NCBI RefSeq assembly: GCF_038025025.1
Contig: NW_027117342.1
Location: 2,294,001-2,358,000 of the forward strand
Source: Phyllosticta citribraziliensis
Taxonomy: Eukaryota
Direction: 5' to 3'
Length of the DNA stretch: 64,000 nucleotides
The notes under the pieces were generated by a model. The model was not told where the DNA came from and did no database searches. It was given only the letters and a program-made list of their open reading frames with translations. Of this stretch, positions 1 to 64,000 are shown piece by piece. Both the position numbers and the translations under genes were made by a program. The number at the start of each line of letters is the position of its first letter. Within the stretch, counting starts at the first letter, position 1.

Positions 1-135
1 GCGGGCCGCATGGTCATCGAGCAGCTCGAGGCGCTGGCAAGGGACTTGTTGGTGTTTGCGGGTCTTGTTAGGTACAAACTGCCGCCGCGCGTTTTCGAGG
101 CGTTGGCGAGGGCTGGCCAGGACGTTGGTGCATAG
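1..135 (+). CDS. nic96: 3' end of a gene running in from the left; probable nucleoporin Nic96/Nup93 C-terminus
   Basis: Frame 1 reads AGRMVIEQLEALARDLLVFAGLVRYKLPPRVFEALARAGQDVGA* (TAG 133-135). This resembles the recalled Nic96 C-terminal motif (yeast ...MIYAGMIQYRMPRETY...). Only 44 codons are visible. Confidence 0.6.
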   Translation, partial: AGRMVIEQLEALARDLLVFAGLVRYKLPPRVFEALARAGQDVGA

Positions 136-3100
136 AGTGCTTGTGGTTGTAGATAGCGTTTGATGGAGGCTTGTTGAGCATGACATGGAAGGGGTACGAG
201 TGCATGTTGGCAATCAGAGTGGATGGGAGGCGTTACTGTAGACGGCGAAGCTGTGGCTGGCGCCCTGATGCATCCATGCATGAGCAGTTCATACTTGAAG
301 ATGGGGAGAAGGTACAGGATTAATAGCGCTTTTTTCTTTCTTTTCGTTCTTCTCTTCTGCAGACTTTGGTAGCATTAAAAGTTGGTTCGCTCTGAGAGGA
401 GTGTCAATGCTGCGTTCGGTGTAGACAACATCATTTCCTTGTCTCTATGTATATGTACAATCACCTGTCTAGACTCCTAATAGACGTATACTGCGAGAAG
501 AAACAAACCGAGATTTTTCAACAACATCCTGCTCTCCTGGACCTTGAATGATGGGAGCATGTTGGCATCGACGGATTCTGAAATCGAGAGCCGGCACGAT
601 GCACCAACGACGAAGGTCTCGCTACACCATCCGTCTCCCTCTGAGCCGGCCAACGCACATATTTGCCTCTTGCATGCCTCGGTACATCGTCAGTATGCTA
701 CCTTGTAGTATGAATCTTGCAACGTGACGATGCGACAAGGTAGCCGACATAGAGTGGATGATGGTGTAAATTGACGATTGCCTCAAGTGTTTGTTTTACC
801 TCACCCGGGCAGGAAGTAGAACGATGACGACACTCCTCATACGTACAGTAGCACAGCAGAGCGTCGACAGGCCGAGAAGAGACGAAACGAAACCAGACCA
901 CACGATGCCATGCCTCAAGCAAACGCTACAGCCGTCACAGCAACGGCAACAGTTCAGCAGGAGGCTAGGTAGGTCGCCAGCAAACAAATGGGAGGTCAAA
1001 CAGCCGCGGCACATCGACGGTGTGCACAGCGCGGAGCAATCGAGAGTGTTATCGAGCAAGCGCGGCACGGTTAAGTACCAAGTACATAGGAGCGAGGTAG
1101 AAGGCAGAAGATCGCAAACACACAACTCAACGACGGCGGGAAGTAAACCTACTTTTTTGTCGACTTGTTGTAACGAGCAGCAGTGGCAGATCGTGGGACA
1201 GGTGTGTTCCCGCCCTCCTGTGTTGTACTCGGACGGGATGAGTGAACGGCTGGGCGGCGGGGCGGGGCGGGCGGAGCTGCTGGTCCGTTTCCGTCCCTAG
1301 TTGCCTGCCCTTCTGCCCGTCTGTGACTTTGTGACGCCATCATGCATTACCCATTGTACATTGTGCACAGTCGGACGGCTGGGCGGAGTTGTGTTGTGTT
1401 GTACTAGTTGTGCTGAGTCGTCCCAAGTAAGCAAGCAAGCAGGCAATCAATGTCATCATGGCCGTCAGCGGCGCTTGTACGGCACGGGAGACTTCGGCTG
1501 CTATTTCTCCTACCTGCTCGTCGCGATATGGCTTGCCAAAGGCTTGCACTAAGTGCGGGTGTTTTGCGTTGGCTTGAGGCTAGCTACGTGACTAGCTGTA
1601 GGGCTGGACAGGGCAGATGTCAGAAACAAAGAAAGCGAGAGAAACGAGGGATGTCGATTTTCCGCACACCGTGCGCTCTGCAGTAGCAGCACACTTCAGC
1701 GCCATCTATCGCCGAAGAGAGTGATATGATCCTTACATGTACTGGCTGGGTGAGGAAATGGAAGCCTGCGTAGAAGCAACATACAGTAAGCGAGCCAACT
1801 CAGCAACGGCGGCCGAGCCCCACGACCCACTACCACCACCGTCTCGTCTCCACAACCGCCTTTCCCGCACAGTGGCTGCCAGCGCCGCGTGTGGTCATGT
1901 TGGTAAGGGGAGAGGGAGGCCTGTGGTGAGGCTGGCCTGATCTGATCTGCACGCCACGAGGCGGGCGCTAAATCGAGCTAAGGCTTGAGCTCCCGCAAGC
2001 CAGAGCAGAGCGGAGTGGATTGAAGCATAGCATCGAGCGTTCGAAGGATGTTGACCTAGGAGGAGGTATGCAAGTCGGTCTGAGCTGTGAGCGAGCGCCA
2101 GACCACCTCCTGGACACAAGATGCGGCAGAGACGCACGAAGCGAGCGCTGAGACTGAGAGGCATCCGTGCCGTCGGCCAGCACACTCGTGGAAACGATGT
2201 CCAAGCTGGCTGTCGGAAGAACACAGTCAGTGCGGTGCATGTTTCGTCCGTCACATCTTCACAATCCGTGACGAGTCGTTTCATTGGTGGATATACTGCG
2301 CTGCATGCGAAGCAAAGTCGCGGATGCATGTCCCCTGGCCGTTGAGCACGAGCTAGGAAGGCGCGTTGGCATTTTCCCGGGCCACCATGATGATTTGCTT
2401 CCAGGACCTACGACGTTGCTGACGCGGATTATCGCAGACGAAGCAAAGTGCGTTGAAACCCCTCGCTGCGGCTTGCGGTTACGTCCCCGGAAGCGATCGT
2501 GATCTGCCGCCGTCTGCAGATGAAAAGGGTTTCAGATTGACTTCTGCCCCGTCCGACGACGACGACGAACGACGACAAGGACGACCGTGCGCCGAGAAGA
2601 ATGTGCCATTGAACTTTGGCTAGCGGAAGATCAAGGTTTGCTGGCTGTCTTTTCGGCTGTTTGGAGATCTTTTTGCTGGGATGGGAGGATGGTGGGATGT
2701 TGAACATTTCGCCGTGCCTGCTGTGGCATGTAACTCGGCGAATGGCGTCAGCGGAGAGGAGCACACAATCCAACGCCCAGCAGCTTTTTAAAAAAAAAAA
2801 AAAAAATATCGAAAAAGCAATAGTGCGAATACGCGTCTCAATTGAAGGCTGCGGAAATTGTCAGCTCAGTTGTTCACTCGGCGGTGGTTGATCGAAAAGC
2901 GAAGAGAACGTTTCTCGGCCAGGGATCAAGGGACGGAAACCCCCCTTTTTTTTTACGATTGCCATCTTTGCCCACGACGGGAGACTGCCGGATAAGCGAA
3001 GCAAGAGGGTATGTGACCCGGGGATCCCGAATGAGCGTCTTGGTGTCGGAGTGTTTCATACAAAGGTGGTGCACGGATTTTCCCCGGCCAAAGTCAAGAC

Positions 3101-4382
3101 GGTGCCAATGCTCGTATCTCGAGCAGTAATTACCAAAGCCAGGGGGCACAGCAACTTTACGGGTTCTGCAAGGTCAGCCAAGCTCCAGAGCCAACGACAT
3201 GGGACGCTTGGCTCAGATGAAGGCGACGCGCGACGCGGGACGCGCCGCCAAACGGGGTGGTGGTGTTCCTGACGAGTGGAGAACAAGGGGGCGAAGGGGG
3301 TGAGGCAGGAGAGATACGGGCGTAGAGTGGGGGTTGAGCAAGGAGGGGGCCATGGCATGAGATGGCGTCGGTCGAATGCGTGGCTGGCAAGCATTGGAAC
3401 GCGATCACATCAGTCAGTTCAGGAGCGGTGGGCGAGCTCGTGGTGCTGCTCGATCCCAAGGCTCGCACGGGGCAGGTCGAGGAGGAGGCGAAGAGAAGGG
3501 ATGTGGTGTGCCAGCGCAGTTGTTGCGTCAGTGGAGCTGGAGGCTGGAGCATTTCATGTATCCGGTACACAAACGGTGCTCAGGCTGCCGGTGCTATGTA
3601 AGCTGGCTGACATGAGGTGGTGGGAGGATGTGTGTTGTTCTCCAGTCTCGAGTGCTGTGCTGCTCAGGGGCTGGATTCCTGAATGATCGAGTCATGGAAG
3701 CTATCGACGGCGACGGCGTCTCAGCGTTCGCCATGGCGCCGCAGATCCCGTTGAGACCCTTGAAGCTTCGAGAAGCCAGGCCGAAGAGCACAATGCAACG
3801 GCGTCAGAGCAGCGGGTGAGTGATGGTGTTGGCCAGCGACGTCGTCAAGCCGGCAGCCCCGCTTGTCTATCCACAACAGCACAGACGGCGTGATGATGGC
3901 AGGCTGGCGGTGAAAGTCAGGAGGCCGCGAGCAAGCAAGCACGCGATTTACTTTTGAAAAACGTTGTCTGGTTCCTGGAGCGTCGACGGGATACCGTTGG
4001 CAGCGGGCAAACACAACAGCCAGAAAAGGCCGCAGAGAAGTCATGGCCGGGCGGACAGGCGGAAATGGCGGGCCGCAGCGGCCGGGCAGGCGACACGCAA
4101 CTTGCGACTTGCGCTGAAACGGGGCGGATCAGAGGCTAGGCTAAATATGGCCTCTGCGGCGGCCCCTTGCCGGCTGTGGCAGGTCGACGGCGACGGCCAG
4201 CCCTCGCTCCCGTCCCCTCCTGGCGCGCCCTCGCCCTCGCCCTCGCCCTCCTCGCTGCGCCTCCCGCTATATTTAAAGACACCTGTCCACTTCCTCATCC
4301 CGCATCACTACAGTCACACTCCCCCCGATCCTCCACCCCCGTACATTAGAGGCACGGCCCTCCTCTCTGCTCCATTCTCTTC

Positions 4383-4448
4383 ATGCATTGCACTCCTCAA
4401 CAACCAACCTTCATCCTCTCCCCATCGTTATTCAGCCTCGCTACATAA
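4383..4448 (+). promoter_or_regulatory. 21-aa upstream ORF in the hac1 5' leader
   Basis: ATG at 4383 reads MHCTPQQPTFILSPSLFSLAT then TAA at 4446-4448, 6 nt before the main ATG at 4455. A TATA-like TATATTTAAA lies at ~4268. Confidence 0.6.
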
Positions 4449-4454
4449 CCCGCC

Positions 4455-5855
4455 ATGGCCGTATCCACTCCCTCAGCACCTGTCGCCGACCTCTACCCCT
4501 CCACACCTTCCTCCTCCGATGCCCCCGCAACCATCAAGATGGAAGATCTCCAGCGCTCCACAACTCCCTCCTCGGCTGCCCCGCCTGACGCCCCGGCCTC
4601 GATGCTGACCCCTCCGCCTTCATCAACACCCTCGCCGGGCCAGCAAAAACAACCAAAGAAGAGAAAATCCTGGGGCCAGGTGCTCCCGGAGCCAAAGACC
4701 AACCTCCCTCCTCGCAAGCGCGCAAAAACCGCCGATGAGAAGGAGCAGCGCCGGATCGAGCGTGTCAAGCGCAACCGCCTCGCTGCCCACAACTCGCGCG
4801 AGCGCAAGCGTGAGGAAATGGAGCGCCTCACCGCCGAGCGAGACCAGTTCCATGGCTTTGCTCAACACTGGGCAGAGTTCGCTCAACGCCTGCAAGACCA
4901 AATCTCCTGGTACCGCACTCGCTGTCCCGAGAAGCTTCCAGAGCTCCCCCTTCCGTCCTCGTTGACGAAATGGGAGCACAATATGCCCCTTCAACGGTAC
5001 GAGTCCGAGACGCCGGCACCTCAACAAGCTCCCGCGCCCACTTCGGCCCCCCAGAAGGCGAACAAGACCACGAGTCAATCTACCTCCCACAACACCATGG
5101 ACCCTCGCACTGCGGCATTTTCCAGCCCCGCCGTGCCCACCGAATCCTTTGAAAGCCCCTTCATGTCTCATCGGGAAGCCTCTTACGCCAGTCCCGAGTC
5201 TATGGAAGACTACGAGTCCCCCAACAACCCCAGCTCCCTCCCACCCACGCCCCAGAATAACACCATCGACTTTGGAGCAGCGGCGGAGCCCGGCCAGACA
5301 CAACATTCTGCAGCAATGTTGTGCGACCTGCAGTGTCGGCCGGCTCCTTCCAGCCTCTCCACTTCGACAGCAAGCCGGGCGATTTCCACTTGGCTGATTT
5401 CATACCTGACAATGTTCAACCTTCTGTCTTCGACGAGACGGCAAACTTTTTCGACTACACTGGATTCGGCGACAGCAGTGCTCTTCCAGACCATCACTTC
5501 TTCGAAGACGCTCTCGTGGTCGACCCTGGATACCCTGCCGGACTTTCTGACCACACTGGTGCGAAGTCTTACGAACTGCACGCCGACTCAGGCGCAACGG
5601 CAAATGCTGTTAGCGACGGGCCAGGCATCGCTGCGTAAGCCTAGCTTTCGTGTGGCTGGCAAAGTCTCGGGCGGGTCGTTCAGCGTGTCGCCGAGAGAGA
5701 GAGCCTTACGGAGACTTGTCCGGTCTAAAACACGGAAGATTATGGCAACAGTTGTCGCCGAATCAAAGAGGCAGCGCAGTTTCGCAGAACAAGATCACGG
5801 GTACGACTATCAGCCATCATCACCACTGGCAATAACATCACATCACTTGTTCTGA
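4455..5855 (+). CDS. hac1: bZIP UPR transcription factor Hac1/HacA; unspliced form 466 aa, Ire1-spliced form 387 aa ending at 5638
   Basis: Contains the hallmark KKRKSWGQVLPEPKTNLPPRKRAKTADEKEQRRIERVKRNRLAAHNSRERKR basic region and the QHSAAMLCDLQC motif at the splice site. Removing 5311-5330 shifts into the acidic/aromatic frame of ORF 5321-5638 (…HSAVSAGSFQPLHFD…GIAA*). Confidence 0.97.
   Translation: MAVSTPSAPVADLYPSTPSSSDAPATIKMEDLQRSTTPSSAAPPDAPASMLTPPPSSTPSPGQQKQPKKRKSWGQVLPEPKTNLPPRKRAKTADEKEQRRIERVKRNRLAAHNSRERKREEMERLTAERDQFHGFAQHWAEFAQRLQDQISWYRTRCPEKLPELPLPSSLTKWEHNMPLQRYESETPAPQQAPAPTSAPQKANKTTSQSTSHNTMDPRTAAFSSPAVPTESFESPFMSHREASYASPESMEDYESPNNPSSLPPTPQNNTIDFGAAAEPGQTQHSAAMLCDLQCRPAPSSLSTSTASRAISTWLISYLTMFNLLSSTRRQTFSTTLDSATAVLFQTITSSKTLSWSTLDTLPDFLTTLVRSLTNCTPTQAQRQMLLATGQASLRKPSFRVAGKVSGGSFSVSPRERALRRLVRSKTRKIMATVVAESKRQRSFAEQDHGYDYQPSSPLAITSHHLF
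5311..5330 (+). other. Non-canonical 20-nt Ire1-cleaved intron of hac1
   Basis: Two CTG^CAG sites lie exactly 20 nt apart, each in a 7-nt loop. Hairpin 1 is CACAACATT-CTGCAGC-AATGTTGTG (5299-5323). Hairpin 2 is CGAC-CTGCAGT-GTCG (5324-5338). Confidence 0.95.
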
Positions 5856-8740
5856 GTGGCAGGCGTACAGGGCGTTGGGAGAATGGGACTGTTCGACTTG
5901 ATTGGAAAAATACCTGGTACCTCTTGTAACAACAACGCCACCGGGTATTGGTTTGGGGTTTGACGGTTATTTTGAAATGGGTTACGAGTATGAAAAGACA
6001 CGGGCCAGCCGGATCCTTTTGGTGGCAGGCTGTATACGAATTTAGAAAATATTATTATTATTGACTCAACACTACTCCTTTGTCCCCCTCCTTCCTGCCG
6101 TCTATTGGATCCCTTATTCGGACTGACGCGTGGAATGCATCGCCACTTTCCTCTGCCTCCTCGCCTGTCTTTGATTGCGCGTTCTTGCAAGCAACAAGGC
6201 GCGTCCGCGTTACCTTTGATAAATTTCTTCCATTCCAGCCACCAAGTCCTTGGCCCTGGCCGCGCGCAAAGCTTATTCACGCGCATCGGTTGAGCGGTGT
6301 TGGGTTGGGTCAGCTTCTTTTCCTTCTTCCGCGGCTTGCTCGCTCCCACTTGCTTGATTACTTCCTGCCTTGCATTCCTCCCACCTCATCTCAATCCATC
6401 CCCTGCCCTGTCCTGCCTGCCCTGCCTTCCCTTCCTTAGCCTCATCCATCCCACTCGTTTTTATTTTTGTCCCAAATTGCATCGCACCCACCGCGTCGGG
6501 GATGACGGCCAGATCGACCCCTGTCGTCCTTTCGTCCTGTCGTCCAGCCGTCATCTTCACATGCTGCACCGCCTGTCCTGCCCTGCCTGCACCGCGTTAC
6601 GAGGGTTGCCTTGATTCAATGTTACCGTACGCGGCTCAGCCCGGCTCGGCTCGGTGCGGCGAGCCTATGTATGGCGTGGGGGAACGAGGCGAGCTGAGGC
6701 GCCGCGCGGCGATGATGACTCGACGACGACATGTGGCACGTTTGCGGTTGCCTACATGTGCCGTAGGTGTACACGTGGTGAATTTGATGCTGGAAAGAAA
6801 AGAATGGAATAGACCAGAATACCAGAGAAAGGCGCGTGCTGTCGTTCGGTTCCGTTGGTTATCATTGTTCTGAAGAGAAGGAGCGGGGGGAAAGCCACTG
6901 TTTGCTTGCCTTGCTTTCTTTTTCTGGGCAAGGCAGGTAGGTATCTGATGGCGAAGATACCCAGGTATCTTGGTAAATGTAGCTATTCAGCACCTTTTCC
7001 GTGTCTCTTGCCTGTCAGCCCTTTCATCAACCGTTTGCGCCGTCTGCTTTGAGCCAGTGGGCGCTTTCGCATGACGGTTAGAGCCCAGGCACAAGGCTTG
7101 CGCACTGCTCGTGCTGCATACCTCGCTTGTCAAGCCAATCGACTAAATGTCTTTGCGGTGAGCTATTGGAGCGGCCTTGGATTGATCTGAGGACTGTGTG
7201 GACATGTCTGTTTTGACCGGCACAGAATATTTCTTCTTCCTTGTATGTTCGTTCCTGTTTATCCTCCCCTTTCTCTGATTTTTTAAACGCGAGAGGCCAT
7301 GAACTCTTTCGGGGCACAGATCGGGCGACGAAATGGGCATTCAAGTAACACAGAGCCATGTGTGGTATTTGGTGTGGCTTCAGCGCAACAGCACATCTGC
7401 AGGAAGCATAGAAGTAGGTCGATGGGCAGCGAGGAGGCGGGGCAACCAGGCAAGTGAGATTGAGCAGGACGGGCTTGAGATATAATTGAACTCGCTTCCT
7501 GTTGTCCGTGAGCCCGTCGTGATACACACCGGGTACAATAGACGTGCGCAATCTTCAAGACACTCCCGCACAGCACCATACTATCAGACGCATCACAAAC
7601 GCAGACAGACAGATATCCCGGCAGACAGCCACTCAATTACACACCCACGACCCACTACCCCCTGCCACGCAACAAAGCGGGGCAGGCTGGCAGGCTGGGT
7701 GGGTGCATCATCATCTACATATGTTTTGGTATGTTTTCTGGGTTGTAGGCTTGGCACTTCCTTGCCATGCTTCCTTCCTTCCAAACACTCATCATCCACG
7801 CAACACTCCAAGCGTGCGTTCCTGCGTACGTGCCAAAGCACAACACAAAAGAGACCACCATGCTGGTCGATTCCTTTCTCCGTGACCGCGAGCTCCGTCC
7901 ATGGTGGAGGAGAGCAGACGGGAAGGCGAAGGAAAGTGAAGCAGAAGACTAGAACGAAGACAAGGTACTAGGAGCAGAGAAGGGGAAAAGGTAATGAAAC
8001 ACTTTCTTTTTTTTCTCGTCTTTTCGCTTGCTTTCTTCTTTCTTTCTCATTCACTCTCCCGGCTTCCAGGCACACTCCCGGACTTCTCGCGGGGCCGTCC
8101 TCTGCGCATGACGTTTATCCATCCATCTGTCCGCCAGCCGCAGTCCTTGCCATTCCAGAGAAAGGTCAGGAGAGGACGGCAGAACAGCACAGGACAGAAC
8201 GAGACGTCTTCGCGGTAAGGGGCCACAGAGGCAGGTAGGGGGTCCGGCAAAAGCAAAATCCGACAAAGGAAAAGGAAGGGGTCCGAACGATCGGAACGCG
8301 CTGCTGAACAGACGGCGGACGACAATCTGTAGACAGAGTGGAGACACTCGCGGACGCACCCGCAACGGGACAAATGAAGATTAAGTGCGGGCGGTTGGTT
8401 GGTGAAAACGTGCAGTCTCGACCCAAAACTCCTGGAATCGATTCCTTTCCTCGGTGGCAGAAAGTATGAGATCCGCGCGCGCGTGAAGGAGAGAGCGAAA
8501 GCGGCTTGCGAGCTCCCTCTATCCCTCAACTCTGACCCCAGCCGGTGGGACAGAAGAGGAAAAGGGGGCGATGGGATCAATTTCGGCGGCGCAAGACAGT
8601 GTCGTCATGGGGATGATATGGATGATCAGCTCTCTCTCATGTCTCTTGTCAATTTGGGAGACTTGTCAATTTCGGAAATTCGCGCGCGCGGAAGACAATT
8701 TCTGGTTCTCTCAACACTCCTCGTCACTGGTGCATAACCA

Positions 8741-9764
8741 TTAGAAGAAGCCTTTTGGAGGAGTCCTCGACGACAACGACGCAGCCGCCGGAGACGGCTT
8801 GCCGCTGGCGGCGTCAGTAGGACCCTGGATATCCGCCAGGTCGTCCATATGGTTGCACATGGCGACGAAGAGGTCGAAGAACATCTTGCCGCCGGCCTCC
8901 ATCTCGGCCTGCATGGTGCCGCTGCGCTTAAAGGTGCGGCGGCTGCGGATGATGAGGGCCAGATAGTGGGCGCGCAGGCGCGAGTCCGAGTCGGGCGTGT
9001 GGGCGTAGGCGTAGCGCGCGCTGCGCAGGATAACGCCGGCCTCGATGCCGCCTTGCAGGCCTTGCTTCTTGAGCGCCAGCCGCTTCAGCTCGTCGAGGCC
9101 GTAGCGCTCCGCCGCGCAGTACACGCACGTGTCGCGCAGCACCACGTCGTCGATGCCCGAGTGGTAGATTGTGGCCTCGCTGCTGCCGATCATGGGCGTG
9201 TAGTCGACGGCCGTCTGCTGGCCGTGGCGGCTGCTGCTGCTCTTGCTGCTGCTGCCGCCATTCTTTTTGGTGGTGTTGGTCGGGTCCGGAGAGAGCTTGG
9301 ACAGCGTGCCCTCGAGATGAAAGACGCCGCGCTTCTTGTCAGATTGCAAGAGGCGAGGATAATAATCGCCTTTATACAAGTATTCTAGGACACAGCTCAG
9401 GATCTCCGGCTCTTCTTCAGGCAGAAAAATGCGTCGGGCGCCAGACGCGAAGAACTGGTCGCGCATCGCCGCCGCGAAGAATGGCGAGTGACTCAGTACA
9501 TCTTCGTGAGCTGCGAACAGCCGTTGGTCTTTGCCCACCACCAAGGTGATGATGGCGCTGGTGAGCTTGGGGGATCCGCTGGAACCATGTCAGCCAGCTT
9601 ACATGTTTTTCAAATGCAACCACTCACCTCGCCTGCGATGCTGGGCTGTCCATGTGCCCGAACACCTTTTGCCTCGTGCTAGTATCCTCTCGAAACGATC
9701 TCTTCGGCTGCTTGGTGACCCTGTTCGCGCGCTCCTTTGTCGCGGCAAAAGAGCGTTTGAACAT
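8741..9764 (-). CDS. BTB/POZ-domain protein, ~324 aa, 2 exons (9764-9628, 9578-8741)
   Basis: BTB-like IITLVVGKDQRLFAAHEDVLSHSPFF...LPEEEPEILSCVLEYLYKGDY and VYCAAERYGLDELKRLALKK. The 49-nt intron GTGAGT...CTGAC...CAG joins an ATG at 9764 in frame. Confidence 0.88.
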
Positions 9765-11041
9765 GACGGCGCACTGAGCCCTGAAGACGGAAATCGTGGT
9801 GGTAATCGGACGAGAAACAGAGGATTTACGAAACGAGCAACGAAGGACGAAGTTGAAAGAGGGAGGAAAATGGGGAGGGGGGGAAACGAGTGTAGAAGTT
9901 AGTTGACGCTTCTCATTGGCTTGTTTGGGGTCTCAGCAGACTCTCGAGCTCCGGAAGAGCGTCAGGCCGGAAAGACTGATGCTGTTGCGGCAACAGTGGA
10001 CTTCCGACTCGAGCAACTCTCTGCGTTGAATCGAGGAAGCTCGATTCTTCGCGGACGTTTTGGCTGGCTCTGGGCGCAATGGGACGACGGACGGGAAAGC
10101 GTGTCGCGCAGCAAGAAGCGCGCATGACGGGGCCATGGGGGCCCTTTTATGTTGTTGATGTTGTTCCCGGGCAGCCATCTGCAGCCGCCCCGCCGTACAA
10201 CGATGCAATTGGTCGGCATGCAGTCGACGTCTGCAAGGTCTTTCGTGGCTCCGTAGCCGTGGCTTATCTCTCTCTTGTCAGGAACAGGGATAGCCCGCGA
10301 GGGAACAACCCTCCACGCCGGCAATGTTGAAATAAATGCTGCTCGCTCTCTGGCCAAAGCAGCGCGCAAGAAATCCAAAAAACACGATTCCAATGTTCGC
10401 AGCTTGGCGCATTAGTCGACACACATGCAGCACCTTGTCTATTGTCGTCGTCGCACCCACGTTCCCAATTTGGAAACAAGACGCAGTCGATCCGGTCATG
10501 CGACAGCGCGACTTCGCGTCAGGGCACCCGACGCGTTGACGCTGCGACCAGAATGTATCACAAGAGCTGCCTGCGTCGTGTTTGGCTTGTGAAAATGGAC
10601 AGACATGGCCACCTGCAGGCCACCACTTCCATGTCGCGTGGCCTCTCTGGCCCAAGATGTGGCCCAAGCCGGCCGTTTGCATCGGGCGATTCCAACGCCG
10701 CAACCTTCAAGTGACTCACCCACCCCGACTTGTGGACGACTGCATCGTCTGCCCTTCGATGGTGCACGAAATGCCGTTCAGAAAATCATCGATTGTACTC
10801 CGCGGTCTGGATCGAATTGAAGACTGTCCTAGTAACCCCATCCCAATGCTGGTCGAAGCAAAAGAAAAAAGTCAACTTCATTCATCCGAACCGTCCCTTG
10901 AGCAATCTCACCCCACGATAGAATACATTTTCGGGTCCTTCTCCCTTCCATTCCTTCGTGCGCACCAGAGTCGTGAAGTCATACGCCGTGGCTCATGTCC
11001 GCTGACCTGTTCGGTCCGTATCCGACTACTCCGTTGGCCCT

Positions 11042-12389
11042 TTACAACTCTTCCTTGACGTAGTCTGTGGCCTTCTGGGCAGCCTCCTCACCGCGGTGCT
11101 TGACCGTCGAAGCCTTCTCGGCAGCCGCGTCGCCAGCCTTGGTTGCGTCCTTGGCCGCCGCCGAGTAAGCACTCGTTGCGCTCGACTGTGCGGCATCGGT
11201 GGCGCTTGCAATGTTGGAGCCGGCGAGGCCGAGCTTCTCCTTGATCCACTCGACGTAGTAGCCGGCGGAGCCGGCCAAGTGGTCCTTCTTCAAAGCGGCG
11301 TCGTCAGTCGCCTTGGCGTACTCGTTGCCGGCCCTGGACGTGGCAGCACCGTAGGCGCTGGAAGCAGAGTACGACACGTTGTCGCCGGTAAGCTTGGCAC
11401 GGTGCTTGCGAGCAAGGGCAATGAGCTCGTTGCGCTTGGAGCCCTGAGGAACCTTGACACCATTCTTGTCGAGCCACTCCTTGACCTGGCTGTCGGACCA
11501 GGCATCGAGCAAAGCATCCGACAGGGTGTGCTGAGCGGCAGAAGCAGAGGCAGCGGCCGAGGCCTGGGCAGACTTGATGCTCTCGGTAGCCAGGCGCGAG
11601 TTGCGGCGGACGGCAGCAATCAGCTTGTCGCGGGAGCTTGGCTGGGGAGCAGGGTAACCACGCTCGTCGAGCCAGGCCTTGAGGTCAGAGTCGGACCACG
11701 ATTCGTACAGCCAGTTGCCCGGGTAGGAAGCGGTCTCTCCGATCTTCTTTGCAACCGTCTCGTAGTTCTCGCGAGCAGCCTTCAAGAGGGTGTCACGAGT
11801 GCGAGGCTGAGGTGCAGGAATCCCATTGCGGTCGAGGAAGGCCTTGAGTTGAGAGTCGGTCCAGCTGACGTTGGTCAGCAACAAGGAAGGCAGAGAACGT
11901 GATGTAAGTTTGACGTACCTGTCGAAAATCCAATCGCGAACCTTGGAGTAGGCATCAGTGGCCTGATCCTCAGTCTCGCCCCAGTACGACTTGACCGTTT
12001 CCACGAGGCTGTCGCGAGAGTCGGCAGCGCCCTTCTGGAGGTTGTGGCCCTTTTGGCCAAGGTAGGACTGGAGGCGGGCCGTGTCCCATTCGTTGTAGGG
12101 CTGGACAATCTTGGAGTTCCAGTTATCCTTGACCAGGTTCTCCAGGTCCTTGCGGTCAGCGGGGGTAGGGTAGGGAATGTTGTGATCCGAAAGCCAGCGC
12201 TCAAGCTCGGTTTCGTGCCACTTGTTGTATGCTAGATTGATGAAATGATACATCAGCAAAGGGTCTGATGGAGAGGGCGGGGTAGAGCAGACGCAATGAC
12301 GTACCGGCCTTGCCAAACCAACCAGTGCTGGCGACGGCGGATTCGGCGGCCAGGGCCACCACCAGGGTGGACATGAAAGAGAACCTCAT
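11042..12389 (-). CDS. ish1: Ish1/Msc1-family stress-response ER/nuclear-envelope protein, ~406 aa, 3 exons (12389-12305, 12231-11919, 11864-11042)
   Basis: N-terminal signal peptide, repeated W-S/T-D-S-x-L-K-x-W/F-L-D-x-x-G-(I/V/Y)-x-x-P-Q units and a C-terminal KEEL. Both introns are GTACGT...YAG; the second is 54 nt and stop-free, so the ORF track reads through it. Confidence 0.88.
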
Positions 12390-13073
12390 GGTTGTGTAGG
12401 TTCGAGATGAAGCGGGGGAAAAAGGGAATTGGAGGATGGAGCAGAGGGAAAAAGGATTTGTGGAGGAGGGATGAGGTGGAGAGAGTGAGAGAGGGGAGGA
12501 GAGGCGAGCTTAAGGATGCACTGATGATGGCATCCGGACGCCGTGCTTTGTGGACGGACTGGAAGGAGCTTGGGTCAGGTCTGGTCGTTCTGACGCAATA
12601 GTTGGAAGCTTGCAGCAGGCACAACGGAAGGGCCATCCTGGAATCCAAGCGCTGGCCGGGCTGGGTCAAGCCACACCTGATGCAGTTTCCATCTTTCCCA
12701 TCATCCATCCAGTCGTCTACCACTGACATCACCACCATCTTCCACTTCCATGTCCCTTCCCGTCGCCACTGGACGCTCCCCGCGTGGCGCCAGTCAGCCC
12801 AGCGTCCTCTGGAGTCTTCTCCACATGTTCTGCCCTTCATATTGTACAGCACCCCGACAAAGCACCATGGTCTCGGAACGCGGTCAACATGCAAACGCCA
12901 TTCGGACACGTGCAAGAAACATGCAGGATGCTTTCGCCATCATCATTCGAGCTAGCAAATCACGAAACAGGTTTCAATCTCGCAACATCTCTCTCTTCGT
13001 CTTCCAATGACAGTGCGACAAGGCGACCGTTGACATTTCTCCATCTAATTCCCCACGTCTTCTGTGAGCTCAA

Positions 13074-13636
13074 CTAACCTCCCATGCGTCCGCCTTGACC
13101 TGCGTTCCCCAAGCAGACATTAGCCACTGCCTCCAAGGTCGAGCGCTTCACCTACCAGACCAGAATCCGGGCGGCACTTTGTCCTTTTCGACATCGTCGT
13201 TCGCCAATTTCGTATCAGCTCGGTCGTGGCGCTGCTCCATCTCGCGATTGTGTTGCTTAACGTCCTCGTTGATCTCAGCCGGTGCATTCTCGTCCAGGAT
13301 CTTGGGGCGCGCACCCTTGACCGCCTTGTCTTTGTTGTTGCTGGTGGTGGTGTCGTTGGACTCGCCCTGCTGCTTCTGGTCGGCCTTGCTCGACGAAGTT
13401 GATGATTCCTTGTTCTGCCCGACGTCGGGTGCCGGTGCTCCTGGATGCTCCTTGGATCGTGTCGCGCTGGACGAGGGCTGCTCCTTCGCCGCCTTGGGAC
13501 TGCTGTCGGTCGAACCGTAATCCTGATTTGCAAGGCGGCGCGGCGTCGTCGCCATGGTCGCTCTGGGTGCTGCACGCAGCGCTCGGCGGAGCTTCGTGGC
13601 TCGAAGCGAAGACGACGAGGCGCGGAGGAAAGTCAT
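13074..13636 (-). CDS. Hydrophilic hypothetical protein with predicted mitochondrial presequence, ~168 aa, 2 exons (13636-13156, 13099-13074)
   Basis: ATG at 13636 starts an Arg/Ser/Ala-rich, acid-free N-terminus (MTFLRASSSSLRATKLRR). The intron GTAGGT...CTAAT...CAG gives the C-terminus GFWSGQGGRMGG*. Confidence 0.75.
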
Positions 13637-13830
13637 GGCTGTGCTTGATGCTTGAATAATGGTGCTGAAGCAACGAAGTGTTGTTGGAAGAGGATAAAAT
13701 GTCAAGGTGAGCCAAGTGCGTTGCAAGCTCTGCAGCGTTTTGGTCAGGAAGGAGGAGAGGAGTAGGACGTCAAAGCTTCCAGCTGCGAACGACTGATTAG
13801 GCATGTAAGGAAGGTAAGCGTCCCGGTTTG

Positions 13831-13851
13831 CCCCCCCCCCCCCCCCCCCCC
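13831..13851. repeat. C21 homopolymer (G-tract on the minus strand) upstream of the 13636 gene
   Basis: 21 consecutive C are seen directly. Confidence 0.95.
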
Positions 13852-14249
13852 TCTCCCCGCGGGACCCCAAAGAGCCAACGACCGCAACCACCTGTGACGT
13901 CATTCCAACACAAGCCAATGCTTTTCTTTGCCCTTCTGGCGCTTTGCTGCATTTCACGTGGCGGCGGGGGATGCAAGGGGCTGCGTCTCGTTTGATTGCC
14001 GAATCCTGTCTCATTCTGGAAACACTCTCCCGCCTGTCATCATGCATTGGTTGGCAGTGAATAGCAAACTCATCCCCAAGAAAGAAAACTCCTCGCAATG
14101 CCCATCCGCGCCCACGCTGTAAGAAACGGCCCGAACCGCCTTCTCCGCCCCCCAAAACTCCCCGCTCCCAGAGCTGAAAGTACACAAGCGAGGTACTTAC
14201 AAGAGCACCAACGTCCATCCTGACAAAGTTCCAATCGTGGGTAGCAATA

Positions 14250-16752
14250 TCACAGCTCAACTCTTTGCTGCGCAGTCGTGTGCGCCGTCTTCCATGCTGC
14301 CTGGCGAAAATGAAATCTCAGGTTCTCACGGAAGGCCTGCTCCCTGGCAGCCTCTGGATCGTAGACCAAACGAAGCAGTCCCTTGAGCGCGGGCCCCACA
14401 GTCGCGGCCATCCACAAGACGCCCGGCTTGAGCCACTTGAAAGGCGGCACCCAAGAGGCAACTTCAAGCGTCACGTAAGGTATGCGCGGCGCGTTGGGAT
14501 TGACGCCGTAACCTTCCATGTGCTCGGCGTAGTACTTGTGACAATACTTGTTGCTGCGGCGCCATGTCAGCGCTCGCCTCTCCCCAAAGTAACCGCAGGA
14601 CAAGATGGAAGGATACATACCACAGGATCGTCTCGGTCCAGAACCACGACCAAAACAGCACAAAAAACAGACCGAACCACGTCAGCCGCAGGTAGCGCCT
14701 CTCGTCCCAGAACAGGCTCTTGAACGCTCTCCAAATGGTCAAGAACGGGTGTTGGTACGCATAGCACTGCCCCTCGGAGCCCCCACAATCGCACGACTTG
14801 TCTTGTCCCCTGACTGGAGCCGCCGCCTCGTGCTGTGCCTGTGCTTCCGCTGCTGGTGTCTCGCCCCCCGCCTCGACCTTGTTCTCCAGATGCCGCATGT
14901 TACGGTTGGCATCTCGAATGCTCTTGCGTGTCGCGCGGAGCCGCTCGTTCATGTTCTGCAACTGTAGGAGCTCTTGTTGCCGCTCGCGTTCCGCCGCCGT
15001 CTTGGGCTTCTCCGACGGCATCGAGAGCTCCTCCAATGTGTTCTCTTCCATGTCCAAGTCGACCGTGTTGTCTGCTGACATGATGCCTTGCAGCGAGTCG
15101 AGCGTAGAGTCTCCGTATCCTTCCTCGGTGGCCTTGGCTCTGCCAATTACCGCAGAGAGAGCCGATTTTGGGAGCTTTGAGTTGTTGATTTGCCGTTCAG
15201 GCTTCTTGGGCGGGTTGAATGTTCGTTTGGTGGTGGGCTCCCGAGATGCCGCATCTTTCTCGTGTGCGTCCTGTTTCGAAGTCCTCAACCTTGACGTTGA
15301 TCTCGAGCGAGATAAAGTTGCATCCACGGCAATGGTGTCATTTTGACGAGCGGCTACTGTTGCAGGAGTGTCAACCCGTGCGCCCGCCATAACAGGAGTC
15401 TTTGCTGGCGCAGTCTCTTCCTGCGTGTTTGACGTTGACTCCGGGATATCGGCAGGCCTTTTGGCCTTGGCTGGCCCAGTGCGACGGCTTTCGCTTTTGG
15501 TATCTAGTTTGGTAACCTGCGCGTTATGGTCATCCAATTCAGGTGAAGGTGTCGGGAGACCCTTGGCGTCCATGGCGCGAGCTTTGCCCTTCTTGTCCTG
15601 ATTCGGAATTGACAGTCTTTTCTCGACGAGCGGTGATTCCTTTGGCATCTCCGATTGTCTTCGGGATTGGACACTCTCCTCCGCTTCTCGTCCAGGGCTA
15701 GGACTGTTGCTCATTTCGCGAGCCAACTTTCGAAGCAATTCATGTGAGTCGTAACGTCGCTTTCCTGGGCGTGCGGTGGTTGTTTCTACTCTAGCCGGTT
15801 CTTTGGTACTACGAGACTGCTTCTCATCTGGAGGGCTCTTGTAGACGATTATTGGGGGCTGGTCGGATGCATGTTCCTGGCCGATTGGCTCAGCCGACAG
15901 CTTTGGCTTGCTAGCACGCTCCTGAGGTAGATTTCTGTCAGATTCTGAGCGTTCCTGGAGCAGCCTTCTAGGTGGGTCAACATTGTCTTTGGATGCTGCA
16001 CCCTTCCTCTTCCTTTTCGCTTCTTTGGGAGACGTTTGCCAGAGGCGATCCAAATTTGGAGGCTCAACATTAGGCTCTGTAATGCTTTCGATTTCCAGCT
16101 GCCGAATATCGTGTAACCTAGTGTTTCTCGGTATAGCGGGGGTAGATGCTAAGAGGGATCCGGATGTAAGATCCTCCGTCAGGTCCCAGTCCTGAATAGA
16201 CTTGTATCGTCTTGTAGACGAGGGTGTTTCCTGGATGATATGGCGCAGGGTGTCGGGACTGCCTTCCACTGAAGGAAAATGCATGTTTGTTTGCTTGCGG
16301 GGCGTAATGTCCAGCGCGTGCTCCGCTCTTCCCAATCGCGTTGCGCCATCATTATCACCCAAGGGCTCTGACTCTTCATCCGGATCATTGATCCTCCTTA
16401 ACCACTTGGTATCGTGTTTTGCCTTTCTCCCCCATTCTCTCGGTGGTTGTACTGGAGGATCAAGTGCGCCTCCACTATTCAGACTGTCCGGACTGTCGCG
16501 CGCGTACGGGTCCGAGACTAGTTCCTGATGGATGTTGCGCTCCAAGTTTTCAAGCGTCAAGGCTACGCGCGGACGAGTTCTTGCTTTGCGAAAAGGTTGT
16601 ATGCCCCCGCGCATCGCATTCTTAATACGTTGTTCATCCCTGGCAGCCTGTACCAGCATCCGCCCAAACTCGTCCGTGTCATCCTCGAGAGAAGTCAATC
16701 CAGATATCGATCCTGAGCGCGGGGAAGCGTCGTTGCGTAGCCGCTCGTCCAT
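14250..16752 (-). CDS. Hypothetical protein, ~811 aa: long disordered region, coiled coil and C-terminal membrane segments; 2 exons (16752-14621, 14553-14250)
   Basis: The 762-aa ORF is joined by intron GTATGT...CTGAC...CAG (14620-14554) to the frame NKYCHKYYAEHMEGYGVNPNAPRIPY. A hydrophobic segment LTWFGLFFVLFWSWFWTETIL precedes the intron. Confidence 0.8.
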
Positions 16753-17076
16753 AGGTATGTTGCGCGATCAATGTTTACGGCGCGCGAGCGTTGGAAATAC
16801 AGGGCGGCGGTAGGGCCGGAGTCTGCGATACAAGATTTGTCGATGGTAGTAAGAGGACCGTTGGACTAGGCTGGTATATGTACAAGCGACAAAAGCTGAG
16901 TGAGTGAACTTCCGCAGGGTGGTTGGGTTGCGCGTGCTGTTGATGCGGGATGCAGTCGAGCTTTCCCGCGATCACCGACAAGGATTCGCGGCCCTGGCAC
17001 CAGGCGCGTCGCGGTCCGCTCCATGCCCTACTAACTTCACCACAACACGTCGACCACAAGCCATTGCTAACGGGCC

Positions 17077-18922
17077 ATGGATCCACCGTCACCGAAACGC
17101 CGCAAACCATCGCCGACAGAGCCAGCAACTTCTGTCACCGAAACTGGTGACTTCCGTCCGCGCAATCAGCTCCGCCGCACACCACCTCGCCGAGCTTCGT
17201 ACCAATCCCCCACCAAGGCGAGCCTTTCGCGTTTCAATCCCGACATACTTGCCCGACGGACGTCGATTGAGTCAGAAAAACGACTAAATCCGGGAGACCC
17301 TACCGGTCGAGGACAACGCGCTCGCGCATTCGTTCTGGGGGAAACCGATCAGCTCGATCCCAGTTATGTGTACGGCGATGACCAAGCCCGAGTTGGGGCG
17401 ACAAAGACAGGGGCAGACGTTGATATGCAGGATATGGGAGAGGATGATCTTCCAGAACGTCCAGAAGACTCGCAACCTGATCTACCTCCACAAGAAGGCT
17501 TGTTCTCGTCACCTCGGAAAAGTCCAGCAAAGCGGAACAAATCTCTAGGCCGATATCTGTCGTCACCATCCAAACAGGCAGCTGTTCCCGGCATCCAAGT
17601 TCACCTTAACTCCAGGTCACCTGCAAAAGTAAAGGAGCCAAGTCCAATATCGGCCCCGAGTCACGAGAGTCGAACAATTGTCGTGGAGTCTAGCGGAGAG
17701 CAACAGAAACCAAGGCCCGCTTTGAAGCCTGAGCCGGATCCAAAACTACAAGAAAAGGAGCAGCTTCAAGCAAGATTGGATTCATTACGCGAGGATGTCG
17801 AAGCCATTGAGCGACAATTGCAACTCAGCCGTAATCCTCCTGATGCCGACGAGGATTCTTCTGCGCTCATGTGAGAGAGAGCCTGATGATAACTAGTCCT
17901 CCCCGCTAATTGAGTCCAGATCTCTCATAAACAAACAGGATCCAATTACCACACCCGTCCAGTCAGACTCTCCACCATTGGCCGCGATACTTGCTTCTTT
18001 CCTCCCATTGGCCAAACGTACCGATCCGCCCAGCCCACCACCCGACGAACCCGATAAACCGCTGCCGACCCACGAACCAGTCGAGCTCGACGATCCCTAT
18101 CCTTATCTCAGCCTCTTTACCGGCTTTAAATTCACGTCGTCAGTGACCATGGGCAAATCGGATCAACAAGTTCATTCAGTCTCCATGCTTTCCCCTTCAT
18201 CTCTTCTCAAGGTGGACTTTGACATGGCGGTGGACATTGCGAGCAAGCACATACAACGACTGGAAATCCTCAACGTTTCAAACTGGGCTTCGCATGAGCT
18301 TGGTTCGTACATCACCAAGGCCTCCGAAGAAAACGATCTCGGTGCTGTTTGCTCAGCCATTACTTCTTACTGGAACCTGGCAAGTAGGAGAGCGGCGTGC
18401 TGGGCCAGATGTCGGCGAGAATTCCCACATCTTCTATCTCATCGAGGGAAAGGAGCACAAAATACTTCAGGATCATCGATCCGAAAGACTTCCGACAATC
18501 AAGAAACTCCAGCGAGTATAGCTGCCCAAGATGAGGAAGAAGAAGAGGTATCTGGAATCATGATGGACTCTGTAGTCCAGGAACATGGTGAACGGCCATA
18601 CTCCAAACCAGATCTAATCCCATTCCTGGATCGTCATCAGCTTCTTCTTAGGAGCAATCAGGTCTTGCTCAGAATCACTTGGACAATACAGTTTGATTGG
18701 TCGGGCGAAGCACAATCGACACTCAAAGCGGACGCTGTTGTTCCTGAGGCCTGTAAGTTGCCTATTGATCCTCAAAGCATGTTTGGATGCTGACTTGCCA
18801 CAGGGATCGAGGCAGACGGTCGGGATTCACTGCGAAGAGTTCCGGAGACATTTGACAAACTTCTTCATAGCAGAGGCGCTTTCGGGGCCATTAAAGTTCT
18901 TGAGGGCGTTCTGTTCGCCTAA
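17077..18922 (+). CDS. Hypothetical protein, ~581 aa, 3 exons (17077-17870, 17920-18752, 18804-18922); possibly a CENP-P/Ctf19-like kinetochore subunit
   Basis: Two canonical introns (GTGAGA..CTAAT..CAG; GTAAGT..CTGAC..CAG) join the two track ORFs and a last exon in frame. The protein has an SP/TP-rich N-terminus, a coiled coil and a folded C-terminal region containing LRITWTIQFDWSGEAQS. The gene model is solid; the function is inferred. Confidence 0.75.
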
Positions 18923-18995
18923 AAAATTGGTCTGAGTAATTATACAGACGTTTGCGGTGGGAATTTTATTGTCGGCAGTTTAACACCTCTCGAGA

Positions 18996-20356
18996 CTAAT
19001 CGCCAAAGAAGTAGGTGTTGCCAGCCCCATTGTCGAAACCCCTCGTTCCCTTCAACTGGTTAGAGCGGCCATGTGCACGCATCATATCGTTCCTCGCAGG
19101 CATTGGATGGTGTCCAACTAAAGCGTTCCTAGTGACCAATGCTGAATCCTCGAGTCCGTCTTCCAACATGAGTATTCTTTCCTTCTGGAGTCCTGCTCCC
19201 CCGTCGCTGACGGATAGCGTCCCTGGCGTCTCTGGCGTCCCTGGCAGCTGGCTGAGGAAAGCCATTTCGGCATACTTCTGCATCACTCTGGTCTTGTGAT
19301 GGGGTCCCATGAGGCGTTTTGTCGCAGTTTCGACTTGTCCCAACAGATTTTCCAGGATCCGTTTTCTGATTTCCACTGGGAGACGACTGCACCATTTATT
19401 CCTTAAGCCCTCGACGTCGTCTTCGCTGGCACGATACATGGACTTTCTGACGAGCGATGAGTGGGCCATGTCATATGCAACCCAAGTCACCCGTCCGGTG
19501 AAGGTGACGATACCTCCCTGGTAGCTCTGGTCCTTGTGGGCCATTTTTCCATGCCAATGTTTGCTGTCAAAGGAGATTTCGATCTTGCCACCCGGACGAA
19601 GCTCGCGAGCGTAGCCTGCTCAAACTCTGCATGTCAGGTCCTTTTTTCTTTGGCAGGGGCGAAACTTCTCACCCTTGATCTCGTTATAGAGTGCTTTCAC
19701 CCGGTCCTTGTCAAAATTGGACGTGAACATACGATCGTACCTGAATCACAGTCGTAAGTTCCTGGACCTCGCTCCTGTCGACTTCTTCGTCCTCACAGAC
19801 TGTACTTCTCGTCATCACTTTGCGCTTTTTCCAAAGCAGCGACTGCTCTCAGATAGCTCGTCATCCTCGCCGGATTTCGTGCAGGCGTTGGTATTGTGGT
19901 ACAATCATTCAAGACAGGGTGCAAGAGCCATAAGTTAAACGCCGTTTTATGAGGTTCTCCGTCCCTAGTTTCCAGAGGGGGTTGGTTAGCGCCTCAACAC
20001 CTACGAGGCTCCATCCATCCAATCGCTGCACGTGCTTGACATTTGGCAGGTCATCGTCTCCTTGGCTGCGAGGCCGCCCTTCAATAGTTGCACTTGTCAG
20101 CGTCCACGGTCCTGTCGTCTGCTCGTCCTTGCAAAACTAGCTTGTTCATCGCGGCATCTTGATTAGCGCCCACTCCAACTCCCCTGCCGTTCTCATAACC
20201 AGCCTTCGAGCAGAAGGTCGAAACACCTCCCTCGAGACCCTTGAGTTGGCCGCCATACCTACGCTCACCAACCGGCCATGTATAATCAAGCATTGCGTCA
20301 CGCCTCAAGCAAATCGGTCCAACGGGGCAAACCTCCTGTCTTTCCAAAACAGACAT
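18996..20356 (-). CDS. Multi-exon hypothetical protein; 5' end unresolved
   Basis: In-frame splicing is possible through short introns 19490-19447, 19672-19627 and 19805-19741 and an acceptor at 19965 (GCTAAC...TAG). This gives ...MTSYLRAVAALEKAQSDDEKYDRMFTSNFDKDRVKALYNEIKEFEQ... leading into the 182-aa ORF frame. No recognisable domain. Confidence 0.45.
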
Positions 20357-20590
20357 GCCTTTACACCATCCATGTCAGGCTGTCCAGCATGGAGAACCGA
20401 CACTCTCCAGAGCGTTGCCATGGCAAAATGTACGCAGCTTACAGCATACGCGGATTACACGAGGGCAAAAAATCTTCATTTCCATTGGATACTTGATACT
20501 GAACCACTGGTTTTTCTTAGTAGATGAAAGGAAGGACTCATTCCAGACCAAAGACTGCCCGTCACAAACGGAGCCAGGAAATGGACGGAC

Positions 20591-21693
20591 CTAAGCACTT
20601 CCAATACGGTAGACGAGTTTCTTGCCGCTCACCTTGCCCTGGCGCAAGTCATTCAAGCCCTCCAGCACACCGTTCAACCCGCCATCCCGAACATCCGGCT
20701 GGTGGACGCGGAACTTCTTCTCCTCCAGCAACCGCTGGCTCAGCGCCCAGAACATTTTTCCGAACTCGAAGTCCTCCTTCTTCGCCGGGAAGTTGGCTCC
20801 AAACTTGAAGAACTCCTCGCCGACGACGGTGTATCCGAGCGTTTGTCTGGCGTCGACATCCTGGCGGGGGAATTCTACGTTGAGCAAGGCGCTGTAGGCC
20901 GGCTTCTTGGAAGATGTTTCGGTCGAGAGAGCCTCCGCGCAGATTGTGGGTGAAGAATGCTCCGAGACGCAATCAAAGGCATGGTAGAGCGAGTTCTGGG
21001 TGTGTGCCCTGATGTCTGCTCCGCACGTCGGACTGTTGTAGTCGAAGGCCGCAGACGCTCCAAGGGAGTGAACAAGGTCAAAGTTGCGAGGCGAACAGGT
21101 GGTGATAACATCAAGACCGGACCTGCAATGATTCTCCGTCAATTTTTCCTCTGTGCAGACAAGTGTTGCTGGTCCAGGACTCACAACTTGGCGAATTGAA
21201 TCGCCAACGCGCCGGTAGCGGTGCTCCCACCATAGATGAGCACAGGAAACTTGGTCTTTGCCGGCTGCTCCGGGAGTGGCAGACGCAAGCTCTGATACAA
21301 ACCCTGGCCAACGGTCGTGATACCAACTCCCAGCGTTGCCGCCTCTTCCCAGCTGACGCTCTCCGGTATCTTCATGTGTGGACCCGCCTTTGCCACGAGG
21401 TACTCTGCAAACGCACCGTCTTCCTTGTTGTTCGCGTTTCCCCCGTGAGCAAAGCCAGCGATCCTGTCTCCCACGGCGACATCCGTCACACCTGGGCCCA
21501 ATTCTTGGACAACGCCGGCGAAGTCGCAGCCTGAGGTGCTCCCTTCACATGGGACGAAGTCAATGTGCTTCCAGTCGGTGGGGTTCAGGGCAACAGCGAC
21601 TGTTTTGACAAGGACATAGCCAGGCCGGATTTGCGGAGTAGAAACGTCTTCGACCTCGGCGTGACCGGGAGTTTTGATCTTGATGGCCTTCAT
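20591..21693 (-). CDS. MDR-family trans-enoyl-reductase-like oxidoreductase (ToxD/LovC-like), ~346 aa, 2 exons (21693-21185, 21122-20591)
   Basis: Motifs [59 protein letters not shown] and C-terminal [10 protein letters not shown]. Intron is GTGAGT...CAG. Confidence 0.92.
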
Positions 21694-21715
21694 AGTTGCA
21701 GTCCTCAATTTGAAC

Positions 21716-21775
21716 TCGTCAATTGAATGGTTGTCAATCGAATGGACGTCAATGGAATGGTCGTCAATGGAATGA
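21716..21775. repeat. 4 x 15-bp tandem repeat just upstream of the enoyl reductase start codon
   Basis: Units are tcgtcaattgaatgg / ttgtcaatcgaatgg / acgtcaatggaatgg / tcgtcaatggaatga. Confidence 0.9.
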
Positions 21776-23027
21776 AGTGCCCAGTATGGCGGGGAAGAGG
21801 GGAACTCTAGAGTATATCATCTAGCGTCATCGCTGTGATTAGAAATCAAGCTTATTAAACATGGTGATCACCGGTAGAAGGGATCACCGGCAGTGGGGAC
21901 ACCGCTATACTACCTCTGTATAATCAATTGCTAATTACTTCGCGTGCTTTATATGCACGCCTATATAGTAGTATATAGTAGGTATATAGTTATATAGGCG
22001 GAGCTAAGCTATAGAATTAGAATCTATATACTAATATACTAATATACTATATATTATTCCTTTTTTTTAGCTAAATTAACCCCTAAATTTCTTACTAAGA
22101 CTAGTACTAGTTAAAAGAGTATAGTTAATATACCTAAGGCTCTAACTTTTAGCTCCTAAACTATATATACTATTATATAAGAAGGGGTAGAAAGTTATAA
22201 GAATAGGAGTATATATTTATACCCCCTATATCTCTATAGAAGCTTATCTAATTAGGATAAAAAGTATACTAATTAAAAGCCTATACTTAGTTCTATAATA
22301 TATAATACTTATATTATTATAAAATATTAGGAAATAAGGATAGGAGGGTAAGTTTAAATTTTTAAATTTTCTTTAATCTTTAGTAAATACTCTAGCTAGG
22401 AGCTATATCTTACTTTAGAGCTATATCTATTATAATAGGTAGTATACTAGTATATATATCTATATAAGTATAGATAATTCTAGTACTATATAATTGTATA
22501 ATAAAAGCCTTAGGTTAGTTACCCCTAACTACTAAATCTATATTATAAAGTAGTAACTTAGTACTTAACTAAGGTAAGTTGATTAGCTAATAGATAATAA
22601 TTATAAGGTAGAGTAGTAGGGAGGATATAGAGCTATAGCTAGCTTAGTCTTATAGCTTACTTATATATATATAGTACTATATAACTAAGGTTTAGCTAAC
22701 CCTATACTTTAGTACCCTTATAGATCTTATGCCTACTCTACTACCTATCTACTACTCTATTTATACTAATTTATCTTACTACTCCCCTCCTTTCTAGGTT
22801 CTTAACCTAAGGTCTAGCTATTAGGTAGGTATAGTCCCTTTTTATTATTTATCTAATACTAATCTAGGACTATCTCTACTACTCTATTAAATAAGCTATT
22901 TATTTATTTAGTTAGTTTAATATCTCTCTTAAGTCTAAGACTATAAGAGATAAGGATAGCTATCCTAGTTATTCTATATAGCTTATATATTATATAACCT
23001 ATTAGGTTATAACTATATTAGGAGGTA

Positions 23028-24282
23028 ATATATATATATATATATATATTACTAGCCTTTCCTAGGTATTTTTTTAGTAGGTATAATTAGATATTTTAGG
23101 CCTATCCCTTATAGGAATATTACTAAACTAGTAAAATAAGTAGAAATAAGTAAAAACTAAAGGAGTATTATATATTTATAAAGGAAATAGTTAGGTTTTA
23201 TAGGTAGGGGAGTAAAATATATATATATATATATATCCCTATAACTCCTTAACTATAATATATAGTAGGTTCTCTTTTAATATACTACTATTTAGTAGCT
23301 ATATTAGTCTTTTTAGTAAAGGCTAAGGTTACCTTTATAGTTTCTAAGTTTTTAAATAGGTTTTTAATACTTAGGGAGAGGATATCTCCCCTAAGTAATT
23401 TTCTCTATTCTCTATACTCCCTATAAGATAGTAGGAGGTATATAGGAGTTTCCTTAGGACTACTATACCTATATATACTAGTAGGAGACTATTTAGTATA
23501 TAATAAGTAGGCTTTAAAGTATCTATATCCTATTTTTAGTTAATAAAAAGCTAAGGCTATAGTACTTAGTATTCCTATAGGTACCCTAAGCTTATAGCTA
23601 GATCTAGTTATATAAGTACTATAGTAGGAGAAGGTATTATTAGATTTAGCTTTTACCTTATCTATAATAGCCTACTAGTCCTATATAATAGTTTCCTTTA
23701 TATCTAGGCCTATAAGTACTAGAGCTTTAGAGTAGGGTTTAGGCTCTTTATTAGTTACTTCCTAAGCTAAGGAATTAGCTAATTTATTTATATATATATC
23801 TATATAGCTTAGTACCTATTCTAGTACTATAGAAGTACCTCTAGATATAGCTAGTTTAACTATATCTAGGACTCTTAATTACTAGGACTATTCTAGGTTA
23901 TTAGAAGGATTAATTATCCTATATATAGTAGTCTAGTTATCTATATATATATAGTATATATATCTATTTTTTATATTTCTACTAGTATATTTAAATACCT
24001 TAGTAATACCCTCTAATTTACTATTATTATTACGAGCTAATAGATTACCTAATTAGTAGATAGTTTCTAAGTGACTATTTACCTAGTACTAGGGTATATA
24101 AGTATAGGAGGTAAAGCTAAGTAAAGAAGGTATATAAATAAGGTAGAAGTTAAATTAGTACTAAGTCTACTTAGGAGTATTAATTATAAGAAATATAAAG
24201 ATAGTTATCTATAGTATCTATATAATAAGATCCTTTTATATTCTCTTATCTAACTTACCTTAGAAAATATAGAAGAGGGTAT
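23028..24282 (-). mobile_element. 3' fragment of a Tad1-like LINE ORF2 (RNase H + CCHC finger), RIP-inactivated
   Basis: The minus strand reads ALAFY*LKIGYRYFKAYL...ETPIYLLLSYREYRE*R, which de-RIPs to ASAFYQLKIGHGYFKAYL..CRCG..ETPMHLLLSCREYREQR. An RNase H-like W-V-P-S-H...N-E-L-A-D lies at ~23.8 kb. A (TA)n run at 23028-23050 is the likely 3' tail. Confidence 0.8.
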
Positions 24283-27200
24283 TATAACGCCTAGTAGAGC
24301 AAATTTAATATAGACTACTAATAATTAATAAGTAAGGAGTAAGAGTAGTTATTATATAGCCTATATAGAACACCTATCTATATCTTAATTAGCTATAAAT
24401 AGCTAGTATATATATAAGCAGCAAATACTAAGTACTAAATATTATAAAATATAAACTATATATACTAAGTAGTATATAATACTTACCCCTTCCTCCCCCC
24501 CCCCCCCCCCTTCCCTCCCCTCCCTCCTAGTAAGTAATATCCTTATTACTTAGTTATAGGTCTAACTAGCTAGTAGGTATAGGTCTAGGTACTATTTATA
24601 ATAGTATAAGATAATATTATATATACTATTAAACTTACTATTATTAGTATTATAGAATACCTAGTCTAGTAGATAGTTAGTCTAGTTTACTATAAACTAG
24701 AGCCTCCTATTAGCTAATATCTAGTAGCTTATAATCTCCTCTACCTCCTAATTAGTATCCTTATTCTTATTATTATTATCTTATAAGGCTAGACTAGTAG
24801 CTAGTTATTATCTAGGTAATAGATTATTACTAGTAATAATAAGATATAAGATATTGAATTTATTATAGGTATATAAACTAGTAGGTAGTTATAGTATAGC
24901 CTAGTTACTATAGATATTAGTAACTTAATATAGTCTATTAGTATAGAAATTAAGTATAGTGGGATAGCTATAGAGTATATATATATAATCTATATAGATA
25001 TATATATATTTACCTAGTTTAATAAGGTAATCCTAATACTAGTAATTAGCTTAGATAGCTATTTATTATTATATAACTATAAGACTATACTTAGTCTTAT
25101 CCTATACCTATTATATAGTATAAGTAATAGCTTATATAGTTTATAGTTATATAGAGTAGATACTATAAATAGCTACTTTAGTATTAAAACTAAATTATAG
25201 CTTATAGCTATAATAAATATAAAAAGGAGAGTAGCTATTAAGGCTCTTATATAGTATACTATTAGCTATAAACTAGGTAATAGATAGTAGTAGTTACTAA
25301 TTATTCTAATAGAACCTAATAAACTATCTTAAATAGTTCTTAAGATCCTAATTAGCTTATTTAGTCTAGCTATTAGTTTATAGATAATAGCTAGTAGATA
25401 GCTTTAAACTAATATTAATAATATAAGTAAGGCCTTCCTATAGGTAAGAGATAAACTAGTTACTATAGTCTAAGATAACTAAGAGAGGGAAACTATATAT
25501 AGTAAAGATATAGTCTATAAGTATATAAGCTATAGCTTTAGCTATAGTTCTATTATTTATAGTATTTATAGTAATAAAGTAATATACTTTACTAAAATAA
25601 TTATAAATAACTAGGATAGTATCTATACCCTTACTATAAAATAGTAGGCTAATAAAGTCTATAGTAATATACTACTATAGCTATAATAGAACTAGTAGTA
25701 GCTAAAGATAGCCTAAAATAGCTAGATAAGCTTTATAAATATAGATATAGCTTAGATAGTTATCTATAACTTAGAATATAAGTAAGATAAGATATAGAAA
25801 CTAAAATTATAGAGCTAGGAGGTTATATAGCTAAGTTTAGCTAGAGTAGCTAGTTAGTAGCTATTTATAGATATAATAGATAAGGAGAGGCCTAAGTTTA
25901 GCTAGAATAATAAGATAGCTATCTATAAAGATATTCTAATACCTATTAATAGTAAATAGTAAGTCTAGTTTACTAGTATAATATCTCTAGTTATTTATTT
26001 TAGTATTATTAGTAATATTAGTAGTAAGATAGGGTAATAAAGTAGTAAAATCTAGATATATAAAACTATCTAAAGGTAAGGTGGTCCTATTAGAACTAGA
26101 TAAGTTAGTAATAATTATTATACACTATAGTATATATAGTTTATATTTTATAGTATTTAGTACTTAGTATATACTACTTATATATATACTAGCTATTTTT
26201 AGCTAGCTAGAGAGTAGATAGTTATTTTATATAGGCTATATAATAACTACTCTTACTCCTTACCTATTAATTATTAGTAGTCTATACTCTACTAGGTACT
26301 ATAATACTATTAATAGGTCTCTTACTACTTATAAGAGGATAAGACTTATTATCTATCCCTTACTAATAAGCTTTCTTACTTTAATTATACCCTATAAGAT
26401 ATTAGGATAAAATACTATAGATTTAGATATACTAGAAGTACTAGGTATTATTATTTTATAGTCTATAGCCTTAAGTAAGGTATATAAGTAAGATTCTAGA
26501 CTAAGATAGTCCTATTAGTAATAGATATATAATATCTTATTATATTATATAGTCTATAACCTATATAATAGCTAAGAGTAGCTAGTCTACTAATAGTATA
26601 GTACTATTAGCTACTCCTTAATCTATACTAATAGCTAGCTAGTAGTTATCTACTACTAGCCTATTATCTAGCTAACCTATTACCCCCTAGGATTATAATA
26701 ATAATAAATTACCTACTAGTACTATAGTACTAATAACCTAATAGCTCTAGGAGTAGGTCCTAGGGCTTATATAGGTAATTTATAATAGGGGTAAGATACT
26801 AGGCTATAAGGTCTAATACTAATTTACTAATCCTAAGTACTAGTCTAGTAATAGCTTACCTAAGGACTACTATATATAATATAGTAGTATTAAGAATAAG
26901 CTATTATTTAATAGTAGCTAGTATTAGGATAATATAGCTAAGGCTATATATATTTACTCTTACCTAGCTAGTAAGGCTACTTTAGCTACTATTACTATTA
27001 ATATTAATAATAATAATAATAATAAGGATAATAATAATAAACCTACTACTATCTAGACCCTACTAGATAGCTTATATAATATTATAGACTAATGAAGGTA
27101 TATTATTATCTAGCTTACTAGTATAGACTTAGTCTTAGATACTAGGGTAGTCTTTAAGATATTATTATAGATATTCTATATATTAGCTTACTAAGCTAGC

Positions 27201-27801
27201 TAGGATAACTATATAGCTAAAAATTAGCTAATCTATAAGTTCTATAAGCTATTCTATAATATTACTATTACTAATATTATAGCTAGCTATAGTAAGCTAT
27301 TATAGGTCTTAGACTAGGCTACTAATATTAGCTAAGCTAAATTATTATCTACTTTATAGCCTTACTAGCTATTATTAGGGTACTATTTATACCTTAGCTA
27401 TACTAGCTAGGTCCTCTTATTAGATAACCCCTACTATTAGAACTATTACTAGTACTAAATAAGAGTAAATTACTATACTAGATAATTATAATTATTAGTA
27501 TTATAGTAGCTTAGGCTACTAGATAAAGGACTACCTATATATTAACCTCCTAGAGTAGTATATAATTTATACCTATACTACTATTAGTATAGAGGAGGTT
27601 TAGAAGGACTTTATAAATATAGTTAAGGATTATAGGATTATTATTATAGATATTAGTATAGGTAATATTATAGACCTAGATAAGATATTAGGAAATAAGT
27701 AGCCTCCTATAAAAATATAATAGGAGGTACTACCTATAAGATAGCTATTAGTTATTTAATATAATTATAGATACTATATTAGTTATTTATAACTATTTTA
27801 G
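24283..27801 (-). mobile_element. Chromovirus-type Gypsy fragment (family E): partial RNase H, integrase, chromodomain, polypurine tract and ~200-bp 3' LTR
   Basis: De-RIP minus strand gives the integrase motif ERANQDLKNYLR...QNDW..LP.AQFAANS (~25.25-25.4 kb) and chromodomain WEVEEI...LQF.VNW..YPPD (~24.65-24.75 kb). A long C-tract at 24486-24527 is the PPT on minus. The putative LTR spans ~24283-24481. Confidence 0.8.
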
Positions 27802-28997
27802 TATGGGGGGGACTAGCTACTTACTAATATACTTACTTAGCTAGCTAAAATGCTAGTACTAGTATGGGCGGGACTAGCTACTTACTAATATACTTACTTA
27901 GCCGGCCAAGATGCCAGCACTAGAAGAGGTATAAGAGATAGCAACTAGTAGTAAATGAGCAGGCTCTATAGGATAGGAATAAAATAACTACTAAACTAAC
28001 TAAAATAAGCTACTATCTGGCTATTACTTCATTATCTAAGCAGTATAAGACTTAGGTGTAAATAATAAGTATAAATAAATAAATAACTAAGTATTTAGTA
28101 GATAATAGTTTAACCTAGTATAAAAGACTTTATTTATATAAGTAGTGCCTCTTAATAAGCAGCTATAAAAGGGGGTATATAACTAGCTAATCTACTACTA
28201 AAAATACTAATAATATAAAGCCTCCTATTACTACTAAAGATGCTAGGTTTACTTATACTTTTATTAGCTATTATTATTACTACTAACCTATATAGAACTA
28301 TATCTTCCTAGTATTCTAGAGCTACCTATAGTCTTATTTTCCTACTAGCCTAATCTCCTACTCATATCTAAGCTAAAACCGCAACTAAGAATAAGAATGA
28401 TAACTACTAAAAGTAACCCTTAAAAGCTGCGAAAACCGTGCCGGCCAGTAGTACTATACTAGAAGAGGTATAAGAGATAGTAACTAGAGGTAAATAAGTA
28501 GGCTTTATAGGATAGGAATAAAATAACTACTAAACTAACTAAAATAAGCTACTACCTAGCTATTACTTTATTATCTAAGCAGTATAAGACTTAGGTATAA
28601 ATAATAGGTATAAATAAATAAATAACTAAGTATTTAGTAGATAATTATTTAACTAAGTATAAAAGACTTTATTTATATAAGTAGTACCTCTTAATAAGCA
28701 GCTATAAAAGGGGGTATATAACTAGCTAATCTACTACTAAAAATACTAATAATATAAAACCTCCTATTACTACTAAAGATGCTAAGTTTACTTATACTTT
28801 TATTAGCTATTATTATTACTACTAAACTATATAGAACTGTATCTTCCTAGTATTCTAGAGCTACCTATAGTCTTATTTTCTTACTAGCCTAATCTTCTAC
28901 TTATATCTAAGCTAAAACTACAGCTAAGAATAAGAATAATAATTGCTAAAAGTAACCCTTAAAAGCTATAAAAACCGTGCCAGCTAGTAGTACTATA
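27802..28997 (-). mobile_element. Family A solo LTR (outer), interrupted by a second family A solo LTR
   Basis: 27802-27862 plus 28463-28997 reconstitute the reverse complement of the 595-bp LTR at 40703-41297. Flanks are TTAG and CTAG. Confidence 0.9.
27863..28458 (-). mobile_element. Family A solo LTR (inner, 596 bp) with CTAG target-site duplication
   Basis: A complete LTR copy is flanked by CTAG at 27859-27862 and 28459-28462. It retains more C/G (gccggccaagatgccagcac) than the outer copy. Confidence 0.92.
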
Positions 28998-29001
28998 CTA
29001 G

Positions 29002-30788
29002 GAAGCTAGAATACTAAGTACTAGTATATATAATTACTAGATTTAAATTATAGCTATTTAGATAGTACTTCCTTATTAAAATAGACTATTATATCCTATA
29101 AGATTACTTAAATAGTAGGACTAAATCTATAATAGGTAGAGTCCTTAAGTAGTAGCTTAGCTAGCTATCTATATAGGATTTTAAGATACTATATATTACT
29201 AGAATAAAGAATAGGGTAGTAGATATACTATTAAAAAGGCTAAACTTTAAGGAGTTAAGTAAGGAAGACCTATAGAGATAGGTAGAGAAGATAGAAGATT
29301 AAATTAATAAGTTCTTATTATCCCTATAATTAAGTATATATATAGTTAGTTCTATAGACCTCCTACTAACTATCCCCTATACTAGGGGAGAGTTAATATT
29401 AGCTAATTAAATACTAGAGCTAGGCCCCTCTAGTCTATTAAGAGAGGTTATTCTATATAGAGTACTATATAAGAAGTACTCCTAAGAATTAGAGGACCTA
29501 GCTAAGTTTATTACCTATAGCCTATTTCTATCTAAAGTTAAGTAATTAGAGGCCTAGAAATAGTAATAGAAGGCCTATAGGTACTAGGTCTATAACTAGT
29601 ACTTATTTTAGTAATTATTAAAGAATATACTACTAAAATAAGTAGTAGATAATCCTACTACTTAAAAATAAATAGTATAATAACTATACTATAAATTTAG
29701 CTATTATACTAAGGAAGGAATATTTAGGAAAGTCTTAAATTAGTACTTTTAAGAAGGGCTATAGACTAAGTATAAGTAAGAATACTAAGATTATTAGACC
29801 TACTTATTTTATAGTTTATTATATAATAAGGAGGCCCTCTACCTATCCCTTAAGATACTAATCCTAGGTAATAAGTAGTATATAGATATTATCTATATAC
29901 CTAAGGGTTTCTATATTAATATATAAGAAGTAGTTTTTAGCTAGGTTAAAGAATAGATCCTATACTCTTTAAAAGCTACTCTAGTAGCTAACTTCTTATA
30001 TAAAGAGCTAATTTATTACTATAGTATATTTTAATATCTTATTATAGATAGAGGTAGTAAGAACCTAAGCTTTACTAAACTTATTATAGAGCTATATTAT
30101 ATATCTAAGATTAATATTTTAGTATACTACCTAGAGTTAAATAGTATAATTAAGAGAGGGTATAGGTAAATTAATAATATACTAGCTAAGCTATCTACTA
30201 GAGGTACTAAGCTCTAGAGACTATACTTTTATAGTATTCTATAGGTTAATAGGACTATAATTTATAGAATAACTAGAATAACTCCTATAGAGGTCTTATA
30301 TAGGAGAGACTATATACTCCCTATTAAAATAGAGATACCTATATAGTAGCTTATATTATAGTAAGATATAAAGAGTACTAGAGACCTACTAGCCTTATAA
30401 GTAAAGTAAATTAACTTATATAATAAGAAGCTCTAGGAGATTATACTATAAGTATATTACTTATAGGAATAGAATAAAGAATAGTTTAATAGCTACTATC
30501 TATAAGTTAGAGAAGTAATAGATAAGGGGTTTAATAAGAGAGATTAGGTACTACTCTATTATACTAAGCTTAAGGATAAGTATAATATAAAGCTTTACTT
30601 CTTTTAGAAAGGATTATTTAAAATCTATAAGGCTAATAGGGAAACTAGTACTTACTAGCTTAAAGAACTTAGTAAGAAAAGGTAGTAAATCTAGTTATAG
30701 GAGATAGGCTTAAGAAGTTTACTAGTAGGGATAAGGACCTAGTTAAAATAGTCTATTAGTAGGTTAACCTACTACTAAGAACTAGTAG
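29002..30788 (+). mobile_element. Family A internal fragment: RNase H C-terminus + integrase
   Basis: 29002-29539 aligns with ~47319-47859. Downstream de-RIP reads HVDIVHMP...LIVDGGSEN...SAYHPESNGMIERGH (DDE core). Confidence 0.85.
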
Positions 30789-33700
30789 TATTATAGTCTA
30801 TAGATAGTTAGAGATGCCTTAGGTAAGTAAGGTAGGTACTAGCTAGTAGGCTTAGTAGTATAAGTAAGTAGATAGAATAAGTAGGGCCCTAGGGCTAAGA
30901 TAGAAATAATAATAATATAATCCTTACTTAAGAAAAGATATCCTAACTAAACTTATAATATTTTCTAGTAGTTAAAAGTACTATAGTACTTCCTTTTACT
31001 ATAGTATCCCCTCTATATCTAGGACCTTTATTACTACTAATATATAAATACTATAAGTCTACTTCTACTAAAACCTAGAAAGATCCCCTTAAAATAGCTA
31101 ATAATATACTTCTATATAATACCTAGTAAGGATCTCCCTTCTTATATAACCTAGTACTAGTATTATTATAGTAGGACCTTTACTTCTATTATACTTACCC
31201 CTTCCTTTAATACTTAATACTAGTATAAGGAACTATCTATAATATAGTCCCTAAATAATAAGTTTACTATATTAATTTTAGAAGAGGATATATTATCTAT
31301 TTAATAATTTAAGGCCTTCCTCTATTATAGTAAATATAAATAATAGCTTAAATAGATTACTCTAATAATAAAGACTTATATTAACCTTATTATAGAAATA
31401 TTTAAGTCTTTAAATAATATAGGAGTATCTACTTAATAAACTATAACCTCTTAAAGGTATCTAGATTATCTAGTATACTAGGACTCTATAGGAGGTATAA
31501 ACTAGGCTACTTTCTAATAAGCCTTAGAATAAATTAATACTACCTATACTAAACTATTCCTAGAGAATTACCTAGTAGTTATAGAATAGGAATATATAGA
31601 AGAGGCTTTAGCTAAGGGTATAAGAACTATAATACTAAGTATATTAACCTCTATTAATATAATAGGTTTACTATTAAACCTAGTCCTAATTATACTATAT
31701 AAGGAGGTAGGCTAATATAATATAAGTATAGGATTAAGAGTATCCTAGTTCTTATATAATCTATTCTAGTATCTTTCTCTAACTATACTAGAATATCCTA
31801 TTATACTAAAGATATTAGCCCTAGATATAGTCCTTAAAGTACCTCTCTAGTTATAAGCTAAGATAATACTCTAGTTATCTTTAGGACCTACTATAATTAT
31901 CCTAGAAGTTATACTAGAATTAATCTAGAAACTATTAAAATCTACTCCTCTTACTAGTAGCTATACTATATCTAAATAGAAAAAGGGCTAATTAATTACC
32001 TATTTAGTAAATTTCCCCTCTTCTTAGGTATAAATACCTATTACCTTACTTTATAGATAACTTTAATTAAAATCTTTATACTATATATTAATTTATCTAT
32101 AACCTATACTATTTATAGAGCCTTAATAACCTATTTTATTAGTACCTATACTAACTTAAGGATACTTATCTTCTTTATATTACTCTACTTCTATATATAC
32201 CTATTAATAACTCTAGTTATAGATATATATAACTATAAGGCTATACTAGCCCTAAGATAAATAGGTAATACCTCTTTAAACTTCCTAACTAAAACCTTTT
32301 AAAGGAAAGTAGCTAGTTACCTATATTAATAGCCTACCTATAGATAATAAACTAGAATATAATCTATAAAATCCCTATTCTTTTATAGATAATAATTTTA
32401 AAGATTAATAGGTTCTACTAAACTTTAGTAAAGGTACTAGCTATACTTATAAAGGCTAGTTTAGATAACCTTTCTTCCTATCTAGCTATAGGCCTCCTTA
32501 TAGCTATTCTTACTAACCCTTTAATTAACTATCTAATATCTTTTAGAATAGTATAGGCCTAGATTTTATTTAGATCTCTAGCTAATATCTATATAATAGT
32601 CTTCCTTTCTCTAACTAATAGTTACTAGGAAACTAGAATCCTCCCCTAAGATATATATACTATAACTAGCTACCCCTATATAATATAATATTACTATATA
32701 TATATAACTAGTATAGTACTATAGACTAGATTAAGGAGATCTAATAGCCTATTATAACTTTAGAATCTTTAGGAGTAAAGCTAGATAAGCTTTAAAATAT
32801 ATTCTTTAAATAATAGAAAGTATAAATAGTAAATCTTACTATAATAAATAAGGGGGTTAATAAGTAACTTAAGAAGCTTAATATATACCTATCTATACTT
32901 AAGATAAGTATACTCTAAGATAGAGGTAAGGTATTATTAAGATTATTATAGCTATAAGAAGAGGACTATTTCTCTAATAAAAATTAGAGATAGAGATACT
33001 AGAAAAGGTATACCTAGTATAAGATAAAGAAGCTACTCCTATTAAACTTCTCTCCTTTTAAGAATAGGGATAAAGAGGATAAATAATCTACTATCTTTTA
33101 ATTTATTCCTTTATAAGATATAAGAGATAATAAGGAGTATAATTAAATCTTAGCCTTAGAATTATATATAAGGAGGATAACCCTATACTTCTATTTAAAT
33201 AATATTAGTTACTTTAACCCTAATCTACTAAAAGATAATATTAGCTATAGAGGTAGTATAACTAAATAAGAGAAAATCTTATACTATACTATAGAGTAGT
33301 TTATTAATAGTATCTTAATAACTTATACTACTTATAGAGTAGATCTAATCTATACTAACCTATAGAAGTACCTAAAAGGATTATTAAATATATAGTATAC
33401 CTCCTAACTTATAGAGGAAGACTAAGCTTTTATATATACTAGATATAGTATTAATAATTAGACTTTACTACTATATAAAGACTTTAGTATAATATAATAT
33501 AAGGCTATTAAAGTATTAAATAGAGTATACTTTAGGCTCCTAGAGATCTATACTAAAAGTATAAGGAACTTTATTATTACCTATATATATCTAGGATAAA
33601 TTACTAGTTTCTTTACTATATATAATTAGTTAGCTAATATCTATATATATATTAACCCTTACTTCTAGTAGTAGATCCCTAAACCTATAGTAAATACTAT

Positions 33701-34007
33701 AGTCTAAGTATTTATTAAGAATATTAAGAGTTACTAGTAGACTTAGAAATACCTATTCTAATATTTTAATATAACTACTATTAGTAAGGTATTCTTCCCT
33801 AAGGGCTAGAATTAGGGATATACTTTAATATAGACTACTAGCTAGCCTTTTAATTAATCTAATAGAGTATACTTAGTATCCTAGTATAATATAAGTACTA
33901 GGGGACTAAGTAATATAAAATAGGTAATCTACTTTAAGTAGGGTATACTCCCTACTCCTAACCTAAAAGGGTCTAGTTCTAGGTCCTACTTAAAGCCTAA
34001 GGATTAT

Positions 34008-34103
34008 TATAACTATAACTATAACTATAACTATAACTATAACTATAACTATAACTATAACTATAACTATAACTATAACTATAACTATAACTATAACTAT
34101 AAC
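34008..34103. repeat. (TATAAC)16 hexanucleotide microsatellite inside family C gag
   Basis: 16 perfect units are seen directly. Confidence 0.95.
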
Positions 34104-37100
34104 TATAAACTAACTATATATATATATAATACTATACCTAGGATAGTTCTAAAGGTAAGTATAAAGATACTAATAAGGGAAGTAAAGATACTAAAAGTAA
34201 TAAGAATACTAGTATAGAGACCCCTATAACTAATAAGGAGAAACTATAGTTAAATAATAGTAAGCCTATAATTATAATAGGAGCTAACTACTACTCCTAG
34301 TATAGATATATACTTATCTAGGATAATACTTTTAACTATACTCCTAGTAATAATATAATAGTACTTAATCCCTAAAAAGTATATAATAGCTACTAGATAA
34401 GCTTTCCTTTTAAATATAAATTATACTAGTACCTAAGGGATACTAGTTTTAAATATAGTTTAAACTAAGTAAGTATTAAGCTACTTAAGAACTTAGGACC
34501 TAAATAAAGTACTATCTAGTTAGTAGGTAACTAGTATCTAAAAGCTATTAGAATAATAGAACTAAATAATATATTATCCCTTTTTAGTATATCCCTACTC
34601 TAGTAGTTATAGCTCTTTAGTAGGTATTAATCTTTTCTCTTAGCCTTATAGTATAGGTAATATAGTACTATAAGTAAGGTACTCCTATACTTAATTAGGG
34701 ATACTATTACTAAATAGTCTACTTTACTATTTTAGGGTTTAATATAGTTAATAGTAAATATAGGAAGATAAAAGATAAGGCTATAATTAATATAGAATTA
34801 AAAGTACTAATCTTAAAATTATTTATAGCCTTTATAGGACTTAGTATAGGAGATAACCTATCTCTATTTCCTAAATATTAATTAATAGAGATTAGTTTTA
34901 GGCTAACCCCTATAGAAATAATAGATATTAGGTACCTTAATATAGGTACCTTATCCTTAATAGTAAATAGAATATTTTTAAAGGAAAAGCTCCCTAATAT
35001 TAAGGTAATAATATTTAAGAAACCTATAATTATTATTAAAGTAGAATATAAGATAGAATATACTAATTATATAATACTTCCCCTTTACTTATTTAGATAA
35101 ATTAAGATAGGATAGGCTCTTAGCTTTCTTCCCTACTATATTTAGATAATTAATAAGTTAAATATCCCTCTATTTATAGGAAATAACCTCCTATATCCTA
35201 AAGAGGTAATTATTAATATTAGTTAGAATTAAGTAGTATAGCTATATATAGGGCCTAAGGAATTAAATACTAGTATAATAACTAAGCTATTTTCTACTTC
35301 TATCTATTAATATATATATACTATAAAGAATATAATAATACCCCTATAGTCCTAGATAAAGCTACTTATTAAAATCCTAGGACTAGACCTCCTTTACTAA
35401 GTATATAAGTTCTATCCTAATAAAACTATATATCCTATACCTTTCCTATAAAAGAGAGGTACCCTTTATACTATAGTTACTAGTATAGATATAAACTAGA
35501 TTATTACTAGAAATAACTTAGATTAGTCTCTTATAATCTCTTAGAATATATAGCTAGGTAGTATTATTATAGTAGAATTTAATAGGGTATACTATCTTAT
35601 AGATATAAAATATAGCCTAGCTAGTTTAAATTCTACTATCTCTATTATAGAGGAGGCTAAGCTTAATAATAGTATTACTATATTTAAAACCCCTAAGGTC
35701 TAATTACTATACTAGAAACTAGTAGATTAGTTTTAAGACCTCTTTTATAATTAAAAGGGATTTATTAAAGTTTCTAAAAAGAATTAGATAAAAATATTAT
35801 TAGTTCTAGGCTAGTATAAATATTTTAAATATTAAAGACTATATCCTATATCCTAAAGGGACTATAAATTCTAAGATACTATACTTAACCCTATATATAA
35901 ATAAAGAAAGGTAGAATAGATATATAGAGATACTTATCTTAGCTTCTCTATATTTATAGTATAGAAGCTAGTCCCTAGAGAAAATAGGACCCTAAAGTAG
36001 AAAGGATAAGTAGTTATAGATATATAAGCCCTTAATACTATTAGTAAAAAGGACTTATAGCTACTCCCCTTAATTATTAATATTATCTCTAATATCTAGG
36101 GCTACCTTTATATCTTAGTAGTAGATATTATCTCTTTCTTCTATTAGTAGTAGATCTATTCTAATAACTAATATAAGCTAATTATACTTATCTACTAGAG
36201 TACTAAATAGTTAAATATAGCCCTAATAGGATACTATAACTTTATATAATATATATAATAGTAGTATAATACTCTTCTTTAGAACTACTATATATTTATA
36301 TAAATATATATTAATAATATTACTATTTTCTCTAAAATATTAGAAGAATACCTAGATTACCTTAAAAAAGTATTTACTATCCTTAATAGTATAAATATAA
36401 GCCTAAGTACTAAGAAGTCTTAGTTAGGGTACCTATCTATTATACTATTAGAATAGTAGGTATCTAGGTTTAGTATTATAATATTAGAAGCTAAGATTTA
36501 AGCTTTAAAAGACCTTAAATTTCTAAGGACCCTTTAAGAACTAGAAACCTTTATAGGGCTTATTAAATAGCTATAGGATAACTATCCCTATTATATATAA
36601 CTAGTAGAACTATTAGAAGCTATAAAGATTATACTATTATAAAGTACTTTTAAGGATAAGTAAGTATATTACTAATATATAGTAGTATAGGTATTACTAG
36701 ACTCCCTAGTATTAGTAGTATTATTTAAGGCTATATAGATAACCCTTTATAAAATATAATAGTATTTTTACTATATACCTAAGAGACCCCTCTTTATAGA
36801 TATAGATACTAATAAGGAGTTAGGTTCTAGTATAATAGTCTATTATATAAAAGATAATTCTAAACTAGTTATAGAAGACTAGACTCCTATTATAAATATA
36901 GAGAATATAGAGGGTAAAAACTATACTATAAATTAGCTTAAAAAGGCTAAGAACTTTCTAAAGTAGTTTATTAAGTTAATAGCCTTCTTATCCTAGTATC
37001 TTTTAAGAGCTAAGATAAGATACTAGACTATTAAGTTTAAGATAATAGGAGTTATTTAAGTAGTTAAGAAATTATAAATACTTATATAGGCCTCTAAGGA

Positions 37101-40100
37101 TACTTAGGTATTTATTAATTATTTAGTAGTTACTACTATTATATACTAGCTATACTTTAGAAACTCCTAATCTATAGAGTAACTAAACCTATATCTAATA
37201 TATACTAGCTAATACCTAAGCTAGTATCTATTAAAGGTATAATACTAGCTAGGGAGGAACTATATTATCCCTAATATACTAAGTTAATTATTATCTAAGG
37301 TAACTATAGATATAGATAATATCCTTAATAGTATAGAATTCCCTAATAATAAGGACCTAGTTTAGTATACCTTAAAAGGTAGTAATACTACTACTTACTT
37401 TTATATAGTATTAGTAGAGCTCTCTAATAGATTTAAGTAAAAGCTCTATATAGTATATAGTATTAATATATAATAGGTAAAGGTACTCTATATTTTAGAG
37501 TAGGCCCTTAAGTAGTAGTAGGAATATAATTATAGGCTAGTAAGTCTTAAGATAACTATAGATTAACCTACTAGTATAAACCTTATACCTATAGGACTAT
37601 AGTCCCCTATAACTACTAAACTAGTAATATTAGCCCCTATTATTATAGTAGAGCCTATTCCCCTTACTAATATAGAAGAAAATAAGGACCCCTATAAAGA
37701 ATTAATCTCTAGTTTATACTTCTTCTTATAGAAAGGGTTAATCTACTTTATAGACTATTTAAAAGATTAGTAAGAATAGCTATATATTTCCTAAAGCTAT
37801 AAGTAAATAATATTTAAATAAGCCTATAATTAGTATTTCTACTAAGGTATAGACTAATATATAGATTATATTTATACTTACTACTATATAAGGTACCTAT
37901 ACTAGTAGATATAGGTATATATTAATTACTATCCTAACTATTATATTAACTAAATACCTTAATATAAACCTAATAGGTTAATAGTCCCTATTATAGTAGT
38001 AAAGGTCCCCTTCTTTACTATATATATTAATTTTATTACTAAGCTACCTATATATAGTAAAGAGGGTTTTAATATACTTTTAATTATAACCTATAAATTC
38101 TTTAAAGTAATCTTACTAATCTCTAGTTAAGAGACCTAGACTATAGATAATTAGAGAGGTTTATAGTTTAAAGAACTCTATAGATATAGGTAGGATCTAC
38201 CTTCTATTATAATTATAGACTAGAACTCCTATTAGTTAGGGTAATTTATAAGTAGTATTTTTAAGATAATAAAAATTAACCTAAATACTACTACTACTTA
38301 CTATCCCTAGATAGATAGGTAAAGTAAGTATATTAATTAAATAGTAGAAATTATTCTATACTTCTTTATTATAGCTAATCCTAATTAGAGTTAGGTAGAT
38401 ACTCTTCCTTATATTTAAGAGACTATAAATTCTTCTTAAAATACCTTAATAGGATATACCCCCTATAAAATCTTATATAGATTTAACCTATAAGATAATA
38501 GGTATAACTAGGTAGAATCTACTAAGGATATAGACTTAAAAACCCTCTATTTAAATTATTATATTAAAGCCTAAGAAGCCCTTACTTTTATAGTAGTAGT
38601 ATAAAAGGAGTAATATAATAGTAAATACTATCTAATCTAGTTTAAACTAGGGGATAAGGTATATCTATAGTTATACTATAATTATAAGATATATAGTAAT
38701 CTACTATAGAAACTCTAAAATATATATATAGGACCTTATAAAGTAAATATAAGTAATTAGTATATAGGCCTATAAATTAGCTATTCCTAGTAGCTTAAGA
38801 ATTTATCTAGTTATTAATATATTCTAATTAGAAAAGGAAAAGGATAGTCCTAACCCTTTTAAGTATAATACTATATTAGAGCTAGGACCTATTATTAATA
38901 CTAATAAGCTAGTACCTAAGTATAAAATCTTATACTTAATAGATAGGTATAAATATTATAGGACTAGAAAACTATAATACTTAATTAACTAGAAAGGCTA
39001 GGGGCTATAGTATTAAGTATAGTATAACTTAGATAATTTAGAGGGGGTAATAGATCTTATTAAAGAATATAATATAAGGTTAAATAAGGAGATAATAGTA
39101 AAGCTAGACTAGTATAGGCCCTAATAGAAACTAGGACTACCTTAATATACTATTATTATACCTAGGGACCTAGAGGAAAATAATAATATAGATAACCTAC
39201 TACCTACTAAGATATATAGTAAACTACTATAGGATAAGCTATTATATAATAAACTACTATATATACTACTAGAGATAGTTATCCCTATAGTACTAAAGTA
39301 ATAAGGTTATCTACTAAGTATAAAGAATAAGGAGAAGAAACCCTAAACTACTAAAAAAGAGTACTAAGTTAGTACCTACCTTATAGAGGGAGCTAATATA
39401 GTATACCTAAGTACCTTTTAATAAAGGGAGGCCTATAAGAATATTACTACTAAAAATATTTTATATATATAAGTATTACTAAATAAGAAGAGGACTATAT
39501 ATTAGTAGAGTAACTAGTACTAGCTATAGTATATATACCTAATTAATACTAGGCCCTATAGAATATTAACTTATAACCCTATACTAACCTTACTATATAA
39601 CCTTATCTATAATATAAATATATAAACTACCTAAGAGACTAATATAGTTAGCCTTTAGACTATAATAGGAATAGACTTACTAGTACTACCCTAATAAATA
39701 TTACTAACCTATAAGAATAGTAGAACCTTTTATATAATAACTATAATATAGTACCTAATATAGGTATAGTCCTACTAATAGATATAATACTAAATAATAC
39801 CCCTACTACTAGTAATAGTATACCTACCCTTAAGTAAAATAATACTATCCCTAGGCTATAAGTATAGAATAACTACTTTTCTCCTAGTACTAGTAAGTAT
39901 TTATAATAGGATATACTAACTAGAGTTACTAATAATATAGAGATAGTAGACCCCTTTAAGACTAACCTATATACTAATACTATAATACTAATAGTAGATA
40001 TACTAATAGTAAATATACTACCTTCTACCTCTATAACTATATAAGGATATAGTATATTAGGAGCTAGAGGCTTAGGATACTAAACCTATAGCTTCTACTA

Positions 40101-40702
40101 AGATAATAATAATAGTAGTATATTAGAGATATATATAAGGGAGTATAATACTAATTATAGTAATAAGTATAAGTATAAGTACTTTACTACTAAAGAGTTA
40201 GAGGAGGATACTAAGGATAAAAGAATATAGATACCTACCTTCTTATTAGAAACTATATCTTAACCTAGTCTTACCCCTAATCTAGCTATAAGCCTTATTA
40301 CTCCTTATAATCTTAGTTTAATACTAACTCCCTATAACTTTAGTATAGTTAGAGTAACTCTATAAATTAAGGTAAGCTATAATATAGTAGATATTACTAA
40401 TATAGACCTCTAGGCCTAGAATTTAGCTATTAGAGAGTAAACTTACTACCTTATTAATACTTTCTATAATACTAATAAGATTATTATAACTATAATTTAA
40501 TATATACTCTAAGCTCCTAATAATAATATAGACTTAGAAAAGGAATTCCTAGATACCCTAATACTAAGGCTAAGAAAAGAAAAGGTAGAACCTAAGAGAC
40601 TAGCTATACTATAGAAGATAAAGAAAATAGGGAAGACTACTAGTATACTAAATATTACTATATAGTTAAAGAAACTAAGGGGCGCACCTAATATTATACT
40701 AG

Positions 40703-43700
40703 TATAGTACTACTAGCTGGCATAGTTTTTATAGCTTTTAATAGTTATTTTTAGCGATTATTATTCTTATTCTTAGCTATAGTTTTAGCTTAGATATAAG
40801 TAGAAGATTAGGCTAGTAAGAAAATAAGATTATAGGTAGCTCTAGAATACTAGGAAGATATAGTTCTATATAGTTTAGTAGTAATAATAATAGCTAATAA
40901 AAGTATAAGTAAACTTAGCACCTTTAGTAGTAATAGGAGGTTTTATATTATTAGTATTTTAATAGTAGATTAGCTAGTTATATACCCCCTTTTATAGCTG
41001 CTTATTAAGAGGTACTACTTATATAAATAAAGTCTTTTATACTTAGTTAAACTATTATCTACTAAATACTTAGTTATTTATTTATTTATACTTATTATTT
41101 ATACCTAAGTCTTATACTACTTAGATAATAAAGTAATAGCTAGATAGTAGCTTATTTTAATTAGTTTAGTAGTTATTTTATTCCTATCTTATAGAGTCTA
41201 CTTATTTACTATTAGTTACTATCTCTTATACCTCTCCTAGTACTAGTATTTTAGCTAGCTAAGTAAGTATATTAGTAAGTAGCTAGTTCTATCTATATTT
41301 TATAGTATAGCTTCTATAGAATAGGAGCTTACTATTACCTAATTATATAAATATATAATAGTAGTAGAAATTAGGTAAGTAAAAGGCTTTAAGATATTAC
41401 TAATAAGTACTATTAATTTTACCCTCCCTTACCTAGCCTATTATTATATATTTACTATACTAGTTATTACTATTATACTAGTATTTATTTACTTATTTAT
41501 TTTAGGTACTATTTTATAGATATTATATAAGCTATAAGATTAATATTTATAATTTTATAGTAGGATAGTATATACTTTATAGAATAATAATACTATACTA
41601 TTTAACTTTAGCTAGTTCTATTTTTATTAAGTATAATATTATTCTAGGTATTTCTACCTATAAAGTATAGGGGATAAGCCTAGATAGTTAATTCTATAGT
41701 TTTTATATAGTTATATTATAGATTTTAGATTATTAAGGCCTATTAAGTTTCTAGGACTATTCTTTTATATTATAAGGTTAGTAGTTTATATAATAAATTA
41801 TAAAGGTAGATTTAGATATAATTATATAATAAATTTAATAGCTAGCCTATAAGAACTATAAGTTCTTCTAGTAGATTAGGAAGAAATAGAAGAGGAGGAA
41901 GAAGTATATTAGAAGGAGATAAAGGAAAAGGATAATAATCTAGTTCTTATAGTAGTAGGTACTCTTTTAGGGGCTAGTAGTAGGGGCCTATAATTATTTA
42001 AGGAGGACTATTTATAGTACCTCTATTACTAGTAATTAGTACTTAAACTCCCTTATAAGGTATAGTACTAGCTATAGGTTTATTTAGACCTTTTACTAGG
42101 CTAGATATACCTCCTATAATTATACTACTATTAGGAATAGATAGTAATAAAATAATAGTATTAAGCTAAGCTAATTAATTAATACTAGATACTATAGAAA
42201 TAACTCTCCCCTAGTCTAGTAGGGAGTTATTAATACTAATAGAAGCTAACTAATACTATATAAGAATAGCCTCTCTAATATATATAATTTTAATAAGCTA
42301 GATACTAGTACTAAAGTAAAGGCTATAATTTAAGGGAGATAATATATTATTATTCCTAGAGATATATAAATACTTCTATACTATAGTTAGGAGTCTTCTA
42401 GAAGAGTTTATACTAAAGCTAGTTTAATATTATAAAACCCTAATTAACCTAGAAATCTACTATACTATTAAGTTTTAGACTAGAGACTAGGAAGGTCTAA
42501 AAGTTTAGATATTAGTATAATATAAGAACTAAGATACTAGTATAATTAATAGGAACTAGAGCTATATTAAGAACTTAGCTAAGAGATATAAGGACCTCTA
42601 TTACCCCTTTAAAATAGATAAGTTCTTTAGACTTTATAAGATACTTAGTAATAAGGTAATAAAAGAAGGATATATTAATAAAAGCTTATAAGAGATATAG
42701 TTCCTTAATACCCTATATATAAATATATAAACTAGGTTCTTATAAAAGGGGTATTTAGCCTATAGAGCTAGGAATATTTAGTATCTCTAGTTATATATTA
42801 AGACCTAACTAGAATATAAATAGTATATAGTATTATACTCTATAGACTTACTAGAGATTATAAATATAGTTATATACTATATTAAGGGGCTAGACTATAT
42901 TATAGACCCTATACTAATAAGGAGAGGATACCTTTTAAGGTCTCCTCTATTATTTATAATATTATCCTCTAATAGCTCTTCCTCTATAATTATAGCTTTA
43001 AGTAAATAATTAACCTCTAAGACTAGGACCCCTTTAGTAAAGAGTAATAATATTATAGTTAAAGACCTAGTAGATAAGCTAGCTAAGATATATATTAAAT
43101 TAATCTAGGAGGCTACTAGCTATATCTATAAATAGCTTATAGATAGTAAGAAGTATAGGTATATTATAAGTAGTAGGGACCTATATATAAGGGTTATCTA
43201 GTTATTATTTCCCTATAATAGCTCTATTAGAATAGGCTAGCTAGCTAGATAGTATATACTACTACTAGAATAGTATATTCTATAAATAGGTCCTAGTCTT
43301 CTACTAATAAGGCTACTACTATCTAGGATAGCTTTTATAGGCTAACCTTAATATAACCCTAACTCCTATAACTAGGTAAGACTAGCTAGTTTAAATATAA
43401 ATTAAAGTATAGAAATAGGGGAATACTAGAGTTATAATAAGATAGGCTATATAGTTAGGAGTTATCCTATTCTATTACTATTTATATATACTAGCCTTAT
43501 ATCTATTAGTTAAAATAGATATATCTAGGACTTTAATAGCTAGCTAATATTAACTTATAAGTAGAATAAATAGCTAGATATTAAGAAGTACTTATAGTAT
43601 TAGGGGTAGATAAATAATAATAATTTATTAAAAATACTACTAGTACTAGAATAATAAGTAACTCCTTACTAGACTAAGGGAGAGTTATTATCTTAATCTA

Positions 43701-46700
43701 TAATAAATAAAGAACTATATAGATATTAGCCCCTACTATAAATTAATACTAGATATAATATACCTTTAGACTATAGCTATTATAATTAAGACTAATATAA
43801 CTAGGACCTAAGCTAATATACTTAGATTAATTATACTTAGGCTAATATAGAGGATAGCTAGCCTTATTTCTATTAGATTTATTATTATAATAAAGGGGTA
43901 ATATATAGTATATACTATTTTAAGGCTAAAGTACCTTCTAGAAATATAATTTTTATAAATCTAATAAAGATTATAAAATATATAAGGAAGCTAAAGAAGC
44001 TAGCTAGGAGAAGAGGAGCTAAAATTTTATAAGCTATAATTAATAAAATAGCTATTAATAAATAAATTAGGAATATAGCTAAGTAGGTAATATCTAATAA
44101 GACTAGGAATATATCTAATAAGGATATTTTAAATATAACCCTACTAGTAAATATACCTTAATAGCTAAGGTAACTAGCTATTACTAGTCTACTAGATAAT
44201 AATATTAAAGAACCTACTATCTCTAGTAAAGAGCCTACTTAGGAGCCTAATATAGATAAACCTTAAAGAGTAATTATAGAAGATACTAATAAGGATATAT
44301 CTAATATTAAAGAAATCCTATAAAATAAACTAAGTATTATTCTTAAGGAATTAGAGAGTAATAAACTAGAGCTACTTAGTAAAGAGGCCCCCCCTAAGTA
44401 GTACTAGGTTAAAACTATTATATTTAGAGACCTATTCTATTATAAATAGTATAAACTAGGTCTAAATAGCTAGAGATATAGAGATATCTTTAATAAGGAG
44501 ACTATTAGGTATATAAAAGGAATCCTTAGCCTATATAATAATATATAGAAGTTATTTTATACTCTTATTAGTACTAAGATTATAGAAGAGGTCTAAGAAA
44601 TACTTTATAATAACCTATAGGTACTAAATAAATACCTATATATAATAGAGGACCTATAGAAGCTAATATATACTATATATATAGAATTAGTAGATAATAT
44701 TAAAGGGTACTAGTTTAACTCCTTTAATAAGCTAGTAGAATTTAACTTCTCCTAGTATTACCTATTTAAATAAGAAGATTATTTCCTAGATAGGATCTTT
44801 ATATATTTAAATATACTAACTAATATATTAGTTACTAAGGGTAAAACTATCTCTAGAGTTTTTAACTATATATATATAAGCCTAGTATATACTATAAAGT
44901 ATATACCTACTTAGAGCTTTATTTTATATAGGCCTAATAGTAAGCCCCTTTAGGATAGTAAGCCTATAGACCTATCTATATATAAGATATACTTTAGTAT
45001 TAAATTACTAAAAGGCTAGGAGGATTCTATAACTACTAGAGAAGATTATAAGCTAAAGCTAATAACTTATAAAGAGGTTATAATACTAGCTAAATAATAG
45101 GGCCTTATTATCTACTATATCCTATTATCCTTTATCCTAGTATCCTTTAGTAGCTATATAGTATAAGTACTAGTAGATACTAGAGTAAATATAAATAGTA
45201 TTTCTAAGGCCCTTATAGCTAAACTTAGTATCCTAGTTTAAGATATACTACCTAATAGTTTTAATATAACTATAGGATTTATAAATAGTTTAAAGTATAA
45301 AATTAAATAATAGATCCTAAGTTTAACTATTTAAATAGGAGGAGATTAGTCCTAGAGTACTTATTTCCTAGTATATAACTAAACTACTATCCTTATTATA
45401 TTAGGAATATCCTAGATTATCTTAGTAGGTAGTAAATTTAAAACTATACCTACTAGAGTAGTTAAATTAAGGTTTACCTACCCTATTAACCCTTACTACT
45501 ATATAGAAATTATTACCTACTAGGTATTCCTATTTATTAAAGGTATTAAAGATACTATATACTATATTAGCCCTATTAGAATCTAAAGTAGTAATAGTAT
45601 ATAAGTAGTAAGGCTAGGAAACTAGCTAGTATAATAATTTAGGGGCTAATTAGTATATAATTACTATACTAATTAGTAGGAGGCCTATATAATTAAAATA
45701 AATAAAATACTAAAAATACTAATTTAGTATTAGATAATATATTTTTAACTATATATATAATAGGAGAATAGAGTATTATTTATTATAGGGTATCTTAGTA
45801 TAGTATATTTCCTAATTATCTTAATACTATAGGATAATAAAACCTATACTAGTATATAGTATATAAATAAAAAGGTATAAAAATAGAGCCTATAGATAAC
45901 TTAATACTATAGGAAGAGTTATTAAATATAATTAAGGGGTAGAAGACTAAAGAGACTATAATTATTAAGTAAACTACTATACTAATAAGGGACTTCTAGG
46001 GCTAGAGATAATTTACCTACTTATTCTATTTAAGGATTATTATCTTTTAACTAGGTATATACCTTATATAGGAAAGGCTAGCTAGGCTTATTATTAGAGA
46101 TAACCTCTAGTTAAGAGAGTAGAAACTAATACTAGAAATATTATATAGTAGAAAAGGTACTATCTTATTTAACCTATTAGAAATAGGATAAATTAAGCTA
46201 ATAGTAATATATAGGTTCCCTATTAAGATAATACTATATAAGGCCTAGAGAATTAGAGTATTATATATTTTATAGGCTAAAATATAATATATATTTAACT
46301 TACTTACTACTTAGTAAGATATAGGAATTATTAAATACTACTCTAGTTAATATTATAATCCTTAGATAGTCTTACCTAAGAAAAATAGTATATATAGATA
46401 GATTAATAATTTATAAATACTAAATAATATTACTATTTAAGATACTAGTATACTAGGACTAATAGATAACTATATAGAATACTAGAGAGGCTTTATAATA
46501 TATACCCTTATAGACCTATACTCTAGTTTTAATTAATTTATAGTTACTAAAAAGTATTAGGATCTTACTAGATTTATTACTCTTTAAGGATACTAGTATA
46601 ACTATATACTTTCTTAAGGTATAATTAATTCTCTAGGATAAGTAGTTTATAGCCTAAGATATATACTAGATAACTAATAAGATAAGGCTAACCTTTTTAT

Positions 46701-49700
46701 AAATAATATTATAAGAGGCTAATAAAGGAGCTAATATAATAATATAGAAAGTATAGTAGTAGGAGTTAGGTAATTTATACTTAAGTATATCTAGGATATT
46801 AATAGTATATTATAAAATCTAAAACTAGTTAGACTTATAATCTTAGGGGAAAAGTCCTTCTTTAGTATACTAGAAGTTAAAGTTATTAGATTTAAATATA
46901 GAGAATTTAGATACCTACTTATTAAGTCTAAAGTAGGTAAGATTAATAATTAGAATACTTTCTAAGACCTTAAATTATTAAGGGGCTTCTTAGGAGTAAC
47001 TACCTATTTTTATTACTAGGTTAAAGAGTACTTATATAAGGTAGTACTACTATATACTCTAATAAGGAAGAATATACTATTTATTTAGAAAAATAAGTAT
47101 AATAAAGCTATAGCTAAAATTAAAGAAGCTATTATAATAGTACCTACCTTAGTATCTATTATATATAGAGAGGAGTCCCTAAGAGATATTATTATAGTTA
47201 TAAATAATAGTAGTATAGGATAGGGAGTAGTTTTAATATAAGAGAAGGATAGTACTAGATATCTAGTAAGATATAAGAGTAGTATTTAGTCTAGAATAGA
47301 ATTATTTTATAACTCTAAGAAGCTAGAATACTAAGTACTAGTATATATAATTATTAGATTTAAACTATAGCTATTTAAATAGTACTTCCTTATTAAGATA
47401 GACTATTATATCCTATAAGACTACTTAAATAGTAGGACTAAATTTATAATAGGTAGAGTCTTTAAGTAGTAGCTTAGCTAGCTATCTATATAGGATTTTA
47501 AGATACTATATATTACTAGGATAAAGAATAGGGTAGTAGATATATTATTAAGGAGGCTAAATTTTAAGGAGTTAAGTAAGAAAGACCTATAGAAATAGAT
47601 AGAGAAGATAGAAAATAAAATTAATAAGTTATTATTATCCTTATAGCTAAGTATATATATAATTAGTTCTATAAACCTCCTACTAACTATCTACTAGGCT
47701 AGGGGAGAGTTAATATTAGCTAATTAAATACTAGTACTAGGCCCCTCTAGCCTACTAGGAGAGGTTATTCTATATAAAGTACTATATAAGGAGTACTCCT
47801 AAGAATCTAAAGATCTAGCTAAATTTATTACTTATAGCCTACTCCTATCTAAAGTTAGCTATAGTTTAGAATATAATCCCTACCCTTAATAGGAGTCTTA
47901 CTACTCTATTTAGTATAGGTTATAGCTAGTATCTAGACCTTACTAATACCCTACTTAGTAAATTTAAGGCTACTAATAATTTAGTTACTAATAGCTCTCT
48001 CTTTAGCTTCTTAAATAATATATACTTTAAAATTAATAAGGAGTTTAGCTACTACCTCTAATACTAGTAGAAAATTAATACTTACTAAAATCTAGGCTAG
48101 AACTATATAATATTCTACTTACTAGTATAGTAGCTTATTTACTAGTACCTAGTATACTAGCTCCTATATATTTTACTTAGGCCTAATTATACTTACTAGC
48201 TCTATATAATACTATACTATATAAAGGACTAGAAGAAGGGTAACTATATTAAGTTCTACTACTTTAATATTAACTTAAATAACTATACTAATACTAATAG
48301 GGGTATTAATATAATTTAGGGTACTATCTCCCTTAATAGTAAGACTAATACTAACTATATAATTTTAGTAGAGGGCTTTATACCTTATTTTAAGGATTAT
48401 AGGGATAATACTATTACTAAGAAGGTATATAACCCTATAAATATAACTAATATTATTAATATTAAGAAGGGTCCTATTCTTAACTACCTTACTAAGTTTA
48501 TTAAAGATAGAGGCCTAAGTTAGTCTAATAATAAGGTAGTAGCCTATAGTACTAGGATTTTCTACCTAATAATACTATATAGAGCTAAGGGCCTAGTAAA
48601 GGGTATATATAAGATAATCTTCCTATAGTACTATAAAGTTAACTAGAACTATAATTATCTAGAAATTAATAAGATAGGTACTTAGGTAGAGCTAGTAGTA
48701 TACTATAAAAATTAGGTCCCTTTTAAGGTTATACCTACTAGTTTCCTATATATATATAGCTATTACCCCTATAAGTTTTTAGTATTAGTAGAGGTAGTTA
48801 GTATTAATCTAATTAATAATACTTTAGTCTACTCTTATTACTAGGACTCCCTATTAGTTATAAAGGAAGTTAAGAAGGTTATAAATATAGCTAGTAATTC
48901 TAAGGTATTAGTTAACTATTTCTATAATATAAAGCTAGATATAATTAATACCTATAATAAGCTATTCCTAGTCTTTATTAAAGAAGAGAGGTATATCTTT
49001 AGTAAAAAGTCCTACTTCTACTATAAGGATAATAATATTACTAGGCCTACTCCTAATAAGCCTCTATTAATTAATAAGGATATTATTAAAGCTATAGGTA
49101 TCTAGTACTATAATAAATATAGTAAGGATAAGGACTAGGGTAATATATTACCTACTAGCCTAGTTTATAAGAGTATATATAACCTAGATAAGTAGTATAC
49201 TAACTAGCTACTCTAATTTAGCCTCTTATAGACTATAGCTTATACTTTCTCTCTTACCTTTTATCCTTATTTCTTCTTACTTACTAAGGGATAGTAAAAT
49301 AAGGAGTACCCCCCTATATATAGTACTACTAGCTAGTATAGTTTTTATAGCTTTTAATAGTTACTTTTAGTAATTATTATTCTTATTCTTAGCTATAGTT
49401 TTAGCTTAGATATAAGTAGAAGATTAGACTAGTAAGAAAATAAGACTATAGGTAGCTCTAAAGTACTAGGAAGATATAGTTCTATATAGTTTAGTAGTAA
49501 TAATAATAGCTAATAAAAGTATAAGTAAACTTAGTACCTTTAGTAGTAATAGGAGGTTTTATATTATTAGTATTTTAGTAGTAGATTAGCTAGTTATATA
49601 CCCCCTTTTATAGCTACTTATTAAGAGGTACTACTTATATAAATAAAGTCTTTTATACTTAGTTAAGCTATTATCTACTAAATACTTAGTTATTTATTTA

Positions 49701-49913
49701 TTTATACTTATTATTTATACCTGAGTCTTATACTGCTTAGATAATAAAGTAATGGCTAGATAGTAGCTTATTTTAGTTAGTTTAGTAGTTATTTTATTCC
49801 TATCTTATAGAGTCTACTTATTTACTACTAGTTACTATCTCTTATACCTCTCCTAGTGCTAGTATTTTAGCCGGCTAAGTAAGTATATTAGTAAGTAGCT
49901 AGTTCTATCTATA
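40703..49913 (+). mobile_element. Family A Gypsy element, 9211 bp, two 595-bp LTRs (40703-41297, 49319-49913), CTAG TSD, integrase missing
   Basis: Direct LTRs with CTAG at 40699-40702 and 49914-49917. De-RIP motifs: protease ALVDTGAN (~45.17 kb), RT DLYSGFDQ and FVDDI (~46.5-46.7 kb), RNase H (~47.2-47.55 kb). Similarity to the 29 kb copy stops at ~47859. Confidence 0.92.
47860..49216 (+). pseudogene. RIP-inactivated PhyH-like 2OG-Fe(II) dioxygenase ORF inside family A element
   Basis: One frame (codon starts = 2 mod 3) de-RIPs to ...NLGW..MFHSLAQQLIRQHPAYWLLYVSLRPD...PYYAKD...FRHFD...GRGVNMIQGTISLDGE..DCT..VEGF...PHGAKGPA.GVRKTIFPWY...RWDSP. HxD falls at 48260-48268, the distal His at 48578 and an Arg at 48608. 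Ends are approximate. Confidence 0.7.
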
Positions 49914-51908
49914 CTAGATAAACTAGTAATAGTTAGTCCCTAAGGTAAAATAGAAGACTAGTTATTTATAAAGGAAAGTATATACTATCTATTCTATAAC
50001 CCTAAGACTTTTATAGAGTATAAATAGGACTAGGATACTATATTCCTTATAGATACTAGTAACTTTCCTATTATTAACTATATTTTAGATATATTTATTA
50101 AAGATTAGTACCTTCCCCTACCTAGTATAAGCCTATCCTCTATAATAATAGGTACCCTCTACTACTTAGCTTATTAAGTAATAATAGATCTAAAGTTCTA
50201 TAACCTCTACTAACTCTAGCTATTTTACTATAAAGATAGAGGACTAAACCTATATTATTACCCTAATAGATAGGCCTTATACTACTAAGATAAGGATAGT
50301 AAGATCTAGTATATAATACTTATAAGGTAGTATAGACTTATTAGTAGGGAAGGCTATAATAAGTATATTAGTAGGAAGAAGCCTAGTAACCCTAATATTA
50401 ATAAAATATACCTCTAGGTAATAGGAGGCCTTACTATCTATAATTATAATAGACTACTTTTCTCTATATATATAGATATCCTAGTCCCTAAGAGTATAAA
50501 GCAGCACCTTTATAAATAAGAAATATAGAATAGAGAAGGCTATTATACTCTTATAATAGACTATATAATAAGAGGTAATATACTACTAATAGAGCTCTAT
50601 ATATTTACTACTACCCTTATAAAAAATAGGAATAAGTAGTCTATAGGTACTAAGTTCTATACTCCTAGAGTAGGAGTAGGTTAGTACTAATATAATAGTC
50701 CTATTAATAATAATAAGGTAGAGCTTATAGAGATACTTTAAGATATACCCCCTCCTAATAAGGATATAATATTATAGGATATAAAACTTAAAGGCCTAGA
50801 TAAGCTTACTCTATAGGTTTACCTAGACTACCCTAACTATACTATATTTATAGTAGATACTAATAATACCCTACTTATAACTTAGGATAAGCTACTTTTA
50901 GCTAAACCTAATAATAATAGTAATAATATTAGTTCTAATACTAGTATAAAAGACCCCTTAATCCCTAATAATAGTCCTACTAACTATAGTAATATAGCTA
51001 ATACTAGTAAAGCTACTTCCCTAGGATACTTAGTAAACTATATAATCTATTAATATCCTAACTTAGGTAAAGTAGGCTCTCTCTACTAATATATAGACCT
51101 AATAGCTATACTCCTTATAATAGAACCTTACTAAGCTATATACCTTATTATTAGAGGAATTATCCCTAATAAGTTTATCTCTTATATAGTAGTTAAGAAC
51201 CTTACTTTCTATATAGGATTAAACTACCTAATCTAGTATATTAGAGAGGACCCTCTAAAATATATATAAATTACTAGGCTATTTACTTTATAGCTACTTA
51301 TACTATATATACTATAGGATATAGATAGTCTAGAGTAATAATTCCTAGGTACTAATATTAGGTTTACTAACTAGTTTATAGGCTATATTCCCTTAGGATA
51401 CCTTTATCCTAATTTCTATATAGATATAGGTATTACTATATATTATATACCTATACTAGGAGAGGATAAAAGTAGTTATAGTACTAATATATAGAAGAAC
51501 CTACTTATCTAGTTATTAGCCCTGCCTTATAATAATAATATAATAGGTAGTAAGGACTAGTTTAATATAGATAAAGATAGAGAGGCTAGTAACTAAATAT
51601 ATTCTAGTATAGACTTATTTCTTTCTTTCTTTACTTCTTTTCTTTCCTTTCTTATCCTAGAAGGGGGATATTTTATAATAGATAGAGGAGGATAGTAAAT
51701 TTTAAGTTAAGGATAACTCCTTTTTTTAGCTACTACTATTATAGTCTATAGATAGTTAGGGACACCTTAGGTAAGTAAGGCAGGTACTAGCTAATAGGCT
51801 TAGAAGTATAAGTAAGTAGATAGAATAAGTAGGGCCCTAGGGCCAAGATAGAAATAATAATAATATAATCCTTACTTAAGAAAAGACATCCTAACTAAAC
51901 TTATAACA

Positions 51909-54900
51909 TTATATAACTAAGCTATACCCTATAATTAGACTAATTAGGCCTTAGCTAAGTAGGATATCCTACCTAATAAGCTAGAAGAGCTAGAGGAAAC
52001 TATCTTATATAATAATACTTATACTAAGAAAAAGGGAAAAGGAAAGGGAAAGAAGTAAAGTAAATAGATAGTAGAGAATAGTTCTAAGTAGTAAAAAGGA
52101 GAGACTAGAGAGTAGAAGTTAAGGTTAATAGTATTTATATAAGGGTAGATAGTAAACTAATTAGTCTACTTTCTATATCTTTATAATATTTATTTTAGAC
52201 CTAAGTAACTTATTTTTTTATTACTTATTATTTAGGGCTATTCTTATAGGAAGGTAGTCTTCTATTTTTCTAGATTTTTAGGTAGTCCTACTACTATTAG
52301 GTAGGAAGAGTAGAACTCTTTAATTCTCTATAGTATACTACTAAAAGAACTTATATTATACTACTAATTATCTTAATTATATCTAGTCTATTATACTTAA
52401 TATTAAAGTTTTCTATATAAGACTTAGCTAGCTTAAATATAGTCTACTTCCTATTTAGGCTTATCTTAAATAATCTTAAGTTCTAGTTTAGTATACTCCT
52501 AACTAGGAAGTTTCTCTATTAAGGCTTTATAGAGTCTATTAGTATAGAAAAGATTAACTATCTTTATATATAAGGGAAGGTTAAGGATATATAAAGGTCC
52601 TTATATCCTTAAAATCTAGAAAGGTCTAGTATTTAGAAAGTCTAATTTTAGGTTTAGCTAGTTAGTAGACTATCCTATTTTCTTAATATAAATATAATCT
52701 CTAACTATAAAGTCTAGTATATAATAGTATTTATTAGCTTATTAGTATATATACTCTTAAGATTTAAGAATAAGGTTCTTAGTAAACTTAAAAGCTTCTT
52801 ATCTTCTTTTTTATAGTATTTATACTACTATATAAGCTATTTTCTCTAGAGCCTAAGGAATCTCTATTTATTATTACTAATTATAATATATTTATAGGGA
52901 ATATCCTAATTTAATCTTAAAGGGGGAAAGTCTAGTAGCTTTATAAGGAAGTATTACTTATATAAGGTCTATAGAGGGTAGAAGGCCTAACTAGTTATTC
53001 TAGAAATAGTTAATAAAAGGTCTTAGCCTTTATATAAGGTACTAATTAATAATTTCTATAATACTATTAGTTTAAGAGTAATATAAGGAGTTAAAATACT
53101 ATTTAATACTAGTAAGCTTATATAGTCTATTTATAAATATAGAGATAAACTATAGGCCTTAGTTAGAAAGGATAGACTTAGGATTTCTATAGATATAGTA
53201 GATATACTTATAGAAGAGTCTTAAGACTTCTTTAGTATTAATCTTCTTTATATAAGGTAAACTAAAGGTCTATTAACTTAACTACTCTACTATAACTAAG
53301 ATTATATTATAGCCCTTTTAATTCTTAGGTATTTTTTAAAAATCTATAGCTAAGTATTACTAGGGATAAGTAGGAATCTTAAGAGGTTATAAAAGGCCTA
53401 GATCCTTATTATAAAATTCTTTAGTTTAATAATAGATATAGTATCCTTATCTATAAATATCTATTATATAATATATAGTAGGCTAATAGTAATATTATTT
53501 AAAGAGTTTATATATTTTTATAATACTAGGGTATATAGTTATATATATAGTATATAAAGTATTAAGAGTTCTTATATAGAGGTTATCTTAATCTAGTATA
53601 AAGAGAGTACTATATTATAATAAGAGACTATCCTTTAGTTCCTAACTATTTCTTTATTCTAGGTCTTTTTATTAAGTTTATTATCTCTAGAGTTTAGATT
53701 AAGGATCTTCTCTATTTATATAGAGAAGTTTATCTAAAAATAGTACTAGAGGTAGAAGGTCTTATTCTATAACTAAGAGAGGGATAATAGTTTCTAGAAG
53801 AATAAGGTATATCTCTTATATAGCTTTTATCTTTTCTTTCTAAGTCTTTAGGTCCTCTTATTTTCTAGTAAGATAATTAGTAATAATATTTTCCTTTTCT
53901 AGTTAGTAGGAGAATTATATATAGAATTTAGTAAAGAATTTAGACTATCTAGCCTATTATTAGTTAAGTTATTATTTTATAGAGTAATACTCTAGTACTT
54001 AATAGTCTATAATTATAAGAAAAGGGTTTTTAAGGCTAATAAGTATAGGTCTCTATTCTTCTAGCCTATTCTTAATAGCTAATAGTTCTTTATCTAAGAT
54101 ACTATAGTAAAGTTCTATATAAGCTATTACTTTAGAGTAGAAGGCTACTAGTTTCTATTTATATAAAGGTTTTTAGAGCTATATTAGAATACTAGTAGTA
54201 ACTCTATTACTTATATCTATCTCTATATAAGTATTAAGAGTAGGATTATAGTTTATAAAGAGTATATTACTATATATAAGCTTCTTAAATTCTTAGATTA
54301 CCTCTTCTTCTAGTAGTCCTAGTTATTACTATTTTATCTTAAAGTATAGCTTCTCTAATAGCTAGCTAATCTATCTATAGTTAAGAAGAAATTATTAATA
54401 GAAATTATAGAAACCTAAGAAGGATTAAAGAGCCTATAGAGTTTTAGGTACTAGCTAGTTTTATATAGGTTCTACCTTATTAGGATCTATTTAAATACTA
54501 TCTATAGATATAATATATCTAAGAAACTTTATATAAGTAATAGAAAATTTACTCTTTTTAAGATCTATCTAAAGTCCTACTTTCTATAGTCTTACTAGTA
54601 CTTTCTTTACTTATTCCTTATATTCTATAGGGTCTTTAGAGATAATAAGTATATTATCTATAAAAGCTACTATAAAATTATCTAAATACTTAAAGAGAAC
54701 TTAATTAATAAATTATTAAAAGGCTATAGGTCTATTACTTAATCTAAATAGAAGGATATAGTATTTAAATAAGCTATACCTTATATAAAAAGTAGTCTTA
54801 TTTTCTAAGTTTAGTATAAGTTAAATATAGTAGAAAGCTTATTAAATATCTAGCTTTATATAAATTTTACCCTTTCTAATATACTAAAGTAACTCTAAAA

Positions 54901-55583
54901 TAAGAGGAAGAGGATATAAATCCTTAGTAGTTTAGTAATTAAACTATTAATAATCTATATAAAACCTTTATCCTCTACTAGGCTTTTTTACTACTAGAAT
55001 AGAAGAAGTAAAGGTAGTAAAGCTTTCTATAATAAAGCCTTTTTAAATATTTTCTATAATATATTCCTTTATAGCTTATAGCTACTCTAGAGATTTTCTA
55101 TAGAGGGGACTAGGGGGAAGTTCTAGTAGACCCTTATATATAAGAGATATTTTATAATTAACTCCTATATAATATAGTAGAAGCTTATTTAACTTAGTCT
55201 TAGAGAAGATATCCTAGAATTCCTTTTAAGTAGAAGGTAATTTAGAAGCTAGTAATTCCTTAGTTTCCTTATCTTTAATAGCTTATTAAACTTATATAAG
55301 ATTTATAGTATAAATCTCTATTAGTATAACTTATAATTTATAGATAGAAAGTTTAAAAGTATCTTAGGTTTAAAATTTAATTCCCTTAATAACCTATACT
55401 AAAGAAAGAAGGTATTTATTAAAGTTTTTATCTCTTTAATTTATATCTACCTAGTATTCTTTCTAAGGTATATTACTTTATATAGAAACCTTTAGTAGTT
55501 ATAAAAGATATTAAAAGGATTAGTTAACTAGTAGCTATCTCTAGACTAGTTTATATTTTTTATAGTTAGAAAGAATATTATAC
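51909..55583 (-). mobile_element. Family D Gypsy chromovirus fragment (RT, RNase H, integrase, chromodomain, tail of antisense ORF)
   Basis: De-RIP minus strand gives LFEYLDDFVVAFVDDVLI (~54.65 kb) and chromodomain WEVDRI...LQYQVQWTGY (~52.3-52.45 kb). 51940-52630 aligns with 63300-64000. Confidence 0.88.
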
Positions 55584-58500
55584 TGTGAGACGGCGGAGTG
55601 GACTCAGCTTAGAGACTGCCTTAGGCTTGCTAATATTATATGACGCGCAGGGATTAAGGAAGAAGTATATAGTCTGGCCTTATAAACTTAGTCTAGAGAG
55701 AGGGGAGTAAAAAATAAATATACTCTTTCTATACTAGAAGTTCCTACCTAAGGTATAGATTTTCTCTCCTTTATTTAATATCTTTTTCTACTTATTTAAA
55801 CTTAAAAACCCTATCTAAAAACTCTATACTATTTTAGAGAAAATAAATCTTAGTCCCTATTAGGAAATATAAATAATAGAAAGATTAAAAGAGCTATTTA
55901 TAGAAGGTTATTATAGAATAAAGAATAGAGCTATAAATTTAGAATTACTAAATAGAGTACTTTAGAAAAACTAGGTATTTATATAAAATTATATAATTAG
56001 TTATATAATTAATCTCCTCCTACTAAACTAGATAATTTTCTAGGAGATAGTTTTTATTAAGGAGTCTTTACTAGTAGAGTTATTTTCCTAAGGTCCCTTC
56101 CTAGGCTAATAAAATTAGTGACTATACTAGGGGGATAGTATACTAGGTACCCTACTTAGTATATTTAAAGGGGTGAATCTAGACTAGAAAACTATACTAA
56201 AAATATTAAGGAATTTTAGCCTTACTTATAACCTTAATAATATCCTTCTTAAAAAAATACTATAAATAGTAATCTTTACTATAAAAATAGAAGTATAATA
56301 AAGATTAAGGGTAACTTTAAATATTAGAACCCTCTTAATAAAAACTAAGTATATAATAAGACCTTTATAACTAAGCTTAACCCTTTTTTTAAGAAGGAGA
56401 AAAGGGATTAGCTATATTAATAATTAATATAAGTAGAAAAATATCTAAGATAGACTTAATCTAGAGTAGTTATAAGGAAACTACTAGTAGTTTAAGATAG
56501 ACTTTAACTAAGAAGGTTATAATCTAGAGTAGTTATATAAAGAGAAGGAGTACTAAAGGAAGAGAAAGAAATAACTATATATAGAAGGGATAAGTAAAGT
56601 ATATAAGGTTATAGTAGCTATATATAATAGAAGTAAATATATAAGAGATAAGAGTAAGTAATAGTTATAAAGGAGGGGATATTAAATAGTAAATAAGATA
56701 TAAGATATAAAAAGATTAATTAAATAATACTTATAAGGTAAATTTAATTTAATCTACTTTAGTTAACTATCCTTATCTTTTAGTTCTTTTATCTTTTATT
56801 AAAGAAAACTTAGAGTAAAGTAAGAAGCTTTTAAGGTTTAGAGTAACCTTACCTCTAGTTTCTAAAACCTTATTATTATTTCTAGCTAGAGTACCTACTA
56901 TATTATATCTTTAATTAGGTTATCACATTCTATTAAGTTCTTTAAATCTTAGATAAAATTACTAAAAACAAATCTTATTTACTTAGAACCAGTTCTAAAT
57001 AATATCTTTATATTACCTTATTTAAATCCTACCTAGTTAAACCCTCATTATTTAACCTTAAGAAACTAAAGATCTTTTACTAATACTTAAATTTAACTAA
57101 GACTTATAGGAACTTAAGAAGATTACTAAAAATACCTAAATTAAATAAGTTAAGTTATCCCTTAAAAAGATTACTCTTAAATAGACCTTTTAAAACCTTA
57201 AAACTAACTTTAAACTTATCTTCTACCCTCTCTCTAAAGAATATTATTACTACTTTTTAATAATAATAGGATATAATATAACTTATTATTAAGAGATTAG
57301 ATAAGAAGAGCTAAGACTCTATAATATAATATTAGAACTATAGAATCCCCCCTAGTTATTAGCTATACCTTTACCTCTAATTAGTTCTAGGTACTTCTTA
57401 GCTATATTAATATCTATTAAACCCTAACCTCTAGTAGAGAAATATCCCTTCTATAATAAGCTATTATAATTAAATAACTACTCCTAAAGTATAGAACTAC
57501 TATCTACCTACTCTTTATTAAGAAATAAGCTATAAAATAGATATATAACTTTAAATATCTTCTTAACTCTTATAGATATAATAACTAGGCTAAATATATA
57601 GAATTAGTTTAATATTTTAAAGGAAGGGATAACTACTAAGTAGTTAAAATTAAAAAGATAGGGAAGGAGGGGAATTAAAAAATCTTTAAAGAATAATTCC
57701 TTATTAACTACTCTAAAAGAGACCTAGAGAAAGATAAAGAAACTCTAAAGTAGCTTTACTACCTTATAAAGGAAAAGAAGAATCTTTAGAATAACTAGAA
57801 GTACTTTTATTAGTACTAGTAAATATATAAAATAGACTCTAAACTAGTTAAGAAAAAGGGATTTATAATAGAAACCTAATAGATTAAATTATTCTTTAAG
57901 GGCTATCTAGATAAAGATATAGTATAGATTCTTAAGAAATATAATTTTATATAAAGTAAAAGAGATAACTAGTCCTAAGATAAACTAGTTAAGAATATAA
58001 ATAGAGCTAAAGAAATTACTAAAATATTAGAATAAGTCTAGGCTAATAACTTAACTTATTAATTTAAGTATTTACTCTTATAATATCTTAAGCTAGACCT
58101 TAAACTATATAAAAAGATTATCCTAGATTTTAAATTAAATAAATATATTAAACCTTCTACCTTTATAAAACCTATAGCTTTTAAAGAAGGACCCTCTAGT
58201 AAGGTAATTATTAATAATTTTAGAAACTTATTATACTAAGAATTAAACCCTAGTATAAAGGATATAGAAGAACTCTATAAATAGTTTTCCTATCTTAATA
58301 TTAATATAGCTAAAGCCTAATATACTCTTAAATTTAATCCTTACTTTACTTATATATATACTAATAAGGATCTTTATTACTATTACCTCACTTATATATA
58401 CCCTTAATTATATAAATATAATCCTTTAACTAGGCCTTATTAAAATAATTAGAACTTCTTAGCTCCCTTAAATAATTAATAATATCTAATAAATAATTAT

Positions 58501-61301
58501 ATAGAGGTACTACCTAATAGGTAGAATAGATAACCTATTTACTTTATATATAAAGAGGGTAGATATCTTATTTAGAACTATCTAAAAATTAAATTCTATA
58601 AAGATTAAGGCTAGATATATAAATATAAGAATAACTACTTCTCCATTAAAAAAGCTAAGGACTATACTCTATTAATACCCTTAATTATTATTCTAAGAGA
58701 ATTTAGTATAAAAAAGCTAAAAGCTATTAAGTAGGAGTTAAAATAATATAGCTATCTAATTTATAAGTACTAAAAGCTACCTATAAAGAATATTTAGAGT
58801 AATATTACCTACTTCTATAATCTCTACTATAGGCTAGACTAAGAAATAGATATCTTCTTCTTAGGTAACTTAAGAATTATAAGAGACTTTAAAGTTAACT
58901 ACTTTAAGATAAATACTATAGGTATAGATAGAAATATTTATAGCCCCTAATATCTTTAGCCTAATAAGATCTAGAAAGGAAGAATTAAATAACTAATAAA
59001 GGCTTTAGACTTAAAGGTAGGTATTAAATTAACCTTTAAAAGAGCTAAGGTATATAGAAATCTTTATTTTAAGGAGCTTAAAGAAGAATAGGAGGTAGTT
59101 CTAGCTTTTTAACTATAAAATAGACTACTAATAATAGACTAAATTAACTAACTAACCTTTTACTAGACTTTTAGAGTTACCTTACCCTAGATATAAGATA
59201 ATAATATAGATATATAAGATATAAAAGTAGCCCCTAAAAAGGGACCCTCTAGTAATAAGGATACTTAGCCTAATACCTACCCTCTACTTCTTATTAACTC
59301 TCTCTTCTAACTATTATAAAGGGAGATAGTAATTAACTTCTTTAATTAACCTAAAAGCTTCTTAGAATAGAATAAGCTCAAACCTATTATAGATAAGCTT
59401 CTATATTTAAGATTTAATATTAAAGGAATCCTAATAAGGACTATTAGAAATACTATTAGTACTATTTAAATTAGCCTAAGAAGGAGTAAAACCCCTATTA
59501 AAATAGATATAGACCTAATTAAAATATATACTACCCTAATTAATAAAGAAAAAGTTAGTATTAAGGTAATAACTCTAGTTAATAATAGAAGAACTAAATT
59601 AGTTAAAAAGAGTAGACTCTATAATAACTATATAATCTTTATAGCTAAGTACTTTATTATATTTATAGAAAGGATTATAAATAATTAAGTAAAAGAAAAA
59701 GAATAAGCTACCTACTAGAATAAGATTTTTAATAAACTAGAAAAGGAATTTAATACTATAAAATTATACCTACTAGGTCTAGGAAGACTATTCTATCTAA
59801 TCTTTCTAAGAATTATCCTAAGATACTACTAGAAAGGAGAAGACTTATTAGATAATAATAATATATAAGAAGTCCTAAGCTATATAGAATAGTTAGGAAT
59901 AAGGTAATACTAGTATAAAAGAAAAATTATTAAGGATAGATAGATTAGGCTTTATATACTAGAAAGAATTATTTAATATCTTAAATATTAGCTTAATTAT
60001 ACTTAAAAGTAGATTTAAGAATCCTCTAACTAGATTAATAAAAATATATATAGGTATTTTAAACTAAATCTACCTTTAATATTAACTAGACTACCTAAAG
60101 TAATACTATAGCCTAAAAACTCTAAACTAGTTTAGAGTAATTAGATAAAAGAAGAAAAAGCTAGTTTAGAAGCTCTTTTATAGCTTATAAAGGAATAGGG
60201 TTATTAATACTCCTATATAGAGAAAGAGTTCTAAAAGAGGCTAAATAGCTTTATCTTTAATAGAGGAGTCTATAAAGAAGTAAATATTATTTATAAAAAG
60301 AAATAGATAGGTTATATTATTAACTTAGATAAACCCTTAGAGATTATATACTAAGAAAGAGGTTAGGTAGTAGAAGTTAGATAGCTAGAATAAGTTCTTA
60401 TATAAGTTACTAAGTATAACTATATTTAGCTCTATCTAGAAGGTCTAGATTTTAATTATCTAGTATTAAGTATAGAACTAAGGATCTAGGAATTTAATTA
60501 AGACTAATAACTATTTCTAAAACCTATTCTAACTACCTTACTAGTTAGATTTAGAAAGATTTATAGTAAGAGTTCTACTCCTATAGAACTAAAGAAAAAG
60601 AAGTAAAAGTTCTATATTAATACCTTTACCTATAGGCTAGAATAGTACCTAGGTAAAATCTATTATAACTATACTCCTAGCCTAATAAGTACTAAGGTCT
60701 TTAAAGAAGAGTAGAGTATTAGTTATATTCTATTCTATTATAATCTTCTATATATTCTAATTAGTATTAAGATACTCTATAATATAAAAGCTCTTCTAGA
60801 TACTAGAGCTAAGATTAATATAATTTAATAAGATATTATAGAAATAAGTAGTATTATAATTATAGATATACCTAATAAGCTTTAGGATAATATAATAATT
60901 AGTATAAGTAGATAAAAGGGAGAACCTTTTAGATAGTAGATACTAGATTTAGCTATTTTAATTAGAGGAGTACCCTTTAAAGGAGTATTCTTTATTAGCT
61001 AAGAGATAACTTAGCTAATTCTTCTTAAATTACCCTAGCTCTATTAAGTAGGTTTTATATTAAATCTTTTCTTAAATAGACTTACTAAAGGATAACTTAC
61101 CTACCCTAATAATAAGAGCTATATTAATTTCTATCTCTCCTTCCCTAATAGATAATTAACTTAAGGAATTAAGTATAGCTTAAGCTATTATTTAAAAGTT
61201 TAATTTAGAGTTTAGAGTTTATACCTTTCTTATCTTTTCCTATATTAGTAATCCCTTTACTAGATTAAAATAAACTACCTTCCTTCCTTAATTCTAAGTT
61301 T
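55584..61301 (+). mobile_element. Family F Gypsy 5' part: putative long LTR (55584-56927), gag and protease, cut by a family D insertion
   Basis: TGTGAGAC start at 55584 and TATCACA at 56921-56927 (TGTGA...TCACA inverted termini). A long coding-like phase runs ~57.3-61.1 kb with ALLDTGAEINVI-like protease motif at ~60.79 kb. The second LTR is not in the window. Confidence 0.7.
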
Positions 61302-64000
61302 TATCACGACTCGCAGATTTCTTGTTATACAGGTAAGGGCTAAAGGTGAACTGCTAGAGAATACATATATATCTTAATTAAATCTAATAAGTTAAAAGAA
61401 TAAAATATAAAAGATACTTACTACCTATATATTTCCTAGTCCTTCCTTTATACTATTCTACCTCTTATCCTTTATATAAGGGTCCTTGGTTATTATTAGG
61501 TGAGTTATAAAGGTAAGGTGTTAATAGGCTGTTATATAGTATCTACCTAGGGCTGTAGTGGCTAGTACCAGGCTATAGTAGCTAGTACTAGCCTATAGGT
61601 TTCAGCCTAAGCTGTAGTAGGCTGCTACCTAAGGTGAGGCTTGTGCTTCTTATAACTGCGCGATACTAGGTTTGTCTATACTGGCCCTAGTACTTATATA
61701 GGTATATATACGCCTATTATGACATGCCCCCCCTAAAGAGAAGCTAAAATTATAGGAATTAGCAGCTGTAGGCGCTTGCGCAGGTATAGACTTGTGATAT
61801 ATAATAGTAGTAATTTGGCAATTTAAGCGTTCTATATAGTTATAAAGTATAATTATTAGTCTAGGGCTACTACTATACTATCTCTTTTTCTATTACTATC
61901 TCTTTTGCCGCGTGACCTATAGAAGGTTACTATCTTACTTAGCTATATCTAAAGCTCCCTATTAAAGTATGTTGTTACCCCAGTCTAATTTAGCTATAAT
62001 CTAGTAAACTAACTATTACGCGTAAAGGTTCTAATAATTTAAATAATTTATACCCTACTAATAGTAAAGCAGATATTCCTAGCTGCTGTATACTTAATAC
62101 ATCTACTACTTATTATGGTCTAGTCTGTTAGGACTTATTACTATTATATAAGAGTTATAGTATTAAGTTATTATTATGCGGCGTTATTCGCGATCTATTG
62201 CAGTTACTACTTACTTAAAGAGCTGTTTTAGCTAGCAGTATCTATAAGGACTATTATATAGAGTCCTAAGGTAAGTAAACTTTAATTCTATCTCTAACTA
62301 TTACTAATTATTATCTAGGCTATCAAGTAGCATTATATATCTAGGTTTTACTACTTTATCATCCTATCTTGCCAACTAATATAATTATAGAGGAGGACAC
62401 TTATATAAAGACTTAGTCAGGCTAGGCTTTACTTATTTAGCTAGGAATAGCTATAGGCTTATTACTTTACCTATAGTATACTATAGTATTAGGTTCTACT
62501 TAATCAGCATTATTAGTTATCGCGCGAGGTTTATCATCTATAGCTATACAGCCTACTACTAACTAGCCTATTATACTATATCACTACTGGTTCGCTATTG
62601 CACAGCCTGTTTTAGAGGAAGAAGGTAAAGAGCCTACTTATATATACTATTATTATAATCCTGTAGCTTATCAGGTTCTAGCAGCTAAGTACTTACTGCC
62701 TGCTGCTTTATATAATAGCAGTAATAGTAAGATTCGCGTTATAGTGTCACTAGTTAGCTCTAATAAGGCACCTATTAAGTAGGACTTTAAGTCAATACTT
62801 TACATCCCTTATAAGAATATAGAGAGTGTCGCGCGAGTAAGTTTATCTTACTAATATAAGGGATTCTTATCTAACTAATTATATAGGTGCGCCTTAGTAG
62901 TTCTAAAGTACAAGAGCGCGCTAAATATATCTTGGCCTTAGGTAATAGTATACCTTACTTATATATTATAGTTTCTACTTAGCAATTTAACTACTTATTA
63001 GTTAAAACTTAAGCTAGCTTGCGCGATACTTTTCTTATCTAGTATACTAGAATTAATAACCCTGTCAGCTATACTAAGTATTATAATAATACTAATACTT
63101 ATGTGTTTATTAGTTATTACTACCTGCCTAGTTTCTTATAGGGCCGCTGTACTAACTACCTTTAAGGTACAGGCAACCTTAACTATACTATAAGTGACTT
63201 AAAGGGTGCCAAGCCGCCTACTTATTATAAGAGGCATGAAGATAAAATTTATATAGAGGAGTTCTAGAACTTGCGCTACTAAGCTAGGGTAGAGGATTAA
63301 ACTAATTAGGCTTTAGCTAAATAGGACATCCTACCTAATAAGCTAGAAGATCTAGAGGAGACTATCTTATATAATAATAGTTATAATAAGAAGAAGGGAA
63401 AAGGATAGAAGTAAAGGGTAGAAAGTAAAGAAGAGGGAAGTAGGGAATAAGTAGTAAAAAGAAGAGACTAGAGAGTAGAAGTTAAGGTTAATAGTATTTA
63501 TATAAGGGTAGATAGTAAACTAATTAGTCTACTTTCTATATCTTTATAATATTTACTATAGGCCTAAGTGACTTGTTTTATTATTACTTTCTATTTTAAT
63601 CTATAGTTCTTCTTAGAGGAAGGCAGTCTTCTATTTTTCTAGATTTTTTAGTAGTCCTGCTATAGTAGGGTGTAATGAGTGGAATTCTTTAATTTTCTAT
63701 AGTACACTACTAAAAGAACTTATATTATACTACTAGTTATCTTAGTCATATCTAGTCTATTTAACTTAGTATTAAAGCTTTCTATATAAGACTTGACTAG
63801 CTTAAATATGGTCTACTTCCTACTTAGGCTCGTCTTAAATAATCTTAGGTTCTAGTTTAGTATATTCTTAACTAGGAAGCTGTTCTATTTCAGCCTTATA
63901 TAGCCTATTAGTATAGAAAAGGTTGACCATCTTTATATATAAGGGAAGATTAAGGATGTAGAAGGGTCCTTCTATTCCTATAATCTTAAAAGGTCTAGTA
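61302..64000 (-). mobile_element. Second, less-RIPed family D element: 423-bp 3' LTR (61302-61724), PPT, accessory gene, chromodomain/integrase end; continues past window
   Basis: T(A)TCACGAC...TATGACA termini. The adjacent tgccccccctaaagagaag is a PPT on minus. Homologous to 51940-52630. Confidence 0.88.
61945..63414 (+). pseudogene. Antisense, intron-containing accessory gene of family D with DUF3716-like Cys cluster
   Basis: Intron-like segments 61967-62027 (GTATGT..CTAAC..AAG), 62271-62318 (GTAAGT..CTAAT..TAG) and 62837-62886 (GTAAGT..CTAAC..TAG). The last exon de-RIPs to C-A-K-C...F-I-G-C..LPGF..G-R-C-A-N-C...C with a KKKGKGRK* tail. Confidence 0.68.

Follow-up and report, generated by a model that had tools for sequence, protein, structure and literature searches.

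A candidate PhyH/DUF1479-like dioxygenase gene of fungal Ty3/Gypsy retrotransposons, represented by a deleted and RIP-mutated copy in Phyllosticta citribraziliensis

What is the segment of apparent coding sequence that precedes the 3′ LTR of a retrotransposon in Phyllosticta citribraziliensis, and how did it get there? The question arises from a stretch of 64,000 nucleotides (hereafter the window), in which an initial annotation made from the letters alone described an LTR element carrying a gene for a PhyH-like Fe(II)/2-oxoglutarate (2OG) dioxygenase. To our knowledge, accessory enzymes that are fixed in LTR retrotransposons are rare. The Pezizomycotina, moreover, are the fungal group with the most aggressive repeat defence, RIP. 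Our analysis makes it highly probable that the segment is the 3′ half of a third open reading frame (ORF3) of a fungal Ty3/Gypsy lineage, present here in a copy that has suffered both deletion and RIP.

The element and its insertion

The ORF3 remnant lies inside a Ty3/Gypsy element of 9,211 bp (40703-49913). The 5′ LTR (40703-41297, plus strand) and the 3′ LTR (49319-49913, plus strand) are each 595 nt long and align with 96.47% identity. The 5′ LTR starts with TATAG and ends with CTATA, which fits RIPped TG...CA termini, and the same four nucleotides, CTAG, can be read directly on both sides of the element (40699-40702 and 49914-49917). A contig from run X1 carries the corresponding empty site, wherein position 40694 is joined to 49910 with 8 ambiguous letters and 9,215 nt are skipped. 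The skipped length corresponds to the element (9,211 nt) together with a single 4-nt duplication, and so the empty site is precise. Thus, the annotation of an LTR element flanked by a target-site duplication was correct, and the element inserted as one unit with a 4-bp duplication. The alignments come from four runs, all of which consist of contigs; their depth is not read as copy number, and uncovered bins are not treated as evidence.

The leader and presumed gag-protease region (41298-46023, plus strand) is placed by position only; neither Pfam nor phmmer with the sequences of three relatives (L018, L019 and L044; E≤1e-3) found recognisable gag-PR homology in it. It is followed by the RIPped reverse transcriptase and RNase H portion of pol (46024-47559, plus strand, codon start mod 3 = 1), which phmmer aligns with amino acids 179-693 of L018 and L019 pol at 156-158 bits (i-E 3e-49 to 5e-50). 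RT_RNaseH, with an E of 0.0015, is the sole Pfam match in three frames of the element interior. In the order PR, RT, RNase H and integrase, only RT-RNase H is recognised in the window copy, and the integrase is absent. The remaining pol linker (47560-47857, plus strand) ends where similarity to a second copy of the same family (family A) ends. This breakpoint corresponds to about amino acid 757 of the 1214 in L018 pol, upstream of Integrase_H2C2 (amino acids 794-849). The segment of interest therefore does have the 3′ LTR on one side, as initially described, but on the other side pol has not ended and is instead broken off at 47857.

From the junction onward, bases 47858-47956 (plus strand) already have an open ORF3 frame but fall outside the alignment to the family hidden Markov model (HMM), the envelope of which begins at about 47906. 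The remnant proper (47957-49060, plus strand) represents the C-terminal part of a predicted PhyH/DUF1479-like module and is supported by hmmsearch, phmmer and its consistency with RIP. Next come a poorly conserved ORF3 C-terminal tail, fairly open in frame to about 49216, and a short 3′ untranslated stretch (together 49061-49286, plus strand). The polypurine tract AGGGATAGTAAAATAAGGAG (49287-49306, plus strand) is evident by direct reading 12 nt 5′ of the 3′ LTR.

A RIPped reading frame and its protein family

RIP is saturating in the ORF3 remnant segment, where (CpA+TpG)/(ApC+GpT) is 0.0 and TpA/ApT is 1.98, and it is uniform over the ORF3 fragment, with the flanking pol and LTRs alike. This state raises the possibility that there is no gene at all, and that a frame merely looks open owing to the skewed composition of RIPped DNA. 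The initial annotation had taken the restriction of stops to TAA and TAG as a sign of RIPped codons in one phase, but this argument is uninformative. TGA is absent from every frame on both strands because CpA and TpG are exhausted, and this trivial explanation would serve equally well for a segment that never encoded a protein. Consistent with such a reading, the raw RIPped translation (stops set to X) of 47801-49216 and of 48101-49198 matches zero Pfam families, and a phmmer search of the PDB with the raw translation also yields zero matches.

Other measures argue for a gene. The frame with mod 3 = 2 has 18 stops in 368 codons over 47957-49060, compared with 29-81 in the other five frames, and mononucleotide shuffles of the interval have 32.3 ± 5.3 stops, with a minimum of 17. 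A phmmer search of 1.84e9 proteins returned 157 matches at E≤1e-3, the best at 6.5e-21. Among named organisms, the closest match is an incomplete Phyllosticta citribraziliensis protein with 88% identity across 51 amino acids. The interval 47957-49060 matches the family HMM with 95.8 bits (i-E 7.7e-31) over 366 profile positions (458-823 of 863), and this is the only such match in the six frames of the window. To compare individual residues, we used intact natural relatives in place of a de-RIP consensus and defined 63 columns with at least 90% conservation among 46 non-RIPped rows. The window residue is the conserved one at 25 of these 63 columns, and at 53 of them undoing C>T or G>A changes alone can restore the conserved residue, versus 11.8 ± 3.0 (maximum 23) expected from 2000 trials of random pairing. 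The protein matches, the family HMM and the RIP-reachable columns together refute an origin in composition alone, to which we give a negligible probability, and they bear out the annotation of this segment as the remnant of a real gene.

As judged from these alignments, the remnant belongs to a Pezizomycotina-wide family of proteins of about 900 amino acids. Members in genomes such as those of Coccidioides, Sclerotinia, Rhinocladiella, Penicillium, Aspergillus, Xylona and lichen fungi are annotated merely as ‘hypothetical protein’. The ORF3 protein has about 900-1080 amino acids, of which the C-terminal 500 or so form the dioxygenase module. Ahead of this module are a helical N-terminal domain of about 200 amino acids, then a disordered linker of about 120, plus a conserved CxC...CxxH motif. 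The window retains the 3′ 42% of the gene, corresponding to amino acids 557-893 of L018 ORF3. No fused pol-dioxygenase proteins longer than 1540 amino acids were found, which is weak evidence.

Alignment to intact homologues confirms the HxD...H...R arrangement that had been read from the window by reversing RIP. Across 46 homologues, H593, H693 and R703 never vary, and at least 90% of them retain D595. All four catalytic residues of the window copy have been changed by RIP-type transitions, at codons 48260 (TAC, H>Y), 48266 (AAT, D>N), 48578 (TAT, H>Y) and 48608 (TAT, R>Y). The PHG motif that was also called is indeed present in the family, but it aligns with L-Y-R at about 48575-48583, and P-Y-K at about 48734 falls in a different, non-catalytic column. 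Judged by its saturation with RIP and by its deletion, the window element is non-functional, as is the enzyme it encodes.

PhyH is the sole Pfam family that matches the 46 long homologues, and it does so in 14 of them at E≤0.01, with a best value of 1e-8. When 13 homologues were compared singly with Pfam PhyH, the protein P0026 scored 24.0 bits, above the 22-bit gathering cut-off, and four were just under it; L018 ORF3 scores 17 bits against the same cut-off.

In the family tree, the window sequence has an end branch of 4.73 and clusters with other RIPped rows, a grouping that is probably an artefact of composition. Its placement was discarded owing to the long branch and the odd letter composition.

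Intact elements and the origin of the window copy

Other fungi, represented by metagenome contigs, have intact Gypsy elements with the layout LTR, gag-PR, RT-RH-IN, ORF3, LTR. We retrieved 80 loci by searching with ORF3, and the presence of ORF3 in every copy therefore follows from the design of the search. One element family accounts for 36 of the loci fetched (2 intact and 34 RIP-like), and four further loci among the 80 have the same layout. A separate ORF on the same strand is located between pol and the 3′ LTR in L018, L019, L044, L037, L017 and L026; ORF3 is intact in L044 and L037, whereas L017 and L026 are RIPped with an identical layout. The pol genes of L018 and L019 include RVT_1, RT_RNaseH, Integrase_H2C2 and rve domains, the gag-PR ORF of the intact relatives spans 1014-1059 amino acids, and ORF3 encodes 986 amino acids in L018 and 988 in L019, with its frame ending 58 nt and 50 nt, respectively, 5′ of the 3′ LTR. 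The FRHID.N, PHG, RRT.LPW and CxC motifs are retained in the transposon ORF3s, and HxD...H and the Arg are intact.

The initial annotation had called for a search for homologues between Gypsy pol and a 3′ LTR in other fungi, and had allowed that the segment might lack HxD...H or the fold, or be confined to one copy. The search finds ORF3 in this position as a separate intact gene, HxD...H and the fold are kept in intact relatives, and ORF3 recurs in Gypsy elements.

The LTR pair of L019 is 99.6% identical, and the sequences indicate that ORF3-bearing Gypsy elements have been active recently. When L018 is compared with L019, ORF3 has a dN/dS of 0.083, close to the 0.086 of pol, and gag-PR has 0.197. 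These values reveal purifying selection that is as strong on ORF3 as on pol.

A second family-A pol fragment, which includes integrase (28973-30670, plus strand) and matches L018 pol amino acids 604-1131 with 112-115 bits in phmmer, shows by comparison what is missing from the window copy. The intervals 47315-47857 and 28998-29540 are 91.9% identical. The second fragment then continues into integrase (29465-30670), the RIPped motifs of which are readable, and the similarity of the element copy stops at 47857. About 3 kb has been lost from the window copy, namely the integrase together with the N-terminal half of ORF3. The 64-kb window shows no family-A copy that escaped such a deletion, and no further copies of 47858-49318 rise above background there: the best alignment of this interval with 29541-31100 scores 81 bits, and the background from 86 comparisons is 79 ± 18 with a maximum of 132.

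These observations suggest a simple history. The ancestor would have belonged to a Gypsy lineage in which ORF3 follows pol and stops 50-60 nt short of the 3′ LTR. About 3 kb would then have been deleted internally, taking away the integrase as well as the N-terminal half of ORF3, and RIP would afterwards have mutated the deleted copy to saturation. We infer that the window copy descends in this way, by deletion, from an ORF3-bearing ancestor.

Records in the contig data touch both ends of the segment. Record 8 of run X1 runs from the ORF3 tail into the LTR (48771-49409); over about 638 nt it differs at 35 letters and has 2 gaps, which points to another copy with an identical 3′ junction. Separately, the alignments of record 16 of run X5 and record 30 of run X8 start at 47856, with merely 8 and 21 unaligned letters before this position. 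These letters are too few for bridging, and the two records hint only weakly at copies that have another sequence upstream.

The family is also known outside Gypsy elements. At 10 loci with at least 3 kb of upstream sequence, a family member is present with no Gypsy pol, and at one of these loci (L001) the family member resides in a 6.4-kb DNA transposon with 72-nt inverted repeats, a 5-bp duplication and an ORF with an rva_4 integrase core. Furthermore, ORF3s from Gypsy elements are dispersed across the family tree, where the starred branches force at least three label changes, and they do not form one clade. This distribution might favour a one-off capture, in which a family-A element, while being reverse-transcribed, template-switched to the mRNA of an ordinary host gene and had its integrase replaced by the 3′ half of that gene, independent of any ORF3-bearing Gypsy lineage. 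The pol-to-ORF3 junction could be read likewise, as it is out of frame (mod 3 from 1 to 2) and lies inside both coding regions. However, a single deletion accounts for both sides of this junction, and the position, strand and 3′ LTR spacing of the remnant agree with those in five other Gypsy families, in which the gene is complete. In addition, the 4-bp duplication, which is common to the window copy and related elements, and the similarity of pol to that of ORF3-bearing elements fit a common lineage. The evenness of RIP across fragment, flanking pol and LTRs and the recurrence of the ORF3-tail-to-LTR junction in a second copy also speak against capture, which we regard as improbable.

The existence of L001, wherein the family travels within a unit bounded by terminal inverted repeats (TIRs), brings up another route: a mobile element of this type might have entered the integrase of a family-A element and later been trimmed by deletions. 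Nested repeats also make up the mosaic AT-rich block of the window. Yet the stretch from 47858 to the polypurine tract has no inverted repeats, second duplication or other foreign sequence, and ORF3 leads directly into the normal polypurine tract and LTR spacing of intact Gypsy elements. Such a nested insertion would require at least two extra events, and we consider it even less probable than capture. Deletion from an ORF3-bearing Gypsy element remains our strongly preferred explanation.

Predicted fold, possible role and related systems

The predicted model of the P0026 domain is a double-stranded beta-helix with a pLDDT of 91.4, in agreement with the PhyH-like fold that had been proposed from motifs. 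Compared with solved folds, this model gives Z scores of 13.8 for YbiU, 13.7 for GIG2, 8.4 for human PHYH and 7.7 for PHYHD1. The DUF1479 structures concerned are 4rgk (Z 13.8, rmsd 2.8 over 218 amino acids) and 6akz (Z 13.7 over 221 amino acids). The best matches from Foldseek and VIA are YbiU/YPO2976/GIG2 (DUF1479), EvdO1, EctD, proline hydroxylase and PHYH, and a full-length model aligned to DUF1479 chains over 392-435 columns. The models thus support the assignment of the module to a PhyH/DUF1479-like Fe(II)/2OG dioxygenase fold. Among the matches listed, hydroxylases of small molecules and of amino acids are the closest solved folds; AlkB, TET and JBP are not among the Foldseek matches listed or the best 50 VIA rows, an absence that excludes no family.

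Comparison of a profile of 69 homologues with PDB sequences produced chance helical matches only and no dioxygenase. In the ESM Atlas, the N-terminal 220 amino acids gave nothing usable; for the dioxygenase domain, 27 of 30 feature matches fell in one PhyH set with a score of 0.91, which serves as a lead only.

A literature search that left Repbase and subscription journals outside its reach turned up no description of a PhyH-like ORF in any fungal LTR retrotransposon, and the literature on DUF1479 and GIG2 offered nothing useful on function. Our findings raise the question of what a retrotransposon gains from a PhyH-like hydroxylase, and intact natural sequences exist for assay. They also give a context to ‘hypothetical protein’ family members in named Pezizomycotina. 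The enzyme might hydroxylate or demethylate some macromolecule to the benefit of the element. One tentative possibility, to which we give well under even chances, is that ORF3 encodes a counter-defence enzyme which transposons of different classes in Pezizomycotina have recruited more than once. By oxidising methylated or otherwise marked DNA, element RNA, a histone or a silencing protein, it might allow the element to evade RIP, DNA methylation or heterochromatin for the time that amplification takes.

Among known proteins, YbiU/YPO2976/JW0805, Candida albicans GIG2 and PhyH (PF05721) are the best structural matches and share the HxD...H triad and the Arg. However, these solved relatives have 12-14% sequence identity to the fungal family and are free-standing cellular proteins, whereas ORF3 is a transposon gene that adds the CxC...CxxH motif, the linker of about 120 amino acids and the helical domain of about 200. 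In its location between pol and the 3′ LTR, ORF3 resembles the env-like third ORFs of Ty3/Gypsy elements (errantiviruses; PMC13524379). The errantivirus ORF encodes an envelope glycoprotein, whereas the ORF3 product is a predicted enzyme, and the ORF3-family models show no sign of membrane or fusion features.

A close parallel in element type is found in the orchid Phalaenopsis. According to PMC9289625, Ty3/Gypsy elements of this plant carry an extra ORF for an AlkB-type 2-ODD that demethylates m6A in RNA in vitro. Here too, a Gypsy LTR element has an additional Fe(II)/2OG oxygenase ORF, which has become a fixed component of a lineage of large elements. The orchid enzyme differs in being an AlkB protein from a plant, whereas the ORF3 family is PhyH/DUF1479-like, occurs in Pezizomycotina and is known from sequence and models. 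Fungal DNA transposons of the Kyakuja-Dileera-Zisupton, hAT, Harbinger, IS3EU, EnSpm and Helitron groups carry TET/JBP enzymes (PMC12730594). These share with ORF3 the recurrent use of a 2OG-Fe(II) dioxygenase as fungal transposon cargo that shifts between classes, and the ORF3 family is likewise seen in two, namely Gypsy elements and one TIR element. They differ in that the ORF3 family is PhyH/DUF1479-like and resides in LTR retrotransposons of RIP-proficient Pezizomycotina. Both precedents point to a contest over nucleic-acid methylation. The present family appears to add a third, unrelated 2OG dioxygenase as a conserved gene of recently active Gypsy elements. If the counter-defence proposal is true, ORF3 would be the ascomycete retrotransposon counterpart of the TET/JBP DNA transposons of basidiomycetes and of the Gypsy AlkB of orchids.

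The dioxygenase remnant of the window element

The main family A copy of the window (40703-49913) is bounded by 595-nt direct repeats (40703-41297 and 49319-49913; 96.47% identical in self-comparison) that start with TATAG and end with CTATA. A polypurine tract (49287-49306) lies upstream of the 3' LTR, and the 4-bp target-site duplication CTAG is present at both ends. A contig from X1, one of four sequencing runs compared with the window, connects position 40694 to 49910 (with 8 ambiguous letters) and omits 9,215 nt. The omitted stretch is exactly as long as the element (9,211 nt) and one copy of the duplication (4 nt) together, and thus the contig represents a precise empty site. These features establish the target-site-duplicated LTR element in which the initial annotation placed the gene. 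RT_RNaseH is the sole Pfam match in the element interior when stops are translated as X (E 0.0015), and the RT-RNase H part of pol (46024-47559) scores 156-158 bits against aa 179-693 of the ~1,210-aa pol of intact relatives.

The window has 50-63% GC over positions 1-22,000 and 22-32% GC from 22,000 on. TpA/ApT is 1.98 and (CpA+TpG)/(ApC+GpT) is 0.0 in 47860-49216, compared with 0.55 and 1.27 in the GC-rich part; the low-GC block shows repeat-induced point mutation (RIP; C>T or G>A) at saturation. One frame of 47957-49060 carries 18 stops in 368 codons, versus 29-81 in the other five frames and 32.3 +/- 5.3 expected from shuffles of the segment, and so the single, comparatively open reading phase noted earlier holds. 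Its stops are indeed all TAA or TAG, but this is uninformative as a sign of RIPped codons because TpG is exhausted and TGA is absent from every frame.

Pfam and PDB searches with the raw translation gave no match. A phmmer search of 1.84 billion representative proteins returned 157 matches at E<=1e-3 (23 at E<=1e-10, best 6.5e-21), and the 150 matches listed include 46 proteins of at least 730 aa, in which the matching region is the C-terminal ~330 aa. A family HMM built from these 46 long homologues (863 profile positions) matches the window only once when all six frames are searched, at 47957-49060 (positions 458-823, 95.8 bits, i-E 7.7e-31), and its N-terminal 457 positions are absent from every frame.

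In the family, H593, H693 and R703 are invariant and D595 is present in at least 90% of members (46 long homologues; numbering of the database homologue P0001). In the remnant, the four catalytic positions are now occupied by Y, N, Y and Y (48260, 48266, 48578 and 48608 being the respective codon positions). Among 63 columns at least 90% conserved in the 46 non-RIPped rows, the window retains the conserved residue at 25, and C>T or G>A reversals alone recover it at 53, compared with 11.8 +/- 3.0 for random pairing. The H-x-D...H...R arrangement previously read by such reversal is therefore borne out. The window copy is a dead relic.

The remnant has an 88% identical counterpart in a partial protein of Phyllosticta citribraziliensis (51 aa), which is RIP-like as well. 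Contigs of the four runs (organisms A to D) cover portions of the remnant, and A>G and T>C make up most of the differences. One of these, X1 record 8, spans 48771-49409 at ~94.5% identity and diverges afterwards; it is another copy with the same ORF3-tail/LTR junction.

A second family A copy shares 28998-29540 with 47315-47857 of the main copy (91.9% identical), with no similarity above background past 29540 and 47857. The second copy runs on into integrase (29465-30670, pol aa 729-1131), whereas the main copy runs on into ORF3 instead, from ~aa 557 in the numbering of the intact element L018. A single ~3-kb deletion would have taken out the integrase, the inter-ORF spacer and the N-terminal half of ORF3. 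This one event would account for the two sides of the junction as well as the shift of frame, since the breakpoint (pol ~aa 757) lies ahead of the H2C2 domain (aa 794-849) and the sequence resumes in ORF3.

On the minus strand, 27859-28458 and 28452-29001 are two family A LTR copies in head-to-tail order. They share 91-95% identity with the LTRs of the element and adjoin the second pol fragment, which starts at ~28973. A further pair of direct repeats, spaced 11.36 kb (51934-52524 and 63296-63893; 84-94% identical), suggests that the window holds a second large LTR element, in which the pol queries and dioxygenase HMM found no match.

The dioxygenase family and its predicted fold

The only Pfam family to match the 46 long homologues was PhyH, in 14 of them (best E 1e-8). 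An AlphaFold2 model of P0026, a domain-only homologue, was built from 69 aligned sequences (mean pLDDT 91.4). Its top Foldseek matches include EvdMO1, the DUF1479 proteins YPO2976, YbiU and JW0805, AviO1, EctD, proline hydroxylase, the CurA halogenase, GriE and SnoN. VIA-align against 48,161 chains gave YbiU (Z 13.8; 218 aa, rmsd 2.8), Candida GIG2 (DUF1479; 13.7), ColD (10.6) and human PHYH (8.4), with no AlkB, TET, JBP or JmjC chain among the best 50 rows. The sequence matches and predicted model thus favor the PhyH-like double-stranded beta-helix dioxygenase originally proposed.

The full-length model of P0001, a relative of P0026 (pLDDT 81.3), comprises a helical N-terminal domain (~aa 16-215), a disordered linker (218-341) and a compact module (~345-857) that aligns with DUF1479 chains across 392-435 columns. 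Directly before the dioxygenase module, a CxC...CxxH motif (C347, C349, C386 and H389; P0001 aa 345-390 and equivalents in A1, the alignment of long homologues) is invariant in 46/46. Pfam CxC families gave no match to this region, which may be a zinc site.

ORF3 in intact Gypsy elements and other contexts

Metagenome contigs scanned with a 12-sequence alignment gave 80 loci of 183 confirmed relatives, and one ~10.5-kb repeat unit is common to 36 of them. Of the 36 copies, L018 and L019 are the two intact ones, at 0.51-0.52 GC and with normal RIP indices. The LTRs of L019 (279 nt) are 99.6% identical, and those of L018 are 100% identical across the 127 nt available. Both elements encode an ORF1 of 1014-1059 aa ending in an aspartyl protease, an ORF2 of 1202-1214 aa (RVT_1, RT_RNaseH, Integrase_H2C2, rve and a weak SH3_Tf2-1) and an ORF3 of 986-988 aa. 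The last is a full-length family member with FRHIDVN, PHG, RRTMLPW and CDC present, and its frame ends 50-58 nt upstream of the 3' LTR. Homologues elsewhere thus do occur between Gypsy pol and a 3' LTR.

The remaining 34 show RIP-like values (GC 0.35-0.41, TpA/ApT 1.38-1.72), and those checked contain no ORF of at least 200 aa. Six elements of this family have 4-bp duplications (ATAG or CTAC), the same length as in the window element. The comparison of L018 with L019 gives a dN/dS of 0.083 for ORF3, 0.086 for pol and 0.197 for gag-PR, and the two halves of ORF3 (0.094 and 0.075) are both constrained. Purifying selection thus acts on ORF3, a conserved gene in Gypsy elements that are young and amplifying, and its 2OG-oxygenase catalytic set is intact.

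In three loci (L060:8371-12047, L035 and L080), an LTR piece and the spacer precede an ORF3 that is full-length but RIPped, an LTR follows it, and gag and pol are missing. This unit, within a 9.1-kb stretch common to the three (90-92% identical), is a deletion derivative of an L018-type element.

Among the 44 loci outside the L018 element family, context was judged for 14; the other 30 have too little flank. Gypsy pol lies directly upstream on the same strand in three (L017, L026 and L037), and 10 lack it across an upstream flank of 3 kb or more. L044 carries a 2,168-aa gag-pol followed by ORF3, in a layout that wraps around the overlapping contig ends. L018 and L044 are only 46% identical in pol and 43% in the C-terminal part of ORF3, and thus the association is old or recurrent.

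Non-Gypsy family copies are often found in transposon-rich DNA. At L001:6410-12816, the dioxygenase gene lies in a 6.4-kb unit that resembles a TIR DNA transposon, with 72-nt inverted repeats (91.7% identical) and a 5-bp duplication (GAAGA) at its ends. Besides this gene, the unit has one ORF with an rva_4 integrase core (E 2.3e-10) and another of 405 aa, whose counterpart in L002 (73% identical) also precedes the dioxygenase gene. DEAD/Helicase_C proteins that are mutually related (24-34% identical) follow the gene at L064:12640-17034 (-), L014:4884-6917 (-) and L009:6629-8501 (+), the first with an additional OrsD domain. No Gypsy pol is nearby, with upstream flank too short to judge in two of them, and the pairing may be a recurrent gene pair or a further carrier element. 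In L034, a Helitron-like Rep/PIF1 helicase gene (11839-16962, -) and a DDE_1 transposase (3992-4795, -) adjoin a family member with no Gypsy pol upstream.

Proposed role and precedents

ORF3 is predicted to benefit the element through activity as an Fe(II)/2OG-dependent hydroxylase or demethylase. The enzymes with the nearest folds use small molecules and amino acids as substrates; a macromolecular target would be in keeping with the CxC...CxxH motif and N-terminal domain that the family adds. We consider a role in counter-silencing possible but less likely than not. The interest lies in the ORF3-bearing element lineage to which the dead window copy pointed, and not in that copy.

Searches of the open-access literature turned up no description of fungal LTR retrotransposons with a PhyH-like ORF. 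The closest precedents are orchid Gypsy elements with an AlkB-type ORF (PMC9289625) and fungal DNA transposons with TET/JBP (PMC12730594). The elements described here differ from the former in that the ORF is PhyH-like and the hosts are fungi, and from the latter in that a PhyH-like ORF is carried by LTR retrotransposons.

Follow-up and report, generated by a model that had tools for sequence, protein, structure and literature searches.

What occupies the unusually long interval between pol and the 3′ LTR of a Ty3/Gypsy element at the right-hand end of the 64,000-nucleotide stretch of DNA analysed here (the window), and is the plus-strand gene relic that a preliminary description placed there part of the element? 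The element seems to come from a Phyllosticta-like fungus (Botryosphaeriales). Positions 61302–64000 hold the 3′ part of one RIP-inactivated minus-strand chromovirus insertion and, taken jointly with this assignment, we consider it reasonably probable that the interval between pol and the polypurine tract and 3′ LTR holds an accessory gene, now dead, on the opposite strand.

Layout of the insertion and a truncated second copy

The minus-strand unit consists of a 423-bp 3′ LTR, a G8 polypurine tract, ~1.8–1.9 kb of extra sequence and a pol tail with a chromodomain. It is referred to as copy 2, and a second copy of pol lies elsewhere in the window:

61302–61724, minus strand: candidate 3′ LTR (423 bp), beginning TGTCA and ending TGATA, with changes in depth and flank and a RIP step at its edge
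61725–61739, minus strand: polypurine tract with a G8 run at 61727–61734, 2 nt from the LTR start; plus strand CCCCCCCC
61740–61963, no strand assigned: spacer (~220 bp) from the polypurine tract to the proposed antisense 5′ end, a candidate promoter region by position only
63415–63552, no strand assigned: spacer (~140 nt) separating the antisense gene from pol, whose ends converge here, from translation and tblastn
~63553–64000, minus strand: 3′ end of pol, copy 2 (integrase C-terminus and chromodomain), from tblastn with P0004 and P0009 and from translation; runs past the window end
52268–55282, minus strand: pol, copy 1 (RT, RNase H, integrase, chromodomain), RIP-saturated, in a single frame throughout
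~51933–52631, minus strand: copy 1 counterpart of ~63295–64000, by similarity; cut off at ~51912–51928

Pfam, homologs and tblastn showed the RT, RNase H, integrase order of a Ty3/Gypsy chromovirus (Metaviridae) in copy 1. Pfam matched RVT_1 (2.2e-11) and RT_RNaseH_2 (1.6e-08) and, run directly on the RIPed pol reading, missed integrase, H2C2 and Chromo. Among 867 homologs, those with RVT_1, RNase H, H2C2, rve and SH3-like domains covered 94–95% of the query in one frame. Residues 1167–1295 (of 1318) of P0004, which carries Pfam Chromo (PF00385), aligned by tblastn to 63993–63607 in copy 2 and down to 52268 in copy 1, and a codon model trained on copy 1 chose the frame of the copy 2 pol tail correctly (42.2 vs 21.6 bits). 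Compared with homologs, the RIPed pol read invariant Cys as Tyr in 6 of 6 cases and aligned invariant Trp as stop in 8 of 8; Tyr also took the place of 6 of 8 aligned His and of 7 of 25 aligned Arg.

The two copies share 85.6% identity between 63296–64000 and 51934–52631, rising to 94% in a purine/pyrimidine alphabet. Copy 1 breaks exactly at the end of another repeat (51732–51912, equal to 30784–30964) and lacks the extra stretch owing to this truncation. The last ~120 bp of the plus-strand reading are common to both copies, and the stops at 63412–63414 and 52056–52058 (both TAA) lie in the same GAAGTAAAG context, bearing out the earlier claim that the 3′ end of the gene is present in both. 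The LTR terminus TGATA is TGACA save for one CpA-to-TpA change on the minus strand. Within the window, comparison in the purine/pyrimidine alphabet found no second copy of this LTR at ≥80 bp and E ≤ 1e-10, a looser run giving noise only, and no LTR for copy 1; no LTR pair is seen for the 61302–64000 element because its 5′ LTR falls outside the window.

Evidence that the extra sequence belongs to the element

We assessed whether the extra sequence belongs with pol from the level of RIP, contig depth and contigs crossing the break of copy 1. CpA+TpG counts per 300 nt were 0 in all five intervals of 59800–61299, jumped at 61300 from 0 to 14–20, and stayed at 7–21 in all nine intervals of 61300–63999, with no step at 63290. 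Summed contig depth in the public run X1 was 0–6.4 left of 61215, 518–650 over the LTR, 25–140 over 61618–63426 and 155–247 over the pol tail, and in X5 it was 4–71 over the accessory region vs 43–89 over pol, such that the extra stretch had roughly one third (X1) to one half (X5) of the depth of the pol tail, depth not being a copy number. Position 63296, where copy 1 breaks, was bridged into pol by X7 record 23 (63182–63475), X9 record 30 (63182–63337) and X7 record 24 (63335–63592). The X7 and X9 contigs represent two other organisms, and an orthologous locus instead of independent insertions could be their source. Two contigs, one of 693 nt from X5 and one from X7, depart from the window sequence near 61300 with 30 loose letters that are identical in both, and have a different left flank; by our reading, the 15 of these letters closest to the element show only transitions relative to the window, and those farther out show transversions.

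The uniform RIP level with its sharp break at 61300, the rise in depth there and the contigs across 63296 tie the extra sequence to the element, as the preliminary description had held. Here 1883 bp separate the end of the pol match from the 3′ LTR, as opposed to 50–394 bp in 8 of the 10 related loci with an LTR pair. The related element L064 has a 1454-bp extra stretch, in which no recognisable domain or family was found.

Coding signal and candidate introns on the plus strand

The plus-strand reading of the extra sequence consists of the following parts:

61964–62270, plus strand: proposed exon 1, frame 2, 5 stops in 102 codons, no codon-frame signal (+2: 1.3 bits per 100 codons)
62271–62318, plus strand: intron candidate 1 (48 nt), GTAAGT..CTAAC..TAG, keeps frame 2
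62319–62836, plus strand: proposed exon 2, frame 2 (coordinate mod 3 = 2), 8 stops in 172 codons and no TGA, the fewest stops of six frames
62837–62886, plus strand: intron candidate 2 (50 nt), GTAAGT..CTAAC..TAG, phase 0, leading from frame 2 to frame 1
62887–63414, plus strand: last exon, frame 1, with a Tyr/Cys segment at 63070–63186 and then a charged tail to the TAA at 63412–63414

This places the relic where it had been described, on the plus strand between the chromodomain and the polypurine tract of a minus-strand Gypsy element, with the frame 1 reading at 62887–63414 flanked by the pol tail (~63553) on one side and the polypurine tract and LTR (61302–61737) on the other. No start codon was identified for the antisense gene. 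Codon-frame scores, from a weak classifier (74–78% correct at 60 codons), were best for +2 in exon 2 (20.0 bits per 100 codons, with antisense frame −2 close at 18.3) and for the frame of the last exon (16.2, next best 9.9). Only the within-window ranking of frames counts here, because, under the copy-1-only model, windows in the non-coding LTR reached scores equal to those of the exons; absolute scores are confounded by RIP level. The +2 frame in 62319–62836 and the +1 frame in 62887–63414 contain no TGA and have the lowest, or nearly the lowest, number of stops, although stop density fails to separate the true frame even in the RIPed pol. The length of intron candidate 2, taken modulo 3, equals the shift between these independently best frames, and the last-exon plus reading is hydrophilic and charged vs a hydrophobic, stop-rich antisense reading. 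The evidence for plus-strand coding in the extra stretch is moderate. The copy is non-functional: its last exon contains 12 stops, and Tyr codons have replaced Cys codons.

The strict intron pattern GTRAGT..CTAAC..YAG occurred nine times in 84 kb of strand length, and two of these fell in the 1.47-kb gene region, where ~0.16 would be expected. A looser pattern occurred at 0.35 per kb per strand, with one or two matches also on the minus strand of the gene region. Three canonical-looking introns had been proposed; the two listed above carry full signals, while the third candidate, 62942–62982 (41 nt), was rejected, as it would break the frame of the exon with the Cys pattern and no intron is required there for frame 1 to stay open from 62887. 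Joining the two best frames takes one intron or more, and the 50-nt length fits. Exon 1, upstream of the first candidate, has no codon-frame signal.

Cysteine pattern and homology searches

The pattern at 63070–63186 consists of one Cys codon (63148) and Tyr codons, and Tyr in place of Cys is expected in a relic since all six invariant Cys of the RIPed pol are read so. One pattern Tyr is instead an Arg, because other copies have CGCGCG where the window has TATGTG (63100–63105); the Arg codon CGC at 63100–63102 was seen in contig loose ends at 63099 and 63105. In its loose [C/Y] form the pattern had 84 matches in six frames of the 42-kb RIP region. The core version G-x-[C/Y]-x-N-[C/Y], a motif chosen post hoc, had one, GRCTNY at 63142–63159. 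Of the Cys pattern described earlier, only this core version is unique in the RIP region. The Tyr/Cys spacing and the G-x-C-x-N-C-like core near the C-terminus resemble what we take to be the DUF3716 motif. Fungal Zn2Cys6 (PF00172) was rejected as an identity, in that the third Cys six residues after the second is missing (63100–63102 is Tyr here and CGC, Arg, in other copies), and Pfam gave no PF00172 match on the stop-masked last-exon reading.

Homology searches with the RIPed, stop-masked reading did not recover the proposed DUF3716 resemblance. Pfam searches on stop-masked six-frame readings of 54–64 kb and on short pieces found no DUF3716 (PF12511, cut-off 22 bits) at E ≤ 10 and likewise missed the integrase and chromodomain of the RIPed pol, and their negative result for DUF3716 is uninformative because those known domains escape the same approach. 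A word-index protein search with the last-exon reading returned 202 candidates, but no match with E ≤ 10. In an exhaustive phmmer search of 1.84 billion representatives, three matches reached E ≤ 0.001, none with DUF3716: P0122 contains tandem repeats and a CARD_2 domain, and the remaining two, one of them (P0123) visibly repetitive, showed scattered similarity with no significant stretch. The PF12511 profile had no match over a set of control genomes, and the literature searched on DUF3716 yielded no paper linking the domain to an LTR retrotransposon. No search found any homolog of the reading, a point against its being a gene.

Related metagenome loci were scanned for the same motif. In 53 of 80 loci (27 short or partial ones left out) the strict Cys motif had two irrelevant matches and no CxxC-type ORF lay antisense downstream of pol. 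The relaxed motif, applied to all 80 loci (465,307 nt), had three matches, of which one, in L048, is antisense downstream of pol; we rejected it as DUF3716, the sequence being weakly Zn_clus-like instead (13.7 bits vs a cut-off of 21). Overall, we put the chances that the last-exon domain is DUF3716 at about even, and think it doubtful that the relic is a true DUF3716 gene forming a regular, intron-bearing antisense part of a Dothideomycete Gypsy family. The basic tail, previously read as a nuclear localization signal, is weak evidence of one, because RIP-type G-to-A changes can turn Glu codons into Lys codons.

A probable antisense accessory gene and its alternatives

According to the explanation we favour, the ~1.8 kb between the pol stop (~63553) and the polypurine tract and 3′ LTR, mostly absent from relatives, would be an accessory gene on the opposite strand, with at least two exons joined by a 50-nt intron and a last exon that would have coded for a small domain, rich in Cys and probably zinc-binding, ahead of a charged tail. 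Because the gene is antisense, its introns would only be reverse-complemented in the genomic RNA of the element and would therefore be left unspliced and copied to each new insertion. The intact gene may have been transcribed toward pol from the ~220 bp beside the polypurine tract or from the LTR; with that spacer (61740–61963) ahead of the proposed 5′ end, the antisense promoter in the 3′ LTR that had been thought necessary is not required. The intact product could have acted for the element in the nucleus by binding nucleic acid or chromatin; the anti-silencing role suggested earlier is speculative.

The same 1.8 kb would need no gene at all if it were non-coding internal sequence, a long 3′ untranslated region, and the gene an outcome of pattern-seeing in AT-rich RIPed DNA. 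Tyr-rich frames and the words GTAAGT and CTAAC are common in such DNA, the reading has no detected homolog, loose Cys/Tyr matches and looser introns (including those on the minus strand here) recur, and classifier scores are high in the LTR too; L064 also has an extra stretch without a recognisable domain. We nevertheless regard this as rather unlikely, given the excess of strict intron signals, an intron length that suits the frame change between two independently best frames, the contrast between the hydrophilic last-exon reading and its antisense, and the uniqueness of the core G-x-C-x-N-[C/Y] in the RIP region. A sense (minus-strand) third ORF, env-like or otherwise downstream of pol, seems very improbable: minus-strand frames score well in 62380–62922, as does frame −2 of exon 2, but that frame has 24 stops in 172 codons vs 8 for +2, some of them two or three in a row, the codon signature of a true frame is often echoed on its antisense strand, and Pfam gave no match.

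DUF3716 genes ride in an IS3EU class II transposon, as described in PMC8232023, within the window only ~120 bp of the gene are common to both copies, and X1 depth over the stretch is about one third of that over the pol tail. These observations would fit a history in which 61302–63290 is another repeat (for example, a class II element with a DUF3716 gene like REP9) or a captured host gene, lying beside or inside a truncated Gypsy element, or nested in an ancestor and then co-amplified. Such a history is improbable, as it needs different events cutting both copies at the same base, whereas copy 1 instead adjoins the end of a third repeat; RIP level is uniform over 61300–64000, the LTR termini and polypurine tract face the stretch in the orientation of the Gypsy element, and contigs cross 63296, with no loose end near that position among the best-supported ones listed.

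Comparison with known systems

An antisense gene between pol and the 3′ LTR of a fungal Gypsy element is a layout already known from Boty, a precedent that the preliminary description does not mention. Boty, or BcGypsy1, of Botrytis cinerea and Sclerotinia sclerotiorum carries the antisense gene brtn (PMC7264820, PMC8365987, PMC4227169, PMC5987419), which the review PMC7264820 locates between pol and the 3′ LTR. By published description, Boty resembles the present element in being a fungal Ty3/Gypsy chromovirus (gag, PR, RT, IN, chromo) with an antisense gene in the same place. It differs in its Leotiomycetes hosts, compared with a Phyllosticta-like Dothideomycete here, and in that the copy here is dead; Botrytis was absent among the named matches of the best 120 pol matches. 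LTR retrotransposons seldom carry additional genes, and what these do is unknown for those of plants and Botrytis too. If the favoured explanation is true, the locus would be a second fungal example, from another class, with introns kept by antisense placement, and would bear on how retroelements acquire and retain host-like genes. Because the copy is dead, it is of use for leading to intact relatives rather than as a working gene.

REP9 of Zymoseptoria tritici is an IS3EU class II transposon with two DUF3716 genes (PMC8232023). If the domain here is DUF3716, both would be fungal mobile elements with a DUF3716 passenger gene lacking a signal peptide, though REP9 is a DNA transposon whose gene is described as intact, expressed and assigned to DUF3716 by domain search, and the present relic sits in a retrotransposon and bears a possible resemblance to the domain. 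PF12511 itself is a fungal domain of 59 positions, and the possible likeness here lies in residue spacing and the core, with no HMM match on the RIPed reading. A possible link to a domain family of a DNA transposon would offer a testable lead on the role of the DUF3716 protein. A true DUF3716 gene here would, with the REP9 pair, suggest that accessory proteins of this kind recur across both classes of fungal mobile element, perhaps as a zinc-binding nuclear factor for the element's own regulation or against host silencing, which would explain the patchy, expanded distribution of DUF3716 in fungal genomes, and brtn might belong to the same group.

Plant LTR retrotransposons, namely Grande, RIRE2, Retand and PvRetro13, are described as carrying antisense additional ORFs between pol and the 3′ LTR (PMC7264820). 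Some of their products are nuclear (Grande GENE23), with a regulatory role proposed and the function unknown according to that review, whose main text on additional ORFs does not contain the word intron. These elements belong to Tat/Retand-type lineages and not to the fungal chromoviruses, and match the present one in the position and orientation of the extra ORF, though they are not known to be related to it in sequence. The location between pol and the polypurine tract and 3′ LTR, on the opposite strand, is that of the antisense additional ORF class to which Boty brtn and plant aORF-3R belong.

Sequence context

The window comprises a gene block at 1–22 kb (GC 0.50–0.63) and, beyond an isochore border at ~22 kb, 42 kb of AT-rich DNA (GC 0.22–0.32). 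The AT-rich part carries the fungal RIP signature, with a TpA/ApT of 1.77 compared to 0.55 in the gene block and a (CpA+TpG)/(ApC+GpT) of 0.02 compared to 1.26. The gene block contains the following features:

4449–5852, plus strand, bZIP protein
8744–9589, minus strand, BTB protein
11045–12385, minus strand, Ish1-repeat stress protein
14467–16767, minus strand, 767-aa ORF assigned to no family

Identity of the Ish1-type protein was 90% in Phyllosticta citriasiana, 87% in P. capitalensis and ~70% to Botryosphaeriaceae proteins, indicating that the host is a Phyllosticta-like Dothideomycete.

Direct repeats of 598 bp (40702–41299 and 49318–49915), 8.6 kb apart and identical in purine/pyrimidine class, are probably the LTRs of a different retroelement, and the same repeat occurs in two tandem inverted copies at 27859–29005. 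A 544-bp block is common to 28998–29541 and 47315–47858, an additional integrase fragment of a Gypsy-type pol lies at 25204–25671 on the minus strand (tblastn E 1e-5 to 1e-8), and ~100 nt at 34006–34108, self-reverse-complementary in purine/pyrimidine class, may be a RIPed palindrome.

Two copies of the Gypsy pol

Copy 1 of the minus-strand Gypsy element is RIP-saturated (0/60) and, despite RIP, matched Pfam RVT_1 (2.2e-11) and RT_RNaseH_2 (1.6e-08). Read through with X at stops, it matched 867 proteins at E ≤ 1e-5, and the best fungal matches, with RVT_1, RNase H, H2C2, rve, SH3-like and Chromo domains, showed 33% identity across 94–95% of the region. Residues 284–1285 of the pol homolog P0004 (1318 aa) were placed by tblastn on copy 1 at 55282–52268 (minus strand) and residues 1167–1295 on copy 2 at 63993–63607 (minus strand), so that pol of copy 2 ends at ~63553, where its reading has a double stop. 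Positions 63296–64000 of copy 2 correspond to 51934–52631 of copy 1 at 85.6% identity, or 94% when purine/pyrimidine class alone is compared, a pattern as expected if the differences were mostly RIP transitions. In copy 1 this likeness begins at ~51915–51928, immediately past 51912, where another repeat of ~180 bp ends (51732–51912, matching 30784–30964); this repeat contains the unmutated GGGCCCTAGGGCC. Its right end falls on the copy 1 break, and it probably forms one end of the element that cut copy 1 short. Because of this truncation, copy 1 lacks the extra stretch seen in copy 2.

The stretch between pol and the 3′ LTR is part of the Gypsy element

The extra stretch of copy 2 (1.8 kb) belongs to the Gypsy element, based on five observations: the LTR with its polypurine tract (PPT), the RIP level, contig depth, bridging contigs and loose contig ends. 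On the minus strand, 61739–61720 reads CTTTA-GGGGGGGG-CA-TGTCA, a PPT followed by a typical LTR start. At 61306–61302 it has TGATA, which a single CpA-to-TpA change would have made from TGACA, and TGACA is TGTCA inverted and complemented. The LTR is accordingly delimited as follows:

61302–61724, same orientation as the Gypsy pol, candidate 3′ LTR of 423 bp with TGTCA/TGATA ends

The sum of CpA and TpG was 0 in all five 300-nt windows of 59800–61299 and 7–21 (ratio 0.24–0.69) in all nine of 61300–63999, with an abrupt change in RIP level at 61300 and none at 63290. The uniform level across 61300–63999 indicates that LTR, extra stretch and pol tail have one shared mutation history, younger than that of the surroundings. 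The step at 61300 readily marks a younger insertion within older RIPed DNA.

Logan contigs from four public sequencing runs (X1, X5, X7 and X9) were placed on 58000–64000, including 603 from X1 across all likeness classes (178/226/175/24). Summed depth in X1 was 0–6.4 up to 61215, 518–650 at 61216–61617, 25–140 at 61618–63426 and 155–247 past 63426, and depth in X5 was 4–71 in the accessory stretch and 43–89 in the pol tail; contig depth is not copy number, and all that is taken from it here is that stretch and neighbours are repeated together. Contigs differed from the window by 207 transitions vs. 23 transversions. Bridging contigs were found in X7 (record 23, 63182–63475; record 24, 63335–63592) and X9 (record 30, 63182–63337; record 31, 63359–63557), possibly from orthologous loci rather than independent insertions. 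One X5 contig of 693 nt and one from X7, identical in their loose letters, diverge from the window near 61300; of the 30 loose letters, the element-proximal 15 differ by transitions only and the outer 15 by transversions, which points to a different insertion site. The preliminary description had placed an antisense relic inside the Gypsy element between the chromodomain and the PPT, and this structural observation stands on the LTR/PPT, uniform RIP, depth and bridging contigs, better supported than a sequence reading alone allowed.

In copy 2, 1883 bp lie between the end of the pol match and the 3′ LTR. Of the 41 related metagenome loci analysed, pol was flanked by an LTR pair in 10, and the corresponding distances were 50, 71, 76, 77, 79, 109, 226, 394, 1454 and 4213 bp. 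The 1454 bp separating pol and 3′ LTR in locus L064 (5295–6747) contain a run of poly-Lys/poly-A and, on either strand, short ORFs that match no Pfam family. In locus L048, two antisense ORFs lie directly downstream of pol (7174–8012, minus strand; pol ends at 6765), one with a C-x2-C-x6-C-x11-C-x2-C-x6-C motif and a weak Zn_clus match below the cut-off (E 0.07, 13.7 bits), the other charged and helix-like; no LTR pair was found there, so these ORFs may represent a neighbouring host gene.

Candidate introns and coding signal

A strict intron pattern occurred nine times in the 84 kb of strand length of the RIP region, and two of the nine fell on the plus strand of the 1.47-kb putative gene region, where ~0.16 would be expected:

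62271–62318, plus strand, intron candidate 1, GTRAGT..CTAAC..YAG
62837–62886, plus strand, intron candidate 2, GTRAGT..CTAAC..YAG, 50 nt, phase 0

A looser pattern was commoner (0.35 per kb per strand), with 1–2 occurrences on the minus strand of the gene region too. Candidate 2 moves the reading from frame 2 to frame 1, exactly the shift needed to join the two independently best frames, which by itself has a one-in-three chance. Three introns had been proposed; the two with strict signals are retained. A third candidate (62942–62982, 41 nt) breaks the frame, as it would put the reading in frame 0, which has the most stops (34/175), and frame 1 is continuous over 62887–63414 without its removal.

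A codon-usage frame classifier trained on RIPed pol was correct in 35/46 held-out windows at 60 codons and 38/42 at 100 codons, and chose the correct frame for the copy 2 pol tail. Proposed exon 2 (62319–62836) scored highest in frame +2 (20.0 bits per 100 codons), with −2 near (18.3), and the proposed last exon (62887–63414) in +1 (16.2; next frame 9.9), absolute scores being unreliable since LTR windows were equally high with a copy-1-only model. Proposed exon 1 (61964–62270) gave no classifier signal. Stops in exon 2 were fewest in frame +2 (8/172, compared to 16–24 in other frames), and TGA was absent from both proposed frames. Near the end of the proposed gene, the T at 63406 creates a TAG; every contig placed there from all four runs has A instead, so that this T is a transversion private to copy 2 and no RIP change. 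The extra stretch is probably a dead spliced antisense gene. Promoter activity from the 3′ LTR, previously thought necessary, is not required, as the proposed 5′ end lies 220 bp away from the PPT.

Homology searches and the Tyr/Cys segment

The plus-strand reading had no Pfam match at E ≤ 10, a word-index protein search returned 202 candidates with none at E ≤ 10, and exhaustive phmmer gave three matches, none credible: one tandem-repeat CARD_2 protein and two with scattered similarity only were dismissed. The same type of reading of RIPed pol missed integrase, H2C2 and Chromo in Pfam, and these failed searches therefore carry little weight. At alignment columns invariant among 12 pol homologs, copy 1 had Tyr for Cys in 6/6 cases, stops for aligned Trp in 8/8, Tyr for aligned His in 6/8, and, for aligned Arg (n = 25), Tyr in 7 and stops in 10.

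In frame 1, 63070–63186 reads Y-x2-Y ... Y ... G-R-C-T-N-Y ... Y, with its sole remaining Cys codon at 63148. A single TpG-to-TpA change turns a Cys codon into a Tyr codon (TAT/TAC), and this change is the rule in the pol control. The segment may resemble the DUF3716 family motif, and an anti-silencing role of the product would be speculative. Across the six frames of the RIP region the loose Tyr/Cys pattern matched 84 times, and it became unique there with a G-x-[C/Y]-x-N-[C/Y] core that was picked after viewing the sequence. The Tyr at 63100–63102 is CGC in other copies, such that not every Tyr was once Cys, which counts against a Zn2Cys6 reading of the segment. The basic tail gives at most a faint suggestion of a nuclear localization signal, because RIP G-to-A changes can make Lys codons from Glu codons.

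Comparison with known systems

A literature search on antisense ORFs in LTR retrotransposons of fungi, under those words, found nothing. In Zymoseptoria tritici, two DUF3716 genes lie within REP9, a class II element of the IS3EU type, according to excerpts of PMC8232023. The bolder idea that fungal mobile elements of both classes have repeatedly taken up DUF3716 as cargo is possible but less likely than not. [quoted passage not shown] BcGypsy1/Boty-like elements, which have gag, RT, IN and chromo domains, are described as carrying brtn (excerpts of PMC8365987 and PMC4227169), with BRTN similarity in a Monilinia transcript (excerpt of PMC5987419). Boty brtn and the extra stretch are alike in element layout, as judged from these descriptions. 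The arrangement of an antisense gene within a Gypsy element is thus known from Boty, and the present element would be another case of it.
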